This document shows, piece by piece, positions 1 through 64,000 of a stretch of DNA of 64,000 nt. The position numbers and the translations under genes are program-made. The notes below the pieces were generated by a model. The model was not told where the DNA came from, made no database searches, and worked only from the letters and a program-made list of their open reading frames with translations. How positions within the stretch are numbered: position 1 is the stretch's first letter; every line of letters starts with the position of its first letter. The stretch is from Nevskia sp. (lineage in GTDB: Bacteria > Pseudomonadota > Gammaproteobacteria > Nevskiales > Nevskiaceae), in contig JAQGNS010000428.1 in the NCBI GenBank assembly GCA_028291705.1, positions 9,255 to 73,254 on the forward strand, written 5' to 3'.

Positions 1-288
1 TACAGGGGTGTCTGGTATGAGGTGGGGGAACGCAGCTACTATGCCGCGGTGCCCAACTCTTCGGTTGTCATTCCGAGTGGGGCGAGCGTCAGCAGTTCCG
101 ACATCACCATTTCGGGAGCGGTCCCCGGCGATTGGGTGGATGCTGCCTGCGATGTTGATCTGCAGGGATGCCTGCTCACGGGGTATGTCAAAGGCGCGAA
201 TACCGTAAAGGCGGTTTTCGCAAACCTCACCGGGAGCGGCGTTACGCTGGCTTCCGGCAATCTTTACATCAAAATCCGTCCGCATTGA
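1..288 (+). CDS. 3' end of a protein cut by the window edge; C-terminal domain resembles those of phage tailspike/surface beta-helix proteins
   Basis: Frame 1 is open from base 1 (YRGVWYEVGERSYY...) to TGA at 286-288. The GAVPGDWV...LTGYVKGANTVKAVFANLTG...TLASG pattern is recognised by eye only. Confidence 0.5.
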   Translation, partial: YRGVWYEVGERSYYAAVPNSSVVIPSGASVSSSDITISGAVPGDWVDAACDVDLQGCLLTGYVKGANTVKAVFANLTGSGVTLASGNLYIKIRPH

Positions 289-371
289 TTGTCGGACTGC
301 GGAAGCTGCGCTCGGGTGGGAGAGTCGACATCGAGCGCGGGGCGGCCGTACTTGCGAGCCGCCCCGCGCTG

Positions 372-3185
372 CTACAAGGCTTCGATCTTCCCTATCTGCT
401 CGTTCAGTGCCGCCAGTTCCTGCTGCTGCTGCGCGATGCGGGTGCGTTCGCGTTCCAGAACCTCGGGCGGGGCGCCGTTGACGAACTTCTCGCTGCCCAT
501 GCGCGCCAGGTTCTTCGCCAGATCGGACTCGGTCTGGGCCTTTTTCTTGCGCAGGCGCGCCAACTCGGCTTCCTTGTCGATCAGGCCGGCCATCGGCACC
601 AGGATCTTCATGCTTCCGAGCAGGGAGGTGGCTGAAACCGGTGGTTCCTCGCCGACGGCGAGCAGGCGTGGTTCCTGGACATTCGTCAGTGCCATGATCG
701 AACCGGCGAGGCGGGCGATACGCTCCGCGTCCGCGGTTGCCGCATCCTGCACCAGCAGCGGCAGGGTGATCTTCGGCGAGATGTCCATGCCGCTGCGGAT
801 CTGGCGCACGCCGAGGATGAAGGCCTTGAGCCATTCCACGTCGGCTTCCGCGGCCTCGTCGATCTTTTCCGGCTGCGCCGTGGGGTAGGGCTGCAGCATG
901 ATGGTTTTGCCCGTCTTGCCGGCGAGCGGCGCCACGCGCTGCCACAGGTCTTCGGTGACGAAGGGCATCAGCGGATGCAGCAGGCGCAGGATCGTTTCCA
1001 GCACGCGCAGCAGGGTGCGGCGCGTGCCGCGCTTGGCCGAGTCGTTGTCGCCGCGCAGGGTCGGCTTGGTCAGTTCCAGGTACCAGTCGCAGTACTCGTT
1101 CCACACGAACTGGTACAAGGTCTGTGAGAGCAGGTCGAAGCGGTAGGTCTTGAAATGCTCGGCCGCCTCGGCCTCGACTTTTTGCAATCTGGAAATGATC
1201 CAGCGGTCGGCTTCGCTCAGCCAGGCCTGCCCATCCGGATTCGGATCCTGCTCTTCGCAATTCATCAGCACGTAGCTGGTCGCGTTCCAGATCTTGTTGC
1301 AGAAGTTGCGATAACCGGCGGCGCGGCTGAAATCGAAACGGATATCGCGGCCGGGGCTGGCCAGCGAAGCGAAGGTGTAGCGCAGCGCATCCACGCCCAC
1401 CGCCTCGATGCCGGCGGGGTAGTCCTTGCGCGTCGCCTTCTCGATCTTCGGCGCGGTCTCCGGCTTCATCAGCCCGGTGGTGCGCTTCTTCAGCAGTTCG
1501 TCCAGGCTGATGCCGTCAACCAGATCCAGCGGGTCGAGCACATTGCCTTTGGACTTGCTCATCTTCTGGCCTTCGCTGTCGCGGATCAGGCCGTGCACGT
1601 AGACCTCGCGGAACGGCACGTCGCCGTGCAGCTTGAGGCCCATCATCACCATGCGCGCCACCCAGAAGAAGATGATGTCGAAGCCCGTTACCAGCACGCT
1701 GCTGGGATAGAACTTCTTCAGTTCCGGTGTTTCCCGCGGCCAGCCCAGCGTCGCCAGCGGCCAGATGTCGGAGGAGAACCAGGTGTCGAACACGTCCTCG
1801 TCCTGCCGCAGCGCCAGGTCGGCGGCCAGCTTGTACTTGCTGCGCACCTCGGCTTCGTTGCGCGCCACGTAGATGTTGCCGTCGGCGTCGTACCAGGCCG
1901 GGATGCGATGGCCCCACCACAGCTGGCGGCTGATGCACCAGTCCTGGATATTGCGCAGCCAGTGGAAGTAGGTATTGCTCCAGTTCTCCGGCACGAACTT
2001 GATGCTGCCGCCTTCCACTGCCTGGATTGCAGGTTCGGTGATCGCGGTCCGGCCGCCGGGGCGGCCGTCGTCCAGGGTCTTGCGGGTCAGGTCGACGAAC
2101 CACTGGTCGGTGAGATAAGGCTCCACCACCACACCGCTGCGGTCGCCGATCGGCAGCTTGAGCTTGTGATCGTCGATCTTCGCCAGCAGGCCCTGTGCTT
2201 CCAGGTCCGCCACAACACGTTTGCGGGCTTCGAAGCGGTCGAGGCCACGGTAAGCGGCGGGCGCCTCATCGTTGATGGCGGCCGTAGGCGTGAAGATATT
2301 GATGACCGGCAGCTTGTGGCGCTGGCCGAGGGCGTAATCGTTGAAATCGTGCGCCGGCGTGATCTTGACGCAGCCGGTGCCGAACTCGCGATCGACATAG
2401 TCGTCGCCGACGATGGGGATTTCGCGGTCGGACAGCGGCAGCTTCACCTTGCCGCCGATCAGGTGCTTGTAGCGCTCGTCCTCCGGGTGCACCGCCACCG
2501 CGGTGTCGCCCAGCATGGTTTCCGGGCGGGTGGTGGCGACGACGATGTAGTCGAGGCCGTCCTGGGTCTTGGCGCCGCCGGCCAGCGGGTAGCGGAAGTG
2601 CCACAGCTTGCCGTCCTTCTCTTCCTGCACCACCTCCAGGTCGGAGATGGCGGTCTGCAGCACCGGGTCCCAGTTGACCAGGCGTTTGCCGCGGTAGATC
2701 AGGCCGTCCTCGTGCAGGCGCACGAAGTGTTCGATCACCGCTTCGGAATAGCCGGGGTCCATGGTGAAGGCCTTGCGCGACCAGTCCACCGAACTGCCCA
2801 TGCGGCGGATCTGGTTCTCGATGGTGTCGCCGGAGTATTTCTTCCACTCCCACACCTTCTCGACGAACTTCTCGCGGCCCAGGTCGAGGCGTGAGCTGCC
2901 CTGCAATTTGAGGTTGCGCTCCACCACCATCTGCGTGGCGATGCCGGCGTGATCGGTGCCCGGCTGCCACAGCGTGTCGTCGCCGCGCATGCGGTGGTAG
3001 CGCGTGAGCGCATCCATGATGGTGTGCTGGAAAGCGTGTCCCATGTGCAGCGTGCCGGTGACGTTCGGCGGCGGGATCATGATGGAGTAGGGCGCACCGC
3101 TGCCCTGCGGCGCGAACCAGCCGCTGCTTTCCCAGGTATCGCGCCAGCGTGCCTCGATGGCGCGGGGGTCGAAAGTCTTTTCCAT
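372..3185 (-). CDS. valS: Valine--tRNA ligase
   Basis: [13 protein letters not shown] (HIGH-type) motif, [19 protein letters not shown]-terminal coiled coil; 937 aa. Confidence 0.99.
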
Positions 3186-3290
3186 GTCAGGGTCTGTCGG
3201 CGCGAGAGGCGCGAATGTACCGGCGGCCGCAGCGGCCGCCGTGCGAGGGGTATTTTACCGCGCGCCCGGCGCGGAGCCGGGCGGTCAGGC

Positions 3291-3728
3291 TCAGCTGGCG
3301 TTGTTCGGCGTCAACGCGGGGCCGGGCGTGCGTTCGCAGTCCGGGCCGCGCACCACATCGACCTCGTCGACCACGCCGCCGCTGGGCAGGACCACGACCT
3401 GGTCGCGGTTCTCGCAGGCGAAGCTGAGCTTGCCGGAGCGCTGCACGCAGGACAGGAAGCGCGAGGCGCTGCGGTTGCGGCCCAACTCGTCGGTGAAGTT
3501 GCCGGTGCGGGTGTCGCAGTTGTAGCCCTGCGAGGACAGGGTCGCCTCCGCCGCCACCATGGTGGTGCCGATCGGCACGCTGGCGTGCACATGGTCGCTG
3601 GTCTTGGGATCGACGGTCTGGTTGAAGGTGCTGCGCACGTAGTCGTGCAGGCCGCTGAAAGTGCTGCAACCGGAGATCAGGAAGCTGGCAGCGAGCCCTG
3701 CGGCGAAACGGGCGGAATGGGGGCTCAT
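3291..3728 (-). CDS. Hypothetical lipoprotein between holC and valS
   Basis: Signal peptide MSPHSARFAAGLAASFLISGC with an ISGC lipobox; four further Cys; co-oriented with the holC-valS run. Confidence 0.7.
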   Translation of the reverse strand: MSPHSARFAAGLAASFLISGCSTFSGLHDYVRSTFNQTVDPKTSDHVHASVPIGTTMVAAEATLSSQGYNCDTRTGNFTDELGRNRSASRFLSCVQRSGKLSFACENRDQVVVLPSGGVVDEVDVVRGPDCERTPGPALTPNNAS

Positions 3729-3748
3729 GGAATGCCTCGGTTTGAACT

Positions 3749-4183
3749 TCAAAGATTATGGGAGGACAGCTCGTAACCGCGGTCCCGGTAGAATTTGTAC
3801 CGTTCGCGCGATTTTGCGCGCTGTACGGCATCGCCGTCGACAATTTCGAGCACCCGTTCGAAGCTGCTGAAAAAAGGCGGCACGTCGAGGCCCAGGTTGA
3901 TCATCACGCCGTGATGGCTTGCCGGTGGTTCGCCGTCGCCGATCAGCACGTAGGGCAGGGGCTCCTGCAGGGGCGTGCCGAGCCGTTCGTGGGCGATGAA
4001 GCTGCCCTGGCGGAAACTCCACAGCAGGCTGTCGACGGCGTTCGACACCGCCGCGTCCGGCGCGTACACATAGACCCGCTGGCCGCCCGCAGCCGCCTTG
4101 TCACACAGCTTGCAGGCGGTCATCACCGCGCCCTCGGGCGGCTTGCCGCCTTCGGGGAGAATATAGAAATCGACGCGGGTCAT
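3749..4183 (-). CDS. holC: DNA polymerase III subunit chi
   Basis: MTRVDFYIL start, LLWSFRQGSFIAH, RERYKFYRDRGY end; conserved pepA-holC-valS order. Confidence 0.96.
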   Translation of the reverse strand: MTRVDFYILPEGGKPPEGAVMTACKLCDKAAAGGQRVYVYAPDAAVSNAVDSLLWSFRQGSFIAHERLGTPLQEPLPYVLIGDGEPPASHHGVMINLGLDVPPFFSSFERVLEIVDGDAVQRAKSRERYKFYRDRGYELSSHNL

Positions 4184-4208
4184 CGGCCTGCGCTGCCGGC
4201 GGCGCGCC

Positions 4209-5720
4209 TCATTCCTCGTGCTTGGCGGCGTAGTTCAGCAGGTACTGCACCAGCAGGGGCACCGGTCGGCCGCTGGCCTTCTTGCCGGTCCAGGCGGTGC
4301 CGGCGATATCCAGGTGCGCCCACTTCAGCTTGCGGGTGAACTTGTGCAGGAAGGTGGCGCCGATGATGGCGCCGGCCTCGCGCGCGCCGATGGTGGCGAT
4401 ATTGGCCACGTCGGCGAACTCGCTCTTGATCTGCGGTTCGTATTCCGGCCACAGCGGCAGTTCCCAGGCGCGGTCGCCGATCTGCTCGCCGGCGCTGAGC
4501 AGGGAGCGGACCAGGCCGGACTGGTTGGCGAACAGGCCCGAGGCGTGGCTGCCGAGGGCGACGACGCAGGCTCCGGTGAGGGTGGCCATGTCGATGCACA
4601 CTGCCGGGTCGTAGGTCTTCTCGGCGTAGGTGAGGGCATCGCACAGGATCAGGCGGCCTTCAGCGTCGGTGTTCAGCACCTCGATGGTGATGCCGGCCAT
4701 GCTGGTGACGATGTCGCCCGGCTTCACCGCTTCGCCGTTGATCAGGTTTTCGGTTGCGGGAATGATGCCGATCAGGTTGATCGGCAGCTTCAGTTCGGCC
4801 ACCGCGGCGAAGACGCCGAATACCGAGGCGCCGCCGCACATGTCGAACTTCATCTCGTCCATCGCCGCCGCCGGCTTGATCGAAATGCCGCCGGCGTCGA
4901 AGGTCAGGCCCTTGCCGACCAGGGCGATGGGCGCTTCGCCCTTGGGCCCCTTGAGGTATTCCATCACGATCAGCTTGGGCGGCTGGCTGCTGCCGCGGGC
5001 CACCGAGAGCAGGGCACCCATGCCCAGCTTCTCCATGTCGGCCTTTTCCAGCACCTTGGCCTTGAAACGGTAGGCTTCGGCCAGCTTCATGGCCTGGTCC
5101 GCCAGGTAGGTCGGCGTGCAGTAATTGCCCGGCAGGTTGGCCAGGTCCTTGGTCAGGGCCACGCCATGGCCGATGGCCAGCGCTTCCGCCAGGCCTTTTT
5201 CGCCCGCCGGCAGATCGCTGCGGCGCGGCACGTCGAAGGTCAGGCGCTCCATCTTCGGCTTGGGCAGGTCTTCCCGCGCCCGTTCGCCGCGCATGGCGTC
5301 GAAACGATAGTTCTCGTTCTCGATGGCCAGGGTGGCCTGCTGCACGTTCCAGTGGTAATCCCGTCCCTTCACCGCCAGGTGGGTCAGGTAGATCACGGCG
5401 TCGATGGCGCCGGTGGAGCGCAGCGCCCGGGCCACTGAGGCGTGCACCTTGCGGAAGGCGCCCTCGTCGAAATCGCGCTCGCGGCCCAGGCCGACCAGCA
5501 TGACGCGGTCGCAGAACACGCCGGTGAGGTTGTGCAGCACCAGGGTCTGGCCGAGTTTGCCGTCCATGTCGCCGCGACGCATGATGCTGCCGATGGCGCC
5601 TTCGGTGACCTGGTCGATGGTCGTTGCCGACTCCGTCGGGTTGCGGCGGTCGAAAATGCCCACCACGACGCAGGCGACGCGCTGCTTCTCGGGATTGCCG
5701 CTTTTTACGAAATATTCCAT
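4209..5720 (-). CDS. pepA: Leucyl aminopeptidase (M17)
   Basis: VGKGLTFDAGGISIK, MKFDMCG and NTDAEGRL metal-binding motifs. Start reassigned to MEYFVKSG (ATG at 5720). Confidence 0.97.
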   Translation of the reverse strand: MEYFVKSGNPEKQRVACVVVGIFDRRNPTESATTIDQVTEGAIGSIMRRGDMDGKLGQTLVLHNLTGVFCDRVMLVGLGRERDFDEGAFRKVHASVARALRSTGAIDAVIYLTHLAVKGRDYHWNVQQATLAIENENYRFDAMRGERAREDLPKPKMERLTFDVPRRSDLPAGEKGLAEALAIGHGVALTKDLANLPGNYCTPTYLADQAMKLAEAYRFKAKVLEKADMEKLGMGALLSVARGSSQPPKLIVMEYLKGPKGEAPIALVGKGLTFDAGGISIKPAAAMDEMKFDMCGGASVFGVFAAVAELKLPINLIGIIPATENLINGEAVKPGDIVTSMAGITIEVLNTDAEGRLILCDALTYAEKTYDPAVCIDMATLTGACVVALGSHASGLFANQSGLVRSLLSAGEQIGDRAWELPLWPEYEPQIKSEFADVANIATIGAREAGAIIGATFLHKFTRKLKWAHLDIAGTAWTGKKASGRPVPLLVQYLLNYAAKHEE

Positions 5721-6000
5721 TTTTTCTCTGAATCTGGCGGTAGAACGCTTGAAAACAGGCAAAAGCCGGTATCGGGGTGCAAGCCTCGTGCCGGGCGGCC
5801 CGGGTAAGCGGGGCGGCCTGGAGTATTCCTGATTTTTACCGGCTGTTTCGGATGCGGCGCTGATTGTAAGCCATTCTTCGCAAATCGCCAGAGGCGACGG
5901 CGTCCCAGGGGGGCTTCGCCCCGGGCAGATGCGGGAATCTGCTTTGCCGTTCCGGCGGCCGCACCCGCTACTCACGAGCAGCGGTTAAACTTCCCCGCTC

Positions 6001-7074
6001 ATGAACCGCCTGGTCCTCGACCGATACCTGATGCGTGAAGCGGCGACCGCCTGGTTTGCGGTCACCTTCGTGCTGCTGGCCATCATGCTGTCGACCCGTT
6101 TCGCCAGCGTGCTGGGCATCGCCGCCAAGGGCGATCTGCCGCGCGACCTGCTGCTCAACGTGGCCCTGCTGTCGACCCTGCGCTACCTTGTCATCCTGAT
6201 TCCGGCCTCGCTGCTGCTGGCCATCATGATGTCACTGGGGCGCCTGTACAGCGATAACGAGATCGCCGCCATGACCGGCTGCGGCGTCGGCCTCGGGCGC
6301 CTGTACCGGCCCTTCCTGTGGCTGGCGGTGCTGCTGGCGGCGCTGACCGCGGCGCTGTCGTTTTCCATCGGTCCCTGGGCCGGCCGCCAAGCCGACTTCC
6401 TGGTCAAGGACGCCAAGCGGCTGGTGCAGTACACCCCGTTCGAGCCCGGGCAGTTCAAGCCCACCGCCGGCGGCAAGGCGGTGTTCTATACCGCTTCGAT
6501 GAATCCCGACGGCACCCAGTTCGGACAGGTGTTCGCCCAGATCGAGGAAGCCCACGGCGCCAGCGTGGTGGTGGCCACCCGCGGCGAACAGAACAGCGAC
6601 CCAGCCACCGGCGACCGCTCGGTGCGGCTGTTCGACGGCTACCGCTATTCCGGCATCCCGGGCACGGCTGAATACGACGTGGTCAAGTTCAAGGAACTGA
6701 CCCTGCGCCTGTCGCCCCCGGCCTTCGACTACATCAACAACCAGCGCGTGCTCAGCCCCACCGGCGACCTGATGGGCAGTGCCGATCCGCGCGACCAGGC
6801 GGAATTGCAATCGCGCCTGGCGGCACCGCTGTCGGTGCTGATCCTGGCGTTGCTGGCGGTGCCGCTGTCCCACCTGCGCCCGCGCCAGGGCCGCTACGGC
6901 AAGCTGGTGCTGGGCATCCTGGCGGTGCTGGTCTACCTCAACCTGATCAGCTTCGGCGCCACCTGGGTCGGCAAGGGCAAGGTGCCGCCGATGCTGGGCC
7001 TGTGGTGGGTGCACGGCCTGATGCTGAGCGTCGCGCTGGTGCTGATCGCGCGCCGGCAAGGGTGGCTGCGATGA
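6001..7074 (+). CDS. lptF: LPS export ABC transporter permease LptF
   Basis: LDRYLMRE start, GRLYSDNEIAAM motif, multi-TM; divergent from pepA as in many gammaproteobacteria. Confidence 0.94.
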   Translation: MNRLVLDRYLMREAATAWFAVTFVLLAIMLSTRFASVLGIAAKGDLPRDLLLNVALLSTLRYLVILIPASLLLAIMMSLGRLYSDNEIAAMTGCGVGLGRLYRPFLWLAVLLAALTAALSFSIGPWAGRQADFLVKDAKRLVQYTPFEPGQFKPTAGGKAVFYTASMNPDGTQFGQVFAQIEEAHGASVVVATRGEQNSDPATGDRSVRLFDGYRYSGIPGTAEYDVVKFKELTLRLSPPAFDYINNQRVLSPTGDLMGSADPRDQAELQSRLAAPLSVLILALLAVPLSHLRPRQGRYGKLVLGILAVLVYLNLISFGATWVGKGKVPPMLGLWWVHGLMLSVALVLIARRQGWLR

Positions 7075-8132
7075 TCAACCGCCTCGACCGTTACGTCATC
7101 AGCCACGTGCTGCAGCTGACCGGCATCGTCGCCCTTGGTTTGGTTTCGATCTACACCCTGGTGGTGTTCGTCTCCGACGTCAACGAGACCGGCAAGGGTA
7201 GTTACGGCGTACTGCAGGTGCTGGAATACAGCCTGCTGATGATCCCCAGCAGCCTCTATATCCTGATGCCGATCGTGGCCCTGCTCGGCACCCTGATGGG
7301 TATCGGCGCGCTGTCGCGCAGCGGCGAACTGACCGCGATGCGTTCGGCCGGCGTGTCGCTGTCCCGCATCGGCGGGGCCACCCTCATCGCCGGGGCGGGA
7401 CTGGCGGTTTTCGCCTTTTTCCTCGGCGACTGGCTGGCGCCGACCAGCGAGGCCGTGGCCACCGAGCTGCGCGACAGCTCGCGCGGCAGCGGCGGCAATA
7501 CCGGCAAGTCGGTATGGCTGCGTGATGCCGACCGCGTGGTGCGCATCAGCAAGCTGCAGAGCGAGGACCACATCGGCGACGTCACGGTCTTCAGGCTGGG
7601 CAGCGACGGCCGCCTGGAAGCTGCGCTGACCGTCGACGAAGGGGTCTACGTCGACGGGCACTGGCGGCTGTCGGGGGTGAAACGCACCGATTTCGCCGAC
7701 GACCACACCACCGTCACCGTGCTCGACCAGATGGACCTGGGCAACGGCATCAGCCCCAATGTGCTCAAGCTGTTCATCCTCGAGGCCGGCAGCCTGTCGG
7801 CGCATGGTCTGGTGCGACTCATCGGCTACATGGACGAAAACCACCTCGACGCCGCCAAATACCGCCTGCTGCTGTGGCGCAAGCTGACCGAGCCGCTGAC
7901 GGTGATGGTGATGATGTTGTTCGCGGTGCCTTTCGTCATCGGGCAGTTGCGTGACGCCGGGGCCGGCCAGAAACTGCTGGCGGGCGCCCTGGTCGGCATC
8001 GTCTTCTACGTCGTCAACAAGGTGTCGGTGAGCCTGGGGGACATCTACCAATGGCCGGCGCCGCTGGCGGCCGGCTTGCCTACCCTGGGGTTGGCCTTGC
8101 TGTCCTGGTGGCGGTTGTCGCGGGCGCGTTAA
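7071..8132 (+). CDS. lptG: LPS export ABC transporter permease LptG
   Basis: MINRLDRYV start overlaps the lptF stop (ATGA); LSRSGELTAMRSAG motif. Confidence 0.94.
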   Translation: MINRLDRYVISHVLQLTGIVALGLVSIYTLVVFVSDVNETGKGSYGVLQVLEYSLLMIPSSLYILMPIVALLGTLMGIGALSRSGELTAMRSAGVSLSRIGGATLIAGAGLAVFAFFLGDWLAPTSEAVATELRDSSRGSGGNTGKSVWLRDADRVVRISKLQSEDHIGDVTVFRLGSDGRLEAALTVDEGVYVDGHWRLSGVKRTDFADDHTTVTVLDQMDLGNGISPNVLKLFILEAGSLSAHGLVRLIGYMDENHLDAAKYRLLLWRKLTEPLTVMVMMLFAVPFVIGQLRDAGAGQKLLAGALVGIVFYVVNKVSVSLGDIYQWPAPLAAGLPTLGLALLSWWRLSRAR

Positions 8133-8650
8133 ACCGGTCGGGGTAGCAGCACCATCTCGGTGCTGGTCAGCCGGTCGTAGAACGCGCGGCGCCTGCCGTC
8201 GAGCAGCAGAAACGCCACGGCAATGAAGGTGTAGGCCGCACAGGCGCCCGTCGTCTCGACGCGGTACGGTACGGTCGCCGTCACGGCGGCCGGCAGCGCC
8301 GGCAGCATCAGCACTGCCAGCGCGATCAGCCAGCTGGCCAGCATCAGGGTATAGCGCACCGCGGCCACCGGCCAGCGCACCGCCGCACCATCGGCGCGCA
8401 CCAGTTGCAGGCGCCAGGAGCGCATTCCCAGTGTTTGCCCGCCATGGGTCCAGGACCAGCCGAAAAAGGCCAGCCCGGTGAGGAACAGGAGCAGTGAATT
8501 GGCATGGTCGTTACGGGCCACCTCCACCAGGTTGTGCATGAACAGGCTGGCTAGCAGAACCACCATCCACAGCGCCAGCAGCAGCAGGCCGTCGTAGCAG
8601 GCGGCGGCCAGGCGTCGCCAGGGCGAAGCGGGGAGTGCGGGGGCTGTCAT
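8129..8650 (-). CDS. RDD family membrane protein
   Basis: WRRLAAACYD, GQTLGMRSWRL and YDRLTST RDD motifs; usual position after lptG. Confidence 0.92.
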   Translation of the reverse strand: MTAPALPASPWRRLAAACYDGLLLLALWMVVLLASLFMHNLVEVARNDHANSLLLFLTGLAFFGWSWTHGGQTLGMRSWRLQLVRADGAAVRWPVAAVRYTLMLASWLIALAVLMLPALPAAVTATVPYRVETTGACAAYTFIAVAFLLLDGRRRAFYDRLTSTEMVLLPRPV

Positions 8651-8759
8651 GGTGTGGTGCGTCGCAGAAGCGTAGGATGGGTGGGCTACTTGTCACGATT
8701 CCGGCGGCTCGCCGGGGGCAGGTATTGTACAAACTGGCGGTTGCGCACTGGGGGAGACC

Positions 8760-8918
8760 ATGGCGGAAGAAGATCCTTCACTGCTTGATCGCAGCGGCAT
8801 TTTCTATGTCAGCCCGCGCGAGCATCGCCGCAAGCTGACCCGGCGCGCGCACTGGGCCCTGTGGGCCTTGCTGGTCGGCTTCGCCACGGGTTTCGTGGTG
8901 GTGCGCCTGTTTTTCTGA
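8760..8918 (+). CDS. Small single-pass membrane protein (52 aa), absent from the ORF track
   Basis: GGGGAG RBS before ATG at 8760. MAEEDPSLLDRSGIFYVSPREHRRKLTRRAHWALWALLVGFATGFVVVRLFF: basic patch then one TM helix. Apparent homologue at 55804-55926. Confidence 0.65.
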   Translation: MAEEDPSLLDRSGIFYVSPREHRRKLTRRAHWALWALLVGFATGFVVVRLFF

Positions 8919-9248
8919 GGCCGGCACAAAAATGGCCGGGCCGGGCTTGGCCGGGCCCTGCCGGCGTTCCCGAGCACCTGGGCGGCCTTCGGGCCGCGTT
9001 CCGGCTGCCCTTGCGGGGCAAGCCGGGACTCGATTGCCGCCGGGCGGACTGGCCGTCATATTCCGTTCGCATCAAACCGGTATACGGTACCAGCCGGGAC
9101 TCCCGACGCTTGGATCCGACCATGACGGCCCGTTTCCTGCGTTAGGATTAGGGAACCAGGATCGCGTGACGGGGCGCAATCCGGGCGCCGGCATCCACCA
9201 GGCAGCATTCCGGCGGGAGCTGAATTCAAAATGGGAGTTCGCGGGCCG

Positions 9249-9716
9249 ATGGCCGTGCGTAAAAAATACCTTTTCGATTCCTTGTCGGATTTCATCGGCA
9301 AGGAGCTTGGCGTCACCGACTGGACCGTGATCAGCCAGGAGCAGATCAACCTGTTCGCGGATTGCACCGGGGACCGGCAGTGGATGCACGTCGACGCCGA
9401 GCGCTGCCGCCGGGAAAGCCCCTACGGCGCGCCGGTGGCGCACGGCTTCCTGGTGCTGTCGGTGCTGGCCAAGCTGGTGGCGGACCTCGGCGGCATCCCG
9501 GAAGACGCCACCGGTGCCATCAATACCGCTGTCAACAACGTACGTTTCCGGGCGCCGGTGCTGGCCGGCGCGCGGGTGCGCGCCCGCGCGGGCATCGCCG
9601 GGGTTGCGCCGCTCAACGAAACCCAGAGCCTGGTTACCGCGGCGGTGGAACTGGAAGTGGAGGGCGGGGCCGCCCCGGCCCTGACGGCGGACCTGATGGT
9701 GCTGATGTTCCGCTGA
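9249..9716 (+). CDS. MaoC-family (hot-dog fold) dehydratase
   Basis: IGKELGVTDWTVISQEQINLFADCTGDRQWMHVD and AHGFLVLS motifs. Confidence 0.9.
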   Translation: MAVRKKYLFDSLSDFIGKELGVTDWTVISQEQINLFADCTGDRQWMHVDAERCRRESPYGAPVAHGFLVLSVLAKLVADLGGIPEDATGAINTAVNNVRFRAPVLAGARVRARAGIAGVAPLNETQSLVTAAVELEVEGGAAPALTADLMVLMFR

Positions 9717-9750
9717 GGCGCCGCCCGGCCAGCCGCAGCCCACGCTGTTT

Positions 9751-9779
9751 TTGTGTCGCGCCGCAGCCTCCCCTATAAT
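9751..9779 (+). promoter_or_regulatory. sigma70 promoter of tRNA-Glu
   Basis: TTGTGT (9751-9756), 17 bp spacer, TATAAT (9774-9779), then a GC-rich discriminator GCGCGCC, 14 bp before the tRNA. Confidence 0.75.
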
Positions 9780-9793
9780 GCGCGCCTTGCAAC

Positions 9794-9869
9794 GCTCCTA
9801 TCGTCTAGAGGCCTAGGACGGAGCCCTCTCAAGGCTTAAACCCGGGTTCGAATCCCGGTAGGAGCGCCA
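9794..9869 (+). tRNA. tRNA-Glu, anticodon CTC
   Basis: 76 nt. Acceptor stem GCTCCTA/TAGGAGC, anticodon stem GAGCC/GGCTT with loop CT-CTC-AA, T-arm CCGGG-TTCGAAT-CCCGG, encoded CCA. Confidence 0.96.
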
Positions 9870-11376
9870 TGCTTACCGGGTTTATCCCGGTATTAGTGGC
9901 CGAGACCGCGTACTCGATTCGGCATTCCAGGGAAGCTGGATCGAGCACGATCTCCTTTACGAAGCTGCGCAGCGTCACCTTGAGCGCCTCGGGCTTGGCA
10001 TCCCGCATACTTTCAGCCAGGTCGGACAGGATATGGCGCATTTCTGCCACGCTGATTGAACGAACGGCCTTGCCCAGGTCTTCCTGCTCGCGCAGATCCT
10101 GTTGCTGCTCCACCAATTCCTTCCGCTCCCGCTCCAGGGCCTCGATCTTGCGCTGGAATGGCCCAGGGTCCTCCATGCCCAGCGCCAGGCTGGCCGCCTT
10201 GTCGATCATCACGGCGATCTCCGCGATGCGCCGGTGTAGTTCCTTGAGCTGGGCGCTGTAGTCCGGTCCCTTGCTGGCCGTCTCGCGGATCAGAGCCTGC
10301 GCGAACGGCTCGCTGGGCAGGTCGGACGTGATCCGATCCAGGATGGGCTGTTCGACCGTTTGGAGGGGTACATAGCGCTTGCTGCCGTCCGGCCGCTCGG
10401 CGAAGTAGTGCGCACCTTTATTGCCCTCCCAAGTGATGCCGTTGGGCGTCATCAGCAGACCGGACAGCAGGTAGCGGGATACGCCGGCCTTGCCCTGGGA
10501 CACCGCCTTGGCGTGGTCGCTATGCTCTAGCAGGTTCAGGATCGCCTCGGCCTGTTGGCGTGTAATGAGCGCGGGGTGGGTGTCCGATTGGATCACCCAC
10601 TCGGAGCGCGGGCGGCGCTTGCGCTGGCCCTTATAGCCGCCGGTGCTGGTACGCTCTTGGAACACGCCGAAGGTGGTGCAGCCGGCGTAAGTAAGGGCGT
10701 TCCACTCGATGCCCACCAGGGTGGAGGAACTGAGTTCGAGTCCGGCCGCGTGCGCCGCCTGCATGCGGGGCAGGTTGGTCGCCCGCAGATCCAGAAACTT
10801 CTGGACCTTTGAAGATTCCAACGCTGGCTCCAGCACGGACTTGGTCACCGGTGCGCCATCGCGCACCAGCCCAATATCCACCTTGCGCAGGCGGTAGCCG
10901 TAGGGTGCGTGCCCGGCGGCCCGGTAGCCCTGGCGGACGTTCTCGGCCATGCCGGCGAGGCCCTTATCGCGGCTGGTCAGGCTGTGCCACTCGTCGAACG
11001 CCTGCATGACGGCCCGGACGATCATCATCGTCGTGGGGTCGCCGTTGTCCGGAAGGTTGGCGTAGATCACTTCAACGTCGTTGTTGAAGCACTCGACCTC
11101 TTCGAAGATCAGGGCCAGGTTGCGCCGTCGCGCGATGCGGCTGGTGTCCTTGGTCAGCACCGCGGTCCAGCCGCGCGAGCGGTTGCGGATCGCCTTGATG
11201 AGTTTTTGGAAGCCGGGGCGGTCCCAATCCTTGCCTGATTCGACCGCGTCCGAGTATTCCCCGACAAGGGTCAGGCCGCGCTGCGCCGCCAGCGCAGTCA
11301 GCTCATGCCGCTGGCTTTGGATCGAGACGTCTTTTTGGTCCTTGCTGGACCGGAGATACAGAACGGCGTGTTTCAT
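9829..11376 (-). CDS. Large serine recombinase (integrase)
   Basis: N-terminal YLRSS catalytic motif, DAVESG...RPGF, DTSRIAR, recombinase domain (APYGY; HPALIT), coiled coil. Last codons overlap the tRNA antisense strand. Confidence 0.93.
   Translation of the reverse strand: MKHAVLYLRSSKDQKDVSIQSQRHELTALAAQRGLTLVGEYSDAVESGKDWDRPGFQKLIKAIRNRSRGWTAVLTKDTSRIARRRNLALIFEEVECFNNDVEVIYANLPDNGDPTTMMIVRAVMQAFDEWHSLTSRDKGLAGMAENVRQGYRAAGHAPYGYRLRKVDIGLVRDGAPVTKSVLEPALESSKVQKFLDLRATNLPRMQAAHAAGLELSSSTLVGIEWNALTYAGCTTFGVFQERTSTGGYKGQRKRRPRSEWVIQSDTHPALITRQQAEAILNLLEHSDHAKAVSQGKAGVSRYLLSGLLMTPNGITWEGNKGAHYFAERPDGSKRYVPLQTVEQPILDRITSDLPSEPFAQALIRETASKGPDYSAQLKELHRRIAEIAVMIDKAASLALGMEDPGPFQRKIEALERERKELVEQQQDLREQEDLGKAVRSISVAEMRHILSDLAESMRDAKPEALKVTLRSFVKEIVLDPASLECRIEYAVSATNTGINPVSMALLPGFEPGFKP
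9837..9884. repeat. att-like site A: TAAACCCGG-N30-CCGGGTTTA overlapping the tRNA 3' end
   Basis: 9-bp inverted repeat at 9837-9845 and 9876-9884; same arms and spacing as site B. Confidence 0.6.
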
Positions 11377-11506
11377 GGCACTTCTGCTCCTGGAGTGCCT
11401 TGATGCGGGACTCGATCAGCGGCAGCAGCAGATGCGCGAATGCGGGATCGGGCCGGCCGACTGAAGGCAGCATCTTGAGTTGCTGCCGCGAAGGGCCGCG
11501 AGCCAT
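11303..11506 (-). CDS. Possible small protein upstream of and overlapping the integrase start (directionality-factor candidate)
   Basis: 67-aa ORF MARGPSRQQLKMLPSVGRPDPAFAHLLLPLIESRIKALQEQ..., co-oriented with the integrase. Supported by position only. Confidence 0.35.
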   Translation of the reverse strand: MARGPSRQQLKMLPSVGRPDPAFAHLLLPLIESRIKALQEQKCHETRRSVSPVQQGPKRRLDPKPAA

Positions 11507-11826
11507 GTCAGGGCCCGCCCCGCTTTCCCGCTGCCGAAGATCTGCTTCGTGCCATCCCTGTCCCGTCCTGACCTCTCATTGGAGGGACAAGGAATATCGC
11601 AAAGATCAGCCAACATTCAAGGATTGCTGTGTACTGATGAATTTATAATGGTATTTATGACTTGTAAAGCCCCATGTACATGCAAATAGTTTTGTAGGAA
11701 CGACGCTTGATATCTGACCGGTGCAAATGCCTTTTGCGTAGCTTAAAAGACGAAGGATGGTGATTGAAATTGGAAGGGTGAGAACGATGATTGAGAATAT
11801 ATAAGTCACTTCTATATGAGCATATA

Positions 11827-11874
11827 TAAACCCGGATTCTTGTAAATTTATCTACTTGCGCCAACCCGGGTTTA
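11827..11874. repeat. att-like site B: TAAACCCGG-N30-CCGGGTTTA in an AT-rich tract
   Basis: Arms at 11827-11835 and 11866-11874 (extendable to the 11-bp TATAAACCCGG/CCGGGTTTATA). Spacer contains TA...GCGCCA like the tRNA end. Confidence 0.6.
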
Positions 11875-12035
11875 TACGTAGATGTATGCCTCTATCACCG
11901 TCAATACCGGCGGTCGTAAGGCGCCGGTACCCCAGAGATGCCCCTCGTCCTCGAACTGCCGCCGCACTCGCTCTACCGGATCAAACAACGGCCGTACCGC
12001 TGCCGGCGCCGTAAGCGGCCTCGGCCAAGCTGCGC

Positions 12036-12683
12036 GTGACCCCCGAGCAGCTACCGCGCGCCTTGGTTCAGGGCGACTTGTTCAAAGCCGACATCGCCTG
12101 GTTTCCGGTTCTATGCGAGATGCTGCGCAGCGGCGCGGCGGCCGACCTTCAGCCGCACACGATGATGGTGTACCTCACCTTGAAGTCCTACGCCGACTTC
12201 AACACTGGAATCGCCCAGACCACCATAGAGACGGTTGCCAAGGAAACCGGCATGTCAGTGCGTCAGGCCGCGACCAGCGTAGGCCGGCTGGTCGGCAAGG
12301 GTTTAATCCGGCGCCTGCGCAAGGGTGGACGCGACCGCAGCAGCGCTTACCAGATCGTCGAGCGGCTGACGATCAAGGACCACGGCAACAACACAGTGGC
12401 GATCGCCGACTGGGAATTCATCCGCCGCGATTGGCAGGGCCATCTCCGGGAAATCCGCCAGGCCGTGCTGGACGAGCTGCAGCGCACGGCGGGGTCGGCG
12501 GGTGGCCTGTCGGATCGGCATCTGGTCCTGATCGAGAACCTGCAGGTCAATTTGCAGCTCATCCAGAACCAGTTCGTCCATCCGACGAACGGTACCCCGG
12601 CGACGTCGCCTGCTAGGGACTCCGCGCACTCGCAAAACTATCCACAGCGTGGGGTCCGCTTTTATCCACAAGGAGGGAAATGA
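12036..12683 (+). CDS. Winged-HTH (HTH_36-like) DNA-binding protein, candidate replication initiator
   Basis: VYLTLKSYADFNTG...IETVAKETGMSVRQAATSVGRLVGKGLIRR wHTH pattern; GTG start; followed by DnaA boxes and parA. Confidence 0.75.
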   Translation: MTPEQLPRALVQGDLFKADIAWFPVLCEMLRSGAAADLQPHTMMVYLTLKSYADFNTGIAQTTIETVAKETGMSVRQAATSVGRLVGKGLIRRLRKGGRDRSSAYQIVERLTIKDHGNNTVAIADWEFIRRDWQGHLREIRQAVLDELQRTAGSAGGLSDRHLVLIENLQVNLQLIQNQFVHPTNGTPATSPARDSAHSQNYPQRGVRFYPQGGK

Positions 12684-12857
12684 CATGCACCACCTGCCGG
12701 TAATTGCCCCTTTAGCGTGCACTAGGTGCCGGTTAATCAAACAATTAACAGGCACCACGTGCAGACAAGAAAGAATAAAGAAAAAGAGCTTTTTAAGAAG
12801 GGCCCCGTCCAGCGTTCTGCTGTGGATAAATCGCTGCGCCCCCTTCCTTGTGCACAA
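12638..12857. promoter_or_regulatory. DnaA-box cluster with an A/T-rich stretch (putative oriV)
   Basis: CTATCCACA 12638-12646, TTATCCACA 12662-12670, TGTGGATAA 12821-12829, TTGTGCACA 12848-12856. A-rich tract at about 12730-12800. Confidence 0.6.
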
Positions 12858-12929
12858 CAGCCCAAAAGCCAAAAGCGTTTGCCGAAACGGGCTGGTCGCG
12901 GCCGGCACTGTGCCGACAGGGTTCTGACC

Positions 12930-13607
12930 GTGCGCATCCTCATTGGCGGTGAAAAAGGCGGCAGCGGCAAATCGACCCTGGCAACCAACTTGGTCGTCGC
13001 CCTGCGGCTGGCCGGCCGCGACGCCTTGTTGCTGGACGCGGATGGCCAGCGCACTTCGGCCAAATGGGCCGAACGGCGGGCAGCATCCGAAATCGTCCCG
13101 GCCGTGCCCTGTACCGAGAAGCGCGATGACCTCAAGGCGGTGGTGCGCGAGCTGGGTTCGCGCTATCAGGATGTGGTTGTTGACGCCGGCGGGCGCGACA
13201 GCCGGGAGCTGCGCTCCGCGCTGCTGGTAGCGGATCTGGCCCTGTTTCCGCTGCGGCCGTCGCAGGCGGACCTGGAAACCGTGCCCCATCTGGCCGAGCT
13301 ACTGCAGCTCGCGCGCTCGCTGCGCGAGAACGGTGCTCCGCTCGCTGGACTCGTATTGAGCATGGCGCCGACGCACTACCTGGTCAGTGAAGCTCGCGAC
13401 GCGGCAAGCATGCTCGAAGCCCTGCCGGACTTCGTGCTGGCCGAAACCTTGATCCGCGAACGCAAGGTTTACCGCGACGCATTGCTTTCCGGACGCAGCG
13501 TTCTGGAGATGGACAACGAGACAGCGCACTTCGAGGTGCGCCAACTCATCAAGGAGATCAGCAATGGTGCAATCCAAGTTCCAGTTGCACAGCGCGACCC
13601 TGCCTAG
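12930..13607 (+). CDS. parA: ParA-family ATPase (short, no N-terminal HTH)
   Basis: GTG start VRILIGGEKGGSGKSTLATNL (deviant Walker A), LDADGQRT, VVVDAGG, PLRPSQAD. Confidence 0.9.
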   Translation: MRILIGGEKGGSGKSTLATNLVVALRLAGRDALLLDADGQRTSAKWAERRAASEIVPAVPCTEKRDDLKAVVRELGSRYQDVVVDAGGRDSRELRSALLVADLALFPLRPSQADLETVPHLAELLQLARSLRENGAPLAGLVLSMAPTHYLVSEARDAASMLEALPDFVLAETLIRERKVYRDALLSGRSVLEMDNETAHFEVRQLIKEISNGAIQVPVAQRDPA

Positions 13608-13821
13608 TGCCGCTCCGCCGGCGGAAACGGCGACCGCCAACCGCTTCGTCAATGGTGCAGAGGCACGTAGCACCGAACTGCTGGTGAAGTTCACAGTGCC
13701 GCTGGATAGCGCGCGGCACGACAAGATGCGCGTGCATGCGGCGCTGGCTCGGCGGAGCATGGCGGAATTTCTGCGCGACCTGATCGACCGGTTGCCCGCG
13801 GTCGAACTGCCACCGCGTTAG
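13564..13821 (+). CDS. Ribbon-helix-helix DNA-binding protein (ParG-like partner of ParA)
   Basis: Flexible N-terminus, then VKFTVPLDSARHDKMRVHAALARRSMAEFLRDLIDRL; overlaps the parA end. Confidence 0.75.
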   Translation: MVQSKFQLHSATLPSAAPPAETATANRFVNGAEARSTELLVKFTVPLDSARHDKMRVHAALARRSMAEFLRDLIDRLPAVELPPR

Positions 13822-13833
13822 TCGGAACCTTCA

Positions 13834-15549
13834 TTGCGCTATTCCTGGAAAGATCTGGTGCCGCCGGTGCTGTTCCTGGCGGCCGGTCCCTGGCTGGCTG
13901 GAATGCTGTTCGCTTCGTTTGTCGGCGCCAGGCATTACGTGCCGGGCTACTTCGAATTCGTCGGCATGTGGCATCGCTTTGCGCCCGACCCGCACTACCG
14001 GAAGCTGCTGCATGTGGCCGCTGTAGTTCCGGTGGTGCTAGCGGCCTTGTTTGCGATCATTCCGGCTCTGGCGGGCAGGCCGGCTTACTTCGGCAACGCG
14101 CACTTCGCTGATGAGGCGGAAGTCCGCGCCGCGGGTCTGCGCGCCAGGGAAGGTGTGATTCTCGGCCGGTTGCGCGGCCGTCTGTTGCGAGCGCAAGGCC
14201 AGCTCGGCTTGCTGTTGTTCGCGCCGCCGCGTTCGGGCAAGGGCGTGGGCTTCGTCATTCCAAATCTGCTGACTTGGCGCGATTCAGCCATCGTCAACGA
14301 TCTCAAGCTGGAGAACTACGAGACGACTTCAGGCGCCCGGTCAGCGATGGGCCAGCAAATCGTGCTGTTTGCGCCACTCGATGCCGAAGGGCGCACCCAT
14401 GCCTACAACCCGCTGGACTTCGTATCGAAGGATCGGCGCCTGCGGGTCAATGATGTGCAGGCGATCACCGCCAAGCTGATCGTGACGCCGCCGCGAGCCG
14501 ATCCGATGTGGAGCAACGAGGCGAGGGTGCTGCTCGACGGTCTGATTCTGTTCTTGCTGGATGTGAACCGGCAAGCCTCGCTGGGAGCGGTGTACCGGAT
14601 GGTGCTGTCGGTGCCCAACTTCGCCGACTATCTCACTTGGGCGATGAAGGAATACGATGGCCGGCTCGATCCGGTGGCGGTGATGCAGTTCAACGGGTTC
14701 CTGGGCAAGGCGTTCAAGGAGCAATCGGGCGTGCTTTCGACGCTGAAGGCCTCGCTGTCCCTATTCGCCAACCCGCTGGTGGACCGTGCCACGTCCACTA
14801 CGGAATTCGACCCCAGGGAATTGCGGCGCCGGCCTATGACCATCTACCTCGGCGTAGTGCCGCGTGACATCGCGCGGCTGTCGCCGTTGCTCAATATCTT
14901 CGTGCAGCAGACCTTCGACGGATTGCTCGGGCGGCTGCCGGGGAGGGATGAGCCGCACCAGGTCCTGGCGTTGCTGGACGAGTTCACGGCGCTGGGACGG
15001 CTGGAGAACGTCGAGAAAGGCATTGCCTACTTCGCTGGGTACAACATCATCCTTGCCCCGGTGATACAGGATTTGTCCCAACTGGAGGAGGTATACGGTC
15101 AAGCCGTCACCGAGACTTTCCTGTCCACCGCCAATATCCGTATCGCCTACGCCCAGAACAGCCTCAAGACGGCCAAATACCTGTCGGAGGAGCTGGGCTT
15201 TCGCACCATCACCACGCGGACCAGATCCCGCCATGTCAACGATCCGTGGCAGGGGCATGTCTCGGAATCACAGACCCGGCGCGAGCTACTGCTGCCGCAT
15301 GAAATCCGCGAGCTGGACCGGCGCAAGGCGCTGCTGCTGGTCGAGGCAGCGCCGCCGATCAAGGTGGACAAGATTCGGTACTACCGGGAGCGGGCATTTG
15401 TCCGACTGCTTCGGCCGGAAGTGGGGCGGCCACACCTACGCAACACCACAGTCGAGCCGCCACGAATGCCGGCCGCCGGGCCGCCATTGAGCGACCAGGA
15501 AATCGATCACGTGCTGGAGTCGATTGACTCGAACCGAGCCGCCCGGTGA
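13834..15549 (+). CDS. virD4: Type IV coupling protein, VirD4/TraG family
   Basis: Two N-terminal TM segments, GNAHFA, APPRSGKGVGFVIPNLL (Walker A), LLDEFTALG (Walker B), IQDLSQL. Confidence 0.92.
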   Translation: MRYSWKDLVPPVLFLAAGPWLAGMLFASFVGARHYVPGYFEFVGMWHRFAPDPHYRKLLHVAAVVPVVLAALFAIIPALAGRPAYFGNAHFADEAEVRAAGLRAREGVILGRLRGRLLRAQGQLGLLLFAPPRSGKGVGFVIPNLLTWRDSAIVNDLKLENYETTSGARSAMGQQIVLFAPLDAEGRTHAYNPLDFVSKDRRLRVNDVQAITAKLIVTPPRADPMWSNEARVLLDGLILFLLDVNRQASLGAVYRMVLSVPNFADYLTWAMKEYDGRLDPVAVMQFNGFLGKAFKEQSGVLSTLKASLSLFANPLVDRATSTTEFDPRELRRRPMTIYLGVVPRDIARLSPLLNIFVQQTFDGLLGRLPGRDEPHQVLALLDEFTALGRLENVEKGIAYFAGYNIILAPVIQDLSQLEEVYGQAVTETFLSTANIRIAYAQNSLKTAKYLSEELGFRTITTRTRSRHVNDPWQGHVSESQTRRELLLPHEIRELDRRKALLLVEAAPPIKVDKIRYYRERAFVRLLRPEVGRPHLRNTTVEPPRMPAAGPPLSDQEIDHVLESIDSNRAAR

Positions 15550-15718
15550 GTCGCCGAGTGCGGTCCGTTACGACGGGTACCGGATCAGAGCTGACCGGCG
15601 GACCGAGCTGCGTGAACCATTCATCCCCTTGTCATTACCGCACAACGTCCTGCGCCCCGGCGCTGGCATGGATTTGGCTTACAAAGCGCCCAGTCCACCT
15701 GCAACTTGAGTCCTATCG

Positions 15719-16015
15719 ATGCCCGATTCGGCTTCTGCCGCCGAAGCCATGCCGCTGGCACCCGAGGATCTGGTGTTCGCTCGCCGCATCTTCGACACTT
15801 TTGGCCTGGAGCGTTTCACGCCCCGCAACTACCACCGCCGGATTTGCGGAGGGCGGGCCCGCACCTCGGAACAGGACGCGGCTGAGATCTACCAAACTCT
15901 CGCCGCGCATCGCCGGGTGGTGATGCCGGACCCCGGCATCCGCGGCGATGACGGCTGGTGCCTGAACCCCGCCGTGCTGCCGGCGATCCGCGCCAGGCGG
16001 CGCCCGGGTCGCTAG
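15719..16015 (+). CDS. Hypothetical protein (98 aa)
   Basis: Protein-like ORF after virD4. Its stop shares a CTAG with the convergent small gene. Confidence 0.5.
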   Translation: MPDSASAAEAMPLAPEDLVFARRIFDTFGLERFTPRNYHRRICGGRARTSEQDAAEIYQTLAAHRRVVMPDPGIRGDDGWCLNPAVLPAIRARRRPGR

Positions 16016-16143
16016 GGCGCTTTCTTCTCATCCGGCGGCGGCGCCGCCTTCCGATAGTCGCCGATCACGCCCTTGGCCGGACAAATCTTGAACGCGGGGC
16101 ACTTGACGCAGCCGACCGCCAAAGCAACGGGACAGAATGTCAT
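16012..16143 (-). CDS. Small Cys-rich protein (43 aa), absent from the ORF track
   Basis: GAGGGG RBS before ATG at 16143. MTFCPVALAVGCVKCPAFKICPAKGVIGDYRKAAPPPDEKKAP. Confidence 0.7.
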   Translation of the reverse strand: MTFCPVALAVGCVKCPAFKICPAKGVIGDYRKAAPPPDEKKAP

Positions 16144-16348
16144 GAGCCGTTCCCCCTCTCTACCGCAGGCGCTTGGCCAATCTGCAGCCGAATCCGCCGG
16201 CGTCTGCCAAGCATTCTCGTCCGGCTGGCCGCCTCGGTGTCAGCCCGAAGCTGCCCTCCACGAGCGGCAGCTTTCATGCCGCTCACACAGTTCTACTATC
16301 CGGCGACCGAGCAGGACGGGGCGTCGGCTCATCACGTTTAGCGAGGGC

Positions 16349-17170
16349 CTACAATGTTTCAGGGGGCAAGGCGGCTATCGCGCGCTTTGCCATATCGACC
16401 AATTCAGCCAGATTCTTCGCTACAAGGTCGGGCGCATGTGGATGGCGCTGGGTGCGCGGAAAGATCTTGTGCAGCCACGCTGCATCCCACCCTGCTCCGT
16501 TGTAGAACACCGCCGTGACACCGGCCTCCTTGGCGGCAACAATGTCCGTGGTGCTGTCGCCGACATACCAGCAGCGCCCGTCGGGTGGCGCGCCCAGATT
16601 GGACAGCGCCTTCAAGACCAGGTCCGGGTGCGGCTTGCGGCGCAGGACATCGTCGCCACATACCATTGTGTCGAACAACTCGTGCCAGCCGGTGCCGTCC
16701 ACCGTGTAAATTTCGTGCGCCATGAACTGGCGGCTACGATTGGACAGAACGCCCAAACGCAGCCCCATCGCCTTGAGCTCAATCAACCGGGTACGACCGT
16801 CCGTCTCAAGCGGTTTCACCGGGCCAAAGAAGCGCGCGTATTGCTGGTCGAACTCGCGATGCGCGATCGTCTTGGCCTCCTCGTCCGGGCCAAACAGCAC
16901 CTCGAAGATGTCCGTGCGGGAAATCTTGCGCTCCGCCTTGATCTTCGGGTGCAAACGCTTGTGCTCTCGCGCATAGCGCACCAGCCTGGCGTCCTCCGGT
17001 GTCTTGGACTGGCCCTCCGGAACAAGTCGGTCGATCAAGTTAAGGCGCACAAGCTGAGGAATGACCTCGTCTAGCGCGTAATACATGGCGTCCATGGTGT
17101 CGACCAGCGTCGCGTGCCAATCGAACAGAATGATTTGCGGGGCCGCGGACAAAATGTTTGGCAGGGACAT
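16349..17170 (-). CDS. HAD-superfamily hydrolase
   Basis: Motif I ILFDWHATLVDT, motif II GVLSN, KPHPD, motif IV YVGDSTTDIVAAKEAG. Confidence 0.88.
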   Translation of the reverse strand: MSLPNILSAAPQIILFDWHATLVDTMDAMYYALDEVIPQLVRLNLIDRLVPEGQSKTPEDARLVRYAREHKRLHPKIKAERKISRTDIFEVLFGPDEEAKTIAHREFDQQYARFFGPVKPLETDGRTRLIELKAMGLRLGVLSNRSRQFMAHEIYTVDGTGWHELFDTMVCGDDVLRRKPHPDLVLKALSNLGAPPDGRCWYVGDSTTDIVAAKEAGVTAVFYNGAGWDAAWLHKIFPRTQRHPHAPDLVAKNLAELVDMAKRAIAALPPETL

Positions 17171-17451
17171 CGCGATACCCCCGGACTTGGGCTGACGAGC
17201 CATTATTGCCCCTGCAGACATCAGCAGTAGGAGGTAGGGCGCCTTAATTGCAAACATTCAGCTCCGGGGAGGCAATCGGCCTCTTACTTGCCGACGCCAA
17301 TCAAGGCTCGAAGCGGATGTCGCCCTCTGCGAGACTTTTGGCAGCAGACAGCCCAAAGTGGTCAGTCGCGAGTGTCCGGTCTGGAGCAGTGCAGCGGGTA
17401 TTTGATCTTATGGACGAACCGCCAATGCCGCTGAGTTGTAGTCAGAGCCTG

Positions 17452-18246
17452 CTACCGTTTTATCCCACGCGCCAGCGTATACGACAGACGTACCCGGTTC
17501 TGCGAATGCCAATTTGCCACTACTGTCTCTAACTGGCGTCGAAACTGGGCCAGGCGCACCGGATCGTGTGCAAGCGTCAATACCACCTTCTTGACCGGTT
17601 CCATCGTGAATTCGATATTGGAGCAGTAGTGTTGAAGAGATGGAGTCAGAATCGATATTTCGTCGGGTTCAAACTCGACGTTGACTACGGTACCGGCCAG
17701 ACGATCACGAACCTCCTGAGGGCTTCCCCACGCAAAATACGAGCCTAGGCTTTCCTGATGCGGCAGATGTCGATCTGCGAGTGCAAGAATCTGTCCCATA
17801 AGGGCCTCCTGCGGCCATGCTGAAAATGCAATGCGCCCACCCGGCTTGAGCACTCGCACCATCTCCCGCACGACAACGCCTGGGTGCGGCGCGAACATTT
17901 GGCCAAGCTCGCTGATGACTACATCGAAATAATCGCCTCCAAAAGGGAGCGCTTCGGCGCTTCCTTTCCGAAAATCAATAGTGGCACCAATCGTAGCGGC
18001 CCTCCATCGCGCTACCTCAAGCTGCGCTATCGACGATTCCAGTCCGCACACACGGGCGCCCGCCCGTTGAGCGGCAATAGCAACCGCGCCCGATCCACAT
18101 CCTACATCTAGCAGATCCTCCCTCATCCGAACGCCAACATATTCGATGAGTCGTAAGGCGGTTGGCGTTGTGAAATCCCGTTCAGAACCCCGTGCCCATT
18201 CTTTTTGCCGTGCGCTCTTGAGAGCGGAATAAGGATCGCAAGTCAT
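17452..18246 (-). CDS. Class I SAM-dependent methyltransferase (UbiE-like)
   Basis: LLDVGCGSG, GSAEALPF, FDVVIS, VRVLKPGGRI. Paralogous to 53043-53882. Confidence 0.88.
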   Translation of the reverse strand: MTCDPYSALKSARQKEWARGSERDFTTPTALRLIEYVGVRMREDLLDVGCGSGAVAIAAQRAGARVCGLESSIAQLEVARWRAATIGATIDFRKGSAEALPFGGDYFDVVISELGQMFAPHPGVVVREMVRVLKPGGRIAFSAWPQEALMGQILALADRHLPHQESLGSYFAWGSPQEVRDRLAGTVVNVEFEPDEISILTPSLQHYCSNIEFTMEPVKKVVLTLAHDPVRLAQFRRQLETVVANWHSQNRVRLSYTLARGIKR

Positions 18247-18283
18247 GTCATTGCTCCTTAGTTCTACGAACGATGAACGTTCA

Positions 18284-19156
18284 TTACTTCAGAAAAGCAC
18301 TGACAAGCTTGATCACCGCTGACGGGTTTTCCTCCATGATCCAGTGACCGGAATCGGGAAGAATCTCCTCCCGTACATCGGTTGCGGCGAAGCGCATTAC
18401 CGCCGCCATCATCGCCCCGAATGTCGCCTGAGCGCCGATCGCCAGCACCGGCATCGCGAGCTTGCCCTTTGCGAGATAGGTTTTGCTGTCGGCGGCATCT
18501 TGGGCAAAGGCCGCAAACTGGGCAAAGCCCGCGCGCATTGCACTAGGCTGGGCATAGAGGGCTGCGTAGTGCCGCCGGGCTTCTTCGTCGAAACACTTCG
18601 GGTCGATCGAGAACTCGTTCCAGAAGCGATCGAGGTAGATTCGCTCGCGGCCATCGACGAGGCGCTCCATGTCGGGACCGCGGAAGCCGAAATGCCACAT
18701 CGAGGGCTCCTTGAGCACTTCATCCCATGGACCCACCCCCGGCAAAGGCGCATCAATCGGTACGAAACGGCGGACCCGCTCAGGGTTCTGGGAGGCAAAG
18801 GCGTATCCAACCATGTTGCCGAGGTCGTGGGTCACGAAATCGGCTTGCTGCACGCCCAAGGCATCCATCACACCCGCCACGTCTCCCGCCTGCGTCTTCT
18901 TGTCGTAACCCCCATCCGGCTTGGATGAAAGGCCCAGACCCCGCAGGTCCGGAACGATAACCGTGTGATCCCAGACCAGCGCCGAGGCAAGAGGCCCCCA
19001 TTGATCACCGGTGGTGCCGAAACCGTGAAGCAGGACGACGGCCGGACCATGGCCGCCATGCCTGACGTGGATGATGGCGCCATTGGTTTCGACCTTGCGG
19101 ATTTGGAATTCGGCGGGGAACGGAATCAGGCTCTTGCGCTGGGTTTCGAGACTCAT
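18284..19156 (-). CDS. Alpha/beta hydrolase, epoxide hydrolase/dehalogenase-like
   Basis: LLHGFG, PDLRGLG, Asp nucleophile VTHDLG, GHWIMEE. Confidence 0.9.
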   Translation of the reverse strand: MSLETQRKSLIPFPAEFQIRKVETNGAIIHVRHGGHGPAVVLLHGFGTTGDQWGPLASALVWDHTVIVPDLRGLGLSSKPDGGYDKKTQAGDVAGVMDALGVQQADFVTHDLGNMVGYAFASQNPERVRRFVPIDAPLPGVGPWDEVLKEPSMWHFGFRGPDMERLVDGRERIYLDRFWNEFSIDPKCFDEEARRHYAALYAQPSAMRAGFAQFAAFAQDAADSKTYLAKGKLAMPVLAIGAQATFGAMMAAVMRFAATDVREEILPDSGHWIMEENPSAVIKLVSAFLK

Positions 19157-19227
19157 GGGTTCTGCTCCTCTTGGCTCTAGGAATGTTGCGAACGTCTCCC
19201 CGCGTATTTGTCGGGGCGCGAGATATA

Positions 19228-19245
19228 TTAGAACAAACGTTCTAA
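19228..19245. promoter_or_regulatory. Palindromic operator, probably for the adjacent TetR
   Basis: TTAGAAC-AAAC-GTTCTAA between the divergent hydrolase and TetR genes. Confidence 0.65.
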
Positions 19246-19292
19246 AATGCAATACTATAAATCAACAGCTTTCAGATTTGGAGCAGTCACGA

Positions 19293-19880
19293 ATGCCACG
19301 CCCTCGGGAATTCGACGAGCAGGTCGTCCTCGACGCGGCCACAGAGCGGTTCTGGATGAACGGCTACGAAGCCACATCCGTGCGGGATGTCGCCGATCAG
19401 ATGGGCCTTACCGGAGCCAGCCTGTACAACGCTTTCGGCGACAAGCGGACGCTTTATCGCGTGGTGCTCGATCGATACGCCAAGGCGGCGCTTCAGAGCT
19501 GTGCCGATGCATTCGAGGGCGGAAAACCACCGAAGGTCGCCATCAAGGCGTTTTTCGATGCCACTGTCGCCGAGCTCTTGAACGACCCACAGCACAAAGG
19601 CTGCCTGGTGGTGAATACATCACTTGAGGTCGCCCCACACGACGACGAGTTCCGGGAGGTCGTCAAAGGGGTGTTTGTCCGGATCGAAAAATACGTGCGC
19701 GACTGCATCAAGGCAGGCCAGGCCGATGGAAGCATTTCGACCAAGCAGTCCGCGGCGGACTTGGCGCGACTATTCCTCGCGGCGATCCTGGGCCTTCGGG
19801 TGCTGGCCCGCACCCGACCGGAGCGGGAGCTTTTGACGGGTCTGGTGCGGCCACTTCTGTTGGTGCTGGAAAAGCCCTAG
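19293..19880 (+). CDS. TetR/AcrR family regulator
   Basis: MPRPREFD...FWMNGYEATSV...SLYNAFGDKRTLY; GCLVVN. Confidence 0.93.
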   Translation: MPRPREFDEQVVLDAATERFWMNGYEATSVRDVADQMGLTGASLYNAFGDKRTLYRVVLDRYAKAALQSCADAFEGGKPPKVAIKAFFDATVAELLNDPQHKGCLVVNTSLEVAPHDDEFREVVKGVFVRIEKYVRDCIKAGQADGSISTKQSAADLARLFLAAILGLRVLARTRPERELLTGLVRPLLLVLEKP

Positions 19881-19905
19881 CCGAAAAGTGGCTGACCGCC
19901 AATCC

Positions 19906-20535
19906 TCATCCCAAGGCAGCAGACAGATAGGGTTGCAACAGTTTCACGGTCTCCTTCTCGATCTCCCCGGACCGAAGCCAATCAGGCGCCTCGACCACCG
20001 CCCGATGGGTCAAGGCTTCGACGCTGGTTTCCAGGACCAGCGCGATCATCCTTGCGCGGGAAGCGGATAAGCCGGGCGCCCTGCGTCGCAAGAACTCCTC
20101 GATCATGCCCTGGAGCTTGCTGCTCGCGTCCAGGGCTTTGCCTAGAAGCTTGTCTCGGGGCACCTGCTCGAACAGAACTTTGTGCAAGGCTGGATCGATC
20201 CGGTGGGCCTCGACGCCAGCGTGGATGATGGCGCGGAGGGCTATTTCCATCGGCGCATCGGCGTGAACCTCAAGCGCAGCTCCCACGGTGCTCAAAATCA
20301 ACTCGACGTGGTCCCGGATCAAGGCGGCGACGAGCGATTCTTTGTTGGGGAAGTATTGATATAGCGTTCCGATGCTCACGCCGGCACGTTTTGCGACCGC
20401 ATCAGTCGTCGTGCTCTGGTATCCGGAAGCCACTAAAACCTGAGCCGTTGCTTCCAGAATGGCCTTGACTGTCAACCTCGATCGAGCCTGGACGGGCTCC
20501 TTTCTCGGTGAAAGACGGGTGGTTTTCGCCGGCAT
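19906..20535 (-). CDS. TetR/AcrR family regulator
   Basis: RKEPVQARS...ILEATAQVL...VAKRAGVSIGTLYQYFPNKESL. Confidence 0.93.
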   Translation of the reverse strand: MPAKTTRLSPRKEPVQARSRLTVKAILEATAQVLVASGYQSTTTDAVAKRAGVSIGTLYQYFPNKESLVAALIRDHVELILSTVGAALEVHADAPMEIALRAIIHAGVEAHRIDPALHKVLFEQVPRDKLLGKALDASSKLQGMIEEFLRRRAPGLSASRARMIALVLETSVEALTHRAVVEAPDWLRSGEIEKETVKLLQPYLSAALG

Positions 20536-20621
20536 CTGCGTTCTCTTCCAAAATGCGAGTGCCAAAACTGAGATATTCCTCGCATTATAGGTTAGACCTG
20601 ACCAGCCAGAAATCAAAGTCC

Positions 20622-21581
20622 ATGAAGCGTCTCGACATCACTTTCAAATCCGGCCACGATCAATGCGAGGGCTGGTTGTACCTTCCAGAAGGGGAGGCTC
20701 CGCACCCCTGCATTGTCGTGGCGCACGGAATCGGCGCAATCCGACAGGTGCGCCTCTCCGCCTATGCGGAACGGTTTGCTGCGGCAGGTTACGCGATGCT
20801 GAGTTTCGATTACCGCCATTGGGGGGCAAGCGGTGGTGTGCCTCGCTACCTGTGCTCGATCGGCAGGCAGCTGGATGACATCAGTGCTGCAATCGACGCC
20901 GTGGCCCAAAGGCCGGAGGTCGATGCCAGGCGCATTGCCCTGTTTGGCACATCGTTCGGCGGTGGCCATGCACTGGCCATTGGAGCGCGACGACCTGATC
21001 TGGCAGCGATCATGTCGCAGTGCACGGTTTCGGACTGCCTGGCGGTGGCATTGCGCACCCCCCTGAAGCAGGTTGTTCAATGGGTATCGGCCGGCATTGT
21101 TGATCAGTTGCGCGCCCTGGTCGGCTTGTCGCCCCACTACATCAAACTGGCGGGCGCCCCAGGTGAGGCTGCCATGATGACCAAGTTGGGCGCTGAGGCC
21201 GCTTACGAATCAATGCTGGATGGTCCGTCTCCGTGGCGCAATCTCATTGCGGCTCGGCTGATGTTGACGCTACCGCTTTATAGACCGATCAGGCGCGCGC
21301 GCCAGATCAAGCCGCCTCTGCTCATGATTGTTTGCGAACGCGACGAAATTTGTCCGGCCAAGCTGGCTCACAAGGCCGCGGCTCTGGCCCAGGACGGGCG
21401 AGCGGTGTCGTTCGACTCGTCGCACTTTGAGATTTACTTCGGAAAGCTGTTCGATGCTGCGACAGAGGAAATGATCCGGTTTCTCGATAGCAAGCTTGGT
21501 CGGGAAGACATGGCCGGCAGCGTCCCTAAGATTGCGCGAGCATTCGGTGCCGGTCGAAGCGTGAGCGGGGCACAGCGATGA
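20622..21581 (+). CDS. Alpha/beta hydrolase (Ser nucleophile)
   Basis: VVAHGIG, FDYRHWGASGG, GTSFGG nucleophile elbow, C-terminal SSHF. Confidence 0.88.
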   Translation: MKRLDITFKSGHDQCEGWLYLPEGEAPHPCIVVAHGIGAIRQVRLSAYAERFAAAGYAMLSFDYRHWGASGGVPRYLCSIGRQLDDISAAIDAVAQRPEVDARRIALFGTSFGGGHALAIGARRPDLAAIMSQCTVSDCLAVALRTPLKQVVQWVSAGIVDQLRALVGLSPHYIKLAGAPGEAAMMTKLGAEAAYESMLDGPSPWRNLIAARLMLTLPLYRPIRRARQIKPPLLMIVCERDEICPAKLAHKAAALAQDGRAVSFDSSHFEIYFGKLFDAATEEMIRFLDSKLGREDMAGSVPKIARAFGAGRSVSGAQR

Positions 21582-22000
21582 GCGCTGCCCAAGTCTACCT
21601 TCCTCCTGTATTGGCCATGGTAGCGCTTTCATTCCTGATCGCCTTGAGCATCCTTATTACCCGATTTGTTGATCTGCTCTCCAAGCGTAAGTCCGTGGCT
21701 TATTACGAAGACTGGGACGGGACTGGCGCTTCGGTAGCCGTGATGCGGCCGACGCGGCAACTCACCAATCTGTTTGAGTTCCCGGTGCTGTTCTACACTG
21801 TGGTGGCGATGATCATTGCTGTTGGACTACGGGATTCATGGATGCCCAAGCTGTGCTGGGCATATGTGGCGTTGCGATGGATGCACGCCTTTATCCACAT
21901 TTTCGTTAATCGTTTGTGGATAAGAACCCCAGCCTTCATGGTCGGGCAGTTCGTGTTGCTGGGTATCTGGGTGCGGTTGGGGTTCGTGGTTTTCAACTGA
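21578..22000 (+). CDS. MAPEG-family membrane protein
   Basis: NLFEFPVLFY motif, WAYVALRWMHAFIH, four TM helices; ATGA overlap with the hydrolase. Confidence 0.85.
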   Translation: MSAAQVYLPPVLAMVALSFLIALSILITRFVDLLSKRKSVAYYEDWDGTGASVAVMRPTRQLTNLFEFPVLFYTVVAMIIAVGLRDSWMPKLCWAYVALRWMHAFIHIFVNRLWIRTPAFMVGQFVLLGIWVRLGFVVFN

Positions 22001-22131
22001 GAAATAGCCAGGCAACGGGTGAATGTCTGCTTTTCGTCTGCGAGATCTCGCGGGCGAGTGTCCAGAGTTGGCACGAAGCCGCCTTGGCACACAAAATTCG
22101 GGAGGCACCAGCTGAGACATTTCCCAGGCTT

Positions 22132-23691
22132 TCACTCAACTGAAAACTCTCCAACCCACCTTGAACCGTCGTAACTCAGGATGGTGCCGGCTGAAGTAAC
22201 GCAGCCCAGGCGCCTGAAGTCCGGATCGTGCAGCACGGTGCCGCATCCCTTCACCGGTTCTCCATCGGTCGTCCATTGGTCGGCTGTCGCGTTGTACTTC
22301 ATCGACTGCAGTGAGGAGCTGCCCGCTGCGGCGTTCCACAGGACGGCCCGGCCATCCGTCAGGCTGGCAAAGAATACGTCGGCATGCCCGGACGGCAGCG
22401 CAGCATGCCGCTGCCAAGTGACGCCCTCGTCGGTGGAGATGGCAAGGTCGGAGGAGAACGTACCGACGTGGTATGCGGTAATCAGGCCCGATGAGGGCGC
22501 GACGAAGAAGTTGGTGACGGCGATAGGCGGCACCAACTTGGCCCAAGCCAGCGTGGCCAGGTCGAGCACGTAGAGATCGTGGGACGCGCCGATGTAGAGC
22601 CTATTGCCGAAGGACTGCGCGGCGTACGACAGCGACGGCGGCCACGGCAGCCCGTCGAGCGGGATTTCGCGGAGTAGCGCGGCGGCGGCGGCGTTGCCCG
22701 GCGCGGTGTAGAGCTTTAGCCGGTCGGCGACGATGACATTCGACGCGTGCGTGAGGTGCTCGGTGACGAGGATGAGCCGGCCGTTGGATGACTCCACGTC
22801 GAGGACCGGTTCGTTCCCGGCGACGGAGGCGACGATGCGCCAGGTGCGGCCCTGGTCCAGACTCTGCCGCACCACGCCATTCTCCGCTCCGGCGTACCAG
22901 GCGCCGCCGGCGATACGCACCGCCGAGATCCGACTCAGCGTGCCGGTGTCGATCGCGTCCCAGGTACCATTGGCACGGCGCACGCGGATCTGACCCAGGC
23001 CGCCGCCATAGTAGAGCGCGTCCATGGCGCCGGCGGCGGGCTTGCGGTATTGCGGCGGCGTGGCGAGCTTGGCCAAGTGGAAGAACTCGTCGATCTGGTG
23101 CGCATTACGCAGCTGCTTTTCCATGGAAGGCCGGTTGGCCTCCCAGACAACGCCGTTGACGATGTCCCCTACCAGCCCGAGGTTCGAATGCGCCGGGCCG
23201 CCCTGGGTCCATGGCAGGGGCACGACTTTCGGATCCCATTCGATGGGCTGCTGCGAGACCAGAGACGGCCGCAACGAGACCAGCGCGCCCTCGATCGCCT
23301 TGTCCGCCTCGGGGTGATGCACCGGCAGAGTCACTGTCTGGTAGTTGCCGACGGAGATGGATAGGATGCTGCCGAGGTCGGTGACGCGGCCGGCCACCAC
23401 CTTGACCAGCGGATAGGCGTCACCGTCGGAGCCCTCCCAACCGTCGAGCCGGTAGGTGCCCTGCGGCAACCACACGCCGCTCGTGGTGATCTCGGAAGAC
23501 CAGTCCAGCTTGAGGTAGCCGGTGGCCTCGCCGTTCACCTGCTTTAGCGTGATCCGGCCGACTTGCCGCTGCGGGAAATTGGCGTAGACGTACCCGTTGG
23601 ACTTGCCAATGTCCGCCTGTGGCGCCCGGGAGGTATCCGCGCAACCGCACAGGCTAAGCAGGAACAGCAACGCCGGGATGGTCTTATTCAT
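22132..23691 (-). CDS. Large lipoprotein with BNR/Asp-box repeats (probable beta-propeller)
   Basis: MNKTIPALLFLLSLCGC lipobox; SLDQGRTW and STDEGVTW Asp-box repeats. Confidence 0.75.
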   Translation of the reverse strand: MNKTIPALLFLLSLCGCADTSRAPQADIGKSNGYVYANFPQRQVGRITLKQVNGEATGYLKLDWSSEITTSGVWLPQGTYRLDGWEGSDGDAYPLVKVVAGRVTDLGSILSISVGNYQTVTLPVHHPEADKAIEGALVSLRPSLVSQQPIEWDPKVVPLPWTQGGPAHSNLGLVGDIVNGVVWEANRPSMEKQLRNAHQIDEFFHLAKLATPPQYRKPAAGAMDALYYGGGLGQIRVRRANGTWDAIDTGTLSRISAVRIAGGAWYAGAENGVVRQSLDQGRTWRIVASVAGNEPVLDVESSNGRLILVTEHLTHASNVIVADRLKLYTAPGNAAAAALLREIPLDGLPWPPSLSYAAQSFGNRLYIGASHDLYVLDLATLAWAKLVPPIAVTNFFVAPSSGLITAYHVGTFSSDLAISTDEGVTWQRHAALPSGHADVFFASLTDGRAVLWNAAAGSSSLQSMKYNATADQWTTDGEPVKGCGTVLHDPDFRRLGCVTSAGTILSYDGSRWVGEFSVE

Positions 23692-24018
23692 CGATATTGC
23701 CTTCGGGCGAAGGCAGCATTTTATCGATCTTTCCTTCCGCGGAGCGAATGCGTGCGACCGCTTTGGGCCGCACAGTAGACATGGCCCCATTTCCTAAAAG
23801 CGGCCGTCTCGAGTCAGCCCATTCCGGTCGGCGGCGTACGTCTGCTTTCGGTGTTCCAAATTCATGTCTGCAATGCAGGCCCAAAGCACGGACGATCGAA
23901 TTTTCAACTCAACGAAATCTAAAACGACCGCATACTGACGGCCAGGGCACTTCTCCCTAAGATCATGAAACGCTGTAGATTCTCTAGGTTCTGGACCCTG
24001 GCCGCCTCTCCAGATAGC

Positions 24019-25293
24019 CTAGCTATTCTCAAGCAGCGCCACGGTACCGTGGCCGCCATCGGCGCAGACACTGACGATGGCCTTGGAGCCCTTGGGCATC
24101 ACCGCCAGTTCCTTGATCGCCTGGCTCAGATCGCGCGCACCCGTGGCACCGAACGGATGGCCGATCGCTACTGAGCCGCCGTTGGGGTTGACGCGCTCAC
24201 GCGGGAAACGGCCGAAGTCGCGCTTGATGCCGACGCGCTCGGCGATCCAGCTCGGGTTCTCCAGCGCTGCGATGTTCGCCAGCACCTGCGAAGTGAAAGC
24301 CTCGTGGATCTCCCACAGGGCGATGTCTTCGTACTTCAGCCCGTGGCGATCCAGCAGGCGTGGGATAGCGAAGGGCGGGGCCATCAGCAGCCCATCCGCC
24401 TTCCAGTCAACCGCCGCCACCTCGTAGTCCAGCAGCTTCGCCGTTGGGATGCTGCTGTCCAGACGCTTCAGGCCCTGCGTCGAAGCGACCCACAGACCGG
24501 CGGCGCCGTCGGTGATCGGCGTGGAATTACCAGCAGTCAAGGTGCCTTTGCCGCTCTTCTTGTCGAAGACCGGTTGCAGGGAAGCCAGCTTCTCGAGCGT
24601 CGTGTCGCCACGCACGTTGGCGTCCTTCGCCAATTCGGGCAGCTGGATCACCAGATCGGAGAAGAACCCGCTCTCCCAGCCCGCCGCAGCGCGCTTGTGG
24701 GTGTGGTACGCCCACTCATCCTGCGCCTCGCGCGTGATGTTCCAGTCCTTGGCGGTGATCTCCATGTGCTCGCCCATGGTCATGCCGGTGATCCGATTGG
24801 CGAAGCCCTTCACTGGCAGAACGAAGTCGGTTGGTTTCAGCTGACTCAGCGCCGCCAGCGCCTCCGCCGGGTTCTTGGCGAAGAGGCTGCGCAGATGATC
24901 CTGCGCCGCAGCGGTCAGGCCGATCGGCCCACGGCTCATCGTCTCGGCGCCGCCCACCAGGGCCACATCGACATCCGGCCCGATCATGCCGGCGGCGGCG
25001 AAGGCGGCCGTCATGCTGGTCGAGCAAGCCAGCACCACCGAGTAGGCCGGCACGGTCGGATCGAGCTTGGCATCCAGCCAGATCTCTCGGGCCAGGTTGC
25101 TCCAACCCAGGTTCGGAATTACGGTGCCCCACAGCAGCAGGTCAGGCCGCTGGTTGGCGATCTGCTTGGCCATGGCCTGCACCACCGGCACCGACAAAGT
25201 CAGCGCATCGTAGTGCGCGAGCGCGCCGCCACCGCGGCCGAAGGGGGTACGCAAGCCGGCCGCGAGATAAACATCCTGTTTGAAGCGTGACAT
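24019..25293 (-). CDS. Thiolase (acetyl-CoA C-acyltransferase), HEAF type
   Basis: LRTPFGR, LACSTSM nucleophile Cys, EIHEAF, GHPFGATG, VSVCADGG. Confidence 0.93.
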   Translation of the reverse strand: MSRFKQDVYLAAGLRTPFGRGGGALAHYDALTLSVPVVQAMAKQIANQRPDLLLWGTVIPNLGWSNLAREIWLDAKLDPTVPAYSVVLACSTSMTAAFAAAGMIGPDVDVALVGGAETMSRGPIGLTAAAQDHLRSLFAKNPAEALAALSQLKPTDFVLPVKGFANRITGMTMGEHMEITAKDWNITREAQDEWAYHTHKRAAAGWESGFFSDLVIQLPELAKDANVRGDTTLEKLASLQPVFDKKSGKGTLTAGNSTPITDGAAGLWVASTQGLKRLDSSIPTAKLLDYEVAAVDWKADGLLMAPPFAIPRLLDRHGLKYEDIALWEIHEAFTSQVLANIAALENPSWIAERVGIKRDFGRFPRERVNPNGGSVAIGHPFGATGARDLSQAIKELAVMPKGSKAIVSVCADGGHGTVALLENS

Positions 25294-25444
25294 GGTGAGC
25301 TCCTTTGTTTCGCCAGTAGTGAAGGTCTTTTGATTCGCGTGCATCTATTTATTTCGGAAAAGCCGCATGCGCTGATACTTCTGTGTGCCGCTTTGCTGCT
25401 GTCACTGCAGATCCGCCCAGGCAGGGTTCGACTGTGCCCCAGCT

Positions 25445-25960
25445 TCAAGCGCGTGGCGAATCGATGAAATCCAGTTGTCCGAGAAAATCCATTTTTCCGA
25501 GATCCACGCCGTTGTGGCGGAGGATCGCGTAGCCCATGGCGGCATGGAAAAACACGTTCGGGATGGTGATTTGCTTCAGATAATCGGAGGCTCGCATGAC
25601 CTTGCCCTGCTTCCAGGGCAAGGTGAGATAGCGGTCAGCCGCATCGGCATAGGCTTCTTTCGGAACGCTCTCGGCGAAGGTCACCGTCTTGCGAATGCGC
25701 TCGCGCAGTTCGTCGATGGTCTTTTCGTTGTCCTCGTACTTCGGCGGCCGCTGCCCGGTCAGCCACCCGGCTGCGGCCTTGACGTAGTCCGAGGCGCTTT
25801 GCACCTGGTAGGTGAACGGCCGCATGTCCGGCGCCAGCCGGCCGTCCATGAAAATGTTGACATCGAGCTTCCTGGCTGCGGCGTGCTGTTCGGCCTTGTC
25901 GAGCCAAACCGCCATCTGCTTGAAGTTGTCAATGCACTGCGAAACGAGCAGGTAATACAT
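25445..25960 (-). CDS. DUF1993 family protein
   Basis: RLAPDMRPFTYQVQSASD and PNVFFHAAMGYAILRHNGVDLGKMDFLG. Confidence 0.88.
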   Translation of the reverse strand: MYYLLVSQCIDNFKQMAVWLDKAEQHAAARKLDVNIFMDGRLAPDMRPFTYQVQSASDYVKAAAGWLTGQRPPKYEDNEKTIDELRERIRKTVTFAESVPKEAYADAADRYLTLPWKQGKVMRASDYLKQITIPNVFFHAAMGYAILRHNGVDLGKMDFLGQLDFIDSPRA

Positions 25961-26054
25961 CCGGTTTCTCCTGGAGCGCCGCATCACGGCGCAACACTGC
26001 TCTGCGCCGAACCAAGCGAGTGCAGTCCTGCGCTCGCGTCGCCCATCACGGACA

Positions 26055-26666
26055 TCAAGCCATCGCCGCTGCAGCCGACGCCTTCGAGGCAGGAAGGTTG
26101 ACCATCTTGGCGATGCGGTCCCGGGTCACACGCAAGATCCGCTCGGACAACTCAGGATCGTCGACCACCCGCGACATCGTCAACGCGCCGATCATGTTGG
26201 TCAGCACATTCATGGCCGCGTCGTTCCCGTCCTCGCCCTTCTGCCGGCGGATATACGGCGCCAGGCTTCCAAAGATCTTCTGAAAGGCTTCGGTTGCGCT
26301 GCGGCGCGTTGCATCGTCGGCGCGCACCAGCTCGCTGCCGTTCGCGGCCAACGGGCAGCCGTGCTCGATATCGTCGCGATACGCCGGCGACACGTAGTTC
26401 TGGAAGTGCTTCACGATCGCTTCCACACCCTGCTCGGCGGCGTCCTGCGAGGCAACGACCAAATCATCCAGGCTCTTGGCGATCGCCTCGAACACCAGCT
26501 GCTCCTTCGACTCGAAGTGGCGATAGAACCCACCGTGGGTCAATCCCACCTCGGACATGATCTCGGCCACGCCGGTGGCGTCGATGCCGTGGCCCCGAAA
26601 CGCCTGGGATGCCACATCGACGATCCGCTTACGCGTCTGCGCTGTTTCGGCTTTTGACTTCTTCAT
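26055..26666 (-). CDS. TetR/AcrR family regulator divergent from the RND operon
   Basis: TRKRIVDVASQAFRGHG...GLTHGGFYRHFESKEQL; GCPLAA. Confidence 0.93.
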   Translation of the reverse strand: MKKSKAETAQTRKRIVDVASQAFRGHGIDATGVAEIMSEVGLTHGGFYRHFESKEQLVFEAIAKSLDDLVVASQDAAEQGVEAIVKHFQNYVSPAYRDDIEHGCPLAANGSELVRADDATRRSATEAFQKIFGSLAPYIRRQKGEDGNDAAMNVLTNMIGALTMSRVVDDPELSERILRVTRDRIAKMVNLPASKASAAAAMA

Positions 26667-26750
26667 CTTCGTTCTCCTTGCCGATCGATGGCTCTTTCCA
26701 TCGCCTCGGCCTGCATCTGCGCCTGCAAATCATCCGGGGCGCATAGCCGG

Positions 26751-26864
26751 ATAGATGATAAGTATTAACATAACAACGGTTTAGTGTAAAGCCGTCATCT
26801 AACACTTGACAGGATAGATGATGGGTCTTAACTTACCCCTCAGATAGTGAACTTTCGTCATCTA
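26751..26864. promoter_or_regulatory. RND operon promoter with repeated TAGATGA/TCATCTA operator half-sites
   Basis: TAGATGA at 26752 and 26815, TCATCTA at 26795 and 26858. TTGACA (26806-26811), 17 bp, TAACTT. Confidence 0.6.
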
Positions 26865-26976
26865 ACGGTGGGTCCCAAAGCCAGCCGGGGGATGAGGGGG
26901 AGGAAGGAATCAACAAGCACCGCCGCCCTCGCAGGGACGGTGCAGGGACCACCAAAGACTGAGTGAGGTTTGTGCC

Positions 26977-28221
26977 ATGAATACCAATGTCAATGAAGTG
27001 AATGTCGGTACAGCTGTTTCCCGCCGCCCGGCCAAGTCGGACGTCAAGGTATGGGTCGGTTCGGGTGCGGCGGTGGCAGGCCTGGTTCTGGCCGCCGTCG
27101 TGGGTCTGCACACCAGCGCCACCGCCAGCGCCGCTCCGGTAGAACTGCCGGCAGTCGGGGTCAGCGCCCCGCTGCAGCGTGACCTGGATACTCAGCTCTC
27201 CTTCCTGGGGCAGTATTCCGCGGTGGAGAAGGTCGAACTGCGCGCCCAGGTGGGCGGCACGCTGACCGAGATCCACTTCAAGGACGGCGACGTCGTCAAA
27301 AAGGGCGACCTGCTGTTCGTCATTGACGCCGAGCCTTACCAGATCAAGCTGGCCCAGGCAGCGGCGCAGCTCGAAGCCGCCAAGGCCCGTTACAACTTGG
27401 CTACCCGTGAGATGGCCCGCGCCGAAACCCTGAAGTCCACCGACGCCGGCTCGGCCGAGAACGTGGAGCAACGCCTGGCCGACAAGCTGTCCGCCCAGGC
27501 TGCGGTTGATGGCGCCCAGGCGGCGGTGCGCGATGCCCGCTTCGATCTGGACCGCACCCGCGTCACCGCGCCGTTCACCGGCCGCATCGGCAACCATCAG
27601 GTCTCCGTCGGCAACCTCGTCGCCGGCAGCCGCGCCGCGACCAGCCCGACCACGCTGCTGACCACGCTGGTGTCCCTGGACCCGATCTACCTGGACTTCG
27701 ACATGAGCGAAGCCGACTACAACACCTATCTGCGCAGCCATGAAACGGCCCGCGGCCAGGACCAGGTGACCGTTTCCTCCGGCGATTCCACCGACTTCAG
27801 CCGTGAGGGCAAGCTGGACTTCATCGACAACACGCTGGACCGCTCCAGCGGCACCATCCATGCCCGCGCCGTCATCGCCAACAACGACCTGCAGTTGACC
27901 GCGGGTGGGTTCGGGCGGGTGCGTCTGTCGATGACGAAGCCGGCGACGACCTTATTGGTGCCTGACGCGGCCGTGCTGCCGGATCAGTCCAGCCACGTCG
28001 TGCTGACCGTGGACCAGGACGGCACGGTCTCGTCGAAGCAGGTACAGGTGGGTGATCTGCGCGGGGGGCTGCGCGTCATCCGCTCCGGCCTGCAGCCGAC
28101 CGATCGCGTCGTCATCGACGGCATCCCGACGGCGCATCCGGGCGCGAAGGTCGCTCCCCACGCCGGGACGATCGCCTACGCGGACGACAAGGTTGGCGCC
28201 GTGCAAGTCGGCATGCAGTAA
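26977..28221 (+). CDS. RND efflux periplasmic adaptor (MFP)
   Basis: N-terminal TM, VELRAQVGG, GDVVKKGDLLFVID, TRVTAPFTGRIG, FIDNTLDRSSGTI. Confidence 0.95.
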   Translation: MNTNVNEVNVGTAVSRRPAKSDVKVWVGSGAAVAGLVLAAVVGLHTSATASAAPVELPAVGVSAPLQRDLDTQLSFLGQYSAVEKVELRAQVGGTLTEIHFKDGDVVKKGDLLFVIDAEPYQIKLAQAAAQLEAAKARYNLATREMARAETLKSTDAGSAENVEQRLADKLSAQAAVDGAQAAVRDARFDLDRTRVTAPFTGRIGNHQVSVGNLVAGSRAATSPTTLLTTLVSLDPIYLDFDMSEADYNTYLRSHETARGQDQVTVSSGDSTDFSREGKLDFIDNTLDRSSGTIHARAVIANNDLQLTAGGFGRVRLSMTKPATTLLVPDAAVLPDQSSHVVLTVDQDGTVSSKQVQVGDLRGGLRVIRSGLQPTDRVVIDGIPTAHPGAKVAPHAGTIAYADDKVGAVQVGMQ

Positions 28222-28299
28222 AGCCCGATGGGGCACTGACCCGGCTGGGCACGCACCCAGCCGGGCTTTCAACTGGGACATCTTGACGGAGCTATAACA

Positions 28300-31200
28300 A
28301 TGAAGCTTTCGCATTTTTTCATCGATCATCCGCGGTTCGCCGCCGTGATCAATATCTTTCTCGCGGTATTCGGGTTGGCCACCATGCTGAGTCTGCCGGT
28401 GGCCCAATACCCGAACATCGTTCCTCCCACTATTCAGATCACTACCGCATACCCTGGCGCTTCCGCCGAAACCATTGCCCGTACCGTCGCCACGCCGCTC
28501 GAACAGGCGGTGAACGGCGTCGAGAACATGGACTACATCACCAGCCAGTCCACGGGCAACGGCCTGATCACCATCACCGTCATCTTCAAGGTGGGCACGG
28601 ACCCGAATACCGCCCTGATGCTCACCCAGAGCCGTGTGCAGGACACTCTTTCGCGTCTGCCTCAGGACGTACAGCTGCAGGGCATTCAGGTGAAGAAGAC
28701 GATCCAGGCGCTGCTGCTTGGCGTGCATGTCTACTCGCCGGACGGCTCGCGTGATGCGGAGTTCATGTCCAACTACATGCTCAAGGTCCGTGACGAGATC
28801 GCGCGCCTGCCCGGTATCGCCGACTTCTGGATTCTTGGCGACCGGCAGTACGCGATGCGCATCTGGATCGACCCGGACAAGGCCGCCGCTTACAACGTAA
28901 GCGCCAGCGAGATCGTGGCGGCCCTGCGTGCGCAGAACGCCCAGGTCTCGGCCGGTGTGCTGAACCAGCCGCCCGTCGAAACCGACGCCGCTTACCAGAT
29001 CAATATCGAGGCCCTGGGCCGCCTGACCACGCCCGAGCAGTTCGGCGAGGTCATCGTCAAAGCCGACAACCAGGGCAGAGTGACGCGCATCCGCGACATT
29101 GGCCGCGTCGAGCTGGGCTCGGTGGACTACGGCTCCAAGGCCTACGCCGACAAGGGCATCTCCACGCCGTTCTGGGTGATCGCCACTCCGGGTGCCAACG
29201 TCGTCGAGGTCGAGCACGCGGTGTGGAACAAGATGGCGGAGCTGAAGAAGAAGTTCCCGCCGGGCATCGACTACATCAACATCTACGACCCGACGACCTT
29301 CGTCAGCCAGTCGGTGGAAGAGGTCGTCAAGACGATCTTCATCGCCATCCTGCTGGTGGTGGGCGTGGTCTACATCTTCCTGCAGAACTGGCGCGCCACC
29401 ATCATCCCGGTGGTCGCGATCCCGATCTCTCTGGTGGGTGCCTTCACCGTGCTGGCGATGACCGGCACCTCGATCAACAACCTGTCGCTGTTCGGGCTGG
29501 TACTAGCGGTCGGCATCGTGGTCGATGACGCCATCGTGGTGGTCGAGAACGTCGAGCGCAACATGGCAGCAGGTATGTCGCCGCGCGAGGCGGCGCACAA
29601 GACCATGGATGAAGTGTCCACGGCACTGATCGCCATCGCTTTGACGCTTTGTGCGGTGTTTGTGCCGACGGCCTTTATCTCCGGCATTTCGGGCCTGTTC
29701 TTCAAGCAGTTCGCCATCACCATCGCCGCTTCGACGATCATCTCGGCGTTCGTGTCGCTAACCCTGAGCCCGGCGCTGTGCGCGGTGCTGCTCAAGCCGC
29801 ACGATGGGCCGCATGCCCACAGCGTGAAAGGCCTGATTGGCCGTTCGCTGCAGCGCTTCTTCGACCGCTTCAACGCCGGCTTCGCCTGGCTGTCGACGGG
29901 TTACGGCAAGCTGACCAAGCGCTTCGTGCAGGTGACCGGCATCATGCTGATCATCTACGCCGGCCTGATTGGCCTGACCGGCTTCCAGATGTCGCGCATG
30001 GCCACCGGCTTCATCCCGGAACAGGACATCGGCTACCTGGCGACGATCATCTTTCTGCCGCCAGGCGCGAGCCTGGAGCGCACCGACAAGGTGGTCCGCG
30101 AGGCCAACGACATCGCCCTGAGCACTCCGGGCGTCGAGCACACCTCGCCGATCACCGGTTTCGACGTGACCACCGGCACCGTGGCGCCGAACGTCGGCAC
30201 CATCTTCACCGCGCTGCCCTCGCTGTACGGCAAGCATGTGCCTGGCGTGAATGCCGCCAAGATGGTGCAGATCCTCCGCCAGAAGTATGCCGCTATCAAG
30301 GACGCTTACATCGTGGTGGTGATGCCGCCGGCGGTGCAGGGTCTGGGTTCGGCGGGCGGCTTCAAGATGATGGTGGAGGATCGTGGCGAACTGGGCCCGC
30401 AGGCGCTGGCCAAGGCCACGAACGACCTGGTGGCCGCTGCCCAGAAAGATCCGACCTTCGCCGCAGTGTTCACGTTGTATAACGCGGGCTCACCCAGCAT
30501 CTACGCCGATATCGACCGCCTCAAGGCCGAGAAGGTGGGTCTGACCACGACCGACGTGTTTTCCACCTTGCAGCTTTACATGGGCTCCCAGTACGTCAAC
30601 GACTTCAACTATCTGGGTCGCACGTACCAGGTGATCGCGCAGAGCGATCAGCAGTTCCGCAAGTCGGCCGAAGACATCGGACGGCTGAAGGTTCGCAATG
30701 CCACAGGCGAGATGGTGCCGATCGGCTCCGTCGCCAGCTTCCACGATCGCACCGCGCCGTATCGCATCCCCCGCTACAACCTGTACCCGGCCGCCGAGAT
30801 CATGGGCGCCGCGGCACCGGGCGTGGCCTCCGGCACGGCGATGAAGCGCATGGCCGAGCTGGCCGATCAGGTGCTGCCGGCCGGCGTGACCTTCGAATGG
30901 ACCGAGCTGGCCCACCAGCAGGAGCAGCAGGGCATCCCGACGCTGCTGATCTTCGCGGCTTCGGCGCTGTTCGTGTTCCTGGTGCTGGCCGCACAGTACG
31001 AGAGCTGGAAGACCCCGCTGGCGATCCTGCTGATCGTACCGATGTGCCTGCTGGCGTCATCCACCGGTCTGCACCTGCGTGACATGCCGATCGACATCCT
31101 GGCGCAGATCGGGTTCGTGGTCTTGCTGGGATTGGCGGCGAAGAACGCGATCCTGATCGTGGAATTCGCCAAGCAGCACCAGGACAACGACGGCGCCTCG

Positions 31201-31479
31201 GCCGAGGACGCGGCGGTGCATTCCGCCAAGACCCGCCTACGTCCGATTCTGATGACCTCGTTCGCCTTCATCGCCGGTGTGTTTCCGCTTGCGATCGCCA
31301 GTGGTGCCGGCTCGGAGATGCGCCAATCGCTGGGCACCGCGGTGTTCGCCGGAATGATTGGCGTAACCGTGTTCGGCCTGCTGTTCACCCCCGCGTTCTA
31401 CACCGTGGTTCGCAAGGTTCGCGGCTTTCCCGCGAACCGCACCGCCGACGAGAGCAACCTGACTTCTGGGAGCGTGTAA
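28300..31479 (+). CDS. RND efflux permease (HAE1 family)
   Basis: FFIDHPRFA, LPVAQYP; proton-relay motifs GIVVDDAIVVVEN, AKNAILIVEFA and RLRPILMTS are intact. Confidence 0.97.
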   Translation: MKLSHFFIDHPRFAAVINIFLAVFGLATMLSLPVAQYPNIVPPTIQITTAYPGASAETIARTVATPLEQAVNGVENMDYITSQSTGNGLITITVIFKVGTDPNTALMLTQSRVQDTLSRLPQDVQLQGIQVKKTIQALLLGVHVYSPDGSRDAEFMSNYMLKVRDEIARLPGIADFWILGDRQYAMRIWIDPDKAAAYNVSASEIVAALRAQNAQVSAGVLNQPPVETDAAYQINIEALGRLTTPEQFGEVIVKADNQGRVTRIRDIGRVELGSVDYGSKAYADKGISTPFWVIATPGANVVEVEHAVWNKMAELKKKFPPGIDYINIYDPTTFVSQSVEEVVKTIFIAILLVVGVVYIFLQNWRATIIPVVAIPISLVGAFTVLAMTGTSINNLSLFGLVLAVGIVVDDAIVVVENVERNMAAGMSPREAAHKTMDEVSTALIAIALTLCAVFVPTAFISGISGLFFKQFAITIAASTIISAFVSLTLSPALCAVLLKPHDGPHAHSVKGLIGRSLQRFFDRFNAGFAWLSTGYGKLTKRFVQVTGIMLIIYAGLIGLTGFQMSRMATGFIPEQDIGYLATIIFLPPGASLERTDKVVREANDIALSTPGVEHTSPITGFDVTTGTVAPNVGTIFTALPSLYGKHVPGVNAAKMVQILRQKYAAIKDAYIVVVMPPAVQGLGSAGGFKMMVEDRGELGPQALAKATNDLVAAAQKDPTFAAVFTLYNAGSPSIYADIDRLKAEKVGLTTTDVFSTLQLYMGSQYVNDFNYLGRTYQVIAQSDQQFRKSAEDIGRLKVRNATGEMVPIGSVASFHDRTAPYRIPRYNLYPAAEIMGAAAPGVASGTAMKRMAELADQVLPAGVTFEWTELAHQQEQQGIPTLLIFAASALFVFLVLAAQYESWKTPLAILLIVPMCLLASSTGLHLRDMPIDILAQIGFVVLLGLAAKNAILIVEFAKQHQDNDGASAEDAAVHSAKTRLRPILMTSFAFIAGVFPLAIASGAGSEMRQSLGTAVFAGMIGVTVFGLLFTPAFYTVVRKVRGFPANRTADESNLTSGSV

Positions 31480-32960
31480 TGAATACCAAGACCCTCAAGA
31501 TGACCAAGACCGCGCTGGGTAGCCTGCTGATCAGCGCCACGCTGACGGCCTGTGCCGTCGGTCCCGACTACAGCAAGCCCGACAGCAGCCTGGCGCCGTT
31601 CCACAACCAGCCCAGTGCCACGGTTGTGGGCAAGACCGGGCAGGTGTCGATCGACCAGTGGTGGACCGGCTTCAGCGATCCGATGCTGGTGACCGTGGTA
31701 CAGCGCGCCCTGGACCAGAATCTGGACCTGGCCGCCTCCATCGCCCGCGTGCAACAGGCGAGGGCGGCCGCCTCTGGCGCCGGCGCCAATCTGCTGCCCA
31801 CCGTGGATCTGAACGGTTCGGCCACCTATGCGCGGCAAAGCCTGAACGGCCCCCTGGGTACCGTTGCGTCCAGTTCACCTGGCTTCAGCCGCGGAATCCA
31901 TGAGTACAGCGTCGGCCCGGCAGCCAGTTGGGAGATCGATCTTTTCGGCGGCTTGCGGCGCACGGCTGATGCCGCAGGCGCTGAGGCTCAGGCGGCTGAG
32001 GCGGATCAGGTCGGCACCCGCATCATGGTTGCGGCTGACGCGGCGGATACCTATCTGCAGATTCGCGGCTACCAGGCTCGATTGGCCGTCGCGCAGCAAC
32101 AGATCCAGGACGACGAGCACCTGCTGAAGTTGGTGAACGACCGCTACAGCGCCGGTGCGGGGACCGGGCGCGAGACCGCCCAGGCCGACGCGCTGCTGAA
32201 GCAGGCGCGTGCCAGCGTGCCGGAGTTGGTCATCGGACTGGAGCAGCAACTGAACCGCCTGGACGTGCTGATGGGCGTGCAGCCCGGCACCTACGCTCAA
32301 GAGTTGCGTCAGGTGAAGGAAGTTCCGTCGGTGCCCGCTGTCCCGCTCGACAACCAGCCAACTGACATGCTGCGTCGCCGGCCAGACATCATCGCCGCAG
32401 AGCGCAGGCTGGCGGCTTCCAACGAACTCATCGGGGCGGCCGTTTCGGATTACTACCCGAAGTTTTCGCTGTCCGGGGCACTGGGCTTCGACAGCCTGAG
32501 TCCGGGACGTGTGTTCCAGGCCCAGTCTTTTGCAGCCACCGGTGGCGGCGCGATCCGCTGGCGGTTGTTCGATTTCGGCAAGGTGGATGCCGAGGTGGCG
32601 CAGGCCAAGGGTGCCAATGCCGAGGGGCTGGCGCTGTATCGCCAGTCGGTGCTGAAGGCAGCCGAGGATGTCGAGGATTCGCTGATGCTGCTGGCCCAAA
32701 CCCAGCTGCGCGTGAACGAGATCCAGGATCAGGTTGATGCGCTGGTGAAGTCCCGCGACCTGTCGGAGCAGGCCTACCGCGCCGGCTCCATCACCCTGAC
32801 CGATGTGCTCAATGCGGACAGCCAGTTGCTGACGGCCCGCGATGAGCTCGATTCGAATCGCGCCAACGCGGCGAGAGCTGCAGTCGGCGTGTATCGGGCA
32901 CTCGGCGGCGGCTGGACGCCGCCGATAGTGACTACCGCTACGGGTAGTCACAACAGCTAG
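31479..32960 (+). CDS. Outer membrane efflux lipoprotein (NodT/OprM family)
   Basis: LTACAVGPDY lipobox, WWTGFSDP, SWEIDLFG, RRPDIIAAERRL, YRALGGGW. Confidence 0.95.
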   Translation: MNTKTLKMTKTALGSLLISATLTACAVGPDYSKPDSSLAPFHNQPSATVVGKTGQVSIDQWWTGFSDPMLVTVVQRALDQNLDLAASIARVQQARAAASGAGANLLPTVDLNGSATYARQSLNGPLGTVASSSPGFSRGIHEYSVGPAASWEIDLFGGLRRTADAAGAEAQAAEADQVGTRIMVAADAADTYLQIRGYQARLAVAQQQIQDDEHLLKLVNDRYSAGAGTGRETAQADALLKQARASVPELVIGLEQQLNRLDVLMGVQPGTYAQELRQVKEVPSVPAVPLDNQPTDMLRRRPDIIAAERRLAASNELIGAAVSDYYPKFSLSGALGFDSLSPGRVFQAQSFAATGGGAIRWRLFDFGKVDAEVAQAKGANAEGLALYRQSVLKAAEDVEDSLMLLAQTQLRVNEIQDQVDALVKSRDLSEQAYRAGSITLTDVLNADSQLLTARDELDSNRANAARAAVGVYRALGGGWTPPIVTTATGSHNS

Positions 32961-33066
32961 AGCGCTAAACCACCTACATGACTCAGTGAGTGTCCCCGTT
33001 GTCCGGCCGCGCAAACCCGCTTAGCTCCCGGGTTTGCCCGACCGGGCCCTTTTTGGAGAGCAAATC

Positions 33067-33876
33067 ATGTCCACTTCAAGCGCAACAAAATTTCGCAAGC
33101 TCCATGTCAACACCGCGCCGCTGCGGCTTCCTAATGCCTGGGATGCCGGCAGTGCACGTCTTTTCGAAAGTTTGGGCGCGTCTGCGGTCGCCACGACCAG
33201 TGCGGGCGTTGCCTGGGCCCTCGGCTATCGCGACGGGCGATCGCTTCCCGTCGAGGAAGCGATTGGAGTCGCGTCGCGCATCGTGCGCGTCGTGAAGGTC
33301 CCGGTGACGGTCGATATCGAGAATGGTTACTCGGACGATCCGCAAGCAGTCGCTGGGCTGGTGAAGCGCCTCGCCGATGTCGGCGTGGTCGGTATCAACA
33401 TCGAGGATGGAACCGACAATCCGAAATTGCTGACGGGCAAGATCGAGGCCATTCGCAAAGCCCTTTTCTCCGCCGGAACGGACGTCTTCGTCAACGTCCG
33501 TACCGATGTATATCTCGAGGGTCTGGCCAAGCCTTCGAAGCTGGTCGAGGAAACGCTGAGACGCGGCAAACTGTATGTCGAGGCTGGCGCAGATGGATTG
33601 TTCGTACCGGGCGTGCACAAGGCCGACGACATCAAGGCCATCGTGAGCGACGTTCCGGTGCCCCTGAACGTCATGGCGTGGCCTGGCCTGGCCGACGCCT
33701 CGGCCCTCGGAAAGCTTGGCGTACGTCGTTTGAGCGCTGGGCCAGGCGTTGCACAGGCGTCGTGGACCGCCGCGCAGGATGCAGCCAACCAATTCCTGGA
33801 AACCGGCAACTCCGACGCCCTTTACGAAGCCTCCAAGCAGTCTCCCAGTCTGCAGCGACTGCTTCCGGGCACGTAG
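33067..33876 (+). CDS. Isocitrate lyase/PEP mutase family protein
   Basis: PNAWDAGSA, ATTSAGVA, VDIENGY, GINIEDG, AGADGLFVPG. Confidence 0.9.
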   Translation: MSTSSATKFRKLHVNTAPLRLPNAWDAGSARLFESLGASAVATTSAGVAWALGYRDGRSLPVEEAIGVASRIVRVVKVPVTVDIENGYSDDPQAVAGLVKRLADVGVVGINIEDGTDNPKLLTGKIEAIRKALFSAGTDVFVNVRTDVYLEGLAKPSKLVEETLRRGKLYVEAGADGLFVPGVHKADDIKAIVSDVPVPLNVMAWPGLADASALGKLGVRRLSAGPGVAQASWTAAQDAANQFLETGNSDALYEASKQSPSLQRLLPGT

Positions 33877-33970
33877 AGATCACGGGCAAGCAACACAGGC
33901 ATCAGACCCACCCATTGAGCAGTCCCATGACAAATCAGCTCCAGGGCTGCCTTTAATCAGGAGAACAAGC

Positions 33971-34717
33971 ATGAAACTCAAGAACAAAGTGGCATTCATC
34001 ACTGGCGGCACGTCCGGTATCGGCCTGGAAACCGCCAAGCTTTTCATCAAGGAAGGCGCCGAGGTGGTCATCGTGGGCTCCGACGCCCAGCGCCTGGATG
34101 CGGCCGGCGAGCAGCTCGGCGGCAAGGCGCTGCTGATCAAGGCGGACCTGCGCAAGGTCGAAGACATCGAGCGCGCCGTCGAGGAAACCCGCACCGCGCA
34201 CGGACACATCGACGTGGTCTTCGCCAACGCCGGCGCCAGCAGCGTGCGGCCGCTGGAGGCTATCACGCCGGAGTACGTGCAGGACAACTTCGCCCTGAAC
34301 TTCAACGGCACCTTCTTCACCATCCAGAAGACCGTCCCGCTGATCCGCCAGGGCGGCAGCATCATCGTTACCACCTCGTTCCTCAATGCCATCGGCATGC
34401 CGGGCCTGTCGATTCTGGCGGCGACCAAGGCCGCGACCCGTTCGCTGGTGCGGACCCTGGGTGCCGAACTCGCCCCGCGCGGCATCCGCGTCAACGCCAT
34501 CAGCCCCGGCGCCATCTCCACGCCCTTCTACGGAAAGATGGGCCTGACCGAGGAGCAGCTCAGTGGTGTCGCCTCGGCGCTCACCGCGAAGATCGGCCTG
34601 AAGCGCTTCGGCGAGCCGGCGGAGCTGGCCAAGACGGCGCTGTTCCTGGCCAGCGACGACTCGTCGTACACCACCGGCACGGAAGCGGTCGTCGATGGCG
34701 GCCTGACCCAGTTCTAA
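33971..34717 (+). CDS. SDR family oxidoreductase
   Basis: ITGGTSGIG, FANAG, RVNAISPG, VVDGG. The YxxxK position reads LAATK. Confidence 0.92.
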   Translation: MKLKNKVAFITGGTSGIGLETAKLFIKEGAEVVIVGSDAQRLDAAGEQLGGKALLIKADLRKVEDIERAVEETRTAHGHIDVVFANAGASSVRPLEAITPEYVQDNFALNFNGTFFTIQKTVPLIRQGGSIIVTTSFLNAIGMPGLSILAATKAATRSLVRTLGAELAPRGIRVNAISPGAISTPFYGKMGLTEEQLSGVASALTAKIGLKRFGEPAELAKTALFLASDDSSYTTGTEAVVDGGLTQF

Positions 34718-34828
34718 AGGATGGCATGCACGGCCAGGTTGCCCGCGGCGCCGATGTACTGGCGCTGCGGGTAGCCGGGTCGGTTCAGTTGAAGAAATCA
34801 TTGATCGATCAAACAAGGAGAGAGCAGC

Positions 34829-35692
34829 ATGGAGAATCAGAAAGCCGCAATGACCGTACATAGCATCAAGACCCATTCGGGCCACATCAGCTATGCCGAG
34901 GCCGGATCTGGGCCGGTAGCGCTGTTCGTGCACGGCGTGCTGATGAACAAGCATCTGTGGCGCCACCAGCTGGCAGAGTTGTCCGATATCCGCCGTTGCA
35001 TCGCTCCGGATCTGCTGGCGCATGGCGATACCGAGATCTCGCCGGATCAGGAAGTGTCCGTGACCGCCAATGCCTTCATGCTGCGCGAGTTCCTCGACGC
35101 ACTGAAGATCGACCAGGTCGACCTGATCGGCAACGACAGCGGCGGCGGTATCGCGCAAATCTTTGCCGCCCTGTACCCCGAACGGGTGCGCTCGCTGATC
35201 CTGACCAACTGCGATACGCATGACAACTGGCCACCGGAGGCATTCCAGCCGTTCGTGCAGATGGTGCGCGAAGGTGGGCTGAAGGCGACGCTCAATGCCA
35301 TGCTGAGCGACAAGTCGATCTATCGCTCGCCGGGGGCGCTCGGACCGGCCTACGAGCATCCGGAAAGCGTCACCGATGCCGACATCGAGACCTACCTGCG
35401 GCCATTCCTGCGGACCGAGCAGCGCACCAAGGATCTCGAGCGCTTCATCGTCGCGTTCGACAACAAGCACACGGTGCAGATCGAGCACAAGCTGCGCGAG
35501 CTGCAGGCGCCAACCCTGATCGTGTGGGCGAGCGACGACATCTATTTCCCCTTGAAGTGGGCACTGTGGCTGCAGGATGCGATCCCCGGCGCGAAGCAGC
35601 CGGTGATATTGGCCGGCGCCAGGATCTTCTTCCCCGAAGAGCGGCCGGAGCTGTTCTCGCGCTATCTGCGTGAGCACTTCACGACGCCGTAA
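34829..35692 (+). CDS. Alpha/beta hydrolase, dehalogenase-like (Asp nucleophile)
   Basis: FVHGVL, APDLLAHG, GNDSGGG. C-terminal GARIFFPEE lacks the usual His. Confidence 0.85.
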   Translation: MENQKAAMTVHSIKTHSGHISYAEAGSGPVALFVHGVLMNKHLWRHQLAELSDIRRCIAPDLLAHGDTEISPDQEVSVTANAFMLREFLDALKIDQVDLIGNDSGGGIAQIFAALYPERVRSLILTNCDTHDNWPPEAFQPFVQMVREGGLKATLNAMLSDKSIYRSPGALGPAYEHPESVTDADIETYLRPFLRTEQRTKDLERFIVAFDNKHTVQIEHKLRELQAPTLIVWASDDIYFPLKWALWLQDAIPGAKQPVILAGARIFFPEERPELFSRYLREHFTTP

Positions 35693-35703
35693 ATGTGAGC
35701 AAG

Positions 35704-35737
35704 GCCTGATGCAGCTCGAGATTGAGCTGCATCAGGC
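35704..35737. terminator. Strong hairpin closing the RND/hydrolase operon
   Basis: Perfect 14-bp stem GCCTGATGCAGCTC/GAGCTGCATCAGGC with a 6-nt loop, 11 bp after the stop; weak U tract. Confidence 0.6.
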
Positions 35738-35757
35738 AATCTATTCAAGAGGATGGA

Positions 35758-36312
35758 ATGTCCGCAATTGTTTCAAATGTCGAGAGCAGTGACCGGGTAA
35801 TCGGCTCGATGCGGTATGAACCCGATATCCTCGCGATTGGCCTGGATGTGGTGTTCTGCGGCATCAATCCGGCGTGGAGCGCGGCGGTCGCCGGCCACAA
35901 TTTCTCGCATCGCAGCAATCGCTTCTGGCCCGCATTGCATCTCGCCGGTTTCATCGATGAGTGCCTCGAACCCGAAGACGAACAGCGCTTGCTTCAGTAC
36001 GGTTGTGGCATCACGGTGGTGGTGCGCCGGCCGACTTGCAAGGCAGAGGACGTTGCCACGGAAGAATTTATCCGCGCCAAGGCGGATTTCGAAGCCAAGA
36101 TGCGAGCCCTCGCGCCGCGGTCGATCGCCTTCCTTGGTAAGCGCCCGTTGTCGGCAATGACCGGGCAGGCGAGCATCCCCTGGGGGCGGCAACCAACGCC
36201 CTTTGCCGGAACGCTTGCCTGGGTGCTGCCCAATCCCAGCGGCCTCAACCGGAGTTTCACTCTGAAGGCTCTGGTGGCGGCGTATGCCGAGCTGCGGATG
36301 GCACTTATATGA
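35758..36312 (+). CDS. mug: G/U mismatch-specific DNA glycosylase (UDG family 2)
   Basis: GLDVVFCGINP, NRFWPALHLAGF, GCGITVVVRRPT and VLPNPSGLN match E. coli Mug motifs; GAGGA RBS. Confidence 0.92.
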   Translation: MSAIVSNVESSDRVIGSMRYEPDILAIGLDVVFCGINPAWSAAVAGHNFSHRSNRFWPALHLAGFIDECLEPEDEQRLLQYGCGITVVVRRPTCKAEDVATEEFIRAKADFEAKMRALAPRSIAFLGKRPLSAMTGQASIPWGRQPTPFAGTLAWVLPNPSGLNRSFTLKALVAAYAELRMALI

Positions 36313-36902
36313 CGCGCCCTTTCAAATACCTTTACCACCTTGCGGAGGCGGATAACCTTAACTCCATCCTGGTCCATGGGCTGATGAGCACCGAACGATT
36401 GCTCGGTTTGGCGCACATCTCCGATTCGGACCGCATAACGCAGCTTCGAGGCCACAGGCAGGACAATGTCCGCCTGCCTAACGGTGTGGTGATCCGAGAT
36501 CAGCGGCCGATGCCGCCAACTGCGCTCGCTCGGGCGCTCGACGATGGTCTGGTGCCATCTGATTGGTATGCATTGCTCAACAGCTTCGTTTTCTTGTGGC
36601 CCAACCGAGAGCGCATGGACAGGCAACGCTCCGCTTGTGGCGCTCGCCCCCAGGTCGTGCTCACTTTTGACGGAGTTGCGCTGCTCGATCGCTTTCAGGC
36701 AGATGTCTTCGTATCTCCAATCAATAGCGGGAACGCCCGTCGAAAGGCAGCCCGTCGCGGACGGGGCACACTGATCCCATACAAGACCTGGGTACAAGCT
36801 GGCTGGCCGACGGGTCAGCGTTCGCGTCACCCGGCTGAATTTCTGTTCGCTTGCATCGTACCAGTACAGGCGCCCTACTTGGTTGATATCGCAAGGTTCT
36901 AG
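36309..36902 (+). CDS. DarT-like DNA ADP-ribosyltransferase-fold protein (DUF7002/DUF4433-like)
   Basis: LYHLAEADNLNSILVHGLMS, GHR, FVFLWP and PAEFLF parallel the DarT motifs IYHITHLNNLQGIL, HR, YVPFYF and QAEFLV. ATGA overlap with mug. Confidence 0.72.
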   Translation: MTRPFKYLYHLAEADNLNSILVHGLMSTERLLGLAHISDSDRITQLRGHRQDNVRLPNGVVIRDQRPMPPTALARALDDGLVPSDWYALLNSFVFLWPNRERMDRQRSACGARPQVVLTFDGVALLDRFQADVFVSPINSGNARRKAARRGRGTLIPYKTWVQAGWPTGQRSRHPAEFLFACIVPVQAPYLVDIARF

Positions 36903-37214
36903 CAATGCGTCTTTTTCATTATTTGAAAAAGAGAGACATTATGGATCCATAAGGAAAGCTGTACTGATCGATGCGGCTTAAATTGAGCAAGCTGAGGTCA
37001 CGAGATCTGCTAAGTGGCGCTTCCGGGCGTGATCGTGACTTGCGCAGCCGAAAGCGGACGTCTTTAGTGGCATGTTGACCGCATGTCCGGCAGCTTTTCA
37101 GCACCGACTTCAAGGTGCCGAACGACTCTAACTGGCAAATTCCGTTGAAAAACCCGGTGATCGATGCTGATGCTCCGAGAATCTGCAAAACATGCTCGCG
37201 ACAGTGACGTTCTG

Positions 37215-37983
37215 ACCGCCTATACCCCGCCGACAGATATCCGGATGGGCAATGGGACTATTACCGGTTTTACCTGACGCACTTCGACCTGACCGTCAGC
37301 GATATGGAGGCGGACATTCCCGCGACCCTCGCATCACTCTTGGCGATGCTGCCAGCCTTCCAATTGGCGCGATAACTGCCTGGGAAGCGATGTTCCGGGA
37401 TCAGGGCGCGTTGCCTTCTGGCGTCGAACGTGTGCTCATCGTCGGTGGCGCCGGCGCCGTAGGCTCGCTGGCCACTCAACTACTAAAGGCCAAGACGAAC
37501 GCCTTTGTGATCAGCACTGGCTCTCGTACGGAATCGAAGTCCTGGTGCACGAAGATGGGCGCCGACCTAGTCCTCGATCATTCAGGCGACATACCTGCAC
37601 AGCTTGCTGCGGCCAATGTCACCAACGTCGATATGGTGCTATCGACCGCAAATACGGTCGACAACCTCAGCTGGATTGCACAGGTTCTCCGACCATTCGG
37701 GCATCTCTCCATCATGGATGGCGCTGCGTCGGTAGACACCAGCCAGCTGATGGTGAAGGCCGCTTCGATCCATATGGAAATGGTGTTCAGCAGGATCATT
37801 AACGGCGCCGCCCCACAGCTTCAGGGCAACATCCTCGGGATGATCGCTGATCTCGTTGTAGCCGGTCGAATGAAGCCAATCGTAACGACGCGGCTGAACG
37901 GCTTAAACCCAGAAACCATGAAGGCCGCTCACGAACTCGCGGAGACTGGGCGCACGATCGGCAAAATCGTCATCGCAATGTGA
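37215..37983 (+). pseudogene. Fused remnants: epoxide-hydrolase-like fragment joined to the C-terminal part of a zinc-type alcohol dehydrogenase-like/quinone reductase
   Basis: LYPADRYPDGQWDYYRFY... in one frame. Then AASLPIGAITAWEAM, VLIVGGAGAVGS and GRTIGKIVI in another frame, lacking the N-terminal domain. Confidence 0.65.
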
Positions 37984-38172
37984 TCCATCTGACGATCGCT
38001 TGCCAGTGTGGCCTGCGCAGCGGCACGGCAGACAAAAAGTATCGAACGCTCCACGCGAACAGGAAACGCGGCACTAGGAGGCGGTGCGGCTGCTGATCAA
38101 CCGCGGGCAATTGATCAAAGAGGAACGATGTCAGATTTTGAGGCCGCTCGGCGCTATGCAGGCTTCCGATTA

Positions 38173-39465
38173 TCAGGTCGGCAGGTTGCAGCCATCGGGG
38201 AACTGCGCAGGCGATTTGAGTCGGATAGCCAGCATCGAAGAAAAAGTTTGTACCTTGGAGTCCGGCTGAACGATATCCATATCCACCGACACACAACGGA
38301 AGCCCGCAATGGCCTTCGGGTCCGAAAACTGTAGTGCCTGCACGCTCTTGATTCGCAAGATACGGGTTTCACCAGCGGGGATGGTGATCCAATCTTTGTC
38401 GTCGGAATTAAGCACCTGTACTGGAATCTCACAGTTGGAGCCATTCGCCTCGAACCCGTGAGGGCAACTGCCGCTTCCATCGTAGGTCAGCCTTAAGCGC
38501 ACGCTGTCAGGAGCGATCACCAAAGCGGTGTCAGAATGGTTGGTGAGCGACAGGGGCAGAGGCTTCTGGCTGGCAAAACTCAACATTTCGGCGGGTCGAA
38601 CGTCGAACTGTCCGACGTAGGCGAGTGTCGGATCGCCCAGAGATTGCTCAAGGTGGTCGATCTTGGCCACAACCAGGATTGCAAAAACCAGGAGACCGTA
38701 AGCGGGGGGCGCCAGCTCGATATGGCGAATCCACCGTTTGGGACTTGGAGCGGCGGCATAAAGCACGCGCGTACACAAATAGGTCACTACCAGTAGCGGA
38801 AGCGCGATCGCCAGACTTCCTAGCTTGTAGGGCGAGCCGATAAGTGAGGTTGGCAGGATCAGGGACGCCAGAACTTTGATGCCGACGGTCAGCTCGATCG
38901 CTGCCACCATCATGATCAGCGCGAACGCCGGCGTGTAAAGCACGGCAGCCCGCCATGCCTTGCGACGCACGCCCTTCGCCCTGGCCCCGACCACGGCGTG
39001 AATGACCACGCCGACCAAGAAAACAGGGAACATGACCTTGAAACTGCGTTCCGGGCTTTGAATAACGTCCAGCGCACGCTTATAGAAGCCGAACAGCAGA
39101 TCCAGCCCCTTGATCTGGCTGCTGGCCACAGCCGATGCGTACGCTGTGTTAAACAAGGCGGCCCTGCAGCGGTCGCCGAACATGATGAGCGCCGCCAACA
39201 GGGGCGAAAAAATGAAGAACAGCAATGGGCGGATGCCCTTCTCTCGCTGTACCTCTTCGCTATCCAACAGCGTCTGAGGATTGCGCAGCAGCCAGTACAT
39301 GTCGGTGAACACAGCCCAAAGCCGCCTCACGCCCGACTGAAATCCGCCGACCATCTTCTCTGCCCAGTCGGCTTTAGTGGCTTCCGGTTCGGTTTCGTTG
39401 CCGCCCCGCAGACGAACGAGAAAGGGCGGGGTGGGCGGTTGCCTGCGATTTCCGTGTGACGCCAT
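38173..39465 (-). CDS. Uncharacterised multi-pass membrane protein with a C-terminal beta-rich domain
   Basis: GGGAG RBS 7 nt before ATG at 39465; several TM segments; LLRNP...RPLLFFIFSPLL resembles DUF3667/Yip1-like starts. Confidence 0.7.
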   Translation of the reverse strand: MASHGNRRQPPTPPFLVRLRGGNETEPEATKADWAEKMVGGFQSGVRRLWAVFTDMYWLLRNPQTLLDSEEVQREKGIRPLLFFIFSPLLAALIMFGDRCRAALFNTAYASAVASSQIKGLDLLFGFYKRALDVIQSPERSFKVMFPVFLVGVVIHAVVGARAKGVRRKAWRAAVLYTPAFALIMMVAAIELTVGIKVLASLILPTSLIGSPYKLGSLAIALPLLVVTYLCTRVLYAAAPSPKRWIRHIELAPPAYGLLVFAILVVAKIDHLEQSLGDPTLAYVGQFDVRPAEMLSFASQKPLPLSLTNHSDTALVIAPDSVRLRLTYDGSGSCPHGFEANGSNCEIPVQVLNSDDKDWITIPAGETRILRIKSVQALQFSDPKAIAGFRCVSVDMDIVQPDSKVQTFSSMLAIRLKSPAQFPDGCNLPT

Positions 39466-39495
39466 AGCCTTGCTCCCGAGCGGCTTTTAAAAGAT

Positions 39496-39535
39496 TTGAC
39501 AGCATAACTGTACAAAAGTACAGTTATGCTGTCAA
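39496..39535. promoter_or_regulatory. 40-bp palindrome: symmetric divergent sigma70 promoter with a central LexA box
   Basis: TTGACAGCATAACTGTAC-AAAA-GTACAGTTATGCTGTCAA. CTGT-N8-ACAG at 39508-39523; TTGACA-17-TACAGT on both strands. Confidence 0.75.
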
Positions 39536-39706
39536 GAACCGTGTGCCATGCGCGAATTGCTATGTGCACTGCTGGGGCAGTTGAGCGGGCGGGGCTCTGG
39601 CTTCGGAGCCCCGAGCCAAAGCTCCTCGCTGACTTAACAATTGGGAAAGTGGTTGCTGCGCGTCCGTGGCGCTTAGGATTGGGCTAGGACCACGTTCGAG
39701 GGCTCT

Positions 39707-40006
39707 ATGGCCAACATCGCTCACTTGATGAACCTGACGTTCTGGGGGCTGCATTTGTTTGGCATCCCTATCTGCATCGGTATCTTCTTTGCCCGCCGCA
39801 ATCGCGGCGCAGTGATCCAGCTATCGGTGCTGTTGATCGTCATCTGCGGATGGCTGTTTCTCCAGGGCGGCGCGGTCCGGATCTTGGCGTACAGCCAAGC
39901 GCTGCCCGACCCGCAGCAGCAGGCCGACGCCATCCTATTCTTCTCCACCGCAGTTTACAGCGCGATTGCGGTCAATACCCTTGCCAACGCCTTGACGCGG
40001 GAGTGA
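39707..40006 (+). CDS. Small membrane protein (99 aa, about 3 TM)
   Basis: Three hydrophobic segments; GAGG RBS; 4 bp from the next gene. Confidence 0.65.
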   Translation: MANIAHLMNLTFWGLHLFGIPICIGIFFARRNRGAVIQLSVLLIVICGWLFLQGGAVRILAYSQALPDPQQQADAILFFSTAVYSAIAVNTLANALTRE

Positions 40007-40010
40007 GGCG

Positions 40011-40553
40011 ATGACCATTCCTGTGGAAGAAAGTCAGGTTACGCCGGAGCTGTTGTCCACCTTGGGCCAAGCCGTGATGGACTTTGGATTTATGGAAAGC
40101 GTCGTCCGGACGGCCATCACTACGTTGGCGCGTCATACCACGGTGGCAAAGGCCCTGGTCCTTCCGGGCGACGCCATTTCGCGAAATCTGGAAGTCCTGG
40201 CGCGCTTGTGCCAGGCGCGGGTCCATCCGAGCGCGCAGGGCGACTGGTTGGCCGCGGTGGACGACATCAAGACCTTGTACGAAGAACGCAACCGTATCTT
40301 TCACGGGATGTTCTACGAACACGAAAACAAGCTGTGGCTGTCCAAGACCAAACGCAGCAAACGGGGCCAAGCCGATCAGCATCATCGCATTGAAGTCGAA
40401 ATCCAGATGATTCAGGCCCTGCTACGGCGATTGCACGACCGCCGCCGTCAGTTTATGGACTTCATCGATGATTACGGGCAAGGCGACGACGGACCTGCAC
40501 ATGCGCCGTCGCAGGAAACGCATCCGAGTTTGCGCATCACGGCTAGCGGCTGA
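40011..40553 (+). CDS. Putative HEPN-domain protein
   Basis: Helical composition, N-terminal GQAVMDFGFMES segment, and an R-x4-H motif (ERNRIFHG). Confidence 0.6.
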   Translation: MTIPVEESQVTPELLSTLGQAVMDFGFMESVVRTAITTLARHTTVAKALVLPGDAISRNLEVLARLCQARVHPSAQGDWLAAVDDIKTLYEERNRIFHGMFYEHENKLWLSKTKRSKRGQADQHHRIEVEIQMIQALLRRLHDRRRQFMDFIDDYGQGDDGPAHAPSQETHPSLRITASG

Positions 40554-40615
40554 GGTGATGTTCGCTGCTGGTGGCCCGCTCAAAACTCCGGCCAGATCAC
40601 GAGTTTTGCAGCACC

Positions 40616-40766
40616 CGCCTGCTGCGGCCCGAGGTCGAATGGCCGCGGCTACGAAATGCAGTTGCTGAACCCCCCGCGGATGCCGGCTGCCGGACTGCCC
40701 CTGAGCGACCAAGAGATCGACGAGGTCCTGGCCGGTCTTGGTCCAGAACGAGGCAGCACGCACTGA
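40616..40766 (+). pseudogene. Isolated 3' end of a second virD4-like gene (frameshifted)
   Basis: RLLRPEVEWPRLRNAVAEP / PRMPAAGLPLSDQEIDEVL versus the VirD4 tail RLLRPEVGRPHLRNTTVEPPRMPAAGPPLSDQEIDHVL. One extra C in a C run. Confidence 0.8.
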
Positions 40767-40834
40767 TCCGGGGCGTCACGGTTCCGTCAAATAGCAAGGA
40801 AATTCAGGCTTATCCGCAGCTTGGGCCCGGATTT

Positions 40835-40869
40835 TGGTACCCGGTTTACGGTTATGGCACTCGTAAGTA
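40835..40869 (+). promoter_or_regulatory. Putative ECF-sigma promoter, copy 1
   Basis: TGGTACCCGGTTT-N12-CTCGTAAGTA upstream of the sigma gene; near-identical copy at 42666-42700. Confidence 0.65.
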
Positions 40870-40934
40870 TTTAGGACCCGGAGTTTGTGCCGTATTCCGT
40901 GGGCATTAGGGCGCTGTTTTCATGGGTAAGGTCC

Positions 40935-41495
40935 ATGATAACGGGGCATGTTCGAGGGCTGGATGCTTTGAAGGAAGACAAGCAAACCTTCTGGACGCGG
41001 TTGATCGCCGAGCACTATTCGGCGCTGACCGTGTATTTCCGGCGCCGGATTGCGCAGCCCGCCGAGGCCGAAGATCTGGTGCAGGAAGCCTATATGCGCT
41101 TGATCCGCATCGACCAAGGCGAAGGCGAAGCGATCCACAACCCCGAGGCCTACCTGTTCACCGTGGCGGAAAACCTGGTCCGCGAGCACGCCGTCATGCG
41201 CAAGCGCGCGGCGGTGGACATGGATTTGGACGAACTGGCGCCGGAACTGCTGGCGGTGCATGACACCACGGAGTCGGACCTGGACAAGGGACTGCGCCGG
41301 AAACAGCTGACGGCAGTATTCGAACGGCTGTCGACGCAGCATCGAGCCGTCCTGGTTATGCATTACCGCGACGGCCTCACGTACCAGGGCATCGCCGAGC
41401 AGTTGGGGGTATCGGTTCACATGGTCAAGAAGCATGTCGTCAAGGCGCTAGCGGCCTGCCGCACCGGCTTGGCGCAGTATCGGTGGGAGGATTGA
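40935..41495 (+). CDS. ECF sigma factor (FecI-like); exact start uncertain
   Basis: AEDLVQEAYMRL (region 2), NPEAYLFTVAENL, GLTYQGIAEQLGVSVHMVKKHVVKAL (region 4). Confidence 0.92.
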   Translation: MITGHVRGLDALKEDKQTFWTRLIAEHYSALTVYFRRRIAQPAEAEDLVQEAYMRLIRIDQGEGEAIHNPEAYLFTVAENLVREHAVMRKRAAVDMDLDELAPELLAVHDTTESDLDKGLRRKQLTAVFERLSTQHRAVLVMHYRDGLTYQGIAEQLGVSVHMVKKHVVKALAACRTGLAQYRWED

Positions 41496-41496
41496 T

Positions 41497-42621
41497 ATGA
41501 CCGTTCAGGACGAACGCGTGCGGGAGCTGATCGCCGAGCAGGCAGCGGAGTGGTATGTCGAGAATCGCGGCGGCGAGATGACCGCGCAGCAGAAACAGGA
41601 GTTCATGCGTTGGCTGCGGGCGTCCCCGCTGAATGTCTCCGAATATCTCGCCATCGCTGGAATCGCGCGCGGTGTCGGAAACGTTGCAAAGGGGGTGCAA
41701 ATGCCTTTGGAGGAGTTGATCGCCCAGGCGTCGGCTGACAGCAACGTGGTGCAGCTCCCCACTGCGAATCGGCCTCGCGCCGAACAGGCGTTGTCGATGA
41801 AGCCGGAGCGCCGCCTGAACCGTCCGTTCGCTGGACGGGGTACGTGGGCTTCGGCGGCGGTTGCAGTTGCGATCGTCATCGGCGGTTGGGCTTGGCTTTC
41901 CCAACAAAGCAACAACCAGCAATACGCCACTCGTCACGGTGAGGAACGGACACTGACGCTAGCGGATGATACTGTGGTGCACCTCAACTCGGATTCGGCG
42001 TTGGCAGTTCATTTCGATGAACATCATCGTGATGTTGAAGTCGAGCGCGGGCAGGCTTTATTTGAAGTGGCGAAGGATGCTACGCGGCCGTTCCAGGTCC
42101 GTGCTGGAACTTCTGTGATCGAGGATATCGGGACTGTATTCGATGTGTTCCGGCAGGATGCACAGACGGTAGTGACCGTGGTCGAGGGGCAAGTTACCGT
42201 GTGGGACTCCGCGAGCTTGCTTTTGCCTGCGCCGGCAACATCACCCTCTTCCGCGCTCCTAACGAAACCCCAACCGCTCGCGGACCTGCGCGCGGGTGAC
42301 CAGGTGCGGATCGCACAGACCGGGCAAGTTGAGACAAGGCGGGCAGCCAACGTACAGAAGGCGACTGCCTGGGTGCGGAACGAGATCGTCTTTGATCGGG
42401 ACTCGATCGCTTCGGTGGCCGCCGAGTTCAACCGCTACAACCGAATCCAGATCAAAGTGGACGATCCGCGCGTGGCCGCCATGCCAATCAGCGGTGTGTT
42501 TCACACTTATGACATCGAGTCCTTTGCGGACTTCCTCAACGGACTGCATGGCGTGCATGCGGCGATGCTGAATCAGCAACTTCTCGTAAGCAGCAGGGCT
42601 GCTGCATCTTCGGCCGACTAA
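41497..42621 (+). CDS. FecR-family anti-sigma/transmembrane sensor
   Basis: EQAAEWYV...WLRASP, TM segment, TRHGEERTLTLADDTVVHLNSDS, GQALFEVAKDATRPF, EFNRYN. Confidence 0.93.
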   Translation: MTVQDERVRELIAEQAAEWYVENRGGEMTAQQKQEFMRWLRASPLNVSEYLAIAGIARGVGNVAKGVQMPLEELIAQASADSNVVQLPTANRPRAEQALSMKPERRLNRPFAGRGTWASAAVAVAIVIGGWAWLSQQSNNQQYATRHGEERTLTLADDTVVHLNSDSALAVHFDEHHRDVEVERGQALFEVAKDATRPFQVRAGTSVIEDIGTVFDVFRQDAQTVVTVVEGQVTVWDSASLLLPAPATSPSSALLTKPQPLADLRAGDQVRIAQTGQVETRRAANVQKATAWVRNEIVFDRDSIASVAAEFNRYNRIQIKVDDPRVAAMPISGVFHTYDIESFADFLNGLHGVHAAMLNQQLLVSSRAAASSAD

Positions 42622-42665
42622 AATATCCGCAATTCCAGCGACTTGATCTACGCACGAAAAAATAG

Positions 42666-42700
42666 TGGTACCCGGTTTCTCCCATCGACCCTCGGAAGTA
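42666..42700 (+). promoter_or_regulatory. Putative ECF-sigma promoter, copy 2
   Basis: TGGTACCCGGTTT-N12-CTCGGAAGTA upstream of the TonB-dependent receptor. Confidence 0.65.
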
Positions 42701-42783
42701 ATAAGCAAGGAATTAAAACGCCATCCGGGGATGGCGGCTTGCTCCACTACCGGGCTACAGGACATCGAGGGAGTTCCAACGCC

Positions 42784-45765
42784 GTGCGCCATTACATCCT
42801 AATGTGTTTCGCTATTTTGCTTAGTGCAGCCTTTCTGACGAAGGCGCATGCGGCGCCGACCGATGCTGCAATTCCACCACAACCGTTGAATCAGGCGCTG
42901 ACGACGTTTGCGCAGCAGTCGGGCTTGCAGATCGTATATGTCTCGAAGGTAGCGGACGGGGTTCAGACGAAAGGGGCGCCGGCAGGATTGGCACCGAAGG
43001 ACACACTGGACAAGCTGCTTGATGGGACCGGTATTGGCTACCGATTCATCAACGACAACACGGTTACGATCTTCAATCCGTCAGAGGATCACAGCCAAGC
43101 TGACCCATCGGCGGCAGCTGCAACCGTGGAAAGCCTCCCGAGCGTCGGGACATCCGATCAAGCAAGCAATGAAACAGCACAGTTAAGTTCGGTGCAAACG
43201 GGAGCGCAGGCGCAACAGCAACCTCAAGACCAATCGCAAGCGCTCGATGAAGTTGTCGTCGTTGCTTCGCGCATTCCTCAATCTGCCAAAGATTCTGCCG
43301 TGCCGGTTCAAGTCTATAGCCGGCAACAGATCGATCAAAGCGGATCGACTACGCTAACACAGTTTCTGAATACATTGCCTCAAGTCTCGACTCAGACAAC
43401 GACTACCGGAGGTGCTCAGCAATTTGCAGGGGCACAAACTGTGCAGCTTCATGGCCTGCCGGCGGGTACCACGCTGGTTCTAATAAACGGCCGCCGGGTG
43501 GAGAGTTCAACCGGTACAACATATAACTCGGGCTTTTTTGACCTCAGCCAGGTTCCTCTTGCCGCCGTCGAGCGAATTGAAGTGCTGCCGACTGGATCTT
43601 CGGCGATTTACGGCGGGGATGCGTTGGGGGGCGCTATCAATATCGTCCTCAAGCAGGGCTATAAGGGCTTTGAAGCAAATGTTCGCTACGGTGGTACCGA
43701 AGATGGTAAATATAACGAGTCAGAATATAGTTTTAGCGCCGGGTGGAAGACATCGAAGTGGTCCATTTCGCTCATCGGCCTCTATGGGGACAATAGTGAA
43801 TTGTCTGGGAATGAGCGTTCTATTACAGCCAACCAGAACTACACGAGTTTCGGCGGCATAGACAATAGATACACGTACTCCAATCCTGGGAACGTTTGTT
43901 CAACGAATGGGCAAAACCTTCCCGGCCTAAATTCGTCGTGCGCAGGCATTCCGTCAGGAAGTAGCGGAGTAGGATTGACGCCTGCTAGTTTCGCGGGTAC
44001 AGCGGGCGTGCTGAATGAAACGTCCTTCAGCAGCTTTGAGTCATACCTCGCACCAAGCCGTCGATACGGTACGTTTATATATGGCACCTACGAACTCACG
44101 TCATCAGTGCAGCTGTTCACGGAGCTTCTTTACAATCACCTTGAACAGCGAGTCTCTACTCAGCCGCCGCTCGCAACTATCAGCGTTCCGGCTTCCAATC
44201 AATACAATCCATTTGGAGAAGCGGTTTCGATCGATTACCTCTATACAGGATTAGGACGAAATGGCCAGTCCATTAATGTGGACTACGTCCGCCCATTGGT
44301 CGGATTGCGCGGCCGATTGTTGGAGAGATGGCAGTGGGAGGTGGCCGGATGGACTTCGAGAGACTGGGATCACGACGAGTACATCCATAACCTTCCCAAT
44401 TCCGCAGCCATCACGGCAGCCCTTGCAAACGGCAGTTTTAACCCTTTCCAAGACGGGCCTGGAGCCAGTCCGTCCGTCTTAAGTGGATTCTATAAAAGCA
44501 ACCCTGAAAGCTACCGCGGCGCTATGGATTCTGCGAACGCCTTTATTCGCGGGCCTATTCTGCAGCTTGAGTCTGGGCCGGTAGAAGCGGTGATCGGTGG
44601 CGAATACGAGCATCAGATTCTGGCAAGTAATGTCCCATTCAATAAAACGATATTTTCCCTGGATCGCGAGATTGACTCGGCATTTGGTGAACTTAAAGTA
44701 CCGATTATCGGCAACCATTCGCACCCAGAGAATGGAGATATTCTGTCAACGCAATTCGCACTGCGCTACGATCGCTATTCCGATTCCGGAGAGCGTGCAA
44801 GTCCTGCAGCTGGATTGGAATTCCGGCCAGTGTCCGATTTTCTGATCCGGGGCTCCTATAGCTCGGCCTTCAAGCCGCCATCACTTGAGAATCTTGATGG
44901 TGCGCCCAATTCTTACGCAACCGCTGTGAACGACCCTTTACGCGGCGGACAGAGCGAATCTATAACACAGACATTCGGTGGGAACCCAAAACTAAACTCA
45001 GAAACGGGCTGGACGAAAAATATAGGCTTCGTCTTTTCTCCAGACAGTATTCGGAACCTCGATATTTCAGTTACCAACTGGATGATTGACATTCGAAATG
45101 GAATTGTCCAGCCATCGTTAGCCGAAGTCGTTGACAATCCGGATGCGTTTCCTGGCCGGGTCACTCGCAGCCCTCCCGCAGCGAATGATATCTATCCCGT
45201 TGGGCCCATTACATCCGTCAATCTCACGTCAGCTAATTTTGGATTCATCAACGCAGCCGGCTTTGACGTCGCCGTTAACTGGCGCAAACGGACGAGCTTC
45301 GGCGAGTTTTCACCTTCAATCGCCGTTACGCAGACCTACCGTTACGTCTACGAGTTGGATTCGACACTCGGGGCACAAAACGCTGCGTCGCAGGCGAATG
45401 ACGATGCAAACTATGCTCCACATTGGAAGGGGGTATTGGCATTAAATTGGAAGAAAGATCTGTTGCAGCTTGGCATAGATGGCCGTTACACCGGGCACTA
45501 CAAAGACGTGACGGATCTAACCACTACACCACGAGGATTGGGTAACTTCTGGTACGTGGATACAAATGGCCGCTACGAGCTCGGCAAGCTCCTCATGCCG
45601 AACTCTCCATTCCTCTCGCGGACTTATATTTCTGGTGGCATCCGCAATATGTTTAACAAGCTGCCTCCTTATTCGGACTACGAGTTCGGCGGAATGGGGT
45701 ATGACCCGAACGAGTACGACCTTCAGGGTCGATTCCTCTACGCACAGATGGGCGTGAAATTTTAA
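42784..45765 (+). CDS. TonB-dependent receptor with N-terminal STN signalling domain
   Basis: Signal peptide, IPPQPLNQALTTFAQQSGLQ (STN), DEVVVVASRI (TonB box), ERIEVLPTGSSAIYGGDALGGAINIVLK plug, C-terminal Phe. Confidence 0.95.
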   Translation: MRHYILMCFAILLSAAFLTKAHAAPTDAAIPPQPLNQALTTFAQQSGLQIVYVSKVADGVQTKGAPAGLAPKDTLDKLLDGTGIGYRFINDNTVTIFNPSEDHSQADPSAAAATVESLPSVGTSDQASNETAQLSSVQTGAQAQQQPQDQSQALDEVVVVASRIPQSAKDSAVPVQVYSRQQIDQSGSTTLTQFLNTLPQVSTQTTTTGGAQQFAGAQTVQLHGLPAGTTLVLINGRRVESSTGTTYNSGFFDLSQVPLAAVERIEVLPTGSSAIYGGDALGGAINIVLKQGYKGFEANVRYGGTEDGKYNESEYSFSAGWKTSKWSISLIGLYGDNSELSGNERSITANQNYTSFGGIDNRYTYSNPGNVCSTNGQNLPGLNSSCAGIPSGSSGVGLTPASFAGTAGVLNETSFSSFESYLAPSRRYGTFIYGTYELTSSVQLFTELLYNHLEQRVSTQPPLATISVPASNQYNPFGEAVSIDYLYTGLGRNGQSINVDYVRPLVGLRGRLLERWQWEVAGWTSRDWDHDEYIHNLPNSAAITAALANGSFNPFQDGPGASPSVLSGFYKSNPESYRGAMDSANAFIRGPILQLESGPVEAVIGGEYEHQILASNVPFNKTIFSLDREIDSAFGELKVPIIGNHSHPENGDILSTQFALRYDRYSDSGERASPAAGLEFRPVSDFLIRGSYSSAFKPPSLENLDGAPNSYATAVNDPLRGGQSESITQTFGGNPKLNSETGWTKNIGFVFSPDSIRNLDISVTNWMIDIRNGIVQPSLAEVVDNPDAFPGRVTRSPPAANDIYPVGPITSVNLTSANFGFINAAGFDVAVNWRKRTSFGEFSPSIAVTQTYRYVYELDSTLGAQNAASQANDDANYAPHWKGVLALNWKKDLLQLGIDGRYTGHYKDVTDLTTTPRGLGNFWYVDTNGRYELGKLLMPNSPFLSRTYISGGIRNMFNKLPPYSDYEFGGMGYDPNEYDLQGRFLYAQMGVKF

Positions 45766-45957
45766 GATGCGCCCTTCGCTCGGTTAGTACGGCACGGGGA
45801 CGGTGCATAAAACGTCGTTCTCCGTGACGGAGCGAATGCCGGCCAGCCATAGAACGCGGCTGCATTGCACAGCCTGCTCACGCGGACAAGCCTAATTCAT
45901 CGAAGCGAGCGAATTGGAAACGACGCATTAAATCTTATTCTTAGGAGTTAGGAAAAC

Positions 45958-48402
45958 GTGAAGGTAGGACTCGGACAAGTTATACGAGATGTATTAGCCC
46001 CAAAGACGACTAGAGGGGTGCTGGCTGGCATCAGTCGACTCATGCCTGGCTGGACAGTCGCGTTTGTACTTGCTATCGGCGTATGCATCGTGTCCAGAGA
46101 CGCCTACGCCGAATCGGCTAAGTCGGCGAGATTCACCGTCGACGACGACATTGCGCTTTCCGAGTTTACAGATCCCTTATTTGGACTGGCGAATATCAAG
46201 TGGTCTCCAAATGGCCGATATATTGCGGTCGTCACGCAACGAGGTATTTTAAAGCAGAATGTCGTCAAAGCAGAATTGAGAGTGTTCTCAATAGATGCGG
46301 TTCGGAATTACGTTGATGGACACGGATCGCCGGAATTATCGGAAGGCCACGTCCTCGCAACGATGACCTCCAACGCAGGGCGTGCAGTTATTAGCGATCT
46401 AAGATGGCTGCCTGATTCAAGTGGGATCGCATTCCTTGCGAATACCGTAGATGGTCGGCGGACACTGTTTGAAGCTAGTCTGGGTGGCGACGTCGTGACT
46501 CCATTGTCAGCTGTTGATCAGATCGTGACAGCATACGATTTCAACAACGGACACTTCGCTTATACCGCCGTCAAGCCCGGAAATGTGCTGGACGATAAAA
46601 AAAGCGAGGCGGTTACGACTATTGGAACCGGAAAGGATCTGGGGCAGCTAATCGGTCCTCCCCATGATCCACTTGAGTTACCCGGTCTGAGCGAGCTATG
46701 GATCGCCGACGATGGCATGCCAAGACAGTTGAAAGATGCAGAGGGGAATCCAATTCGTGTGGCGGAAGGGAGTGGCTCTGTCGCACCCTTCCGAATATCG
46801 CCTGATGGGGTGAATGTCGTTGCGCAGCTGATAGTTTCCACTGTCCCGAAGAGTTGGGAGCGATACCGTCCTGGTGACGACTTCCCGAATCGTCGAATCA
46901 CTGCGAAAGAACAGGATCAGGATGCTCTGGGCATCGGTCCGTTATTTGATGCAATAAAGACCTTCACAATAATCAACGTTAAGACGGGCAACCTGCATTC
47001 GATATCCGGTCCGATCGGGTGGCAAGATTCGTACTACATGTCCGTTCCCGACGCTGAATGGTCGCCCGACGGCCGTTATGTTGTGCTGTCGAATGCATTT
47101 CTTGACGTGTCGCAAACGTCAGACAGCACGAATCCGAGACTGGATGCTCCCTGTATTGCAACGGTGGATGTCCGGACCGGGACCGCATCCTGTGTCATGC
47201 AACTTCCTCATTCGAAGGCGGAGATGATCGCAAAAGGAATAGGCTACGTAGAGGCAAAGAAGTTCGGGGATGGTGGTGATCAAGAGGTTGTGATTGAGGA
47301 AGAGCCCTATTCGTGGGGAGACTCTAAGACCCTTCTGTTTCGTAAGGACACTAACGATGAGTGGCACGCCCAGGGGCGTGCGGACGCAACGAAGGGTGCT
47401 GAAGCTGGCGTCAGGATTTACATCAAGCAGGGGCTAAATGACCGGCCTGTGCTCGTAGCTGAGGATAGAGGTGGTGGCCACTCAAAGGTTATCTTTGATC
47501 CGAATCCACAGTTGGAAAAAATTTCATTGGGAATTGCGTCTGTATTTCAATGGAGCGACGAGTTTGGAAGGGGTTGGACGGGAGGCCTTGTTAAACCACC
47601 CGATTACATTCCTGGACACCGCTATCCGCTTGTTATCCAGACGCATGGGTTTCTGAAAGATAGGTTTCTCACAAGTGGAGCATTTACGTCCGGAATGGCA
47701 GCGAGAGAGCTAGCCGCAGGGGGCATCATCGTCTTGCAGCTCGGTGATCCGGATGACCATGTCGTGAAGAACGCTCAGGTAGGTACGCCCGAGGAAGGCA
47801 GGATGTACCTGGCTGGTTATCAGGGCGCTATCAAAGCGCTGTCTGACGAAGGGCTAGTTGATCCTAATAAGGTAGGGCTTGTTGGGTTTAGCCGCACCGT
47901 ATATCACGTGATGAATGCCATCACCACGAGCGACATTAGATTTGCGGCCGCCTCGATCGTAGATGGAATGAATTTGGGGTACTTGCAGGAACTGGAGAGC
48001 GCGAGCGCAGGAGAGGCACCTACGATGATTGGAGCTCCACCTTTTGGAGATGGGCTGAAGCTCTGGCGTGAACGCTCGCCGGAGTTTAATTTGGATAGGG
48101 TGCAGACTCCACTTCGAGTCGAGGCCTTTGGCCGGAACGGGTTATTTGAGATGTGGGAACCCTACGCTGGGCTGCACTATTTGAAGCGACCTGTTGATCT
48201 GGTGATGCTGAATAGCAGCGAGCACGTCATCACCAACCCTGCAGTGCGTCTCGCTTCACAAGGGGGCATGGCCGATTGGATGAGATTCTGGCTGGAGGGC
48301 TATGAAGACCCCGCTCTTGCAAAGGCCGAACAATACAAGCGTTGGGAGGGGCTTCGCGAGACGCAGAATGCGCAAACGGGCGTTACACCTGCCGCGCGTT
48401 AG
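45958..48402 (+). CDS. Secreted S9 (prolyl-oligopeptidase-like) peptidase, lasso-peptide-isopeptidase-like
   Basis: Signal peptide, propeller repeats (WSPNGR, WLPDSS, WSPDGR), RYPLVIQTHGF, GLVGFSRT nucleophile, EHVITNP His. Confidence 0.8.
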   Translation: MKVGLGQVIRDVLAPKTTRGVLAGISRLMPGWTVAFVLAIGVCIVSRDAYAESAKSARFTVDDDIALSEFTDPLFGLANIKWSPNGRYIAVVTQRGILKQNVVKAELRVFSIDAVRNYVDGHGSPELSEGHVLATMTSNAGRAVISDLRWLPDSSGIAFLANTVDGRRTLFEASLGGDVVTPLSAVDQIVTAYDFNNGHFAYTAVKPGNVLDDKKSEAVTTIGTGKDLGQLIGPPHDPLELPGLSELWIADDGMPRQLKDAEGNPIRVAEGSGSVAPFRISPDGVNVVAQLIVSTVPKSWERYRPGDDFPNRRITAKEQDQDALGIGPLFDAIKTFTIINVKTGNLHSISGPIGWQDSYYMSVPDAEWSPDGRYVVLSNAFLDVSQTSDSTNPRLDAPCIATVDVRTGTASCVMQLPHSKAEMIAKGIGYVEAKKFGDGGDQEVVIEEEPYSWGDSKTLLFRKDTNDEWHAQGRADATKGAEAGVRIYIKQGLNDRPVLVAEDRGGGHSKVIFDPNPQLEKISLGIASVFQWSDEFGRGWTGGLVKPPDYIPGHRYPLVIQTHGFLKDRFLTSGAFTSGMAARELAAGGIIVLQLGDPDDHVVKNAQVGTPEEGRMYLAGYQGAIKALSDEGLVDPNKVGLVGFSRTVYHVMNAITTSDIRFAAASIVDGMNLGYLQELESASAGEAPTMIGAPPFGDGLKLWRERSPEFNLDRVQTPLRVEAFGRNGLFEMWEPYAGLHYLKRPVDLVMLNSSEHVITNPAVRLASQGGMADWMRFWLEGYEDPALAKAEQYKRWEGLRETQNAQTGVTPAAR

Positions 48403-48437
48403 GATGCTGCTCAATACCAAGGTTGGACCCAGCTCAT

Positions 48438-49889
48438 ATGTTTAAACGAAAGCTACTTTCTTGCGCGTTGACAGCGTTCGCGTTCTGGTTTCCATCAATC
48501 GCTCTTTGTAAGTCTGTTGATGCCGAGATACGCCATGTCATCGTGCTTCACGACAATGACCTGCACGGGCACCTGGAGTCGTTCTGCTACATCGAGAAGG
48601 GTCGTACCAACAAAGAGGATTGTGAACGTGGCGGCGCAGCACGGCGAGCAACGCTTATTTCAAAGCTGCGCGAGCAACGTGGTGCCAATGCTGTGCTCGT
48701 CAATGCTGGCGATACCTTTACGCGAGGCCCGCTGACTGCTGCCTACGAGGGTATTGCCGACATAGAAGCTATGAATGCCGTTGGCTACGACGTAGGAGCG
48801 CTCGGCAATAATGAGTTCAAGGCCAAGGATGGCATCGAGCGCGAGGATGCCGCAGGCGCGCAGGGTGATTTGCTTCGATTCCTTCGTCGGTCGCATTTCC
48901 CGTGGATTTGCGCAAACGTTTTGGACGAGCATGGTGCCCTGCTGCCCGGTGTCCAGCCTTTCATTGTGCGTGACGTCGGCGGGTTGCGAATCGCGTTCCT
49001 GGGGCTGACGACGCCAAATTCCACGTCCTATCCGCAGGTCAAGGGCTGGACGTTCCGCGATCCGGTGGAAGCCGCGACAGAGTGGATTCCAAAAGCCCGT
49101 GCGGAAGCTGACGTGGTTATAGCCGTTACGCACTTGGGCGTGGATGCAGATCGCGATTTGGTGCAGAAGACCCGCGGGGTCGATGCGGTGATCGGCGGAC
49201 ATTCACACACCTTCCTGTACACGCCCATAGAAGAGAATAATCTGGACGCCCAAGTTGTACCCATCGTCCAGGATGGCGAGTTTGGGGTCGATTTGGGTCG
49301 GCTAGACCTGACGTTCGTCCGCGGCTCCGATGGAAGTTGGAGGCTCCGCCACTTCCACGATGTGCTCATTCCTGTAGATGTCCGCGACAGGCTAGACCCG
49401 AAGATTGCCGCCTTGGTTCAACGGTATGCTGCTCCGCTGGAAGTTCCTGTTGGACGCTTGCCCGCGCCAGTAGCGGCAACACTCGCTACGCGCCGGGTAC
49501 AGACCGGCGAGCAGTTGGCTGTCGCGTTCCGCAACGCAGCCCACGCCGAACTCGGCCTCCATCCCGAGGGATTCCTGTATGAGGTATTCCGTCGCCGGAC
49601 GGTCCGCCCCTACGACATCCGCGCCATACTTCCATTTAAATTGCACGTCGTCGCCGTGCAAGTGCCTGGGGATCGACTGTGTGCCGTGGTGAAGAAGGAA
49701 AGCGAAGACGGCCCGTTGCGTCTTTCGGCGGAGATATCGACGCTCGACTGTAGCCGTCCATATCGGGTGGGTATGTTGGATTCCGTTGCCAAGAGCCACT
49801 TCGACGGCTTGGACGCTCAGGATACGGATGTTCTGAATTGGGATGCCGTGCAGCAATCCCTGGAACCGCTTTTGGCTGCGGTCCGATAG
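48438..49889 (+). CDS. 5'-nucleotidase/UDP-sugar hydrolase family metallophosphoesterase
   Basis: Signal peptide, HDNDLHG, NAGDTF, GNNEF, VTHLG, GGHSHT. Confidence 0.88.
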   Translation: MFKRKLLSCALTAFAFWFPSIALCKSVDAEIRHVIVLHDNDLHGHLESFCYIEKGRTNKEDCERGGAARRATLISKLREQRGANAVLVNAGDTFTRGPLTAAYEGIADIEAMNAVGYDVGALGNNEFKAKDGIEREDAAGAQGDLLRFLRRSHFPWICANVLDEHGALLPGVQPFIVRDVGGLRIAFLGLTTPNSTSYPQVKGWTFRDPVEAATEWIPKARAEADVVIAVTHLGVDADRDLVQKTRGVDAVIGGHSHTFLYTPIEENNLDAQVVPIVQDGEFGVDLGRLDLTFVRGSDGSWRLRHFHDVLIPVDVRDRLDPKIAALVQRYAAPLEVPVGRLPAPVAATLATRRVQTGEQLAVAFRNAAHAELGLHPEGFLYEVFRRRTVRPYDIRAILPFKLHVVAVQVPGDRLCAVVKKESEDGPLRLSAEISTLDCSRPYRVGMLDSVAKSHFDGLDAQDTDVLNWDAVQQSLEPLLAAVR

Positions 49890-49946
49890 AGAAGCCGCCC
49901 GATTCATGACACCTGCCGCGGTTTATCCCTAACGCGGTAGTTCCTT

Positions 49947-49991
49947 GCGCTCCGCCGGTTCCTCCCTAGCCGGCGGAGCGCTCTTCTTATT
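49947..49991 (+). terminator. Rho-independent terminator-like hairpin
   Basis: 12-bp stem GCGCTCCGCCGG/CCGGCGGAGCGC followed by TCTTCTTATT. Confidence 0.55.
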
Positions 49992-50004
49992 CCAGGAGGC
50001 ATCA

Positions 50005-50343
50005 TTGAAGTCTTTTGCTCCAATCGTTGTGCTGTGGCTTCCGCTCTTGGCGATCGCTCAGACGCCGGATTCGAGCGGGGTATCCAGTGAATCGGTGCCG
50101 TTGCCAGCTTGCACGCAACCCGTACTTCCCCCGCGGATTCAGCCGCGCTCGGAGGACTTGGATCGCTTCGGCCGAGAACTCTTCGGCTACCGCAAGTGTG
50201 TTGAGGCTTATGTAAAAGACCGTAGCGATGATATGCGGCGTGAAAATGCCCTGGCACGCGCCAATGCCGATGCTGCAAATGCCGCCGTGCAAAGGCTCAA
50301 CGATTTGATGAAGCAGATACAAAACAACGCCAGCAGCCCATAG
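50005..50343 (+). CDS. Hypothetical exported helical protein
   Basis: AGGAGG RBS before TTG; signal-like LWLPLLAIAQ; two Cys; coiled-coil-like C-terminus. Confidence 0.6.
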   Translation: MKSFAPIVVLWLPLLAIAQTPDSSGVSSESVPLPACTQPVLPPRIQPRSEDLDRFGRELFGYRKCVEAYVKDRSDDMRRENALARANADAANAAVQRLNDLMKQIQNNASSP

Positions 50344-50356
50344 CGGATGATCTTCA

Positions 50357-51742
50357 ATGCGCACAAGTCTGTTTGACCTCTACAAGATCGGCATCGGACC
50401 CTCCAGTTCCCATACGGTGGGACCCATGAGGGCAGCCGGACGGTTCATAGATCATCTGAAAATTGAAGGATTGTTAGGTTCTGTAACCGCCCTGCGCGTC
50501 GAGCTATATGGTTCCCTAGCCCTCACCGGCCAGGGGCATGGTACGGACCGAGGCATTCAGTTGGGGCTATTAGGTCAACGTCCGGACCTGGTGGAGATCG
50601 ACAGCATTGACGGTCTTCTGGGTGAAATTGCGAGAAGCGGGTCGATACGCTTGGGCGGCGTAAATCCAATACCTTTCATTCTCGATGCCGACTTGGTTTG
50701 GCATCCGGATCAGGTTTTGCCGGGGCATCCAAACGGGATGCGCTTCACCGCTTTTTCGAGTAGCCGGGAGATTATTGAGGGTGCGTTGACGAGCGAAATC
50801 CTTGAACAACGAATTTACTACTCCATTGGTGGCGGTTTCGTCGTTGGGGACGGAGAGGAGGACGGTGCCCAATATCGGAACGGTGTCATCTACCCTTTCT
50901 CAAGTGGTAAGAATCTGTTGGAGATTGGCCGAAGATCCGGAATGCGGATTGATCAGATTATGTTGGTCAATGAATGCACTTGGCGGGACGAAGGAGAGGT
51001 TCAGATAGGCATCCACCGCCTATGGAAGGCTATGCACGCCTGCATCGATCGGGGCATGGCATCGGAGGGTGTGCTACCAGGTGCACTCAAACTAACCCGT
51101 CGGGCACCGGGTCTGGCTAAGCAGCTACAGGGTCAAGTGGCGGAAGACCCATTCCGTGCGATGGATTGGCTCAACGTGTATGCCATCGCCGTGAACGAGG
51201 AGAACGCCGCCGGCGGGCGGATCGTCACAGCGCCCACTAACGGAGCCGCCGGTATCGTGCCTGCGGTGGCGCGCTACTACTGGAGCCAGCTCAACGGCGA
51301 CACGCTGGGAATCGAGCGCTTCTTCCTGGCCTCGGCTGCCATTGGCGTGCTGTACAAGGAAAACGCCTCCATCTCGGGTGCGGAAGTAGGGTGCCAAGGG
51401 GAGGTGGGCGTGGCCTGTTCGATGGCAGCGGCCGGTCTGGCGGCGGCGCTTGGTGGCAGCAACGAGCAGGTCGAGCATGCTGCCGAGATAGCCATGGAGC
51501 ACAACCTGGGCATGACCTGCGATCCGATTGGCGGCCTGGTGCAGATTTCGTGCATCGAGCGCAATGCCTTCGGCGCGGTGAAAGCGGTTAACGCCGCCCG
51601 TATGGCGCTGCGGGAGACTGGGGAGCACAAGGTTTCCCTGGACCAGGTGATTCGCATCATGCACCAGACCGGTTTGGATATGCAGAGCCGCTACAAGGAG
51701 ATTTCCCTTGGTGGCTTGGCGGTCAATGTTACTGAATGTTGA
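50357..51742 (+). CDS. sdaA: L-serine ammonia-lyase (single-chain Fe-S type)
   Basis: [47 protein letters not shown]. Confidence 0.95.
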
Positions 51743-51877
51743 CGATGAATCTTCGATTGGGCAGGACCCCAGCAGGACTTCGACTTATGAGGCGAATGAC
51801 GCGGCTGGCCCGAATTACGGGCCGGATCGCAGCGACTCATTCCCCTTCCCAGTTGATTTCCGAACCGACCTGTTGCC

Positions 51878-52153
51878 ATGACTCCCCACTTTTCTTGTTG
51901 TCTGCTGACCATCGAGGCCGATTGCCACGCCCAAACACCGCTTCAGGTGTTGGGATTAGTGACGTGCCATAACGTCCTGCCGACATGGTTCAGTGTTCGG
52001 CCCGTAGGGCAGGGAAGCATCCGGATCGTCATGGAACTTGATGGATTCGACGTAGAGGCGACGGAGCAGATGACAAAGCGCATCGCCAACTTTCCAAGCG
52101 TAGTCCGCGTGTCGAGAACCCTGATGAACAAACGCACACCTATCCAGCCTTGA
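51878..52153 (+). CDS. Small ACT-like domain protein
   Basis: Alternating beta-alpha pattern LTIEAD...QVLGLV...IRIVMEL...KRIANFPSVVRV, as in stand-alone ACT proteins. Confidence 0.55.
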   Translation: MTPHFSCCLLTIEADCHAQTPLQVLGLVTCHNVLPTWFSVRPVGQGSIRIVMELDGFDVEATEQMTKRIANFPSVVRVSRTLMNKRTPIQP

Positions 52154-52216
52154 GCGCGCTGCGACGGGCAGGCTCTTGCATGCCGATGTTGTGATCGATG
52201 CTGCAAGTTGGGCGCT

Positions 52217-52468
52217 CTACCCAAACAAAACATCGTATTCATCGCTCAGGCGCATCAACAGCGCCGACAAATGCTTGGTGCAACCTGCGCTGCACGTCGT
52301 CGGGCCGAGGCTCGGCAGCCAGTTCGAGGTGCCGTCGACGGGCGTTCTTTCGATAATCCCGATAGGCAGGCAGTCGCTGCAGTCCGCCTCGCGGCGGACG
52401 CCGTGCATGCGCTTTCGTATCAGTTCCAGCAGCGCGTCCTTTTGAATCGTTTTGCGCATGTATCCCAT
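52217..52468 (-). CDS. Small hypothetical protein with a CxxC-x-CxxxC pattern
   Basis: MRKTIQKDALLELIRKRM...CSDC...NW...CSAGC...EYDV. Confidence 0.55.
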   Translation of the reverse strand: MGYMRKTIQKDALLELIRKRMHGVRREADCSDCLPIGIIERTPVDGTSNWLPSLGPTTCSAGCTKHLSALLMRLSDEYDVLFG

Positions 52469-53042
52469 TGTCAGTCCCAGTAACGTGCTCTAAAAAGCTC
52501 TCTCTGATTCGAGCCTGGCTTATCTTTCTTCGGCACCGGGCTCTTCGGCTCCGGTGGTATCACTCTCTGCAGCACCGGTTGTTCGGCGGGCATTGTATAG
52601 ACGCCCGTAAAGATCGTGTACTCGGGTTCATGCCGAGTTCAAAGCAAATCCAATGCCTGAGGCCAATGCAGTGGTCGGGGGACTCGAAATCCTAGCGCCC
52701 GGGTTTGTAGCGGCCTTTCCCCGAGGTATACCACCCCCATGATCAGCGCCGAGATCTGGCTATGGCCGTCATGGTCGGGTGCCATCGGGACGATCCGGTC
52801 CCCTCAGGAAAGCGGGATTGGCCACCGACGATGAGCTTGAGGCCGACCTTTTCAGCGACTTCACGGGAGCGGACGATGCCGACTATGCCATCAGGTGAAA
52901 GGATAGCTGCGGCACAGACTGCCTGAATATCACCCCCTGGCCATAGTGTAGCCCACGGTCTTGGGATCGCCTGCCCGAGCGGTACTCCGTCACGTTTTCG
53001 CTCCGAAGGCTGAGCTATTCTGACGGCATGGCGACGGCCTAG

Positions 53043-53882
53043 ATGACCGTCGGGGAAAGCACCATGACGAATACCCAGGATTTGCAGGTATTGAAAGCCC
53101 GACTGAAGGCCACCTGGATGGCTGGCGACTCCGGCGAAGTCGCGCGGTACAGCGAGGATGAAGCGGAGCGCTTCATTGCCCGGCGCGGCAATATCCGCGG
53201 CTTCCGCCTGCTCGATGTGGCCTGCGGTACCGGCAATCTAAGCCTCCCGGCCGCCTGCAACGAAGCGCTGGTTACCGGCCTCGACATCGCCCCGAACCTG
53301 CTCGATCAGGCCCGCGCCCGCGCCAGGGAAGCCGGCCTGCACATCCACTACGACGAGGGCGATGCCGAAGCCTTGCCGTACCCCGACGGTTCCTTCGATT
53401 TGGTGGTGAGCATGTTCGGGGCGATGTTCGCGCCGCGACCGGAGCAGGTCGCCACCGAGTTGATCCGGGTCTGCCGGCCACAGGGCAGCCAGATCGTCAT
53501 GGCCAACTGGACCCCGCGCGGCTTCATTGGCGAAATGTTCAGGCTCACAGCCGCGCACATCCCGCCGCCGCCCGGTATGCCCCCTCCGGTGCTGTGGGGA
53601 GATGAGGCCACCGTGCGGCAGCGGCTGGGGCAGGGTATCGGCGAGCTGTGCTACACCCCCGTACTGATGCCGATCCAGCTGCCGTTCACGGTGCTGGAGA
53701 CGATCGAATTCTACCGCAGCTATTACGGGCCGACGCAGAAGGCCTTCGCCGCGCTGTCGGTGGACGGTCAGGATGCCTTGCGCTGCGACCTGCACGACCT
53801 GTGGACCCGGCACAACCAGGCCACGGATGGCAGCGTGCGGGTCGAGGCCGAATATTTGGAAGTGGTAGCGACGCTGGCCTAA
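53043..53882 (+). CDS. Class I SAM-dependent methyltransferase (UbiE-like)
   Basis: LLDVACGTG, GLDIAP, GDAEALPY, FDLVVSMFGAMFAP. Confidence 0.9.
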   Translation: MTVGESTMTNTQDLQVLKARLKATWMAGDSGEVARYSEDEAERFIARRGNIRGFRLLDVACGTGNLSLPAACNEALVTGLDIAPNLLDQARARAREAGLHIHYDEGDAEALPYPDGSFDLVVSMFGAMFAPRPEQVATELIRVCRPQGSQIVMANWTPRGFIGEMFRLTAAHIPPPPGMPPPVLWGDEATVRQRLGQGIGELCYTPVLMPIQLPFTVLETIEFYRSYYGPTQKAFAALSVDGQDALRCDLHDLWTRHNQATDGSVRVEAEYLEVVATLA

Positions 53883-53921
53883 GCTGTACGCCGGGCGTGC
53901 AGTCGATCTAGAGGCAAAGGC

Positions 53922-54302
53922 ATGGCAACATTGGATCACCTCATCCTCAAGGTCGACGACTTAGACGCCAGCGTCGAGTTCTACACCCGCATCCTCGGCT
54001 TCGTCTTGGAAGGCCGGGACGGGCCGTTCACCGTGATCCGCGTCAACCCCGACTTTCAACTGCAGCTGGCGCCCTACGGCACCGCCGGATCCGAGCACTA
54101 CGCCTTCGCTGTATCGGGGGACGAATTCGACGTTATTTTCGGTCGCCTCAAAGCGGCAGGCATCGCCTATGGCCCGAGCTTCAATTCGGTGGGTACCAAC
54201 ACCGGGCCCGGGGAGGAATCCGGCGCCCACGGTTCTGCGCCGACCCTATACTTCTTCGAACCCAATCGGCACCTGCTCGAAATCCGGTCCTATGAGAAGT
54301 GA
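53922..54302 (+). CDS. VOC/glyoxalase family protein
   Basis: LDHLILKVDDLDASVEFY, HYAF, YFFEPNRHLLEI. Confidence 0.9.
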   Translation: MATLDHLILKVDDLDASVEFYTRILGFVLEGRDGPFTVIRVNPDFQLQLAPYGTAGSEHYAFAVSGDEFDVIFGRLKAAGIAYGPSFNSVGTNTGPGEESGAHGSAPTLYFFEPNRHLLEIRSYEK

Positions 54303-54506
54303 GCCGCTCCCGGAAAATCGCCTAGAGGCCCTTCCATGGGTGAACGCGAAGGCGCAGGGCTGAAAAACAAATCAGTGGCCGCATCCAGCAGATAGCAAGC
54401 CGTGCCCGCCGGGCCACGCTTTCGTGCTGCGCATCAAACCGCCATACGCCGTTTCGCCCCTGCGGATTCAATCGCTCGCGGAACGGCGAGTCAGCATTTT
54501 GCTTTT

Positions 54507-54637
54507 GCCGGCGCAGGTTCAGACGGTAAACCGCACCGTCTCAACCTAAACGCGCCGGCGGGCGGAGAGCGGTCGGCCTGTGGTTCGGTGCTCGAGCTAC
54601 GTGCCGCGACCTCGTCCGTTTGCCCACCGCCCCCGGC
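54507..54637 (+). repeat. Structured repeat, copy 1
   Basis: 84/88 identical to 56487-56574 over the core; long hairpin at 54507-54559. Confidence 0.85.
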
Positions 54638-54762
54638 CACTCGCATAGCGCCCATATCCTACCGTGCGTCGTTGTAATGATCGGAAAAGGAGACTTTTGC
54701 GCTATTTCTAGCGTGCCGTTTGCGCCTGTTTCGAACGGGACGGCATTGTAGGGGGAACGAGC

Positions 54763-55113
54763 GTGGAAGCTGAAGTAAAGAAGGGGCCGGATGAGAAATT
54801 CTGCGCGGACTGCGGAGCAATCATCAAGGCAAAAGCTGAAATCTGCCCGAAGTGCGGCGTACGGCAGATGCCGGCGCCGGCACCTCCGGCCCCCATCTAT
54901 GGCATGGCCGGAGATCCTACGCTTCGGAAATGCCTTTCATGCAGTTACCAAGGGCAGATGAAAACCTGGCTGCGAAACTCGAACGTCGCACAGCTCATAG
55001 CGATTGTGGGATTGTTGCTATGGGTGCTGCCTGGTGTGGCTTTCATTGCCTGGGCCTGGGGCAAGTACAAATGCCCCAATTGTGGGGAACTGGGAAAGAA
55101 CGCGCCGGCATAG
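54763..55113 (+). CDS. Zinc-ribbon membrane protein (double CxxC ribbon plus LITAF-like CxxC-TM-CxxC)
   Basis: KFCADCG...ICPKCG, Pro-rich linker, KCLSC, hydrophobic stretch, YKCPNCG. Confidence 0.8.
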   Translation: MEAEVKKGPDEKFCADCGAIIKAKAEICPKCGVRQMPAPAPPAPIYGMAGDPTLRKCLSCSYQGQMKTWLRNSNVAQLIAIVGLLLWVLPGVAFIAWAWGKYKCPNCGELGKNAPA

Positions 55114-55158
55114 CTGGATGGCGTCCTGATATAGACGGGTTTTGAGGGGGCGTCTGCG

Positions 55159-55716
55159 ATGAAATTCTACAGTTTTACGGCTATGGTTCTTGCTCTGGCG
55201 TGCGTGTCGGGTTGCGCCAGCGTGCATCAGCGGGATTATGTGACCGGCTTTGGTGGCATGGAATCGAAAACCGACACGTTTTCGGGCGCGGCAGTGAAGG
55301 ACACAGGCAAAGGATTTTTGGTATGTGCCGGGCTGGAGGGCAGATTCTGCCTGTCGGGATACTCAATGTCGTTTCACTGGAGCGCTGAAACACCCAACAT
55401 CATTGTGGTGTCCGCCGCCGCTAATGATGCTAGACCGGTGGTGAATCTTGAGATCAACAACAATCACGTTATCAGTCAACTGAAGTCGAACCCCGCTTCG
55501 GGCGCGGCTGCAGCAGGGAAATTTCAATTGACTCTCGCGGAGGCCAACAGCCTGTTGGCTTCCCAGTATGTCCTGATCCGAGCCACCTTATCGGACGGAA
55601 AAGTCCCACCTTCCACGGACTTCAACAGGCACATGCCCGGTCCCGGCCAGGTCACTGCCAAGGATATGTTATCGGAACTGGTCAGCCAGATTGAGAGCCA
55701 GGCCAACGCCAGGTAA
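55159..55716 (+). CDS. Hypothetical lipoprotein
   Basis: MKFYSFTAMVLALACVSGC lipobox. Confidence 0.7.
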   Translation: MKFYSFTAMVLALACVSGCASVHQRDYVTGFGGMESKTDTFSGAAVKDTGKGFLVCAGLEGRFCLSGYSMSFHWSAETPNIIVVSAAANDARPVVNLEINNNHVISQLKSNPASGAAAAGKFQLTLAEANSLLASQYVLIRATLSDGKVPPSTDFNRHMPGPGQVTAKDMLSELVSQIESQANAR

Positions 55717-55803
55717 CGCCAGTGGCCGGTAAATCTCCGCAAACTCCTTATGGCGTACCATAGTACGAGAGCAACGGATTGCTCGAATTGCGGGAGAGAT
55801 TTG

Positions 55804-55926
55804 ATGCTGCTCACGTACTACGATCAGCGGTTTGGGCGACAACGGGTGAAGCGACGCTTTGTCTGGGCCTTCGGGGCATTCGCGCTGGGGCTGCTGATCG
55901 GGGTCTTACTGGCGCACGCGTTCTGA
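55804..55926 (+). CDS. Small single-pass membrane protein (40 aa), absent from the ORF track
   Basis: GGGAGAG RBS. MLLTYYDQRFGRQRVKRRFVWAFGAFALGLLIGVLLAHAF aligns ungapped with the 8760-8918 protein. Confidence 0.65.
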   Translation: MLLTYYDQRFGRQRVKRRFVWAFGAFALGLLIGVLLAHAF

Positions 55927-55966
55927 CATGGCCTTATTGTCGGGCGCCGATGTGGTCGGCCAGTCT

Positions 55967-56386
55967 CTAGGTAATACCGACGGAAATCTGCTCCAGGACT
56001 GCCTGGTGCGGCATCAAGATCGCATTCAAGCTCAACACCGACGGAAATTGCTCCTTGGCCAGGACGTTGACGAGATTGCGACTGATGATCTCGCCTTGAT
56101 GCCCCCATAGCTCGGCCTGGTCGGCGATGAACTTTTCGGTGCGTTGCACCGCTTCTGCGACCGTGCCGATCGTTTCAGCCGGTGTGCCTTCAATGGGCCC
56201 GCTCTGAATTAGGTTGCCGACGTAGTAATCTTCTTCGTTGTGCGATGACCTGGCACAGTAAAGCCTGTAAAAAACCACCAGTATCGTCTGCATCTTCGCT
56301 CGATCGACAGTCGCGTTCCCGCGAATTGCTTTTTGATACGCGGCGTGCACGCCCTCCGCCAGAGCCAGCCACTGCTGCTGTGTCAT
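55967..56386 (-). CDS. Hypothetical protein; start uncertain
   Basis: Protein-like stretch from MTQQQWLALAEGVHAAY. The upstream part of the track ORF runs into the repeat and is probably non-coding. Confidence 0.55.
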   Translation of the reverse strand: MTQQQWLALAEGVHAAYQKAIRGNATVDRAKMQTILVVFYRLYCARSSHNEEDYYVGNLIQSGPIEGTPAETIGTVAEAVQRTEKFIADQAELWGHQGEIISRNLVNVLAKEQFPSVLSLNAILMPHQAVLEQISVGIT

Positions 56387-56486
56387 TGAAACCCCCGATA
56401 CGTCGCAGTCCCTCTGCGACGTATCGATTGTGGCTTTGACGATGATCCCAAGTCCAGTACCTGCCGTAAGTTGTGCAGATTTCTGG

Positions 56487-56618
56487 GCCGGCGCAGGTTC
56501 AGACGGTAGACAGCACCGTCTCAACCTAAACGCGCCGGCGGGCGGAGAGCGGCCGGCCTGCGGTTCGGTGCTCGCAAGCTGCGCGCCGCGTCCTCGTCCG
56601 TCCACTCACCGCCCCGGC
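56487..56618 (+). repeat. Structured repeat, copy 2, followed by further hairpins up to about 56830
   Basis: Same core as 54507-54594. Downstream palindromes GGGCAACCGGTTGCCC and GGCGCGAC...GTCGCGCC precede the ParB-like gene. Confidence 0.85.
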
Positions 56619-56903
56619 TGCCGATCCCCGCGGCGGCCGTAGTGGAGTCGCCCGCGGCGACCCATCTGCGCTGCCCGCGCGTGATCTCCGCTCGTTCGGT
56701 TCCCGACGAGCGAAGCGCGCGGCCGACGAGGCGCTGCGCGCCCCTCGCCGGGCGGGGCTGTGACTGTGGCCGGCCCTGCGGGCAACCGGTTGCCCGGTGG
56801 CGCGACCGCGACGCGAGTCGCGCCACACAGGAGAACCGCACTAATCGAAATCCCCGTTGCAGTTAGCAGATCGCTTCTTCTTCTTTCTTTTGGAGATTCA
56901 CAC

Positions 56904-57240
56904 ATGGATATGAGAGCAACCACCACCGGCTAGGAATTGCTGATCCCGCTGACGGCGCTGCGCCCTTCCCGGCGCAACGTCCGCAAGAGCGGCGGCACCC
57001 CGATCCGGCAACTGGCCCGCAGCATCGAGCGGGTTCAATTACTGCACAACCTCGTCGTCACCGAAGCCGGCGACGGTAAGCACTACGACGTGGAGGCCGG
57101 CAAGCGCAGGCTCAAGGCCCTGCAACTGCTGGTGAAGCGCAGGCGCCTGCCGAAAAACCACGCCGTGCGCTGCCTGCTGGTGGCGGACGAAGCGGCGCTG
57201 ACCGCCAGCCTCACCGAGAACACCCAACGCGAGGACATGT
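56904..57240 (+). pseudogene. ParB/Srx-like gene of plasmid/ICE type: nonsense codon and 3' truncation
   Basis: GGAGA RBS, ATG at 56904, in-frame TAG at 56931-56933. Then LIPLTALRPSRRNVRK...LLHNLVV...EAGKRRLKAL...SLTENTQRED; similarity ends near 57240. Confidence 0.8.
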
Positions 57241-57318
57241 TAGGTCATGTTGCTAAGCTGTCCTGCATGACTCCGAAGCGTCATCAGCCGCTGCCAAGCT
57301 GTTTGCAGATCTCCTCTG

Positions 57319-57603
57319 GTGTGCGGCGCAGAGAGCATGCGCGGCGCCTTCATCATCGCCGACTACCGCAATCGCGTGCTGCAGCAGTCGAGCTGGCACA
57401 CTGGCCGGCCTTACGCACGCTCCACCATCAATGATCGCGTGCGGACAATCTGCCGCTTCTACGAGTGGGTGCATCAGCAGGGCCTGGTCCAGGCCAGGCC
57501 CTTTCACTTCGTCGATGTGCGGGTCTGGGGCAGGCCGCGTGAGTCAATGTTGATGCACACCCAGGCGCGGCCGACCGTAACGGAAAAGTACCAGGCCCAT
57601 TGA
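57319..57603 (+). pseudogene. Fragment of a tyrosine-recombinase N-terminal (SAM-like) domain
   Basis: IADYRNRVL...YARSTINDRVRTICRFYEWV pattern; no catalytic domain follows. Confidence 0.55.
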
Positions 57604-57766
57604 GGCCGGCTAAATCTGGAGCTTTGCAGCTCTTGGCTAGGGCCCTGACATTCGTCAAGTCCGGTAAAGCTCAAGCGTCCCTGAGGCCTTTGTAACTACG
57701 GGCCTGTGTCGTTACCAGGCCACCGGATCGCGCTTACGGTGCTCACCTCGTTCGTGCACCTGCCCA

Positions 57767-58189
57767 TCAGATGTCTTCCGCTACAGTCGACGGGAGTGAT
57801 CGCACAGGGCCTGAAACGCGAGCCGCTCCGCGCTCCGCAATCCGTCGATCCATACCGCAGTAACCGTCGCCTCGACGCAGACGAATCCGATCCACCGCGC
57901 GGTCGTTGAGAAATCTGTCGACCGAAGTCAGCAGCCTTTCGTAAACCGGAGGCGTCGAAACGTCCTTGCCTTTTCTGCGCACCCAGAGTTCGTCGCGTCT
58001 CGTTTCTAGTTCAATTAGCCCCTCCTGGCTAAGACCTTCAATGCTCGCAGTGAGATCGGATCGACGCAGCCGGATCGATTCCCAGCGCTCCGTCAGGGTG
58101 TTCAGCGGAATCGCGCCAAACCTGGCGACGTTGTTCTCTTTGAATACTGAATCGAGTACCGCAGAGATGAGAGCCAGGTTAATGTTCAT
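57767..58189 (-). CDS. Uncharacterised protein, paralogue A (GDGYCGMDRR motif)
   Basis: 51 bp downstream of and co-oriented with the diguanylate cyclase; roughly half identical to 60689-61072. Confidence 0.8.
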   Translation of the reverse strand: MNINLALISAVLDSVFKENNVARFGAIPLNTLTERWESIRLRRSDLTASIEGLSQEGLIELETRRDELWVRRKGKDVSTPPVYERLLTSVDRFLNDRAVDRIRLRRGDGYCGMDRRIAERGAARVSGPVRSLPSTVAEDI

Positions 58190-58240
58190 GTCTACTTCCA
58201 AGGTTTAACAACCTATCGAGGTCGGTCAATACCGAAACGG

Positions 58241-59746
58241 CTAGTGGACGTGCGGTTTTGGTTCGTGCAGCGCATTGCGGCGTGCTGCCTCCATCGCTAG
58301 CTTGTTGTCCGCAATCCGCTCCAATTCGCGGCTGAAGCGTCGATATCCATGGCGGCCGGCCAATTTGGTGGCGTACATAGCAGTGTCTGCGTGCTTCAAC
58401 AACAAGTGCGCGACATCACAGTCGTCCGGATAGCAGCTGATGCCGATGCTCACTGTCACTGACAACTTCTGCTCGCCGATGAGGATCGGCGTCGCAATAC
58501 TCTTCACGATCTTGGCCGCAACGCTGTCGGCAGCTGCGTCCTCTGCCAGATCAGAGAGCAGGACCACGAATTCGTCGCCGCCCATGCGCGCTACGGTATC
58601 TACGCCACGCACGGTGGCGAGAATACGCTCGGATACGACCTTCAGTACCTCATCGCCGATGTGATGGCCAAGAGAATCGTTGATGCTTTTGAAGTGATCC
58701 ACGTCCACCACCAACATGCCAACCTTGGTCTTATCTCGCCCCGCGCGAGCCAAAGCCATATTCAACCGGTCGTAGAGCAGCGAGCGATTTGGCAATCCGG
58801 TCAGTTCGTCGTGATGCGCAGCATGCTGGGTGAATTCCTCGCGGCGCCTGCGTTCGCTGATGTCGTAGGCGATGCCGACGAAGCCGCTGATCTCGTCGAG
58901 GTCGTCACGCAGCGCGGTGACCTGAAGGTGAACCGGGAAGCGCGAACCATCCTTGCGGATATAAGTCCATTCGTGCTTTTCGACCAGTCCCGTGCGCGAT
59001 TCATGAACGAAGGTATCGAATCCAGGCTCGATGACTTCACCATACTTCTCAGTCAGTTCGGCCGCGCGCGCGATGATTTCCTGGCGGTCATGCAAATGCT
59101 CAGTCACCGCCTTGCCTATGAGTTCGTTGCGTGTATACGCCAGCATCCGCTCAGTGGCCGGGTTAGTGCTTGTGATCAGCCCGTGCGTGTCGCAGGTGAT
59201 GATGGAGTAGGGAGAGGCGTCCACGATCGCTTCGAGCAGGCGGTTGGATCGCACCAACTTTTGTTCAGCTTGGTGTCGTTCGGTCAGGTCGCGGGTGATC
59301 TTGGAGTAACCGATCAGGTTACTTTCGTGGTCGTGGATCGCAGAGATCAGGACATGGGCCCAAAAGTACGAGCCATCTTTGCGTAAGCGCCATCCCTCTT
59401 CCTGAAAATGCCCGTTCGCCTGCGCCAGTTGCAGCACTTGTGCGGGCCGGCCTGCAAGGATGTCTTCTGGTGGATAAAAACAACCAAAACTCTTGCCGAT
59501 GATTTCTTCCGACGCATAACCCTTGATGCGCCCCACGCCTTCATTCCACGAGATTACGCATCCATCGATGTCAAGCATCAGGATCGCGTAGTCGCCTATA
59601 TTCTCGATCATCCGGCGGAAGTGGCGCTCCGCTTCAGCGTCAGCCTGATCATTCTGACGCCGAGGAACCGGGCTGCGCTTGATCTCGGAGTGAGCGTGTG
59701 GCGGCAAACTTGAATCGGCAGAAAAGCTCGTCGGGTTCTGGTGCAT
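58241..59746 (-). CDS. PAS-PAS-GGDEF diguanylate cyclase
   Basis: Two PAS/PAC units (SWNEGVGRIKGY...WRLRKDGS; YIRKDGSRFPV), HDELTGLPNR, RGVD I-site, RMGGDEF. Start taken at MHQNP. Confidence 0.92.
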   Translation of the reverse strand: MHQNPTSFSADSSLPPHAHSEIKRSPVPRRQNDQADAEAERHFRRMIENIGDYAILMLDIDGCVISWNEGVGRIKGYASEEIIGKSFGCFYPPEDILAGRPAQVLQLAQANGHFQEEGWRLRKDGSYFWAHVLISAIHDHESNLIGYSKITRDLTERHQAEQKLVRSNRLLEAIVDASPYSIITCDTHGLITSTNPATERMLAYTRNELIGKAVTEHLHDRQEIIARAAELTEKYGEVIEPGFDTFVHESRTGLVEKHEWTYIRKDGSRFPVHLQVTALRDDLDEISGFVGIAYDISERRRREEFTQHAAHHDELTGLPNRSLLYDRLNMALARAGRDKTKVGMLVVDVDHFKSINDSLGHHIGDEVLKVVSERILATVRGVDTVARMGGDEFVVLLSDLAEDAAADSVAAKIVKSIATPILIGEQKLSVTVSIGISCYPDDCDVAHLLLKHADTAMYATKLAGRHGYRRFSRELERIADNKLAMEAARRNALHEPKPHVH

Positions 59747-60688
59747 TTCCCCCTTCCGGCCATTAGGGCGGTTTCTTATCGGGGGACTATGCCGGTAACA
59801 GACGAACAAATCGGTTCTTGCCGCCAAACGGGCGCTGATGGCGGACGGGGGGGGCAAACAGTCACGTTCCGGGATCAGCTTTATTGGCATTCAAACGCGA
59901 CACTTACATACCTGCCGCGGACCCGGACCGGCCCGTACAACAGTTGCGGCCGTTATCCACGCCCTGCAACTTTTGCTGCTCCAAGACAATCGCCCGAGAG
60001 CTGCAAGGCTGGTTGACCATTGATTTTGGTCATCCCCCGTCGGGTCACTTTTTGTTGGCACCAGGCGGTTAGGTATGCTGGCGGCGCCGGTCCCGTTGGC
60101 GGCTAGCGCTCAAGTCGCCGACGATCGACAGACAGAGGACACATCGCAATAGTACAGTGCGATGCGCCGTGGACGACGCAAAGTTAGGCTGTGCAAGGAA
60201 TTTGAGCAAAGAGGACATTTCCACAAATGACCTAATACGTACACCCGGCCGACGAATTCGAGGCATTTCAGAAATTGGCCGAGCAAGGCCAGCCCTGAAC
60301 TGCTCGGAATTGCGAATTATCCCAAAGATGCCGACATGTCTGAGCAGCTGCTTTTCCACGCCGACCGTTCCATGTCTCGCGTCAAGCAGAGCGGTGGCGA
60401 CGTAGGCTTCACGACCCTGACTTGTAGGCGAAAAGTGCACAGGACTCGTCGGTTCGGCGAGCTGAGATTTCGTGCAAATTGCGAAGCAAAGACAGCATCA
60501 ATTCGCTTGCCCTGGAAAGCCTGACGTGCTGTACAACGCGTTGGCGGTGACTACAACAGTTACTTGCCAATTGTCAGTTGCTGATTGCCGAATATCGTCG
60601 GAAGCGGTGTTTCCGCCTAATTCCGGTCAATAAGTTAAGCCTGAAATAATTAGTAGCAGTCAATCAATAGTCCGTCGTTGGAGTTGCC

Positions 60689-61072
60689 ATGAAGGTTGAC
60701 CACGAACTCATCTCCGCAGCACTCGATTCGGTGCTCGAGCAGAACAAGGTGACTTCGTTCGGCGCGATCCCGCTGAAGACCCTGGCGGAGCATTGGGAAG
60801 CCATACGGTTGCGCTCGACCGATCTTGCTGCGGGGATCGAGGCCCTGTACGGCGCGGGGTGGATCGACCTGGAGCTGCGGCGCGACGGCCTCTGGGTCCG
60901 TCGTCTGGACAAGGGTGCTGGCGTACACGGCGCCTACGAAAAACTGCGCACCTCGCTCCGCGGCATCGTCATTGGAATCGCGCTGGATCGAATCCATCGG
61001 CGCGGGGGGGACGGTTACTGCGGCATGGACCGGAGGCGGGCATCGCGGGGCTCTGCGGCTGGTCCGGCATAG
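60689..61072 (+). CDS. Uncharacterised protein, paralogue B (GDGYCGMDRR motif)
   Basis: GGAG RBS. Shares LISA.LDSV, FGAIPL, WE.IRLR, LE.RRD.LWVRR and GDGYCGMDRR with paralogue A. Confidence 0.8.
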   Translation: MKVDHELISAALDSVLEQNKVTSFGAIPLKTLAEHWEAIRLRSTDLAAGIEALYGAGWIDLELRRDGLWVRRLDKGAGVHGAYEKLRTSLRGIVIGIALDRIHRRGGDGYCGMDRRRASRGSAAGPA

Positions 61073-61250
61073 CCCCGGTACAGGGTACCGGAGAGCGCTC
61101 CTGAACTGGCGATTGCTGCGACCTTTCCCAGGCGCCACACCGGCAAAAGCCGGATGCCACCGACAAACGTAGGTGCCTGACCGGCGAAAGGTAGCAATGG
61201 GGATATAAGTTCTATAGCCGGACCTGAGTCGGCGACTGGATAGTAGAACC

Positions 61251-64000
61251 ATGCTTCAACATGGGGACATCTTGATCGAACGGGCGGGTGCGGAAATCCT
61301 GAAAGCGGGGCGCCAACTGACCGGCTGCGGCGGGCCTGGCGCGACCGCAATTGCGGGAAACGCCCCGACCGCATTCACTGCGGCAACTCATGTCGGTCCA
61401 GCGACAGCACATCCGCGGACGCTCGGGTGGTTCGGTACCACCGCTATCGCCATGGGCGGCAGCAATCAGAGCCTGTTCATCCTGGGGGCCCTGTTCATCG
61501 GCCAGGACAATATTCTGGGCCAGGGCAGTGCAGCGGTGCCCCTGCTAATCGCCGGCCTCCTGCTTGCCTGGGCAGCGGCCCCGGGGTGGACCGAGCTGGT
61601 CCTGATGTACCCGAACCGGGTCGGCGGCATCGCCGCCAGTTGCACCGAGGCGTTCCGTCCCTATAGCGCGGTGCTCGCCAATCTCACCGGGGTCTGCTAC
61701 TGGTGGGGCTGGGTGCCGACTTGTGGCATTACGGCGATACTCTCGGCTTCGGCGCTGCATCAGTGGTACTTGCCGGCCGTACCGGTGCCCTTGCTGGCGA
61801 GCAGCTTGGTCCTGCTGCTCACCGTGCTCAACCTCTGCGGCATCCGCTGGGTCAGCCGGCTGGCTATTCCCATCGCCAGCGCTTCAGCGCTGATGGCATT
61901 CGCCTCCGGGCTGATCCCGATCCTGGACGGCGCGGTGGACTGGCACCAGGCGACGCACTTCGAACTGACCACGCCGTTCAGCGGCTGGTTCGGTGGCCTC
62001 ACCAGCCTGATGGCCGGACTCTATCTGGTCGGGTTCGCCGCGCCGGCCTTCGAGGCGGCGGCCTGTCATGTCGGTGAAACGGTCAATCCCGAACGCAACG
62101 TGCCCCGCGCCATGCTCGCCAGCGCCGCCCTGGCCGGCATGTATTTCGTCCTGCTGCCGCTGATCTGGCTGGGCACGCTGGGACCGCAGCCGCTGGGCGA
62201 GGATCTGGCGCTGGTGCTCGGGCCGACCTATGCGCCGCTGGTTGGCAACGCCGGCAAGGCGGCCGCGATCTGGTTCATGGTGTTCAGCATGTTCTCCGGC
62301 ACGTTGCAGCCGCTGGCGGGCGCCGCGCGTACCCTGGCACAGCTCTCCGAAGATGGCTTGCTGCCGCGCATCCTGTCGCGTCGCCTACGCACCGATGCGC
62401 CTTGGGCGGCGACCTTGCTGACCGCCGTCATGGCGATCCTGTTCTTGCTGATCGGCGATCCGGTCTGGCTCATCGCCGCAGCTAATTTCACCTACCTGAT
62501 CGGCATCGCCCTGCCCAGCGTGGCGGTGTGGTTGTTGCGCCGCGATGCGCCGCAACTGGCGCGGCCTTATCGCGCGCCGCGCGGCACGCTGGAGCTTGGC
62601 TTGCTGGCAGCGTCGATATGGGGCGTATCGGCGCTCCTCGGCTTCGAGCAATTCGGCCTGCCTACGGTGGTCACCGGATTGGCTTTTGCCTACGCCGGCT
62701 CCGCCCTCTATGCCGCGCGCGTCTATGCAGATCGGCGCCGCGCCGGCTTGCCGGGCGTGGCCTGGGGCCTTCAGCTCAAGCTGACCGGAGCGATGCTGAT
62801 TGTGCTGGCGCTGGATGGGTCAGGTTATCTGCTCGCGGTACGCAATCTGTCGCAGCAGCACAGCGCGTTATTGACGGCCTTGTCGGATATCTTCGTGGCG
62901 GTGGCGATGCTTTCCATCACCGTGGCGCTGGTGTTGCCGGGGATGATTGGGCATTCGGCACACGAGGTCTCCGACGCGGCCAGGAGCCTCACCACCGGCA
63001 CGCTGGCGGAGTTCTCGCGTGCGATGCAGGCGCTGGCGCGCGGTGACATTGACGCGGCGCATGTCAAGGTCGATATCACACCGGTGCGGGTGTACGCGCG
63101 CGACGAAGTCGGCGAAATGGCGGAGAGCTTCAATATCCTGCAAGCTGAAATTGGCCACGCCGTAATCGGACTGGAAGGCGCACGCGAGGGATTGCGTCGG
63201 GCGCGCAGCGAGTTGACCGAGGCCAACAGCTCTTTGGAAAGCCGAGTGCGGCAACTGCACCAGGCCGAGGAAAAGCTCTCGGGCATCCTCGAATCGATCG
63301 ACAATGTGGTGTGGTCGGCTTCCACCGTCAACGGTGAAATGCTCTATATCAACGCAGCCGCTGAAAAAGTGTATGCCCGCCCGATTGCGGATTTCCTTGC
63401 AGACAAGAGCTTGTGGCTCAGCGTCGTCCACTCCGACGATCAGGGCGCCGTTCTGGAATGGCTGAGCGGCGTCGCCAGGCGCGGCCCATCCACGCTGCAG
63501 TACCGCATAATTAGGCCCGACGGACAGGTGCGCTGGCTGGAAGATCGCGCCCACGCCGTCTTCGGCACCGACGGGGCGCCGCTGCGACTGGACGGCGTCT
63601 CGAGCGACATCACCGAGCGCAAGAGCCACGAGGCCGAGATGGCGCACCTGGTCAACCACGACGCTCTCACCGGCCTGCCAAACCGCAACCTGCTTAGTGA
63701 TCGTATCACCCAAGCCCTGGCCCACGCGCGCCGCAGCGAGCGGCCGGTGGCCGTGCTGTTTCTCGATCTCGATGGCTTCAAGTTCATTAACGATAGCTTC
63801 GGCCACACCGTGGGCGACGAGTTGTTGAAGGCCGTCTCGGGGCGATTGGCGGACGCCATCCGCGATGGCGACACAGTAGCGCGCCTGGGCGGCGACGAGT
63901 TCGTGCTGGTGCTGCTGGACATCGCTGATGCCGGCGACGCTGAGACCGTCGCCCAAGGCATCCTGCGGTCGCTGGCGAAACCGATCCTGGCGGAGGGGCA
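61251..64000 (+). CDS. APC amino-acid permease fused to HAMP-like, PAS and GGDEF domains; runs off the window; absent from the ORF track
   Basis: One open frame read by hand from ATG at 61251 (start uncertain): AMGGSNQS, FEAAACHVGETVNPERNVPRAM, DEVGEMAESFN, PAS (VHSDD...YRIIRPDGQVRW), HDALTGLPNR, RDGD I-site, RLGGDEF. Confidence 0.88.
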   Translation, partial: MLQHGDILIERAGAEILKAGRQLTGCGGPGATAIAGNAPTAFTAATHVGPATAHPRTLGWFGTTAIAMGGSNQSLFILGALFIGQDNILGQGSAAVPLLIAGLLLAWAAAPGWTELVLMYPNRVGGIAASCTEAFRPYSAVLANLTGVCYWWGWVPTCGITAILSASALHQWYLPAVPVPLLASSLVLLLTVLNLCGIRWVSRLAIPIASASALMAFASGLIPILDGAVDWHQATHFELTTPFSGWFGGLTSLMAGLYLVGFAAPAFEAAACHVGETVNPERNVPRAMLASAALAGMYFVLLPLIWLGTLGPQPLGEDLALVLGPTYAPLVGNAGKAAAIWFMVFSMFSGTLQPLAGAARTLAQLSEDGLLPRILSRRLRTDAPWAATLLTAVMAILFLLIGDPVWLIAAANFTYLIGIALPSVAVWLLRRDAPQLARPYRAPRGTLELGLLAASIWGVSALLGFEQFGLPTVVTGLAFAYAGSALYAARVYADRRRAGLPGVAWGLQLKLTGAMLIVLALDGSGYLLAVRNLSQQHSALLTALSDIFVAVAMLSITVALVLPGMIGHSAHEVSDAARSLTTGTLAEFSRAMQALARGDIDAAHVKVDITPVRVYARDEVGEMAESFNILQAEIGHAVIGLEGAREGLRRARSELTEANSSLESRVRQLHQAEEKLSGILESIDNVVWSASTVNGEMLYINAAAEKVYARPIADFLADKSLWLSVVHSDDQGAVLEWLSGVARRGPSTLQYRIIRPDGQVRWLEDRAHAVFGTDGAPLRLDGVSSDITERKSHEAEMAHLVNHDALTGLPNRNLLSDRITQALAHARRSERPVAVLFLDLDGFKFINDSFGHTVGDELLKAVSGRLADAIRDGDTVARLGGDEFVLVLLDIADAGDAETVAQGILRSLAKPILAEG

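Follow-up and report, generated by a model that had tools for sequence, protein, structure and literature searches.

The analysed window is a stretch of 64,000 nt of Nevskia sp., and the related loci with which it was compared are referred to by codes such as L015, L055 and L146. An intact tRNA-Glu gene with the anticodon CTC lies at 9794..9869 on the forward strand (ARAGORN; Rfam tRNA, 60 bits) and is identical to that of L055 at 76 of 76 positions. A gene for a large serine integrase of 515 aa, recognised with Pfam, PHROG and an AF2 model, occupies 9829..11376 on the reverse strand. Its start is overlapped by an ORF of 67 aa on the same strand (11303..11506). An AT-rich non-coding leader with promoter-like matches on both strands (11590..11826) separates this integrase operon from the second of two paired sites, and to the right of that site a truncated ICE/plasmid-like module was identified with Pfam on the forward strand (12036..15549).

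The pattern TAAACCCGG-N30-CCGGGTTTA, which defines the two sites, has exactly two matches in the window, at 9837-9884 (site A) and 11827-11874 (site B), and was matched in none of 100 dinucleotide-preserving shuffles. The exact arm 9-mer is confined to the four arms of A and B in the 64-kb window. The preliminary description was exact about the identical arms and their N30 spacing, and the extension of the left arms to TAAACCCGG(G/A)TTC is borne out by the sequence. It was also right that both spacers contain TA-N3-GCGCCA, with TA at 9859-9860 and GCGCCA at 9864-9869 in site A, and TA at 11853-11854 and GCGCCA at 11858-11863 in site B. Since TA begins at site position 23 in A and 27 in B, the offset is 4 bp. 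However, the sites do not bracket the integrase alone, as had been claimed, because the interval also holds the 67-aa ORF and about 320 bp of AT-rich leader. The half-site layout is 9+12+2+16+9 for A and 9+16+2+12+9 for B, and GCGCCA is found at +5 to +10 from the centre in both. Each site is composed of one B-type and one P-type half, with complementary order and head-to-tail orientation. The shift of the distal motif by a few bp between attP and attB halves, to which the preliminary description had referred, amounts to 4 bp here, the motif being closer in the B-type halves.

The integrase, its tRNA target and site A

The integrase ORF passes through site A, and its last ~13 codons correspond to the antisense of the tRNA (..MALLPGFEPGFKP). 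The Resolvase domain PF00239 was detected at residues 4-150 (E 5e-20) and the Recombinase domain PF07508 with an E-value of 6e-4 and 20.4 bits, slightly below the 21.1-bit cutoff, and the protein was assigned to phrog_95 (integrase). The residues R9, S10, D77, R80 and R83 are invariant among 119 sequences. The AF2 model (pLDDT 89.5) could be aligned over its full length with the SPbeta, phiC31 and Bxb1 integrases (550-620 columns, E 1e-16 to 1e-13). By its predicted fold, the integrase is a full-length LSR with catalytic and recombinase domains, a beta-ribbon and a coiled coil, and the model places beta strands at 317-337 and the coiled coil at 374-439. A canonical zinc ribbon has four cysteines and carries the coiled coil as an insertion; since cysteines occur here only at positions 96, 233 and 485, the ribbon domain would be unable to bind zinc canonically. 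The integrase is 89.8% identical to that of L055, with substitutions distributed over the three codon positions as 29/18/106, and its reading frame is that of an intact gene under purifying selection.

The integrase was compared with a large family that is spread among phages and prophages of proteobacteria; it counts more than 1,200 proteins, and about 60 of its att sites were read. Its integrases target tRNA positions 65/66 and carry attP within their own 3' end, so that integration swaps the C-terminal tail of the protein. Two C-terminal forms occur among the relatives, an integrated form (..GFEPxxxP, antisense T-loop) and a free-phage form that is about 30 aa longer. A 52-bp palindromic attP is present at the same spot as site A in about 28 free-phage relatives. 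The centre of this palindrome is A(C/A/G) in the integrase sense, and its distal motifs are equidistant from the centre, with a best shift of 0 in 24 sites and of 1 in 4. In 2015, serine integrases were stated in the Islander paper to be not then known to target tRNA genes (PMC4383910).

Site A (9837..9884, forward strand) overlaps the 3' part of tRNA-Glu(CTC). Its B-type half consists of the arm at 9837-9845 and 12 nt, the central GT lies at 9858-9859, and the P' half reads AGGA, GCGCCA, TGCTTA and the arm at 9876-9884. This P' half superimposes on the left halves of the free-phage attP sites. At junctions in tRNA-Glu(CTC), the distal motif on the tRNA side is displaced towards the centre by 4 bp in six of six cases, and by 5 bp in another tRNA group. 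These sequence comparisons identify site A as a true attL, formed in tRNA-Glu(CTC) by a large serine integrase. The crossover would have taken place at G65-T66 of the tRNA (9858-9859), with the P' half of the element restoring the tRNA 3' end. The final 11-12 nt of the tRNA gene come from the inserted element.

The preliminary description had pointed to relatives with an empty tRNA-Glu site for locating the boundaries of the element. Three of these (L033, L037 and L039) are syntenic with the window at 85-89% identity across 358-9869, and the homology stops at 9869, which is the tRNA's 3' end. The native DNA that follows the tRNA in L033/L035, L037 and L039 is a terminator hairpin and not ACCCGGGTTTA, and no trace of the native downstream DNA was detected anywhere in the 64-kb window. 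The comparison with the empty-site relatives therefore indicates that the inserted DNA extends past 64000 and that A and B are not the boundaries of the island. The depth in the source sample is 44.9 in the left flank compared to 28-31 from the tRNA rightward to 64000, and its uniformity right of the tRNA indicates that no island boundary lies within the window. A search of the source-sample contigs for the native downstream region of L035 returned one 3.9-kb contig with a depth of 42 and an unreadable junction. Scanning a genome collection with the MaoC neighbour as query yielded distant matches only (38-48% aa), and exact-protein look-ups for MaoC and the integrase returned no record of either. 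The position of the insertion boundary, read together with the family comparison, points to a phage-type large serine integrase as the enzyme that placed the DNA right of the tRNA.

This extent is what would be expected of one large island of more than 54 kb with its true attR past 64000, in which B is an internal site, for example for multimer resolution or rearrangement. The far junction should then read TAAACCCGG-N16-GT-AGGAGCGCCA, with (G/A)T(T/A)CAAGGCAAAAC and then the terminator behind it. Besides the missing native DNA, the collinearity and co-divergence of the integrase and the ICE module in L055 and the inversion-like break of the ICE backbone at B are in agreement with such an island. 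Nevertheless, this explanation is distinctly unlikely, given that A is the sole partner for B within 54 kb and that multimer resolution at attR-like sites is not known for LSRs. A search of the window for another attR (TAGGAGCGCCA, arm-like 9-mers followed by GCGCC, blastn-short) found none within 54 kb.

Site B and its surroundings

Site B (11827..11874, forward strand) is a hybrid whose P-type half comprises the arm at 11827-11835 and 16 nt. Its centre is CT (11852-11853), and its B-type half reads ACTT, GCGCCA, AC and the arm at 11866-11874, with the arms at distances of 17-25 and 13-21 from CT. By two independent registers of its sequence, the arm spacing and the position of GCGCCA, site B has attR geometry. 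The inner GCGCC that every free-phage P half contains is missing from the P-type half of B, so that binding of the integrase may be weak. None of the other integrated relatives that were compared (L015-L018; integrases 57-63% identical; 0.2-1.8 kb of upstream flank per relative) carries an analogue of site B upstream of its integrase, which means that an operator at this place is not a family trait. The idealised B-type half of B was not found in 43 tRNA-Glu loci. The right half of B (ACTTGCGCCAACCCGGGTTTA) had no match in IMG/VR, where a scan for the arms at N26-36 returned only five hairpins, all unrelated.

The module right of B encodes an HTH_36 Rep-like protein (12036-12683), ParA (12726-13607) and a VirD4/TraG coupling protein (13834-15549), all assigned with Pfam, and an 85-aa ORF (13564-13821), each on the forward strand. 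It is collinear with L146, in which ParB-like and alpA-like genes precede HTH_36 and a site-B-like sequence is absent upstream of HTH_36. The ParB-like gene of the window is a pseudogene 45 kb away, and compared with L146 the ICE backbone is interrupted exactly at site B by an inversion-like break. HTH_36 and ParA are 90.3% and 87.6% identical to their counterparts in L055, a comparison in which the module is under purifying selection. The genes right of B and the integrase show the same degree of divergence in L055 (about 88-90% identity), so that they have been inherited as one unit. A blastn search of the site-B/HTH_36/ParA region against plasmids gave short ParA matches only, and a second integrase remnant right of B was sought with tblastn and rejected, as none was found. 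The island as a whole is a decayed mosaic with a ParB-like pseudogene and a truncated ICE, in which T4SS and relaxase are absent.

Site B is a 12-14 bp inverted repeat within AT-rich intergenic DNA adjoining the Rep-like and ParA genes. These properties would also suit a sequence unrelated to the integrase, namely a hairpin or terminator, or the site of another protein (HTH_36 or a ParA partner), that resembles A by chance. Such a coincidence is extremely improbable, as it would have to account for eighteen specified bases at identical spacing that occur nowhere else and for an inner GCGCCA in register, and the L146 module carries HTH_36 without such a sequence upstream. A terminator or a known RNA was rejected as an identity of B because the T-run is absent and Rfam gave no match.

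In L055, which is 88% identical overall, site B is conserved at 47 of 48 positions (98%), whereas the flanking non-coding DNA is 83% and 70% identical. The probability of this conservation by chance is about 0.002 at the local rate and about 0.016 at the overall divergence. With the single change in L055, the arms form a 12-bp repeat that is perfect and identical to the tRNA motif. These values bear on the question of whether B is a functionless leftover junction, with its conservation in L055 due to chance or recent shared ancestry. The P of the overall divergence, the decayed mosaic state of the island and the P half without inner motif are consistent with such a fossil. We regard it as unlikely since the flanking DNA is so much less conserved than B, the only change improves the palindrome rather than degrading it, and both 9-mers are perfect.

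Upstream of the integrase in L015 and L055, a 'PD..A..LLPLI' ORF is found that is similar to the 67-aa ORF. Between the window and L055, this ORF has 1/1/6 substitutions by codon position, and it has no Pfam or PHROG match. It could encode a putative regulator or directionality factor. Homology among the small ORFs upstream of integrases is convincing for the closest relatives alone. The AT-rich leader is 83% identical to that of L055, with codon-position counts of 10/11/11. The possibility that the leader encodes additional C-terminal residues of the integrase when the element is circular was rejected because a codon-position bias is absent and the frame is stopped in L055.

A sigma-70-like promoter match toward the integrase (11819..11846, reverse strand; -35 TTTACA, -10 TATGCT) lies over the left half of B, a second one is found at 11668-11640 on the reverse strand, and a rightward match is located just upstream of B (11764-11791, forward strand). 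All of these are matches to the consensus only, of which three were observed in 800 bp compared to 0.7 expected, and a better-placed promoter candidate is 160 bp from B.

Possible recombination between the two sites

In the preliminary description, A and B were taken for attL and attR of a minimal element. Both sequences are true recognition-type sites of a large serine integrase, the half-site geometry of attL and attR stood up to the analysis, and the foreign DNA that had been proposed right of B was found there as the truncated ICE-like module. The two sites are nevertheless unlikely to be an active pair as described. At the family-defined symmetry centre, the central dinucleotide is GT in A (9858-9859) and CT in B (11852-11853), with the same difference in L055, and the shared TA is one base off this centre, so that an exchange between A and B should be non-productive. 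Mismatches of the central dinucleotide block strand exchange in LSRs (PMC3783163 and references cited there). Furthermore, the native tRNA needs TAGGAGC at its 3' end, in place of which the right half of B offers TACTTGC. After excision, the acceptor stem would therefore contain three mismatches, with the 3' strand TACTTGC facing the 5' strand GCTCCTA. The DNA to the right of B is, moreover, a piece of an ICE and not native chromosome. Recombination of A and B could take place if the enzyme cuts at the shared TA.

As an active minimal element, the integrase-only cassette would measure 1,994 bp, with A as its attL and B as its attR, and would be able to leave as a circle with a 52-bp attP and to reinsert. 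This appears rather improbable, and the same applies to the associated scenario in which the cassette, consisting of the integrase, the 67-aa ORF and the promoter leader, landed before an older island. Several observations do fit. The hybrid geometry and the head-to-tail orientation are correct, the left half of B joined to the right half of A gives 9+16+2+16+9, the exact attP geometry of the family, and the reverse combination, A-left with B-right, yields an attB-type site of 44 bp. The TA common to both sites adjoins the centre, the integrase is intact and under purifying selection, and the small conserved ORF at the integrase start could be a directionality factor. However, these observations are opposed by the GT and CT dinucleotides, by the three acceptor mismatches in the tRNA left after excision, and by the missing inner motif in the P half of B. 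Independent movement of a minimal element is not evident either, since the integrase and the right-hand genes are co-diverged in L055. The predicted attP and predicted attB strings were scanned against IMG/VR and neither was matched. The Logan contigs from the source sample showed no excision (skipping) joint, which is weak evidence as contigs drop rare variants.

Proposed origin, role and counterparts of site B

The explanation that we prefer, tentatively and with somewhat less than even confidence, is that B is a relic of modular accretion that has been kept as a putative integrase-binding site, with A as the working attL. An integrase cassette from a phage lineage of about 40 kb would have been joined to an ICE fragment through recombination, either site-specific or homologous, with participation of a related att site. 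In B, a P-type half faces the integrase gene and an idealised B-type half faces the truncated ICE module. We infer that B was retained because an integrase dimer still binds it. With their different central dinucleotides, and with a tRNA that excision would ruin, A and B would be locked together and would not mark the two ends of a 2-kb element that is still actively excising. Today, B most likely serves the integrase as a parking or operator site, and its place is the intergenic region from which the promoters of the integrase operon and of the HTH_36-ParA-TraG genes would point in opposite directions. A role as autoregulatory operator, the alternative named in the preliminary description, would fit the conservation of B.

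A related scenario, in which the 2-kb unit of promoter leader, small ORF and integrase, with attP inside the 3' part of its gene, is a self-contained cassette that lands before integrase-less islands and B is a scar of this recruitment, is considered highly unlikely. If it were true, islands would offer an idealised attB-type half at their tRNA-proximal edge, which would regenerate the landing pad, and a decayed island could gain a new integrase in cis.

The accretion relic that we prefer can be compared with several known systems. For LSRs, attP is about 50 bp long, attB is about 10 bp shorter and the distal motif is shifted by about 5 bp; for the LI/A118 integrase, the ZD-motif shift between the half-site types is 5 bp (PMC3783163). 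As in the LI/A118, phiC31, Bxb1 and SPbeta systems, attP is about 50 bp long here and quasi-palindromic about a central dinucleotide, the distal 9-bp motif is 4-5 bp closer in attB-type halves, attL and attR are hybrids with one half of each type, and the integrase combines catalytic and recombinase domains with a beta-ribbon and a coiled coil. Unlike in these systems, a tRNA gene serves as target and is crossed over at positions 65/66, the integrase gene contains attP within its 3' end, the ribbon domain is cysteine-free, and a second, attR-like site with another central dinucleotide is located 2 kb from attL.

The ICESt1/ICESt3-CIME arrays, the SGI1 tandem arrays and the modular excision of PAISt are cases of tandem accretion in which, as here, an internal att lies between integrase-bearing and integrase-less modules at a tRNA-linked locus. 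Tandem-accretion systems use tyrosine recombinases, and their att sites share a core, so that internal sites stay recombinogenic. In contrast, the LSR of this locus would not normally target attL/attR, and the internal site looks recombination-blocked.

In the res sites of Tn3 and gamma-delta, a serine-recombinase site between divergent genes doubles as an operator, and site B has a similar location between divergently transcribed genes. Those systems involve a small resolvase, three subsites and resolution, whereas accessory subsites and resolution are not evident here. For IntS/TorI of the tRNA-associated KplE1, negative autoregulation of the integrase occurs via an attL that overlaps the promoter (PMC2951348). 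There, a hybrid att at the integrase promoter binds the integrase, and site B would be its putative counterpart. KplE1 differs in having a tyrosine integrase that is regulated at its true attL. At the present locus, the true attL lies at the other, 3' end of the integrase gene, and the site on the promoter side is an additional, attR-like one.

Should B bind the integrase but be unable to recombine with attL, it would represent a recombination-dead att mimic of natural origin, which could regulate or lock in a serine integrase. A locked att site of this kind would be relevant to directionality control and landing-pad engineering. For the integrase family, the half-site rules, with a 52-bp attP and a tRNA-side shift of 4-5 bp, provide ready att predictions.

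Two sites with shared arms and the integrase between them

The pattern TAAACCCGG-N30-CCGGGTTTA occurs exactly twice in the 64-kb window, at 9837-9884 (site A) and 11827-11874 (site B), and had no match in 100 dinucleotide-preserving shuffles. A motif count over the same 64 kb, the preliminary description having suggested a genome-wide one, confined the exact 9-mer of the arms to these two sites, with no further copy on either strand. The two sites with identical arms and spacing described there are thus confirmed, and the extended left arms and the TA-N3-GCGCCA in both spacers, offset by 4 bp, proved correct on re-reading the sequence. Contrary to the statement that they bracket only the integrase, the sites also enclose a 67-aa ORF overlapping the integrase start and an AT-rich leader of ~320 bp. 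The 3' third of an intact tRNA-Glu(CTC) gene (9794-9869) is overlapped by site A, through which the 515-aa serine recombinase ORF (9829-11376, minus strand) passes into the tRNA.

This ORF matches the resolvase catalytic domain in Pfam (5e-20) and, at a borderline level, the recombinase domain, and its residues 1-487 match an integrase family in PHROGs. An AlphaFold model built on 119 relatives (mean pLDDT 89.5) comprises a catalytic domain, a long alpha-E helix, a recombinase domain, a beta-ribbon region, a coiled coil (374-439) and a disordered end of ~20 residues. Foldseek aligned it over its full length with the SPbeta, phiC31 and Bxb1 integrases (E 1e-16 to 1e-13). From these profile and model matches, the product is identified as a large serine integrase (LSR). 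Its ribbon region (window 10360-10480, residues ~300-340) contains no cysteine, the only cysteines of the protein being at 96, 233 and 485. This departs from the LSR zinc-ribbon domain, which should read the distal 9-mer, and would therefore be a zinc-less version of it.

Among the candidates scored, the family includes 1,213 proteins at E<=1e-3, with 79 viral loci in IMG/VR (L067-L145), and most of it resides in ~40-kb phages or prophages. A 52-bp palindrome at the 3' end of the integrase serves as attP, and the targets are tRNA genes, cut at 65/66. Alignment with relatives revealed two C-terminal forms. Integrated-form integrases terminate in ..MALL(P/R)GFEPxxxP, the antisense of the tRNA T-loop, and free-phage forms are ~30 residues longer, with the tail ..LRKRPAC..Y.DGR..RW... 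The window ORF spans attL (9829-9870) and ends in antisense tRNA (..MALLPGFEPGFKP). Since the tails of the two forms differ, the integrase changes its C-terminal tail on integration. The AF2 model shows the tRNA-encoded tail as disordered, and the swap could be a built-in activity or stability switch that distinguishes the free from the integrated state. According to the 2015 Islander paper (PMC4383910), no serine integrases were known to target tRNA genes, and no later account was found in the literature searched, the coverage of which was incomplete. A family of serine integrases that target tRNA genes, carry attP within the 3' end of their own gene and swap tails when they integrate is possibly the more valuable by-product of this analysis.

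The small ORF at the integrase start and ~100 bp upstream (11377-11600) are 94-97% identical to L055, a close collinear relative, and both are better kept than most of the integrase gene. A PD..A..LLPLI ORF like it lies upstream of the integrase in the relatives L015 and, by eye, L018. This small ORF may encode a regulator or directionality factor. In L018, a gene (3-686) with a C-terminal end that is tyrosine-recombinase-like by eye (..YTHVLNKGGRGV..) lies directly upstream of the serine integrase and small ORF. Another family member carries a second att-like sequence (TGGCGCCCCC-AG-CGGGGAC..) ~85 bp upstream of the integrase start (L125, 2390-2440; L126, 1275-1325). The codons upstream of it (..FAVVSMAPP) look like the C-terminal end of another integrase, and it may be a tandem-array relic.

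Half-site geometry of sites A and B

Three metagenomic host relatives with an empty tRNA-Glu (L033/L035, L037, L039) are 85-89% identical to the window over 358-9869, including the MaoC gene. Their homology stops exactly at the tRNA 3' end, where they have a terminator hairpin and no integrase. This alignment, which had been proposed as a check, confirms insertion at site A. Four free-phage contigs (L008, L010, L011, L012) and ~28 IMG/VR loci carry the 52-bp palindrome, which is imperfect and has in each half a distal motif and an inner motif, TGGCG(C/T)... Its centre is A(C/A/G) in the integrase sense, or (G/T/C)T in the tRNA sense, and corresponds to tRNA positions 65/66, which are GT 9858-9859 in the window. 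The integrase-side half of these attP sites and the right half of site A can be superimposed. At the level of sequence, these comparisons show site A to be a real attL.

Sequencing run X4 contains a host relative with a ~93% identical flank and a related, diverged integrase (<85% nucleotide identity) at the same tRNA-Glu, which is therefore a recurrent target; the sequence after window 9870 is TTCTATGGGGTTTATCCCGATAG.. there, encoding ..GINPIEMALLPGFEP. At the loci L026, L027 and L054, the 3' part of tRNA-Glu is partially repeated 60-80 bp downstream of the gene, and these copies resemble scars or junctions that other elements, probably with tyrosine integrases, left at the same gene.

The geometry was measured as the shift giving the best alignment of the distal motif of one half with that of the other. 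This shift was 0 in 24 and 1 in four free attP sites, 4 in all six tRNA-Glu(CTC) junctions (L015-L018, L055 and the window), and 5 in junctions with another tRNA. These values agree with the rule for the LI/A118 integrase, where the 9-bp motif lies at 16-24 of the attP halves and 5 bp nearer the centre in attB (PMC3783163). Site A has the layout 9+12+GT+16+9 and site B 9+16+CT+12+9, with GCGCCA at +5 to +10 from the centre in both. Both sites are 48 bp long because each combines one attP-like (P-type) and one attB-like (B-type) half. As the arms and the inner motif, two independent registers, agree, site B has attR architecture. Its P-type half faces the integrase gene and its B-type half the neighbouring DNA, and the left half of B joined to the right half of A would recreate a 52-bp site of the family attP geometry. 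The idealised B-type half of site B was found in none of 43 tRNA-Glu loci and had no match in IMG/VR. This half-site logic is already known textbook LSR biology.

Conservation and possible roles of site B

The 4.4-kb metagenomic contig L055 is collinear with window 9780-14146 at 88.5% identity, in the order tRNA, integrase, small ORF, leader, site B, HTH_36, ParA. Site B is 97.9% identical (47/48), compared with 83.2% for the AT-rich leader and 70% for the 140 bp beyond the site; the integrase, HTH_36 and ParA genes reach 89.8%, 90.3% and 87.6%. The probability of at most one change in 48 is ~0.002 at the local divergence rate and ~0.016 at the overall rate, and the sole change makes the arms a perfect 12-bp repeat equal to the tRNA motif. 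Substitutions by codon position (integrase 29/18/106, HTH_36 10/5/48, ParA 28/16/65) indicate purifying selection on the three genes. The leader has no such bias (10/11/11), and a stop closes the frame in L055. As judged from the alignments, its attR geometry and its conservation show that site B is of the recognition type for the same integrase family and is kept beyond its surroundings. The equal divergence on both sides of it indicates co-inheritance.

The sites had been proposed as attL and attR of an integrase-only element. The attL geometry of A and the attR geometry of B uphold this in part, but they are probably not an active pair. The symmetry-defined central dinucleotides are GT in A and CT in B, in the window and L055 alike, and productive exchange by serine integrases needs matching ones (PMC3783163 and references therein). 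The TA common to both sites sits one base off the symmetry centre; L015, with CA at that position of its tRNA, retains AC at the centre. The B-type half of site B reads T-ACTTGC-G-CCA, whereas pairing with the tRNA 5' strand GCTCCTA needs T-AGGAGC-G-CCA, so that A x B excision would give three acceptor-stem mismatches. The inner GCGCC motif, present in every free-phage P half, is missing in the P-type half of B. Source-sample contigs, which would miss rare forms, contain a single continuous path over 9841-14316 and no skipping joints. The arrangement is new in that a conserved site of attR type, apparently unable to recombine with its partner, stands 2 kb from attL with only the integrase module enclosed.

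Site B may have arisen by the joining of a phage-derived integrase cassette to an ICE fragment; ~40-kb phage genomes are where the integrase has its closest relatives. The sites would now be a locked pair, with B kept in place by predicted integrase-dimer binding. The integrase operon and the HTH_36-ParA-TraG genes (12036-15549, plus strand) are divergent, with site B between them. Matches to the promoter consensus, present on both strands, overlap the site or adjoin it, which makes a role as operator or roadblock plausible. In Tn3-type transposons, res doubles as an operator, which a putative operator role of B would parallel. It would also parallel the autoregulation of tyrosine integrases at attL (PMC2951348). 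The lack of a site B equivalent in the available flank of the other integrated relatives, L015-L018, counts against a general operator role.

DNA right of site B and extent of the insertion

To the right of site B, the DNA is not native chromosome, nor is it the natural end of an element. In L146, the same HTH_36 module follows a ParB-like gene, which is divergent, and a small regulator of alpha type. No site-B-like sequence is present upstream of the module there, and homology to the window begins only at ~12060. A ParB-like pseudogene copy lies 45 kb away in the window (56905-57239), on the other strand relative to the L146 arrangement. The displaced copy, set against the L146 gene order, therefore places the break in the ICE backbone just at site B. 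No Pfam matches to T4SS or relaxase were obtained for the larger ORFs in 16-61 kb.

Nothing in the window matches the 12.4 kb that follow the empty site in L039. Within 54 kb, no further P-type half was found joined to TAGGAGCGCCA, and source-sample depth stays at 28-31 from the tRNA to 64000, compared with 44.9 for the left flank. DNA that was inserted or rearranged therefore reaches past the window end, and the two sites bound an inner module and not the island.

In the source soil metagenome (run X1), the left-flank contig (7000-9870, word depth 44.9) stops at 9870, a sign that the assembly graph branches there. Together with the difference in depth, this branch implies that about one third of flank copies continue differently after the tRNA, and these could be an empty site or another insert. 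The ParB-like pseudogene (plus strand) has an early in-frame stop, is truncated after ~114 codons and is followed by a 94-aa ORF (57319-57603, plus strand) that is, by eye, tyrosine-recombinase N-terminal-like.

Follow-up and report, generated by a model that had tools for sequence, protein, structure and literature searches.

Between two divergent genes in the 64-kb window (the whole stretch of DNA that was analyzed) lies a palindrome in which promoter-like hexamers and a LexA-type box coincide. The question raised by this locus is whether the palindrome is a control element that serves both genes and, if so, which repressor would read it in the present host. The original prediction was that one SOS switch fires a membrane gene leftwards and a pair of genes rightwards.

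RESULTS

The palindrome is real and nonrandom

The features of the locus are listed in Table 1. The palindrome reads TTGACAGCATAACTGTAC-AAAA-GTACAGTTATGCTGTCAA, and a repeat search confirmed that its symmetry is exact: the two 18-nt arms (39496-39513 and 39518-39535) are 100% complementary with a 4-nt spacing. The whole window contains 22 short-range inverted repeats, and this one came out at the top of the ranking. When folded as single-stranded DNA, the hairpin had an energy of -19.9 kcal/mol (z = -9.3), which none of 200 shuffles equaled, and 7 of the 18 pairs in its stem are G-C. A third copy of the 18-mer half-site was not found in the 64 kb, even with up to 3 mismatches allowed (0.02 expected).

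Table 1. Positions of the palindrome, the sequence elements within it, the flanking genes, and the tRNA gene at the island junction
Feature	Positions	Strand	Description
40-bp palindrome	39496..39535	.	Two perfect 18-nt arms flanking AAAA
Predicted rightward -35, TTGACA	39496..39501	+	Promoter scan
Predicted rightward -10, TACAGT	39519..39524	+	Promoter scan
Predicted leftward -35, TTGACA	39530..39535	-	Promoter scan
Predicted leftward -10, TACAGT	39507..39512	-	Promoter scan
20-bp LexA-type operator, AACTGTACAAAAGTACAGTT	39506..39525	.	Core CTGT-N8-ACAG at 39508-39523
LexA2 motif match, GTAC-AAAA-GTAC	39510..39521	.	Motif search
Leftward gene, 430 aa	38173..39465	-	Several hydrophobic helices, C-terminal beta-rich domain
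Rightward gene 1, 99 aa	39707..40006	+	Three hydrophobic segments, singleton at 90% identity
Rightward gene 2, 180 aa	40011..40553	+	Starts 4 nt past the stop of gene 1
tRNA-Glu(CUC), left junction of the island	9794..9869	+	Synteny with L027 ends there

An assembly artifact was a concern that the original prediction itself had raised. The runs containing the locus are soil DNA metagenomes only, and just one of them, run X1, contained all sampled words of the locus. Logan's independent assembly of this run yielded a 20-kb contig at a depth of 28, which covers positions 37000 to 41500 and shows zero differences from the window. A second sample gave identical low-depth fragments of neighboring parts, none of which covered the palindrome itself. 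The check compared assembled contigs, and at that level the identity of the X1 contig across the region means that the palindrome is unlikely to be an artifact of the deposited contig. The palindrome is real and nonrandom.

Two mirrored promoters are predicted within the palindrome

The same arrangement of hexamers, TTGACA-17-TACAGT, was found on both strands (39496 to 39524 on the plus strand and 39535 to 39507 on the minus strand), each with a 10/12 match. The claim that two identical promoters overlap back to back is thus correct in sequence terms. Over a 3-kb region, the promoter scan reported 4 promoter-like sites compared to 0.9 expected. The gap between the two -10 hexamers is 6 bp, with the dyad in the middle. 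If the usual 7-nt distance from the -10 is assumed, the predicted starts are at ~39531 (+) and ~39500 (-), both of them G and ~31 bp apart, and each would fall within the -35 of the opposite promoter. The polymerase footprints overlap completely, and therefore only one direction is expected to fire at a time.

The genes diverge from the palindrome, and plausible ribosome sites are present on both sides. The leftward leader would be ~35 nt long, with GGGAG ahead of the ATG at 39465. The rightward leader would extend for ~176 nt to the ATG at 39707, a length that counts against the reading preferred below. Neither an unusual RNA fold (z = +0.29) nor an Rfam match was detected in this rightward leader.

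The box on the dyad qualifies as a beta/gamma-type LexA operator

CTGT-N8-ACAG, the sequence recognized by LexA in Escherichia coli and in most beta- and gamma-Proteobacteria (PMC3323433), occurs only once in the 64-kb window, at the center of the palindrome. It includes the ACAG of the plus-strand -10 and the CTGT of the minus-strand -10, as had been predicted. LexA sites of the beta/gamma type are usually close to the polymerase site or overlap it (PMC3323433), and the present box follows this rule in that both predicted -10 hexamers are covered. The bare motif is no rarer than chance (0.57 expected per window, with at least one occurrence in 46 of 100 shuffles); the extended core CTGTA-N6-TACAG was found in none of 100 shuffles. 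The published LexA consensus is aCTGtatatatataCAGtt (PMC2248561), and Table 5 of the same paper gives the extended consensus aCTGTAtatatatACAGtt, which the 20-bp operator fits with an A/T-rich center and with deviations at positions 8 and 13 (C/G).

Further support came from a scan of IMG/VR, in which the exact frame AACTGTAC-N4-GTACAGTT was found at nine viral-contig loci. At four of these (L022, L024, L025, and L026), a Peptidase_S24 umuD-like gene stands immediately downstream of the frame, and in at least three (L022, L025, and L026) a Y-family polymerase (umuC-type) frame follows umuD. At two of them, L022 and L025, the site is located between divergent umuD and SRAP genes. Plasmid relatives of the viral-contig umuD are mostly from Pseudomonas (43 out of 45). 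The other five matches fall in coding sequence on RNA-phage-like contigs, in an HTH gene, or in very A/T-rich DNA and look like chance occurrences. All of the umuD-linked boxes share the same 16 specified bases as the site at 39506-39525. Since these 16 bases stand upstream of umuDC, the palindrome box qualifies, by its sequence, as an operator of the beta/gamma LexA type; the LexA of the present host is only a candidate for its recognition.

The host belongs to the Nevskiaceae, next to an order with a different LexA motif

Whether the host LexA would recognize this box depends on what the host is. Its valyl-tRNA synthetase (ValRS) is 91 to 96% identical to metagenome relatives, and the best named relatives, at 71 to 80%, are from Nevskia, Nevskiaceae, Stenotrophobium, Solimonas, and Panacagrimonas. 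Judged by this protein, the placement of the host in the Nevskiaceae (Nevskiales, Gammaproteobacteria) is settled. A Burkholderiales host, as might be read from cargo genes such as the RND pump and the serine dehydratase, was rejected as misleading in view of the ValRS. Every window protein that was tested was a singleton at 90% identity. When PepA and LptG were compared to the PDB, Pseudomonas structures scored no better than enterobacterial ones, which showed that Pseudomonas is not the host.

Nevskiales is a neighbor order of Xanthomonadales. The LexA of Xanthomonadales is an exception among the gammaproteobacteria: its motif is TTAGTArwawTACTAa (TTAGTA-N4-TACTAA), and the Escherichia coli motif is not recognized (PMC2248561, PMC3108266). 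Because the Nevskiaceae host stands next to this order, the objection that it uses another SOS box is weightier than the original prediction allowed. That prediction had taken the host for an ordinary gammaproteobacterium. A search of the published literature returned no LexA motif for Nevskiales. No Xanthomonas-type box was found near the locus, and no SOS genes are present in the window or in the locus of the relative L027. The locus poses a concrete question that is easily answered, namely, which SOS box is used by Nevskiales, between the CTGT-type majority and the TTAGTA-type Xanthomonadales.

The locus sits on a mobile island

The closest comparison for gene order is L027, whose ValRS is 95% identical to that of the host. 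In L027, the order is valS, holC, pepA, lptF, lptG, RDD, MaoC, and tRNA-Glu, followed by pcnB, folK, and panB. The window is collinear with L027 up to tRNA-Glu and then continues into genes for a large serine recombinase, ParA, and a TraG-type coupling protein; pcnB was not found anywhere in the window. From the end of synteny at tRNA-Glu and the missing pcnB it follows that at least 54 kb of the window, with the palindrome included, is island DNA. This horizontally acquired DNA is absent from L027. Other features of the island were noted. First, its RND pump is closest to those of Cupriavidus/Paraburkholderia (77 to 78% identity), whereas the core genes are of Nevskiaceae type. Second, TraG is less than 41% identical to every plasmid homologue. 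Third, the zinc-dehydrogenase gene immediately to the left of the module is without its N-terminal domain, and this truncation suggests another insertion breakpoint. Finally, the G+C content falls to ~0.58 around the locus from values of ~0.63 to 0.66. Since the locus is on an acquired island, the box may mirror the wiring of the donor.

The flanking genes look like rare accessory genes

Profile searches assigned the leftward 430-aa protein to no family. Among 1.8 billion cluster representatives, its relatives were a full-length protein with 31% identity, a split copy, and, as a weak match, a repeat protein that aligned with the C-terminal beta domain only. A gene for a 522-aa HEPN_LA2681 protein comes after that of the full-length relative, and the split copy lies close to a SocA_Panacea gene. 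The structural model of the 430-aa protein was poor (pLDDT 54).

The 180-aa protein encoded by the second rightward gene belongs to a small family of about 9 clusters, with 5 metagenome loci, and the sequence ERNxxFHGMF is invariant in 9 sequences of this family. Its model (pLDDT 75) consists of four helices, a three-stranded sheet, and a last helix. The original prediction called this protein HEPN-like. It contains an RNxxFH motif that agrees with the HEPN Rx4-6H motif (R93-N-R-I-F-H98), but it had no match in Pfam, PADLOC, NCBIfam, or PHROG, no sequence match in the PDB under E = 0.08, and a best PDB fold match at E = 0.93. Because neither PDB fold nor profile searches recognize the protein, "HEPN-like" denotes a resemblance at the level of the motif only. 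The neighbors of its relatives vary and include HicA, integrases, a 300-aa membrane protein, and an IS21 insertion; no phage relatives were found. Going by these matches and neighborhoods, both flanking families seem to be rare and accessory, of the conflict type.

The arrangement was not found in related loci

The original prediction had proposed a search of other genomes for the 40-mer and its flanking genes, and the outcome was negative. Neither the box nor the palindrome was found upstream of relatives of the flanking families (L001-L003, L011-L017, and L028). Since no other locus of either family has a CTGT box or a palindrome, any SOS control would be peculiar to the present locus. The architecture TTGACA-N6-CTGT-N8-ACAG-N6-TGTCAA is absent from gammaproteobacterial species representatives and from viral contigs. 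Among 185,579 species genomes it gave 7 matches, all from Actinomycetota, Chloroflexota, or Terricaulis, which were rejected as relatives of the palindrome because they are unrelated TGTCAA-repeat operators. A blastn search with the 40-mer against plasmids and phages returned chance-level matches only, and no plasmid relative of the 2.7-kb locus was found. Phylogenetic footprinting is uninformative here because close relatives of the flanking genes are lacking.

DISCUSSION

A proposed pair of interdigitated promoters under one LexA-class dimer

The reading that we favor, with a probability of about 0.5, is that two divergent sigma70 promoters interlock at this locus and that one LexA-class dimer represses both. 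All of the control sequence for a small accessory module would then lie in the palindrome. Two identical sigma70-type promoters would be interdigitated on opposite strands, with one 20-bp operator of the beta/gamma LexA class (AACTGTAC-N4-GTACAGTT) on the dyad and over both -10 hexamers, so placed that one repressor dimer (LexA or a LexA-like protein of that specificity) would block polymerase both ways. Upon DNA damage the repressor would be lost, leading to expression of the 430-aa membrane gene leftwards and of the operon for the 99-aa transmembrane protein and the 180-aa protein rightwards. Promoter activity, the start sites, LexA binding in the present host, and the roles of the products are what we infer from the sequence. 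The symmetry of 4 bp per side (GCAT/ATGC), which is needed neither by the promoters nor by LexA, is best explained by the origin of the palindrome rather than by a function; hairpin-templated strand switching may have copied one promoter half in mirror, which would generate perfect symmetry. Several points were counted against a LexA reading: the Xanthomonadales motif, the chance-level frequency of the bare core, the lack of a conserved box, and the lack of the architecture elsewhere.

If active, the element would give an unusually clean example, from nature, of two identical promoters that share one operator on a perfect dyad. Its small size would make it convenient for testing how polymerases compete at bidirectional promoters and how one site controls two operons, and two unannotated protein families would join the SOS-controlled accessory genes. 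A more elaborate version, which we regard as quite unlikely, is that the locus may be a suicide or defense module fired by DNA damage or phage. A LexA-class dimer would hold down both arms, with the multi-pass membrane protein as an effector on one side and the transmembrane and Rx4H-motif proteins on the other, stochastic firing would be limited to one arm per cell, and the island would bring SOS wiring into Nevskiales. One or the other arm would fire in each derepressed cell because the polymerase sites are mutually exclusive. The hints in this direction are the HEPN_LA2681 and Panacea antitoxin-type genes beside relatives of the membrane protein and the HicA, integrase, IS21, and membrane protein genes beside relatives of the 180-aa protein.

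Alternative explanations

The alternative that survives best, though we consider it unlikely, is that the promoters are real and that the LexA-type box is a relic of the donor, the island having evolved in beta/gamma hosts whose LexA is of the CTGT type, and is unread by the Nevskiaceae host. The module would then be constitutive or limited by polymerase competition. This fits the position of the locus within 54 kb or more of island DNA that is inserted at tRNA-Glu and missing in the relative with 95% ValRS identity, as well as the split between an RND pump nearest to Cupriavidus/Paraburkholderia and core genes of Nevskiaceae. It is also in line with Xanthomonadales, which do not use the CTGT-type motif, and with the report that beta/gamma LexA sites persist on mobile elements in hosts that do not read them (PMC3108266). 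However, a perfect 40-bp palindrome without decay points to a recent origin or to continuing selection. A cell that expressed both the multi-pass membrane protein and the putative toxin-like pair without repression would probably pay a cost, and the LexA specificity of Nevskiales is not known to differ. A relic box would make the locus an example of islands bringing regulatory sites to hosts unable to read them.

Somewhat less probable than a relic is that a different dimeric regulator uses the palindrome as its operator (a LexA2-type paralogue, a CI/SetR-like repressor of the island, or an unrelated protein), the likeness to a LexA1 box being partial or coincidental. An extra dimeric regulator had been suggested in the original prediction from the width of the symmetry, which indeed extends beyond what the promoters and the 20-bp LexA site need, by 4 bp per side (GCAT/ATGC). 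In addition, the center of the palindrome, GTACAAAAGTAC, exactly fits GTAC-N4-GTRC, the LexA2 motif of the Pseudomonas lexA2-imuA-imuB-imuC cassette (PMC5544203), a match that the original prediction had missed, and a mobile element could encode its own repressor beyond the window. But this motif is short, and the window has 4 distinct occurrences of it (6 matches when counted by strand, compared to 1.47 expected). No lexA2 gene or imu cassette was found in the 64-kb window, and no HTH or S24 gene lies beside the site or among the scanned window ORFs. Nor does a second copy of the half-site mark a regulon. The outermost symmetric bases of the palindrome are exactly TTGACA, and this part of the symmetry needs no further protein because the promoter -35 hexamers account for it.

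Improbable, in our judgment, is a role in DNA structure, whether as a cruciform that hides or exposes the promoters under negative supercoiling or as a transfer origin, recombination site, terminator, or junction of a transposon. Thermodynamics would allow a cruciform, since the hairpin has an energy of -19.9 kcal/mol on each strand and an A/T loop; the terminator scan marked the minus-strand hairpin followed by ATCTTTTAAA, and the island carries a coupling protein and a recombinase. Structure alone, however, does not explain why a perfect -35, a 17-bp spacer, a -10, and a LexA box come together here. As an intrinsic terminator the palindrome was rejected: its T-run is weak and interrupted, only 7 of the 18 stem pairs are G-C, and both neighboring genes point away from it, leaving nothing to terminate. 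A transposable-element junction was rejected as well, since transposon ends would need a further copy of the arm, of which the 64 kb holds none at up to 3 mismatches, and no transposase flanks the site. The same applies to oriT, as the transfer genes are 24 kb away. Last, a functionless chance or mutational palindrome in the spacer is highly improbable: its single occurrence, unconserved in any relative and between near-orphan genes, would agree with this, but the hairpin z score of -9.3 does not, nor does the coincidence of consensus -35s, the right spacing, and a umuDC-type LexA box where two genes need promoters.

Comparison with known systems

The closest parallels in sequence are the LexA operators of the umuDC/rulAB type. 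As in these, CTGT-N8-ACAG lies over the core promoter, and the 16 specified bases are identical to those at L022, L024, L025, and L026. The differences are that the genes here are a near-orphan membrane protein and the pair of the transmembrane and 180-aa proteins rather than DNA repair genes, that the host is a member of the Nevskiaceae, and that the box is not conserved in homologous loci. The operator of Pseudomonas LexA2 shares the center GTACAAAAGTAC exactly, but here this short motif lies inside a LexA1-type box, in a window with no imu cassette or lexA2.

In layout, the locus resembles two other classic systems. The 40-bp operator bioO of E. coli bioA/bioBFCD, which is bound by BirA, overlaps divergent promoters, as does the operator of Tn10 tetA/tetR. 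In both cases the palindromes are imperfect and one regulated gene is tied functionally to the signal of the repressor. The present locus would share with them a palindromic region of ~40 bp over two divergent promoters and, as proposed here, a single repressor, whereas the repressor class and the operator sequence differ.

A single LexA-type site in a divergent spacer also has precedents. The E. coli uvrA and ssb genes have one SOS box in common (PMC9505508), and the umuD/SRAP spacers of L022 and L025 are similar. In all three, the box lies near one gene and the promoters are not mirrored, whereas here it is placed exactly on the dyad of identical promoters. Finally, in the symmetry-derived bidirectional promoters described by Warman, Grainger, and colleagues, the two directions share a -10, and the starts are typically 18, 10, or 23 bp apart (PMC12825309). 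As in that class, symmetry in the DNA would lead to divergent transcription, and binding of polymerase would be mutually exclusive. Membership in the class was rejected, as the palindrome has two separate -10 hexamers (39507-39512 and 39519-39524) with two full -35s, predicted starts ~31 bp apart, and perfect rather than pseudo symmetry.

Island at tRNA-Glu(CUC) and its cargo

Comparison of window positions 9794-15549 with L027 (1-4900), the locus of the relative whose valyl-tRNA synthetase is 95% identical, showed that an island has integrated at tRNA-Glu(CUC). It measures at least 54 kb, and its right end is outside the window. Genes for a serine recombinase of 515 aa, for ParA, and for a coupling protein of the TraG type stand at its beginning, and L027 carries pcnB, folK, and panB at the corresponding place. 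Within the island, an inverted repeat (listed with the other features in the table) lies directly upstream of an ORF at 11882 and looks like an operator.

The island also carries an RND efflux operon. Its proteins show 77-78% identity to the products of Cupriavidus/Paraburkholderia chromid genes, which is far above what would be expected of a Nevskiaceae core gene. This closeness suggests that the cargo is of betaproteobacterial origin.

Features of the window
Feature	Position	Details
Inverted repeat, TATAAACCCGGATT / AACCCGGGTTTATA	11825-11876	14 nt, 93% complementary, 24 nt apart; repeat search
RND efflux operon	26977-32960	Membrane-fusion protein, 1059-aa pump, outer-membrane factor
Perfect inverted repeat	35704-35717 and 35724-35737	14 nt; repeat search
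Mug-type G/U mismatch DNA glycosylase gene and DUF7002 gene	35722-36902	Profile matches
Zinc-type alcohol dehydrogenase ORF	37252-37983	Pfam ADH_zinc_N domain from residue 69
Palindromic GTAC-N4-GTAC, GTACCATAGTAC	55755-55766	Second such site in the window

Genes beside the palindrome module

Left of the palindrome module (the 40-bp palindrome and its divergent genes), a Mug-type glycosylase gene (NCBIfam PRK10201, 171 bits, over the cutoff) overlaps a DUF7002 gene by 4 nt. The latter showed weak similarity to DarT, a DNA ADP-ribosyltransferase, in three libraries, and the pair may represent a DarT-like enzyme with a glycosylase partner. The perfect inverted repeat here runs across the gap that follows the hydrolase gene upstream and into the start of the Mug ORF. 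The dehydrogenase ORF, which adjoins the module, lacks the N-terminal GroES-like domain (Pfam); it is probably a truncated gene that marks a breakpoint. The second GTAC-N4-GTAC site is in the spacer behind an ORF ending at 55716, has no CTGT box around it, and may be due to chance.

Relatives of the module proteins and operators in other elements

In L016 (2609-5541), an IS21-like transposase gene truncates a member of the 180-aa protein family, and a 453-aa protein encoded upstream contains an RNEITH motif. On the JGI contig that is both L028 and L030, the relative of the 430-aa membrane protein is broken into two ORFs (252 aa and 147 aa) and lies downstream of genes for a SocA_Panacea-domain protein and a ribonucleotide reductase small subunit.

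The LexA-type box itself has counterparts in two Pseudomonas-type integrated elements, L022 (1690-1872) and L025 (11668-11752), where a single box occupies the spacer separating umuD-umuC from the divergently oriented SRAP (SOS-response-associated peptidase; yedK-like) gene. This arrangement links the peptidase and the error-prone polymerase to one common operator in these elements.

What the first reader, a model, noticed from the sequence alone, without database searches (positions are those of the whole stretch)
39707..40553. Small TM protein plus HEPN-like (RNRIFH) protein: candidate two-gene defence or toxin unit
Seen: two genes 4 bp apart, downstream of the palindromic promoter. The second is helical with an R-x4-H motif. 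Established: R-x4-6-H is the HEPN RNase signature, and HEPN and small TM proteins are frequent abortive-infection effectors. Inference: an SOS-linked defence or growth-arrest module not matching a system I recognise.
Basis: partly seen in the sequence, partly recalled or inferred. Interest (0 to 1): 0.65.

Follow-up and report, generated by a model that had tools for sequence, protein, structure and literature searches.

The report
Stand-alone HEPN-like gene, orphan membrane neighbour
The second gene belongs to a rare, unnamed protein family that carries the catalytic signature of HEPN RNA-cutting enzymes and elsewhere moves between bacteria as a single-gene integron cassette, while the small membrane-protein gene in front of it is a local orphan, so this is not a conserved two-gene system.

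Summary
Both ORFs are real and lie 4 bp apart, 171 nt downstream of a perfect 40-bp palindrome that carries two mirror-image promoters and a CTGT-N8-ACAG box.

ORF2 (180 aa) belongs to a rare family with no Pfam, NCBIfam or PADLOC match. Its members keep E29 (as Ex3R), W79, R93-N94-x3-H98 and Q147. A pLDDT 93 AlphaFold model puts RNxxxH at the end of the third long helix, where HEPN domains carry it. It is followed by a three-strand beta insert and a last helix.

Profile comparison gives one weak match above its controls, to HepT/DUF86, with the motif in register. Foldseek finds no solved or viral structural neighbour. HEPN membership is therefore probable but not shown.

ORF1 (99 aa, three hydrophobic segments, host-like codon usage) has no homologue among 5.8 billion proteins. 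About 15 independent relatives of ORF2 have no ORF1-like gene and no other shared neighbour. At least seven of them are single-gene integron cassettes flanked by attC sites.

The window has no attC, and its genome has no integron integrase. No relative has the LexA-type box.

Verdict: a new stand-alone HEPN-like family, captured here next to an orphan gene and possibly under SOS control. The two-gene system reading is not supported.

The parts
39496..39535 (.). Perfect 40-bp palindrome TTGACAGCATAACTGTAC-AAAA-GTACAGTTATGCTGTCAA. It holds two mirror-image sigma-70-like promoters (TTGACA, 17 nt, TACAGT on each strand) that share a CTGT-N8-ACAG LexA-type box at 39508-39523. It is the probable promoter and operator of ORF1-ORF2 and of the divergent 430-aa gene.
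   Evidence: The genome's own lexA gene has TACTGTTCTTTGGTACAGTA just upstream. Transcription and LexA binding are inferred, not shown.
39536..39706 (+). Presumed 5' leader of about 175 nt between the + strand promoter and ORF1. No coding signal and no special structure.
   Evidence: The 53-aa ORF at 39526-39687 has non-coding codon statistics. The RNA fold z-score is -0.27. There is no Rfam match.
39707..40006 (+). ORF1: a 99-aa small membrane protein with three hydrophobic segments and RRNR in the first loop. It is a lineage-specific orphan.
   Evidence: It has no homologue among 5.8 billion proteins, no family match, and no similarity to genes upstream of ORF2 relatives.
40011..40553 (+). 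ORF2: a 180-aa stand-alone HEPN-like protein from a rare unnamed family.
   Evidence: No Pfam, PADLOC or NCBIfam match. hhalign to HepT gives 21.7% with the motif in register.
40095..40109 (+). Codons for E29-S-V-V-R33, the Ex3R element in the first long helix.
   Evidence: E29 is invariant in 27 sequences and R33 is invariant in the 9 close ones. Ex3[KR] is described for HEPN in PMC3710099.
40287..40304 (+). Codons for R93-N94-R-I-F-H98, the Rx4H motif at the C-terminal end of helix 73-97.
   Evidence: R93 and N94 are invariant and H98 is kept in at least 90% of sequences. Helix boundaries come from the AlphaFold model.
40479..40553 (+). Codons for the conserved non-helical C-terminal tail (G-P-x-H-x-P-S-Q-x-x-H-P-S-L).
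   Evidence: Alignments A1 and A2. pLDDT is 87-95 without secondary structure. Its role is unknown.
38173..39465 (-). Divergent 430-aa multi-pass membrane protein gene that shares the palindromic promoter and operator. It is context only, not part of a conserved unit with ORF2.
   Evidence: It is absent from 60 related genomes and from plasmid records.

Best explanation
ORF2 encodes a member of a rare, undescribed family of stand-alone proteins of about 175 aa. The family most likely forms a new branch of the HEPN superfamily. HEPN enzymes are metal-independent RNases whose active site forms when two subunits bring their Rx4H motifs together.

The family is self-contained. It has no conserved partner gene, and in Pseudomonas, Aquipseudomonas and several metagenomic lineages it moves as a promoterless single-gene integron cassette. 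By analogy with other solo HEPN proteins (HepS, ApeA, and the integron-cassette HEPNs), I infer that the protein is held inactive until a trigger such as a phage component or stress activates it. It would then cut tRNA or mRNA and stop growth.

In this soil gammaproteobacterium the gene lies outside any integron, in a low-GC acquired region. It sits 4 bp behind a lineage-specific small three-segment membrane protein gene (ORF1). The two genes are probably co-transcribed from one arm of a palindromic two-way promoter whose -10 elements are covered by a LexA-type box, so expression here is probably DNA-damage inducible.

Shown: gene structure, motif conservation, absence of a partner, cassette context in relatives, and absence of attC and IntI here. 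Inferred: the HEPN fold, RNase activity, co-transcription, LexA control and the biological role.
For: Family and motif:
- 9 close and 27 representative relatives.
- E29, W79, R93 and N94 are invariant; H98 and Q147 are kept in at least 90%.
- The motif form R-N-x3-H, the upstream Ex3R, and the position at the end of helix 3 running into the loop all match the HEPN description in PMC3710099.

Profile evidence:
- hhalign of the family against a HepT/DUF86 alignment gives 21.7% probability, P = 1e-3, with RNxxxH aligned to RNxxxH and a collinear extension over the first, second and last helices.
- 0 of 300 column shuffles and 1 of 300 block shuffles reach that score.
- Only 2 of 15 true HEPN family pairs score above 10% under the same conditions.

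Stand-alone and mobile:
- attC sites flank the gene in L002, L003, L004, L147 and L149, and attC-like sites in L018 and L026.
- Upstream genes differ in every relative: RelA_SpoT, SPFH, ApeA, integrase and unknowns.
- The 71%-identical relative L152 has no ORF1.

Local setting:
- ORF2 and the 430-aa gene are absent from 60 relatives.
- GC is 50-60% in the region against 65% for the genome.
- The LexA box is of the type found at the genome's own lexA.

Precedents: solo HEPN defence proteins and HEPN integron cassettes.
Against: - Foldseek with a pLDDT 93.2 / pTM 0.86 model finds nothing at E < 1e-3 in PDB or BFVD. The best TM-score is about 0.3, although PDB holds many HEPN structures.
- No Pfam HEPN model hits any of 27 members, even with the E-value limit set to 10 (HMMER's filters drop most matches above about 0.1).
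- A family profile finds no PDB sequence, including 3jrt and HepS.
- hhalign to DUF4145, Abi_2, HEPN (PF05168), AbiU2 and ApeA is at noise level (0.1-0.6%). One reversed-sequence control reached 6%.
- The conserved acidic residue lies in the first long helix, whereas the paper places it in helix 2.
- There is no RNA-seq or biochemical data. The only runs found are soil metagenome DNA.
- The exact CTGT-N8-ACAG pattern is not enriched in the genome: 30 found against roughly 60 expected from base composition (count; expectation is my own arithmetic).
Confidence: 0.55

Rival explanations
1. ORF2 belongs to a new alpha+beta fold that is not HEPN. The conserved E...W...RNxxxH...Q residues would serve another function, such as nucleic-acid or ligand binding or a different enzymatic chemistry, and the likeness to the HEPN motif would be convergent or coincidental. 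The family would still be a stand-alone cassette cargo gene.
For: No structural neighbour despite a very confident model. No sequence-profile link to five of six HEPN families tested, and none to any Pfam or PDB entry. It has a three-strand sheet and a conserved ordered C-terminal tail that canonical HEPN domains lack.
Against: Three independent HEPN hallmarks occur together in the right order and structural position: Ex3R, R-N-x3-H, and the end of helix 3. The HepT match is in register and beats the shuffles. HEPN families are known to be too divergent for routine detection, and most true pairs failed in my own control. Csx1 is a HEPN with a beta hairpin directly after the motif.
Confidence: 0.3
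2. One reading: ORF1 and ORF2 form a genuine two-component toxin or defence module peculiar to this lineage. ORF1 could be a membrane effector or anchor, or an antitoxin-like partner of the nuclease. The module would be switched on by the SOS response.
For: The genes are 4 bp apart with their own ribosome-binding sites and no promoter between them except a weak internal match. ORF1 is a real gene by codon statistics. HEPN domains fused to transmembrane segments are known (PMC3710099). A LexA-type box lies upstream.
Against: ORF1 has no homologue at all. None of about 15 ORF2 contexts has a comparable partner, including the closest relative with upstream DNA. The family works as a single-gene cassette elsewhere. 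ORF1 has a higher GC3 (0.82) than ORF2 (0.71), which points to different histories.
Confidence: 0.1
3. ORF2 is a decayed or silent cassette remnant with no current function in this host, and the palindromic promoter serves only the divergent 430-aa gene.
For: The gene lies outside an integron with no attC. It sits in a patchwork region that includes a truncated dehydrogenase gene. The leader to ORF1 is 171 nt long.
Against: The frame is intact and full length, with all family-invariant residues present. Codon usage in frame is positive. It has a good ribosome-binding site. The + strand promoter is as good as the - strand one, by symmetry.
Confidence: 0.05

Closest known systems
HepT / DUF86 HEPN toxins (Pfam PF01934) of HEPN-MNT toxin-antitoxin pairs
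   Same: This is the only family with a detectable profile match (21.7%, P 1e-3). RNxxxH aligns in register and the helices are collinear. Both are small, mostly helical proteins of similar size.
   Different: HepT always has an adjacent MNT antitoxin, and ORF2 relatives have no partner. ORF2 has a roughly 30-residue three-strand insert after the motif and a conserved C-terminal tail. It gets no PF01934 hit by HMMER.
HepS, the solo HEPN abortive-infection anticodon nuclease of the Salmonella Gifsy-1 prophage (PMC13043305)
   Same: A single-domain, partner-less HEPN protein with R100-N101-x3-H105 at almost the same position as R93-N94-x3-H98. It shows how a solo HEPN can be made without an antitoxin: an autoinhibited oligomer opened by a phage protein.
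   Different: No sequence-profile or Foldseek link to HepS structures. HepS is prophage-borne, whereas this family was found in no phage or viral record. The trigger and target of ORF2 are unknown.
Integron-cassette HEPN family (PDB 3jrt) and HEPN-like cassette defence genes (Esos; an AbiU2-type cassette of Vibrio mimicus)
   Same: Stand-alone HEPN-type genes carried as single integron cassettes. They have been proposed, or in some cases shown, to act in stress dormancy or phage defence.
   Different: A different sequence family: the profile does not find 3jrt, and hhalign to AbiU2 gives 0.4%. In this window the gene is no longer in a cassette.
ApeA (HEPN_Apea, PF18739), a single-gene anti-phage HEPN protein
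   Same: The RN(Y)xxH motif aligns with RNRIFH. An ApeA gene lies directly upstream of an IS-disrupted ORF2 relative in L151, beside a DNA methylase, which is a defence-island setting.
   Different: ApeA has a large N-terminal domain. The profile match is not significant (0.6%).
SOS-controlled divergent promoters with a shared LexA operator
   Same: CTGT-N8-ACAG overlaps both -10 elements. The same half-site (ACTGTAC) occurs at this genome's own lexA and at two other sites.
   Different: The perfect 40-bp symmetry extends to the -35 boxes. Binding by the host LexA is untested. The genome also has a second LexA paralogue with a different palindrome upstream.

Membership tests
HEPN superfamily | Conserved Rx4-6H motif with a polar residue (N, D or H) directly after R | tested here: met
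   R93 and N94 are invariant and H98 is kept in at least 90% of 27 sequences down to 22% identity. Criterion from PMC3710099.
HEPN superfamily | Motif lies at the end of core helix 3 and the start of the loop to helix 4 | tested here: met
   In the AlphaFold model (pLDDT 93) helix 73-97 ends at F97 and H98 starts the connection. The last helix is 131-155. A three-strand insert lies between them, as in Csx1, which has a hairpin there.
HEPN superfamily | Second conserved acidic residue upstream, typically as Ex3[KR] | tested here: met
   E29 is invariant. E29-x3-R33 is kept in all 9 close members and many distant ones. However, it lies in the first long helix, not in the helix 2 named by the paper.
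HEPN superfamily | Four-helix up-and-down core superposable on solved HEPN structures | tested here: inconclusive
HEPN superfamily | Sequence-profile relationship to an accepted HEPN family | tested here: inconclusive
   HepT gave 21.7%, in register, and above the shuffles. DUF4145, Abi_2, PF05168, AbiU2 and ApeA gave 0.6% or less. There were no Pfam hits. The test is weak: only 2 of 15 true family pairs exceeded 10%.
HEPN superfamily | Metal-independent endoribonuclease activity that depends on R and H | not testable with these tools
   Needs biochemistry.
Integron gene cassette | Single promoterless ORF bounded by attC recombination sites (R''...R' with GTTRRRY) | tested here: not met
   For the window copy: no attC by pattern on either strand, none by a sequence model built from 15 attC sites of the relatives, and no integron integrase in the genome. 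For the relatives the feature is met in L002, L003, L004, L147 and L149, and partly in L018 and L026.
Two-gene toxin-antitoxin or defence system | The two genes co-occur and are conserved together across genomes | tested here: not met
   ORF1 has no homologue. None of about 15 ORF2 contexts has a shared neighbour. There are no PADLOC hits.
LexA (SOS) regulon | Operator matching the host's LexA box, placed over a promoter | tested here: met
   AACTGTAC-AAAA-GTACAGTT overlaps both -10 hexamers. The host's lexA gene carries TACTGTTCTTTGGTACAGTA upstream, and two more sites share ACTGTAC. Actual binding and induction were not testable.

The most novel reading that the evidence does not exclude
The ORF2 family is a previously unrecognised single-protein nuclease-type immunity or growth-arrest effector. 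Its alpha+beta architecture has no solved or viral structural neighbour: a HEPN-like catalytic helix, a three-strand insert and a conserved ordered C-terminal tail that could act as an autoinhibitory latch. It spreads as an integron cassette. In this bacterium it has been rewired under a LexA operator together with a newly arisen membrane protein, which would make it a DNA-damage-triggered version of a normally phage-triggered system.
Probability: 0.2. Interest if true: 0.6.

Novelty: new member of a known kind. Interest (0 to 1): 0.4.

Why it matters
Solo HEPN proteins and integron cassettes are two fast-growing sources of compact anti-phage and growth-arrest effectors. This family is small, rare and has no annotation in any library. 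Its structure is confidently predicted yet has no structural neighbour. It would be cheap to test for toxicity and phage defence, and if it is active it would add a new branch to the HEPN superfamily. For genome annotation, the finding is a caution: a tight gene pair with a catalytic motif is not necessarily a system. Here the apparent partner is a lineage-specific orphan.

Tried and rejected
1. Pfam, NCBIfam and PADLOC scans of ORF1, ORF2 and the 430-aa neighbour gave no meaningful hits. Scanning all 27 family members against Pfam, even with the E-value limit set to 10, also gave none.

2. A first AlphaFold model from 9 sequences (pLDDT 75) and a second from 27 sequences (pLDDT 93) were searched with Foldseek against PDB (twice) and BFVD. 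Nothing was found.

3. A family profile searched against PDB sequences found nothing relevant.

4. I tested whether the window copy is itself a cassette. attC patterns, a sequence-only model built from 15 attC sites (RNAalifold gave no consensus pairs, so it had no structure term) and an IntI search were all negative. A GTGAGGC just upstream of the ORF2 start resembles a GTTAGGC core site, but it is too short to count.

5. I tested whether an upstream small membrane protein in L026 is an ORF1 relative. It shows no similarity and is separated from ORF2 by an attC-like site.

6. I checked the 171-nt leader for a riboswitch or small RNA. There is no Rfam hit and no unusual folding.

7. Plasmid, phage and viral-contig searches for ORF2 were negative.

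8. I looked for RNA-seq runs. Only soil metagenome DNA runs exist.

10. The first HepT harvest picked antisense ORFs and was redone with a motif seed.

Full report
**Observation.** The window holds ORF1 (39707-40006, 99 aa) and ORF2 (40011-40553, 180 aa) on the + strand, separated by 4 nt. Each has a GAGG/GGAG ribosome-binding site.

Upstream, at 39496-39535, lies a perfect palindrome: 18-nt arms around a 4-nt centre. It reads TTGACA-17 nt-TACAGT on both strands and contains CTGTACAAAAGTACAG. The divergent gene on the other side (38173-39465, 430 aa, multi-pass membrane protein) starts 31 nt from the palindrome. ORF1 starts 171 nt from it.

An independent Logan assembly of the source soil metagenome reproduces 36500-42500 without a single difference. 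A second run from the same study holds an identical unitig across the ORF1/ORF2 junction.

**ORF1.** ORF1 has three hydrophobic segments of transmembrane length. Its in-frame codon-usage log-likelihood is 0.37 bits per codon. True genes of this genome have a mean of 0.56 and a 5th percentile of 0.05, and every other frame of ORF1 scores -0.24 or lower. It is therefore very probably a real gene.

It is also an orphan. The search of 5.8 billion proteins returned only ORF1 itself, and no family library matches it.

**The ORF2 family.** The word-indexed search found 8 relatives at 45-71% identity. The exhaustive HMMER scan of 1.84 billion cluster representatives found 27 at E <= 1e-3. A profile search added a few more. 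None carries a Pfam domain or an informative name.

In the 27-sequence alignment E29, W79, R93 and N94 are invariant, and H98 and Q147 are kept in at least 90%. In the nine close members E29-x3-R33 and the block E-R-N-x-[IV]-F-H-G-M-F are fixed. A non-helical C-terminal tail (P-S-Q-x-x-H-P-S-L) is also conserved.

**Is it HEPN?** Anantharaman et al. 2013 (PMC3710099) list these hallmarks:
- an Rx4-6H motif with N, D or H after the R;
- the motif placed at the end of helix 3, running into the loop to helix 4;
- often an upstream Ex3[KR].

The AlphaFold model built on 27 sequences is very confident (pLDDT 93.2, pTM 0.86). It shows helices at 12-40, 43-49, 56-70 and 73-97, then three strands at 100-128, then helix 131-155. 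RNRIFH therefore sits exactly at the end of the third long helix, and E29-x3-R33 sits in the first. A beta hairpin directly after the motif has a precedent in Csx1. On these hallmarks the family qualifies.

The direct tests are weaker. Foldseek against PDB and BFVD returns nothing at E < 1e-3, and TM-scores are about 0.3 at best. A family profile finds no PDB sequence. No Pfam HEPN model touches any member.

I harvested six accepted HEPN families from genomes (DUF4145, HepT/DUF86, Abi_2, PF05168, AbiU2 and ApeA) and ran hhalign.
- The family matches HepT at 21.7% probability, P = 1e-3. RNxxxH aligns to RNxxxH, and at relaxed settings the alignment is collinear over the first, second and last helices.
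- None of 300 column shuffles and one of 300 block shuffles reach that score.
- The other five families give 0.1-0.6%.
- The test itself is weak. Only 2 of the 15 true HEPN-HEPN pairs exceed 10% (DUF4145-HepT 51%, DUF4145-PF05168 17%), and one reversed-sequence control reached 6%.

I therefore rate HEPN membership as probable (about 0.55-0.6) but not established. I keep a non-HEPN new fold as the main rival.

**Is it a two-gene unit?** No. I examined about 15 independent contexts of ORF2 relatives, and the upstream gene differs in every one:

| Locus | Source | Context of the ORF2 relative |
|---|---|---|
| L001 | Methylomicrobium lacus | Upstream gene is an SPFH protein |
| L002 | Pseudomonas MAG | Upstream genes are a RelA_SpoT protein and a 225-aa unknown |
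| L003 | Aquipseudomonas alcaligenes | Upstream gene is a 113-aa unknown |
| L004-6 | metagenome | Upstream gene is a 133-aa unknown |
| L018-22 | metagenome | Gene sits between a tautomerase gene and a cation-efflux gene |
| L023-25 | metagenome | Next to a Y1 transposase, in a Bacteroidota-like setting |
| L026 | metagenome | Array that includes BrnT/BrnA |
| (no DNA held) | JGI metagenome contig | Contig also carries a HicA gene |
| L147, L149 | metagenome | Cassette arrays |
| L148 | metagenome | Next to integrase genes |
| L151 | metagenome | IS-interrupted copy behind an ApeA gene and a DNA methylase |
| L152 | metagenome | 71% identical; a divergent ORF upstream and no ORF1 |
| L153 | metagenome | Upstream gene is a 75-aa unknown |

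The one small membrane protein found upstream (L026) shows no similarity to ORF1 and is separated from the ORF2 relative by an attC-like site.

**What the relatives are.** In L003 the gene lies in a classic array of 74-92-nt repeats (TAACAA...GTTAGGC) spaced 0.5-2.5 kb apart. These are integron attC sites, and one of them is interrupted by an IS110-family element. L002, L004, L147 and L149 show the same pattern, with an attC on one or both sides. L018 and L026 have attC-like flanks.

The family is therefore, in at least seven lineages, a single-gene integron cassette. That implies it works on its own.

The literature already holds an 'integron cassette HEPN' family (PDB 3jrt). It also holds HEPN-like cassette genes with or proposed to have anti-phage activity, Esos and an AbiU2-type dimer. 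HepS is a partner-less HEPN anticodon nuclease kept as an inactive tetramer until a phage tail protein opens it. Its motif is R100-N101-x3-H105. These give a mechanistic template. The present family is not detectably related to any of them by sequence or fold search.

**The window copy.** It is not in an integron.
- No attC was found by pattern or by a model built from 15 attC sites of the relatives.
- No integron integrase reaches the curated cut-off in the 5.9-Mb, 99%-complete genome.
- ORF2 and the 430-aa gene are absent from 60 genomes of the same genus, family and order.
- The stretch from about 35.4 to 48 kb has 50-60% GC against 65% genome-wide.
- ORF1 has GC3 0.82 and ORF2 has 0.71, which hints at different histories.

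The most economical reading is that a cassette-type gene was captured behind a lineage-specific gene. The 4-bp spacing then reflects local operon formation rather than an inherited pairing.

**SOS link.** The genome's own lexA gene (C514) is preceded by TACTGTTCTTTGGTACAGTA. Two further sites share the ACTGTAC half-site with the window's AACTGTACAAAAGTACAGTT. The box covers both -10 hexamers, so repression by LexA of both divergent transcripts is plausible.

This remains unproven. The bare 16-mer pattern is not enriched in the genome (30 found, against roughly 60 expected from base composition, by my arithmetic). A second LexA paralogue with a different upstream palindrome exists. None of the relatives carries such a box. 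SOS control, if real, is a local feature of this locus and not a property of the family.

An earlier follow-up of the palindrome in this scan reached the same cautious view.

**Mechanism proposed.**
- Shown: the gene pair, the motif conservation, the stand-alone mobile nature of the family, and its loss of cassette context here.
- Inferred: ORF2 forms a dimer or higher oligomer that brings two RNxxxH motifs together with E29 into a metal-independent RNase site. It is held inactive until triggered, possibly by the ordered C-terminal tail or by its oligomeric state, and then cleaves tRNA or mRNA to arrest growth. In this host it would be made mainly after DNA damage, together with ORF1, whose role is unknown.

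**Verdict.** What remains is a new, rare, stand-alone HEPN-like family of the integron-cassette kind. That makes it a new member of a known kind, with an unusually isolated predicted fold. Interest is moderate.

Noticed in passing
window 38173-39465 (-): The divergent 430-aa gene that shares the palindromic promoter encodes a multi-pass membrane protein with a beta-rich, cysteine-containing C-terminal domain of about 140 aa. It has no family match and no relative in 60 related genomes or in plasmid records. It is the gene best placed to be controlled by the LexA-type box.
   Followed up: partly
window 35722-36902 (+): A UDG/Mug-type glycosylase gene overlaps the start of a DUF7002 gene that has weak DarT-like hits in Pfam, PADLOC and NCBIfam. 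An earlier follow-up in this scan judged that it is not a toxin-antitoxin module.
   Followed up: no
window 9794-15549: tRNA-Glu is followed by a large serine recombinase and a TraG/VirD4 coupling protein. This looks like the remnant or edge of an integrative conjugative element.
   Followed up: no
window 37252-37983 (+): This ORF matches only the C-terminal cofactor domain of zinc-type alcohol dehydrogenases. It is probably a truncated gene, which fits a patchwork acquired region.
   Followed up: no
genome contig C288:4590-4800: A second LexA-like gene is preceded by a different palindrome, TACTACTTATATAAGTAGTA. The genome may therefore have two LexA regulons with distinct boxes.
   Followed up: no
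genome contig C561:20600-20620: AACTGTACATATGTACAGTA is the best LexA-type site in the genome and shares the window's half-site. It lies about 200 nt upstream of a ParE/GyrB-type topoisomerase subunit gene.
   Followed up: no
L018:3390-4250: The ORF2 relative, with its attC-like flanks, lies between housekeeping genes. It is enclosed by a 16-bp inverted repeat (AAACGTGGTCTGTCCC ... GGGACAGACCACGTTT). This suggests that a small non-autonomous element carried the cassette there.
   Followed up: no
L003:8513-9980 and 13285-13384: Two copies of an IS110-family element are inserted into attC sites of the Aquipseudomonas alcaligenes cassette array, directly downstream of the ORF2 relative. This resembles the attC-targeting IS1111 group (from my own knowledge).
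   Followed up: no
L151:1-4541: An ORF2 relative is cut after residue 77 by an insertion sequence. It lies directly behind an ApeA-type HEPN gene and a DNA methylase, which is a defence-island-like setting.
   Followed up: partly
L152:1-899: This metagenomic contig is a fold-back chimera: its last 95 nt or so are the reverse complement of positions 36-130. The C-terminus of protein P0009 is therefore an artefact.
   Followed up: no
window 40479-40553; alignment A2 columns about 195-220: The conserved, confidently modelled but non-helical C-terminal tail (PSQxxHPSL) persists even in 25%-identical members. I could not tell whether it covers the putative active site.
   Followed up: no

Follow-up and report, generated by a model that had tools for sequence, protein, structure and literature searches.

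Transporter-shaped receptors are still treated as rarities among bacteria (PMC11109136, PMC13022988). Structural studies have characterised the ammonium receptor Sd-Amt1, which has an Amt-HAMP-GGDEF architecture, and the Amt-histidine kinase Ks-Amt5 (PMC11152129, PMC5764959); the latter binds ammonium but does not transport it (PMC11152129). CbrA and CrbS are SLC5-STAC-PAS-histidine kinases; CbrA has been called a rare example of a transceptor (PMC13022988, PMC5715377), and one review regards CbrAB as unique to the Pseudomonadaceae (PMC8871633). In yeast, amino acid permease folds of the APC superfamily serve as nutrient sensors in Gap1 and in Ssy1 of the SPS sensor. Ssy1 is a sensor that is not known to transport. 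Gap1 has been described as an amino acid transceptor (PMC4285233, PMC3258547); PMC13377633 mentions the SPS pathway by name.

Here we analysed a gene at the end of a 64,000-nucleotide stretch of Nevskia sp. DNA (the window). Like Sd-Amt1 and Ks-Amt5, its product joins a complete transporter-fold input covalently to a cytoplasmic transmitter; as in Sd-Amt1, a HAMP domain connects this input to a diguanylate cyclase, and, as among the Amt receptors, a single input serves different types of output. It differs from Sd-Amt1 and Ks-Amt5 in its fold (APC/LeuT, with a 5+5 inverted repeat and 12 TM helices, versus the trimeric, 11-TM Amt), in the further pair of TM helices that separates transporter fold from HAMP, and in its output, a PAS domain followed by tandem GGDEF-EAL. 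Pfam detected no Amt match in the fusion protein, which falls outside the Amt-type receptors.

CbrA and CrbS likewise carry an N-terminal LeuT-fold transporter domain on a signalling protein, but that domain belongs to the SLC5/SSS family rather than to APC, and it is coupled through a cytoplasmic four-helix STAC docked beneath the transporter, whereas the fusion protein has a TM hairpin and HAMP. No SSF or STAC match was found in the fusion protein (Pfam, E <= 0.01), placing it outside the SLC5-STAC class. The Pseudomonadaceae range given for CbrAB (PMC8871633) also contrasts with the nine phyla in which we found the APC-HAMP module among 80 loci. An earlier note on this DNA had offered the SLC5 kinases as the precedent; CbrA and CrbS are indeed precedents, but they share the position of closest precedents with Sd-Amt1 and Ks-Amt5. 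The yeast proteins Ssy1 and Gap1 are eukaryotic, signal via separate partners, and have neither HAMP nor a TM13/14 hairpin.

The APC fold is common to the fusion protein and the Methylocella TMAO permease family (NF053774), SLC7/LAT, AdiC, and ApcT, but these are standalone proteins of ~450-520 aa without signalling domains. Strong partial matches to the C-terminal half of the fusion protein came from DibA (PAS-GGDEF-EAL; NF045675, 136.9 bits vs 980) and YfiN/DgcN (HAMP-GGDEF; DgcN-YfiN NF007423, 136.1 bits vs 325). Both matches cover C-terminal domains only and lie far below those equivalog cutoffs, and these types sense via periplasmic or soluble domains, whereas the fusion protein would do so via its permease fold. 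We propose, with a probability of roughly 70%, that the fusion protein is a receptor in which the APC domain is the ligand-sensing input and acts via TM13/14 and HAMP, tipping c-di-GMP turnover toward synthesis or toward breakdown.

The Fusion Gene Is a Single Reading Frame

61251..64000, + strand: 5' part of the fusion gene, 2750 nt, 916 of 1247 codons, with the EAL domain beyond the window

Translation in frame 1 gave a single, stop-free frame of 916 codons on the + strand at 61251-64000, as expected from the earlier claim of an uninterrupted frame of more than 900 codons that leaves the window. The ATG at 61251 is the first start codon past an in-frame stop at 61215-61217. The frame is omitted from the ORF track, as had been pointed out, because the track skips ORFs running off the source sequence. 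A database protein of 1247 aa (P0001) is 100% identical to the window-encoded part; the C-terminus was read from P0001 only, the window ending at codon 916.

The window is of metagenome origin and the ORF leaves it, as might be expected if separate permease and GGDEF genes had been joined artefactually, through a missed stop or frameshift between them or in a chimeric contig. However, the source soil metagenome (run X1) has been assembled independently, and the resulting Logan contigs together cover 61000-64000 at ~30x depth without a single difference; no stop separates permease and cyclase. Of the 25 differences that set apart a minor co-occurring strain variant over 63017-63329, 19 fall on third codon positions (p = 1.6e-5); the variant introduces four amino acid changes and no stop, it stays in frame because a 1-nt insertion is offset by a 1-nt deletion, and its changes within the coiled-coil segment (63171-63272) are mostly synonymous. 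The same architecture is also present in complete isolate genomes (Glaciimonas, Undibacterium, Verrucomicrobia IMCC26134, and Paraburkholderia) and in >1,900 clusters. The artefact reading is effectively refuted.

A Complete APC Permease Domain

61251..61421, + strand: N-terminal tail, residues 1-57, cytoplasmic and poorly conserved, ending in a conserved HPR(T/K)xGW motif (conservation profile)
61422..62714, + strand: 12-TM APC/LeuT-fold permease core (TM1-TM12), residues 58-488, from Pfam, profile search, Foldseek, and AlphaFold2 helices
61449..61478, + strand: TM1 signature A67-M-G-G-S-N72-Q73-S-L-F76, invariant or nearly so in 50 modules
61683..61727, + strand: TM3 signature L145-TGVCYWWGWVPTCG159, aromatic-rich and almost fully invariant
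62010..62078, + strand: TM6 signature M254-AGLYLVGFAAPAFEAAACHVGE276, conserved, aligning with the SLC7 TM6/IL3 motif

Pfam assigned residues 58-454 to AA_permease_2 (PF13520; E 7.5e-35, 121.1 bits vs a cutoff of 27) and also matched AA_permease (PF00324; 63.8 bits vs a cutoff of 24.6), and a profile search of the PDB matched the permease core to SLC7, GkApcT, BasC, and ApcT. An AlphaFold2 model of the monomer (mean pLDDT 80.1, pTM 0.77) contains 14 TM helices; the first modelled residues of the N-terminal tail have pLDDT <50. In Foldseek the model superposed on the solved transporters AdiC, LAT1, y+LAT1, BasC, and ApcT (E 1e-9 to 2e-13), with target-normalised TM-scores of 0.75-0.82 (up to 0.82 for AdiC; 0.77 for LAT1 and y+LAT1). 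Profile and model agree in predicting an APC-superfamily domain with a 12-TM LeuT-type fold, and the full APC-type permease described earlier is borne out.

In the model, DSSP breaks the TM1 helix at N72/Q73 (model residues 29-30), adjoining the invariant GG. This break would correspond to the canonical unwound substrate site of the APC fold. N72/Q73 vary in distant subfamilies; the Y-W-x-x-W of TM3 is retained by most of these, with W152/G153 variable there. TM6 is unbroken in the model by DSSP and holds an invariant P265. The SLC7 matches in the PDB (~19-20% identity) align in sequence from TM4 onward only, and neither profile nor sequence search of the PDB aligned TM1-TM3 to any solved transporter. 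Because the alignments miss TM1-TM3, binding-site residues are not mappable by homology, and the pocket is assigned from the topology of the AlphaFold2 model.

Transmembrane Hairpin, HAMP, and Output Domains

62715..62759, + strand: K/R-rich cytoplasmic TM12-TM13 loop (ARVYADRRRAGLPGV), residues 489-503, with 4 K/R in 15 residues and a conserved DRR motif
62760..62945, + strand: hairpin of TM13, a short variable outer loop, and TM14, residues 504-565, from hydropathy and AlphaFold2 helices
62949..63170, + strand: HAMP domain (PF00672), residues 567-640, with AS1 continuing straight from TM14
63171..63272, + strand: signalling helix/coiled coil, residues 641-674, joining HAMP AS2 to PAS; one long helix, AlphaFold2 residues 576-620
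63273..63623, + strand: PAS domain of the PAS_3 type (PF08447, PF00989), residues 675-791
63654..64000, + strand: GGDEF domain (PF00990), residues 802-916, cut by the window end
63861-63872, + strand: I-site RDGD, residues 871-874, located by motif position, RxxD intact
63888-63902, + strand: GGDEF motif, residues 880-884, located by motif position, intact

The two additional TM helices that the earlier note had described are seen both in the hydropathy profile and in the AlphaFold2 model, where helices 464-489 and 495-522 correspond to TM13 and TM14. This hairpin, with its conserved residues K510, D522, G525, Y526, D546, F548, P563, and G564, is kept down to members of only ~30% identity, in which its outer loop varies. 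Pfam places HAMP at residues 584-634 (30.1 bits vs a cutoff of 25). In the model, TM14 continues as AS1, from which a connector leads to AS2, and the topology read from hydropathy and the charged loop puts HAMP in the cytoplasm. A long helix follows HAMP in both hydropathy and model, and PAS_3 was matched at residues 698-783 (E 4e-13), together with PF00989. The HAMP-like segment, coiled coil, and PAS domain proposed previously can all be recognised here.

The GGDEF match (PF00990, residues 802-913, E 3.5e-35) is cut at the window end. It contains DALTGLPNR (804-812) and DLDGFKFIND (839-848) as well as the GGDEF (880-884) and RDGD (871-874) motifs, in keeping with the intact GGDEF and I-site reported earlier, and this is the motif set expected of an active diguanylate cyclase. 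The guess that an EAL domain might follow proved correct on extension of the sequence: full-length P0001 has EAL at residues 979-1212 (PF00563; E 3.8e-77, 259 bits), with the EALxR, N, ExxE, DDFGTGYSS loop 6, KxD, EGVE, and QG motifs all present at 1008-1208. This domain, outside the window, therefore carries the motif set of a putatively active c-di-GMP phosphodiesterase. GGDEF, I-site, and EAL catalytic motifs are intact in 36-40 of 42 relatives. With both catalytic signatures of the tandem intact, the protein is not simply a cyclase: on balance it could make c-di-GMP or hydrolyse it, or it could switch between the two.

Distribution and Conservation of the APC-HAMP Module

The survey of this architecture that the earlier note had suggested uncovered a large family. 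The module comprising APC, TM13/14, and HAMP occurs in >1,900 clusters of proteins; at least 457 species genomes encode it, and the 80 loci examined span nine phyla. Its outputs are histidine kinases, the commonest, GGDEF-EAL, and HD-GYP; in 78 loci of species-representative genomes, the regions after HAMP contain HATPase_c (47), REC (36), GGDEF (26), and EAL (24), and some kinase-type members are hybrid kinases with REC and Hpt. The earlier framing in terms of c-di-GMP thus holds for this protein but not for the family, in which kinases predominate. Modules that are 80% identical can bear different output classes. As the same module drives histidine kinases or HD-GYP in other bacteria, it acts as a portable input unit and not as a transporter with a chance tail. 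NCBI names members "amino acid permease" and JGI names cover the signalling domains only; since neither captures the fusion, the regulatory role has been hidden.

This variety of outputs also bears on the direction of information flow. The PAS/GGDEF-EAL part might instead gate the permease in response to a cue from inside the cell or to c-di-GMP bound at the I-site, which would make the protein a regulated transporter. The I-site is present, and c-di-GMP control of membrane machines is common. However, the module is also fused to histidine kinases, REC/Hpt hybrid kinases, and HD-GYP, which are output or transmitter modules; kinase-type members have no obvious means of gating a pore; and the order is the usual one from input to output, with the output modules on the C-terminal side of HAMP. 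We consider this reversed flow very unlikely.

Across phyla the modules are 61-86% identical in amino acids, while four-fold sites stand at about the composition-based expectation, i.e., synonymous sites are saturated, and purifying selection on the module is very strong. Pocket positions in TM1, TM3, and TM8 differ between subfamilies, whereas the transduction hairpin is conserved superfamily-wide, a pattern that would be expected of a shared transducer with diversified ligand sites. In the many members without PAS or any other sensor between HAMP and output, the APC domain is the only candidate input.

These observations make it unlikely that the APC domain is a mere membrane anchor or dimerisation scaffold (or a sensor of membrane properties) and that PAS is the real sensor. 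PAS does sit between HAMP and GGDEF, and many GGDEF-EAL proteins are PAS-regulated (PMC8846402). Nevertheless, an anchor would have no need of 66-86% identity across phyla over saturated synonymous sites, or of a canonical substrate site whose aromatic and polar residues are invariant, and PAS is absent from many members. The APC domain might still sense a physical property of the membrane. In this particular protein, PAS could still contribute another signal and might even provide the principal one.

The high identity is not put down to recent horizontal transfer, since four-fold sites are saturated and GC3 tracks each host; ancient transfer of the module may have occurred. Plasmid carriage was likewise dismissed, the single match lying on a 1.09-Mb replicon. 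One of the loci, L050, has its module at the following position.

11335-13236 in locus L050 (not a window position): APC-HAMP module

Kinase-type members do not generally feed c-di-GMP enzymes: such a neighbour was found at only 2 of 58 loci, plus one Paraburkholderia operon.

Genomic Neighbourhood, Ligand, and Transport

58241..59890, - strand: divergent upstream neighbour, a soluble PAS-PAS-GGDEF protein of 549 aa (GGDEF E 4.2e-48, two PAS; Pfam)

The 1.36-kb upstream region matched no Rfam family at E <= 1 and showed nothing resembling a terminator, and its two sigma-70-like matches are both weak. When the neighbours at 80 loci were clustered, only REC-containing signalling partners recurred, and no conserved metabolic, catabolic, uptake, or transport operon was found near the module; the neighbourhoods consequently give no hint of the ligand. 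The TMAO permease model NF053774 was the top curated transporter model for all 50 of 50 modules (best E 2.9e-41), although on the fusion protein it scored 128.6-129.8 bits, far under its cutoff of 690, so that the protein is not assigned to that family; the L-type amino acid transporter model TIGR00911 likewise fell short (62.6 bits vs a cutoff of 701.8). The TMAO permease model, far below cutoff as it is, is the only lead to a candidate ligand.

It is possible that the protein is a true transceptor or flux sensor, in which the APC domain actively transports an amino acid or small amine as a nutrient, so that c-di-GMP follows flux rather than mere binding. This reading overlaps with the receptor reading, from which it differs only in whether translocation occurs. 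Very strong selection maintains every APC helix together with the IL1 and TM6 motifs typical of the family, the fold matches working transporters in Foldseek, and the SLC5 domain of CbrA takes up histidine (PMC13022988). On the other hand, Ks-Amt5 has every Amt motif and yet does not translocate ammonium (PMC11152129, PMC8534201), which means that a fully retained permease fold does not show transport, and no catabolic or uptake genes are conserved near the 80 loci. Among the best 150 representative matches, moreover, none could clearly be recognised as a complete standalone transporter belonging to this clade: whole-module matches, down to ~30% identity, are all at least 785 aa long and aligned through HAMP, and the short matches examined (P0170, P0187, P0199, and P0129) are fragments or frameshifted reads. 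We lean slightly toward a receptor only, or slow transport, over a true transceptor.

Proposed Mechanism

Under the receptor reading, the protein would reside in the inner membrane, with a complete APC (LeuT-fold, SLC7-like) permease domain as its input. A small solute may bind at a central site formed by unwound TM1 (GG-S-N72-Q73), TM3 (Y150-W-W-G-W154), TM6, and TM8/TM10. The occupancy or conformational state of the permease fold would then be passed to TM13/TM14, which carry the conserved, membrane-embedded polar residues K510, D522, and D546. HAMP, the signalling helix, and PAS would in turn set the balance of GGDEF cyclase versus EAL phosphodiesterase in a dimer and so alter c-di-GMP. The integrity of the catalytic motifs is observed, whereas we infer the GGDEF and EAL activities and the sign of the c-di-GMP response. 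The suggestion of an APC-based equivalent of the known transporter-signalling fusions fits all of the evidence, with the amendment that the intact GGDEF-EAL tandem is not simply a cyclase output.

A bolder and distinctly speculative proposal is that the module represents an ancient, cross-phylum class of LeuT-fold transceptors whose alternating-access cycle is read by the hairpin and HAMP, with the hyper-conserved core subfamily reporting one ubiquitous small nitrogenous solute to kinases or c-di-GMP enzymes. One example of such a solute would be a methylated amine, at which the closest transporter family and the invariant aromatic stretch of TM3 hint. If true, bacteria of soil and freshwater would possess a major nutrient-sensing input that has gone unrecognised, and the module would offer a clean system for studying how transporter motions become signals.

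Implications

The literature searched, whose coverage excluded most subscription journals, contains no report of an APC-HAMP member, in agreement with the earlier statement that no APC-based example has been characterised; this family of transporter-shaped receptors is apparently unstudied. The transporter-shaped receptors studied so far are only SLC5- and Amt-based, and the present analysis suggests that the APC fold, that of most amino acid transporters, has likewise been recruited as a receptor input, in an abundant family wired interchangeably to kinases and c-di-GMP enzymes. Its extreme conservation and direct TM14-HAMP link make it an attractive model for how LeuT-fold motion is converted into a cytoplasmic signal and for asking whether signalling needs transport. 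Culturable hosts exist: Undibacterium arcticum KCTC 42986 and Glaciimonas immobilis DSM 23240 have GGDEF-EAL members, and Paraburkholderia sp. PREW-6R and Verrucomicrobia IMCC26134 have members of the kinase type. Identification of the ligand would extend the short list of environmental cues that control c-di-GMP (PMC8846402).

Domain Architecture of the Sensor Gene

We translated the plus strand of the window from position 61251 to 64000 and obtained 916 codons without a stop. The ATG at 61251 is the first start codon past an in-frame stop (61215-61217). P0001, a database protein of 1247 aa, is identical to the encoded sensor protein across the entire window part and supplies its C-terminal end. 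The features are as follows, with residues numbered as in the sensor protein:

Residues 58-454, plus strand: AA_permease_2 (Pfam, E 7.5e-35)
Residues 489-503: K/R-rich cytoplasmic loop, ARVYADRRRAGLPGV (hydropathy and positive-inside rule)
Residues ~504-532 and 538-565: two extra TM helices, TM13 and TM14, with a short outer loop between them and HAMP next
Residues 584-634, plus strand: HAMP (Pfam, 30.1 bits vs a cutoff of 25)
Residues 698-783, plus strand: PAS_3 (Pfam)
Residues 802-913, plus strand: GGDEF, cut by the window end (Pfam)
Residues 802-957 of P0001: complete GGDEF
Residues 979-1212 of P0001: EAL, beyond the window (E 3.8e-77)

The single uninterrupted frame from permease to GGDEF with I-site that the earlier note described is therefore real, and the EAL domain it anticipated past the window does follow. 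The ORF track omits this frame, as had also been noticed, because ORFs running off the source go unreported. P0001 has intact GGDEF (880-884) and RxxD I-site (871-874) signatures, together with the EAL signatures EALIR 1008, N1067, ELTE 1099, DDFGTGYS 1129, KID 1150, EGVE 1186, and QG 1206. Of the 42 relatives whose output is of the c-di-GMP type, 36-40 retain the GGDEF, I-site, and EAL catalytic signatures. Judged by these motifs, the output is predicted to be a bifunctional GGDEF-EAL pair; the interpretation in the earlier note is partly supported, since its architecture and the idea of a transporter-sensor for c-di-GMP stand, with transport itself putative and the output amended from a cyclase alone.

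The window originates from a soil metagenome, and we considered whether the fusion is an artefact. Independently built contigs from the source run, X1, cover 61000-64000 without a single difference at ~30x depth and show no sign of the stop or frameshift between permease and cyclase that the earlier note had considered. A co-occurring minor strain variant (63017-63329) covers the HAMP-to-PAS linker; 19 of its 25 listed differing sites are third codon positions of the sensor frame (binomial p = 1.6e-5), and it carries four amino-acid changes and no stop. In another minor X1 variant, located in the TM12-TM13 loop (62738-62741), one inserted and one deleted nucleotide, three bases from each other, leave the frame intact. 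The permease-signalling architecture is also present in complete genomes of cultured Glaciimonas, Undibacterium, Verrucomicrobia IMCC26134, and Paraburkholderia. Together, these observations effectively rule out an artefact.

Membrane Anatomy and Fold

The sensor protein contains a complete APC fold. Hydropathy and the positive-inside rule place 12 APC helices at residues ~58-488; modelling residues 44-664 with AlphaFold2 (mean pLDDT 80.1, pTM 0.77) reproduces these and the two extra helices, 14 in all. In the model, TM1 is broken at N72/Q73, and TM14 leads without interruption into HAMP helix AS1 and then a long AS2/signalling helix. The top Foldseek matches in the PDB are all APC-fold transporters, led by AdiC (5j4i, target-normalised TM-score 0.82), then LAT1 and y+LAT1 (0.77), and next BasC, GkApcT, and ApcT. 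The profile-to-SLC7 sequence alignment starts only at TM4, and TM1-TM3 are specific to the APC-HAMP sensor family.

Other Genes in the Window

9829-11376, minus strand: large serine recombinase (Resolvase N-terminal domain)
13834-15549, plus strand: TraG/VirD4-type T4SS coupling protein
40887-42621, plus strand: two ORFs of 202 and 374 aa, ahead of the TonB-dependent receptor
42643-45765, plus strand: FecA-like TonB-dependent receptor with an N-terminal STN domain
58241-59890, minus strand: soluble PAS-PAS-GGDEF protein, 549 aa (GGDEF E 4.2e-48), divergent upstream neighbour of the sensor gene

Two c-di-GMP genes thus lie back to back, and the 1.36-kb gap between them has no Rfam match. GC is 0.54-0.60 across 54000-61250 vs 0.64-0.68 in the sensor gene; this segment, which may be foreign DNA, holds a weak ParB_N-like ORF (56937-57434) and five ORFs with no Pfam match (55159-55716, 55967-56605, 57767-58201, 60069-60440, and 60689-61072). 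The closeness of recombinase and coupling protein suggests that the window's first half carries an integrative conjugative element or island. The 202- and 374-aa ORFs could be a sigma/anti-sigma pair. Pfam returned nothing at E <= 1e-5 for three long ORFs: 45958-48402 (+, 814 aa), 22132-23790 (-, 552 aa), and 38173-39465 (-, 430 aa).

A Large Family with Varied Outputs

A word-indexed protein search (E <= 1e-10) returned 1,950 clusters; the best 120 are nearly all fusions of 1,000-1,560 aa, the few shorter ones sitting on short contigs. A one-genome-per-species scan confirmed at least 457 relatives. We retained 80 loci, from Verrucomicrobiota (40), Pseudomonadota (22), and seven further phyla (Actinomycetota, Chloroflexota, Acidobacteriota, Cyanobacteriota, Planctomycetota, Armatimonadota, and Binatota). 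The post-HAMP regions of 78 contain HATPase_c (47), HisKA (39), HisKA_2/HWE (8), REC (36), Hpt (6), GGDEF (26), EAL (24), and GAF (6) domains, and HD-GYP outputs occur among the word-indexed matches. Kinases are the prevailing outputs in this large family, to which the sensor gene belongs. Modules (APC domain, TM13/14, and HAMP) that are 80% identical bear differing output classes, and a module that recurs with many kinds of transmitter is usually a sensory input domain. Because many members have HAMP alone between permease and kinase, the APC domain is their sole candidate sensor. NCBI labels members "amino acid permease"; JGI names cover only the signalling domains.

An exhaustive phmmer search of 1.84 billion representatives (E <= 1e-30) gave 276 clusters. 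Among the best 150, whole-module matches, down to ~30% identity, are all at least 785 aa and match through HAMP; no standalone permease that is clearly complete was seen in this set, though more distant ones may exist, and the short matches read are fragments or frameshifted reads. Pfam found the APC domain in 8 of ten distant matches, most of these carrying HAMP, a kinase ATPase domain, or both, and one carrying PAS-GGDEF-EAL; the other two gave little or no signal. The nearest curated transporter model for 50/50 modules is the Methylocella TMAO permease (NF053774), which, scoring ~130 bits vs a cutoff of 690, is a relative rather than the same family.

Two loci differ in layout. A 694-aa homologue in a Phragmitibacter MAG (L033, 1501-3585) stops after HAMP and a coiled coil, without an output domain; a split sensor or a frameshift may explain this. 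On a 1.09-Mb replicon of cultured Paraburkholderia sp. PREW-6R (L081, 5148-12528), an apparent four-gene operon encodes, in order, GAF-HisKA-HATPase-REC, APC-HAMP-HisKA-HATPase-REC-Hpt, REC-EAL, and a REC protein; the record has no annotation beneath the APC-HAMP gene. This arrangement reads as a phosphorelay form of the sensor that terminates in a c-di-GMP phosphodiesterase.

Conservation and Selection

Core-subfamily modules are 61-84% identical to the window protein. Within phyla, modules average 70-73% identity; between phyla the mean is 66.8%, with cross-phylum pairs reaching 85.9%, in a set biased to similar sequences because loci were found via conserved peptides. Even so, four-fold degenerate sites in cross-phylum pairs are just 0-7 points over the composition-based expectation, and GC3 tracks each host (0.42-0.96), which rules out recent transfer and indicates long-term purifying selection.

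Nearly invariant in the core subfamily are TM1 A67-MGGxNQSLF76, TM3 L145-TGVCYWWGWVPTCG159, and TM6 M254-AGLYLVGFAAPAFEAAACHVGE276, as are hairpin residues K510, D522, G525, Y526, D546, F548, P563, and G564. Distant subfamilies (29-50% identity) keep the hairpin motifs; TM13/TM14, at ~40-42% mean pairwise identity, are among their better-conserved segments, and the outer loop is variable (13%). Predicted pocket positions N72/Q73, W152-W154, and TM8 change in these subfamilies (TM3 30%, TM8 28%). A kept hairpin with a changing pocket is the pattern expected if members share one transduction device and differ in their ligand sites. In other soil metagenomes (runs X2-X4), read depth spikes at 61606-61807, 62010-62110, and 63626-63928, where the invariant motifs of TM3 and TM6 and the GGDEF motif are encoded; these soils hold many related genes at least 85% nucleotide-identical there.

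Relation to Known Sensors and a Proposed Mechanism

Sensors of this functional kind are already known, and the sensor protein belongs to none of the known groups. The earlier note named SLC5 kinases as precedents; closer ones exist in Sd-Amt1 (Amt-HAMP-GGDEF) and Ks-Amt5 (Amt-kinase). Unlike these two, the sensor protein has no Pfam Amt domain, and unlike CbrA/CrbS (SLC5-STAC-kinase) it has no SLC5 or STAC domain. Yeast Ssy1 and Gap1 are APC-type sensors. The predicted coupling device here, a two-helix membrane hairpin plus HAMP, is distinct. Our full-text search, thin on subscription journals, found no APC-HAMP sensor in the literature, which does not prove that none has been described; the result agrees with the earlier note, which knew of no characterised APC-based example. 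The word "permease" is absent from a census of c-di-GMP sensory domains (PMC8846402), and prokaryotic transceptors are presented as a new discovery in a 2024 paper (PMC11109136).

Weak hints, namely the TMAO permease as nearest family and the aromatic TM3, point to a small, possibly methylated, amine as ligand. Gene neighbourhoods offer no ligand clue; their only recurrent members are REC-containing signalling proteins. The APC domain may still transport its ligand or may just bind it: among known sensors, Ks-Amt5 retains all Amt motifs yet binds ammonium without moving it across the membrane (PMC11152129, PMC8534201), whereas the SLC5 domain of CbrA takes up histidine (PMC13022988).

The APC fold, the TM1 break at invariant polar residues, hairpin-HAMP continuity, intact GGDEF/I-site/EAL signatures, and modular use form the basis for a mechanism. 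A small solute would bind the canonical central site of the APC domain, and the ligand-set state of the bundle would pass to the TM13/14 hairpin, perhaps at a dimer interface. The signal may then run from the hairpin through HAMP and the signalling helix to PAS, a relay that would shift the balance between cyclase and phosphodiesterase.
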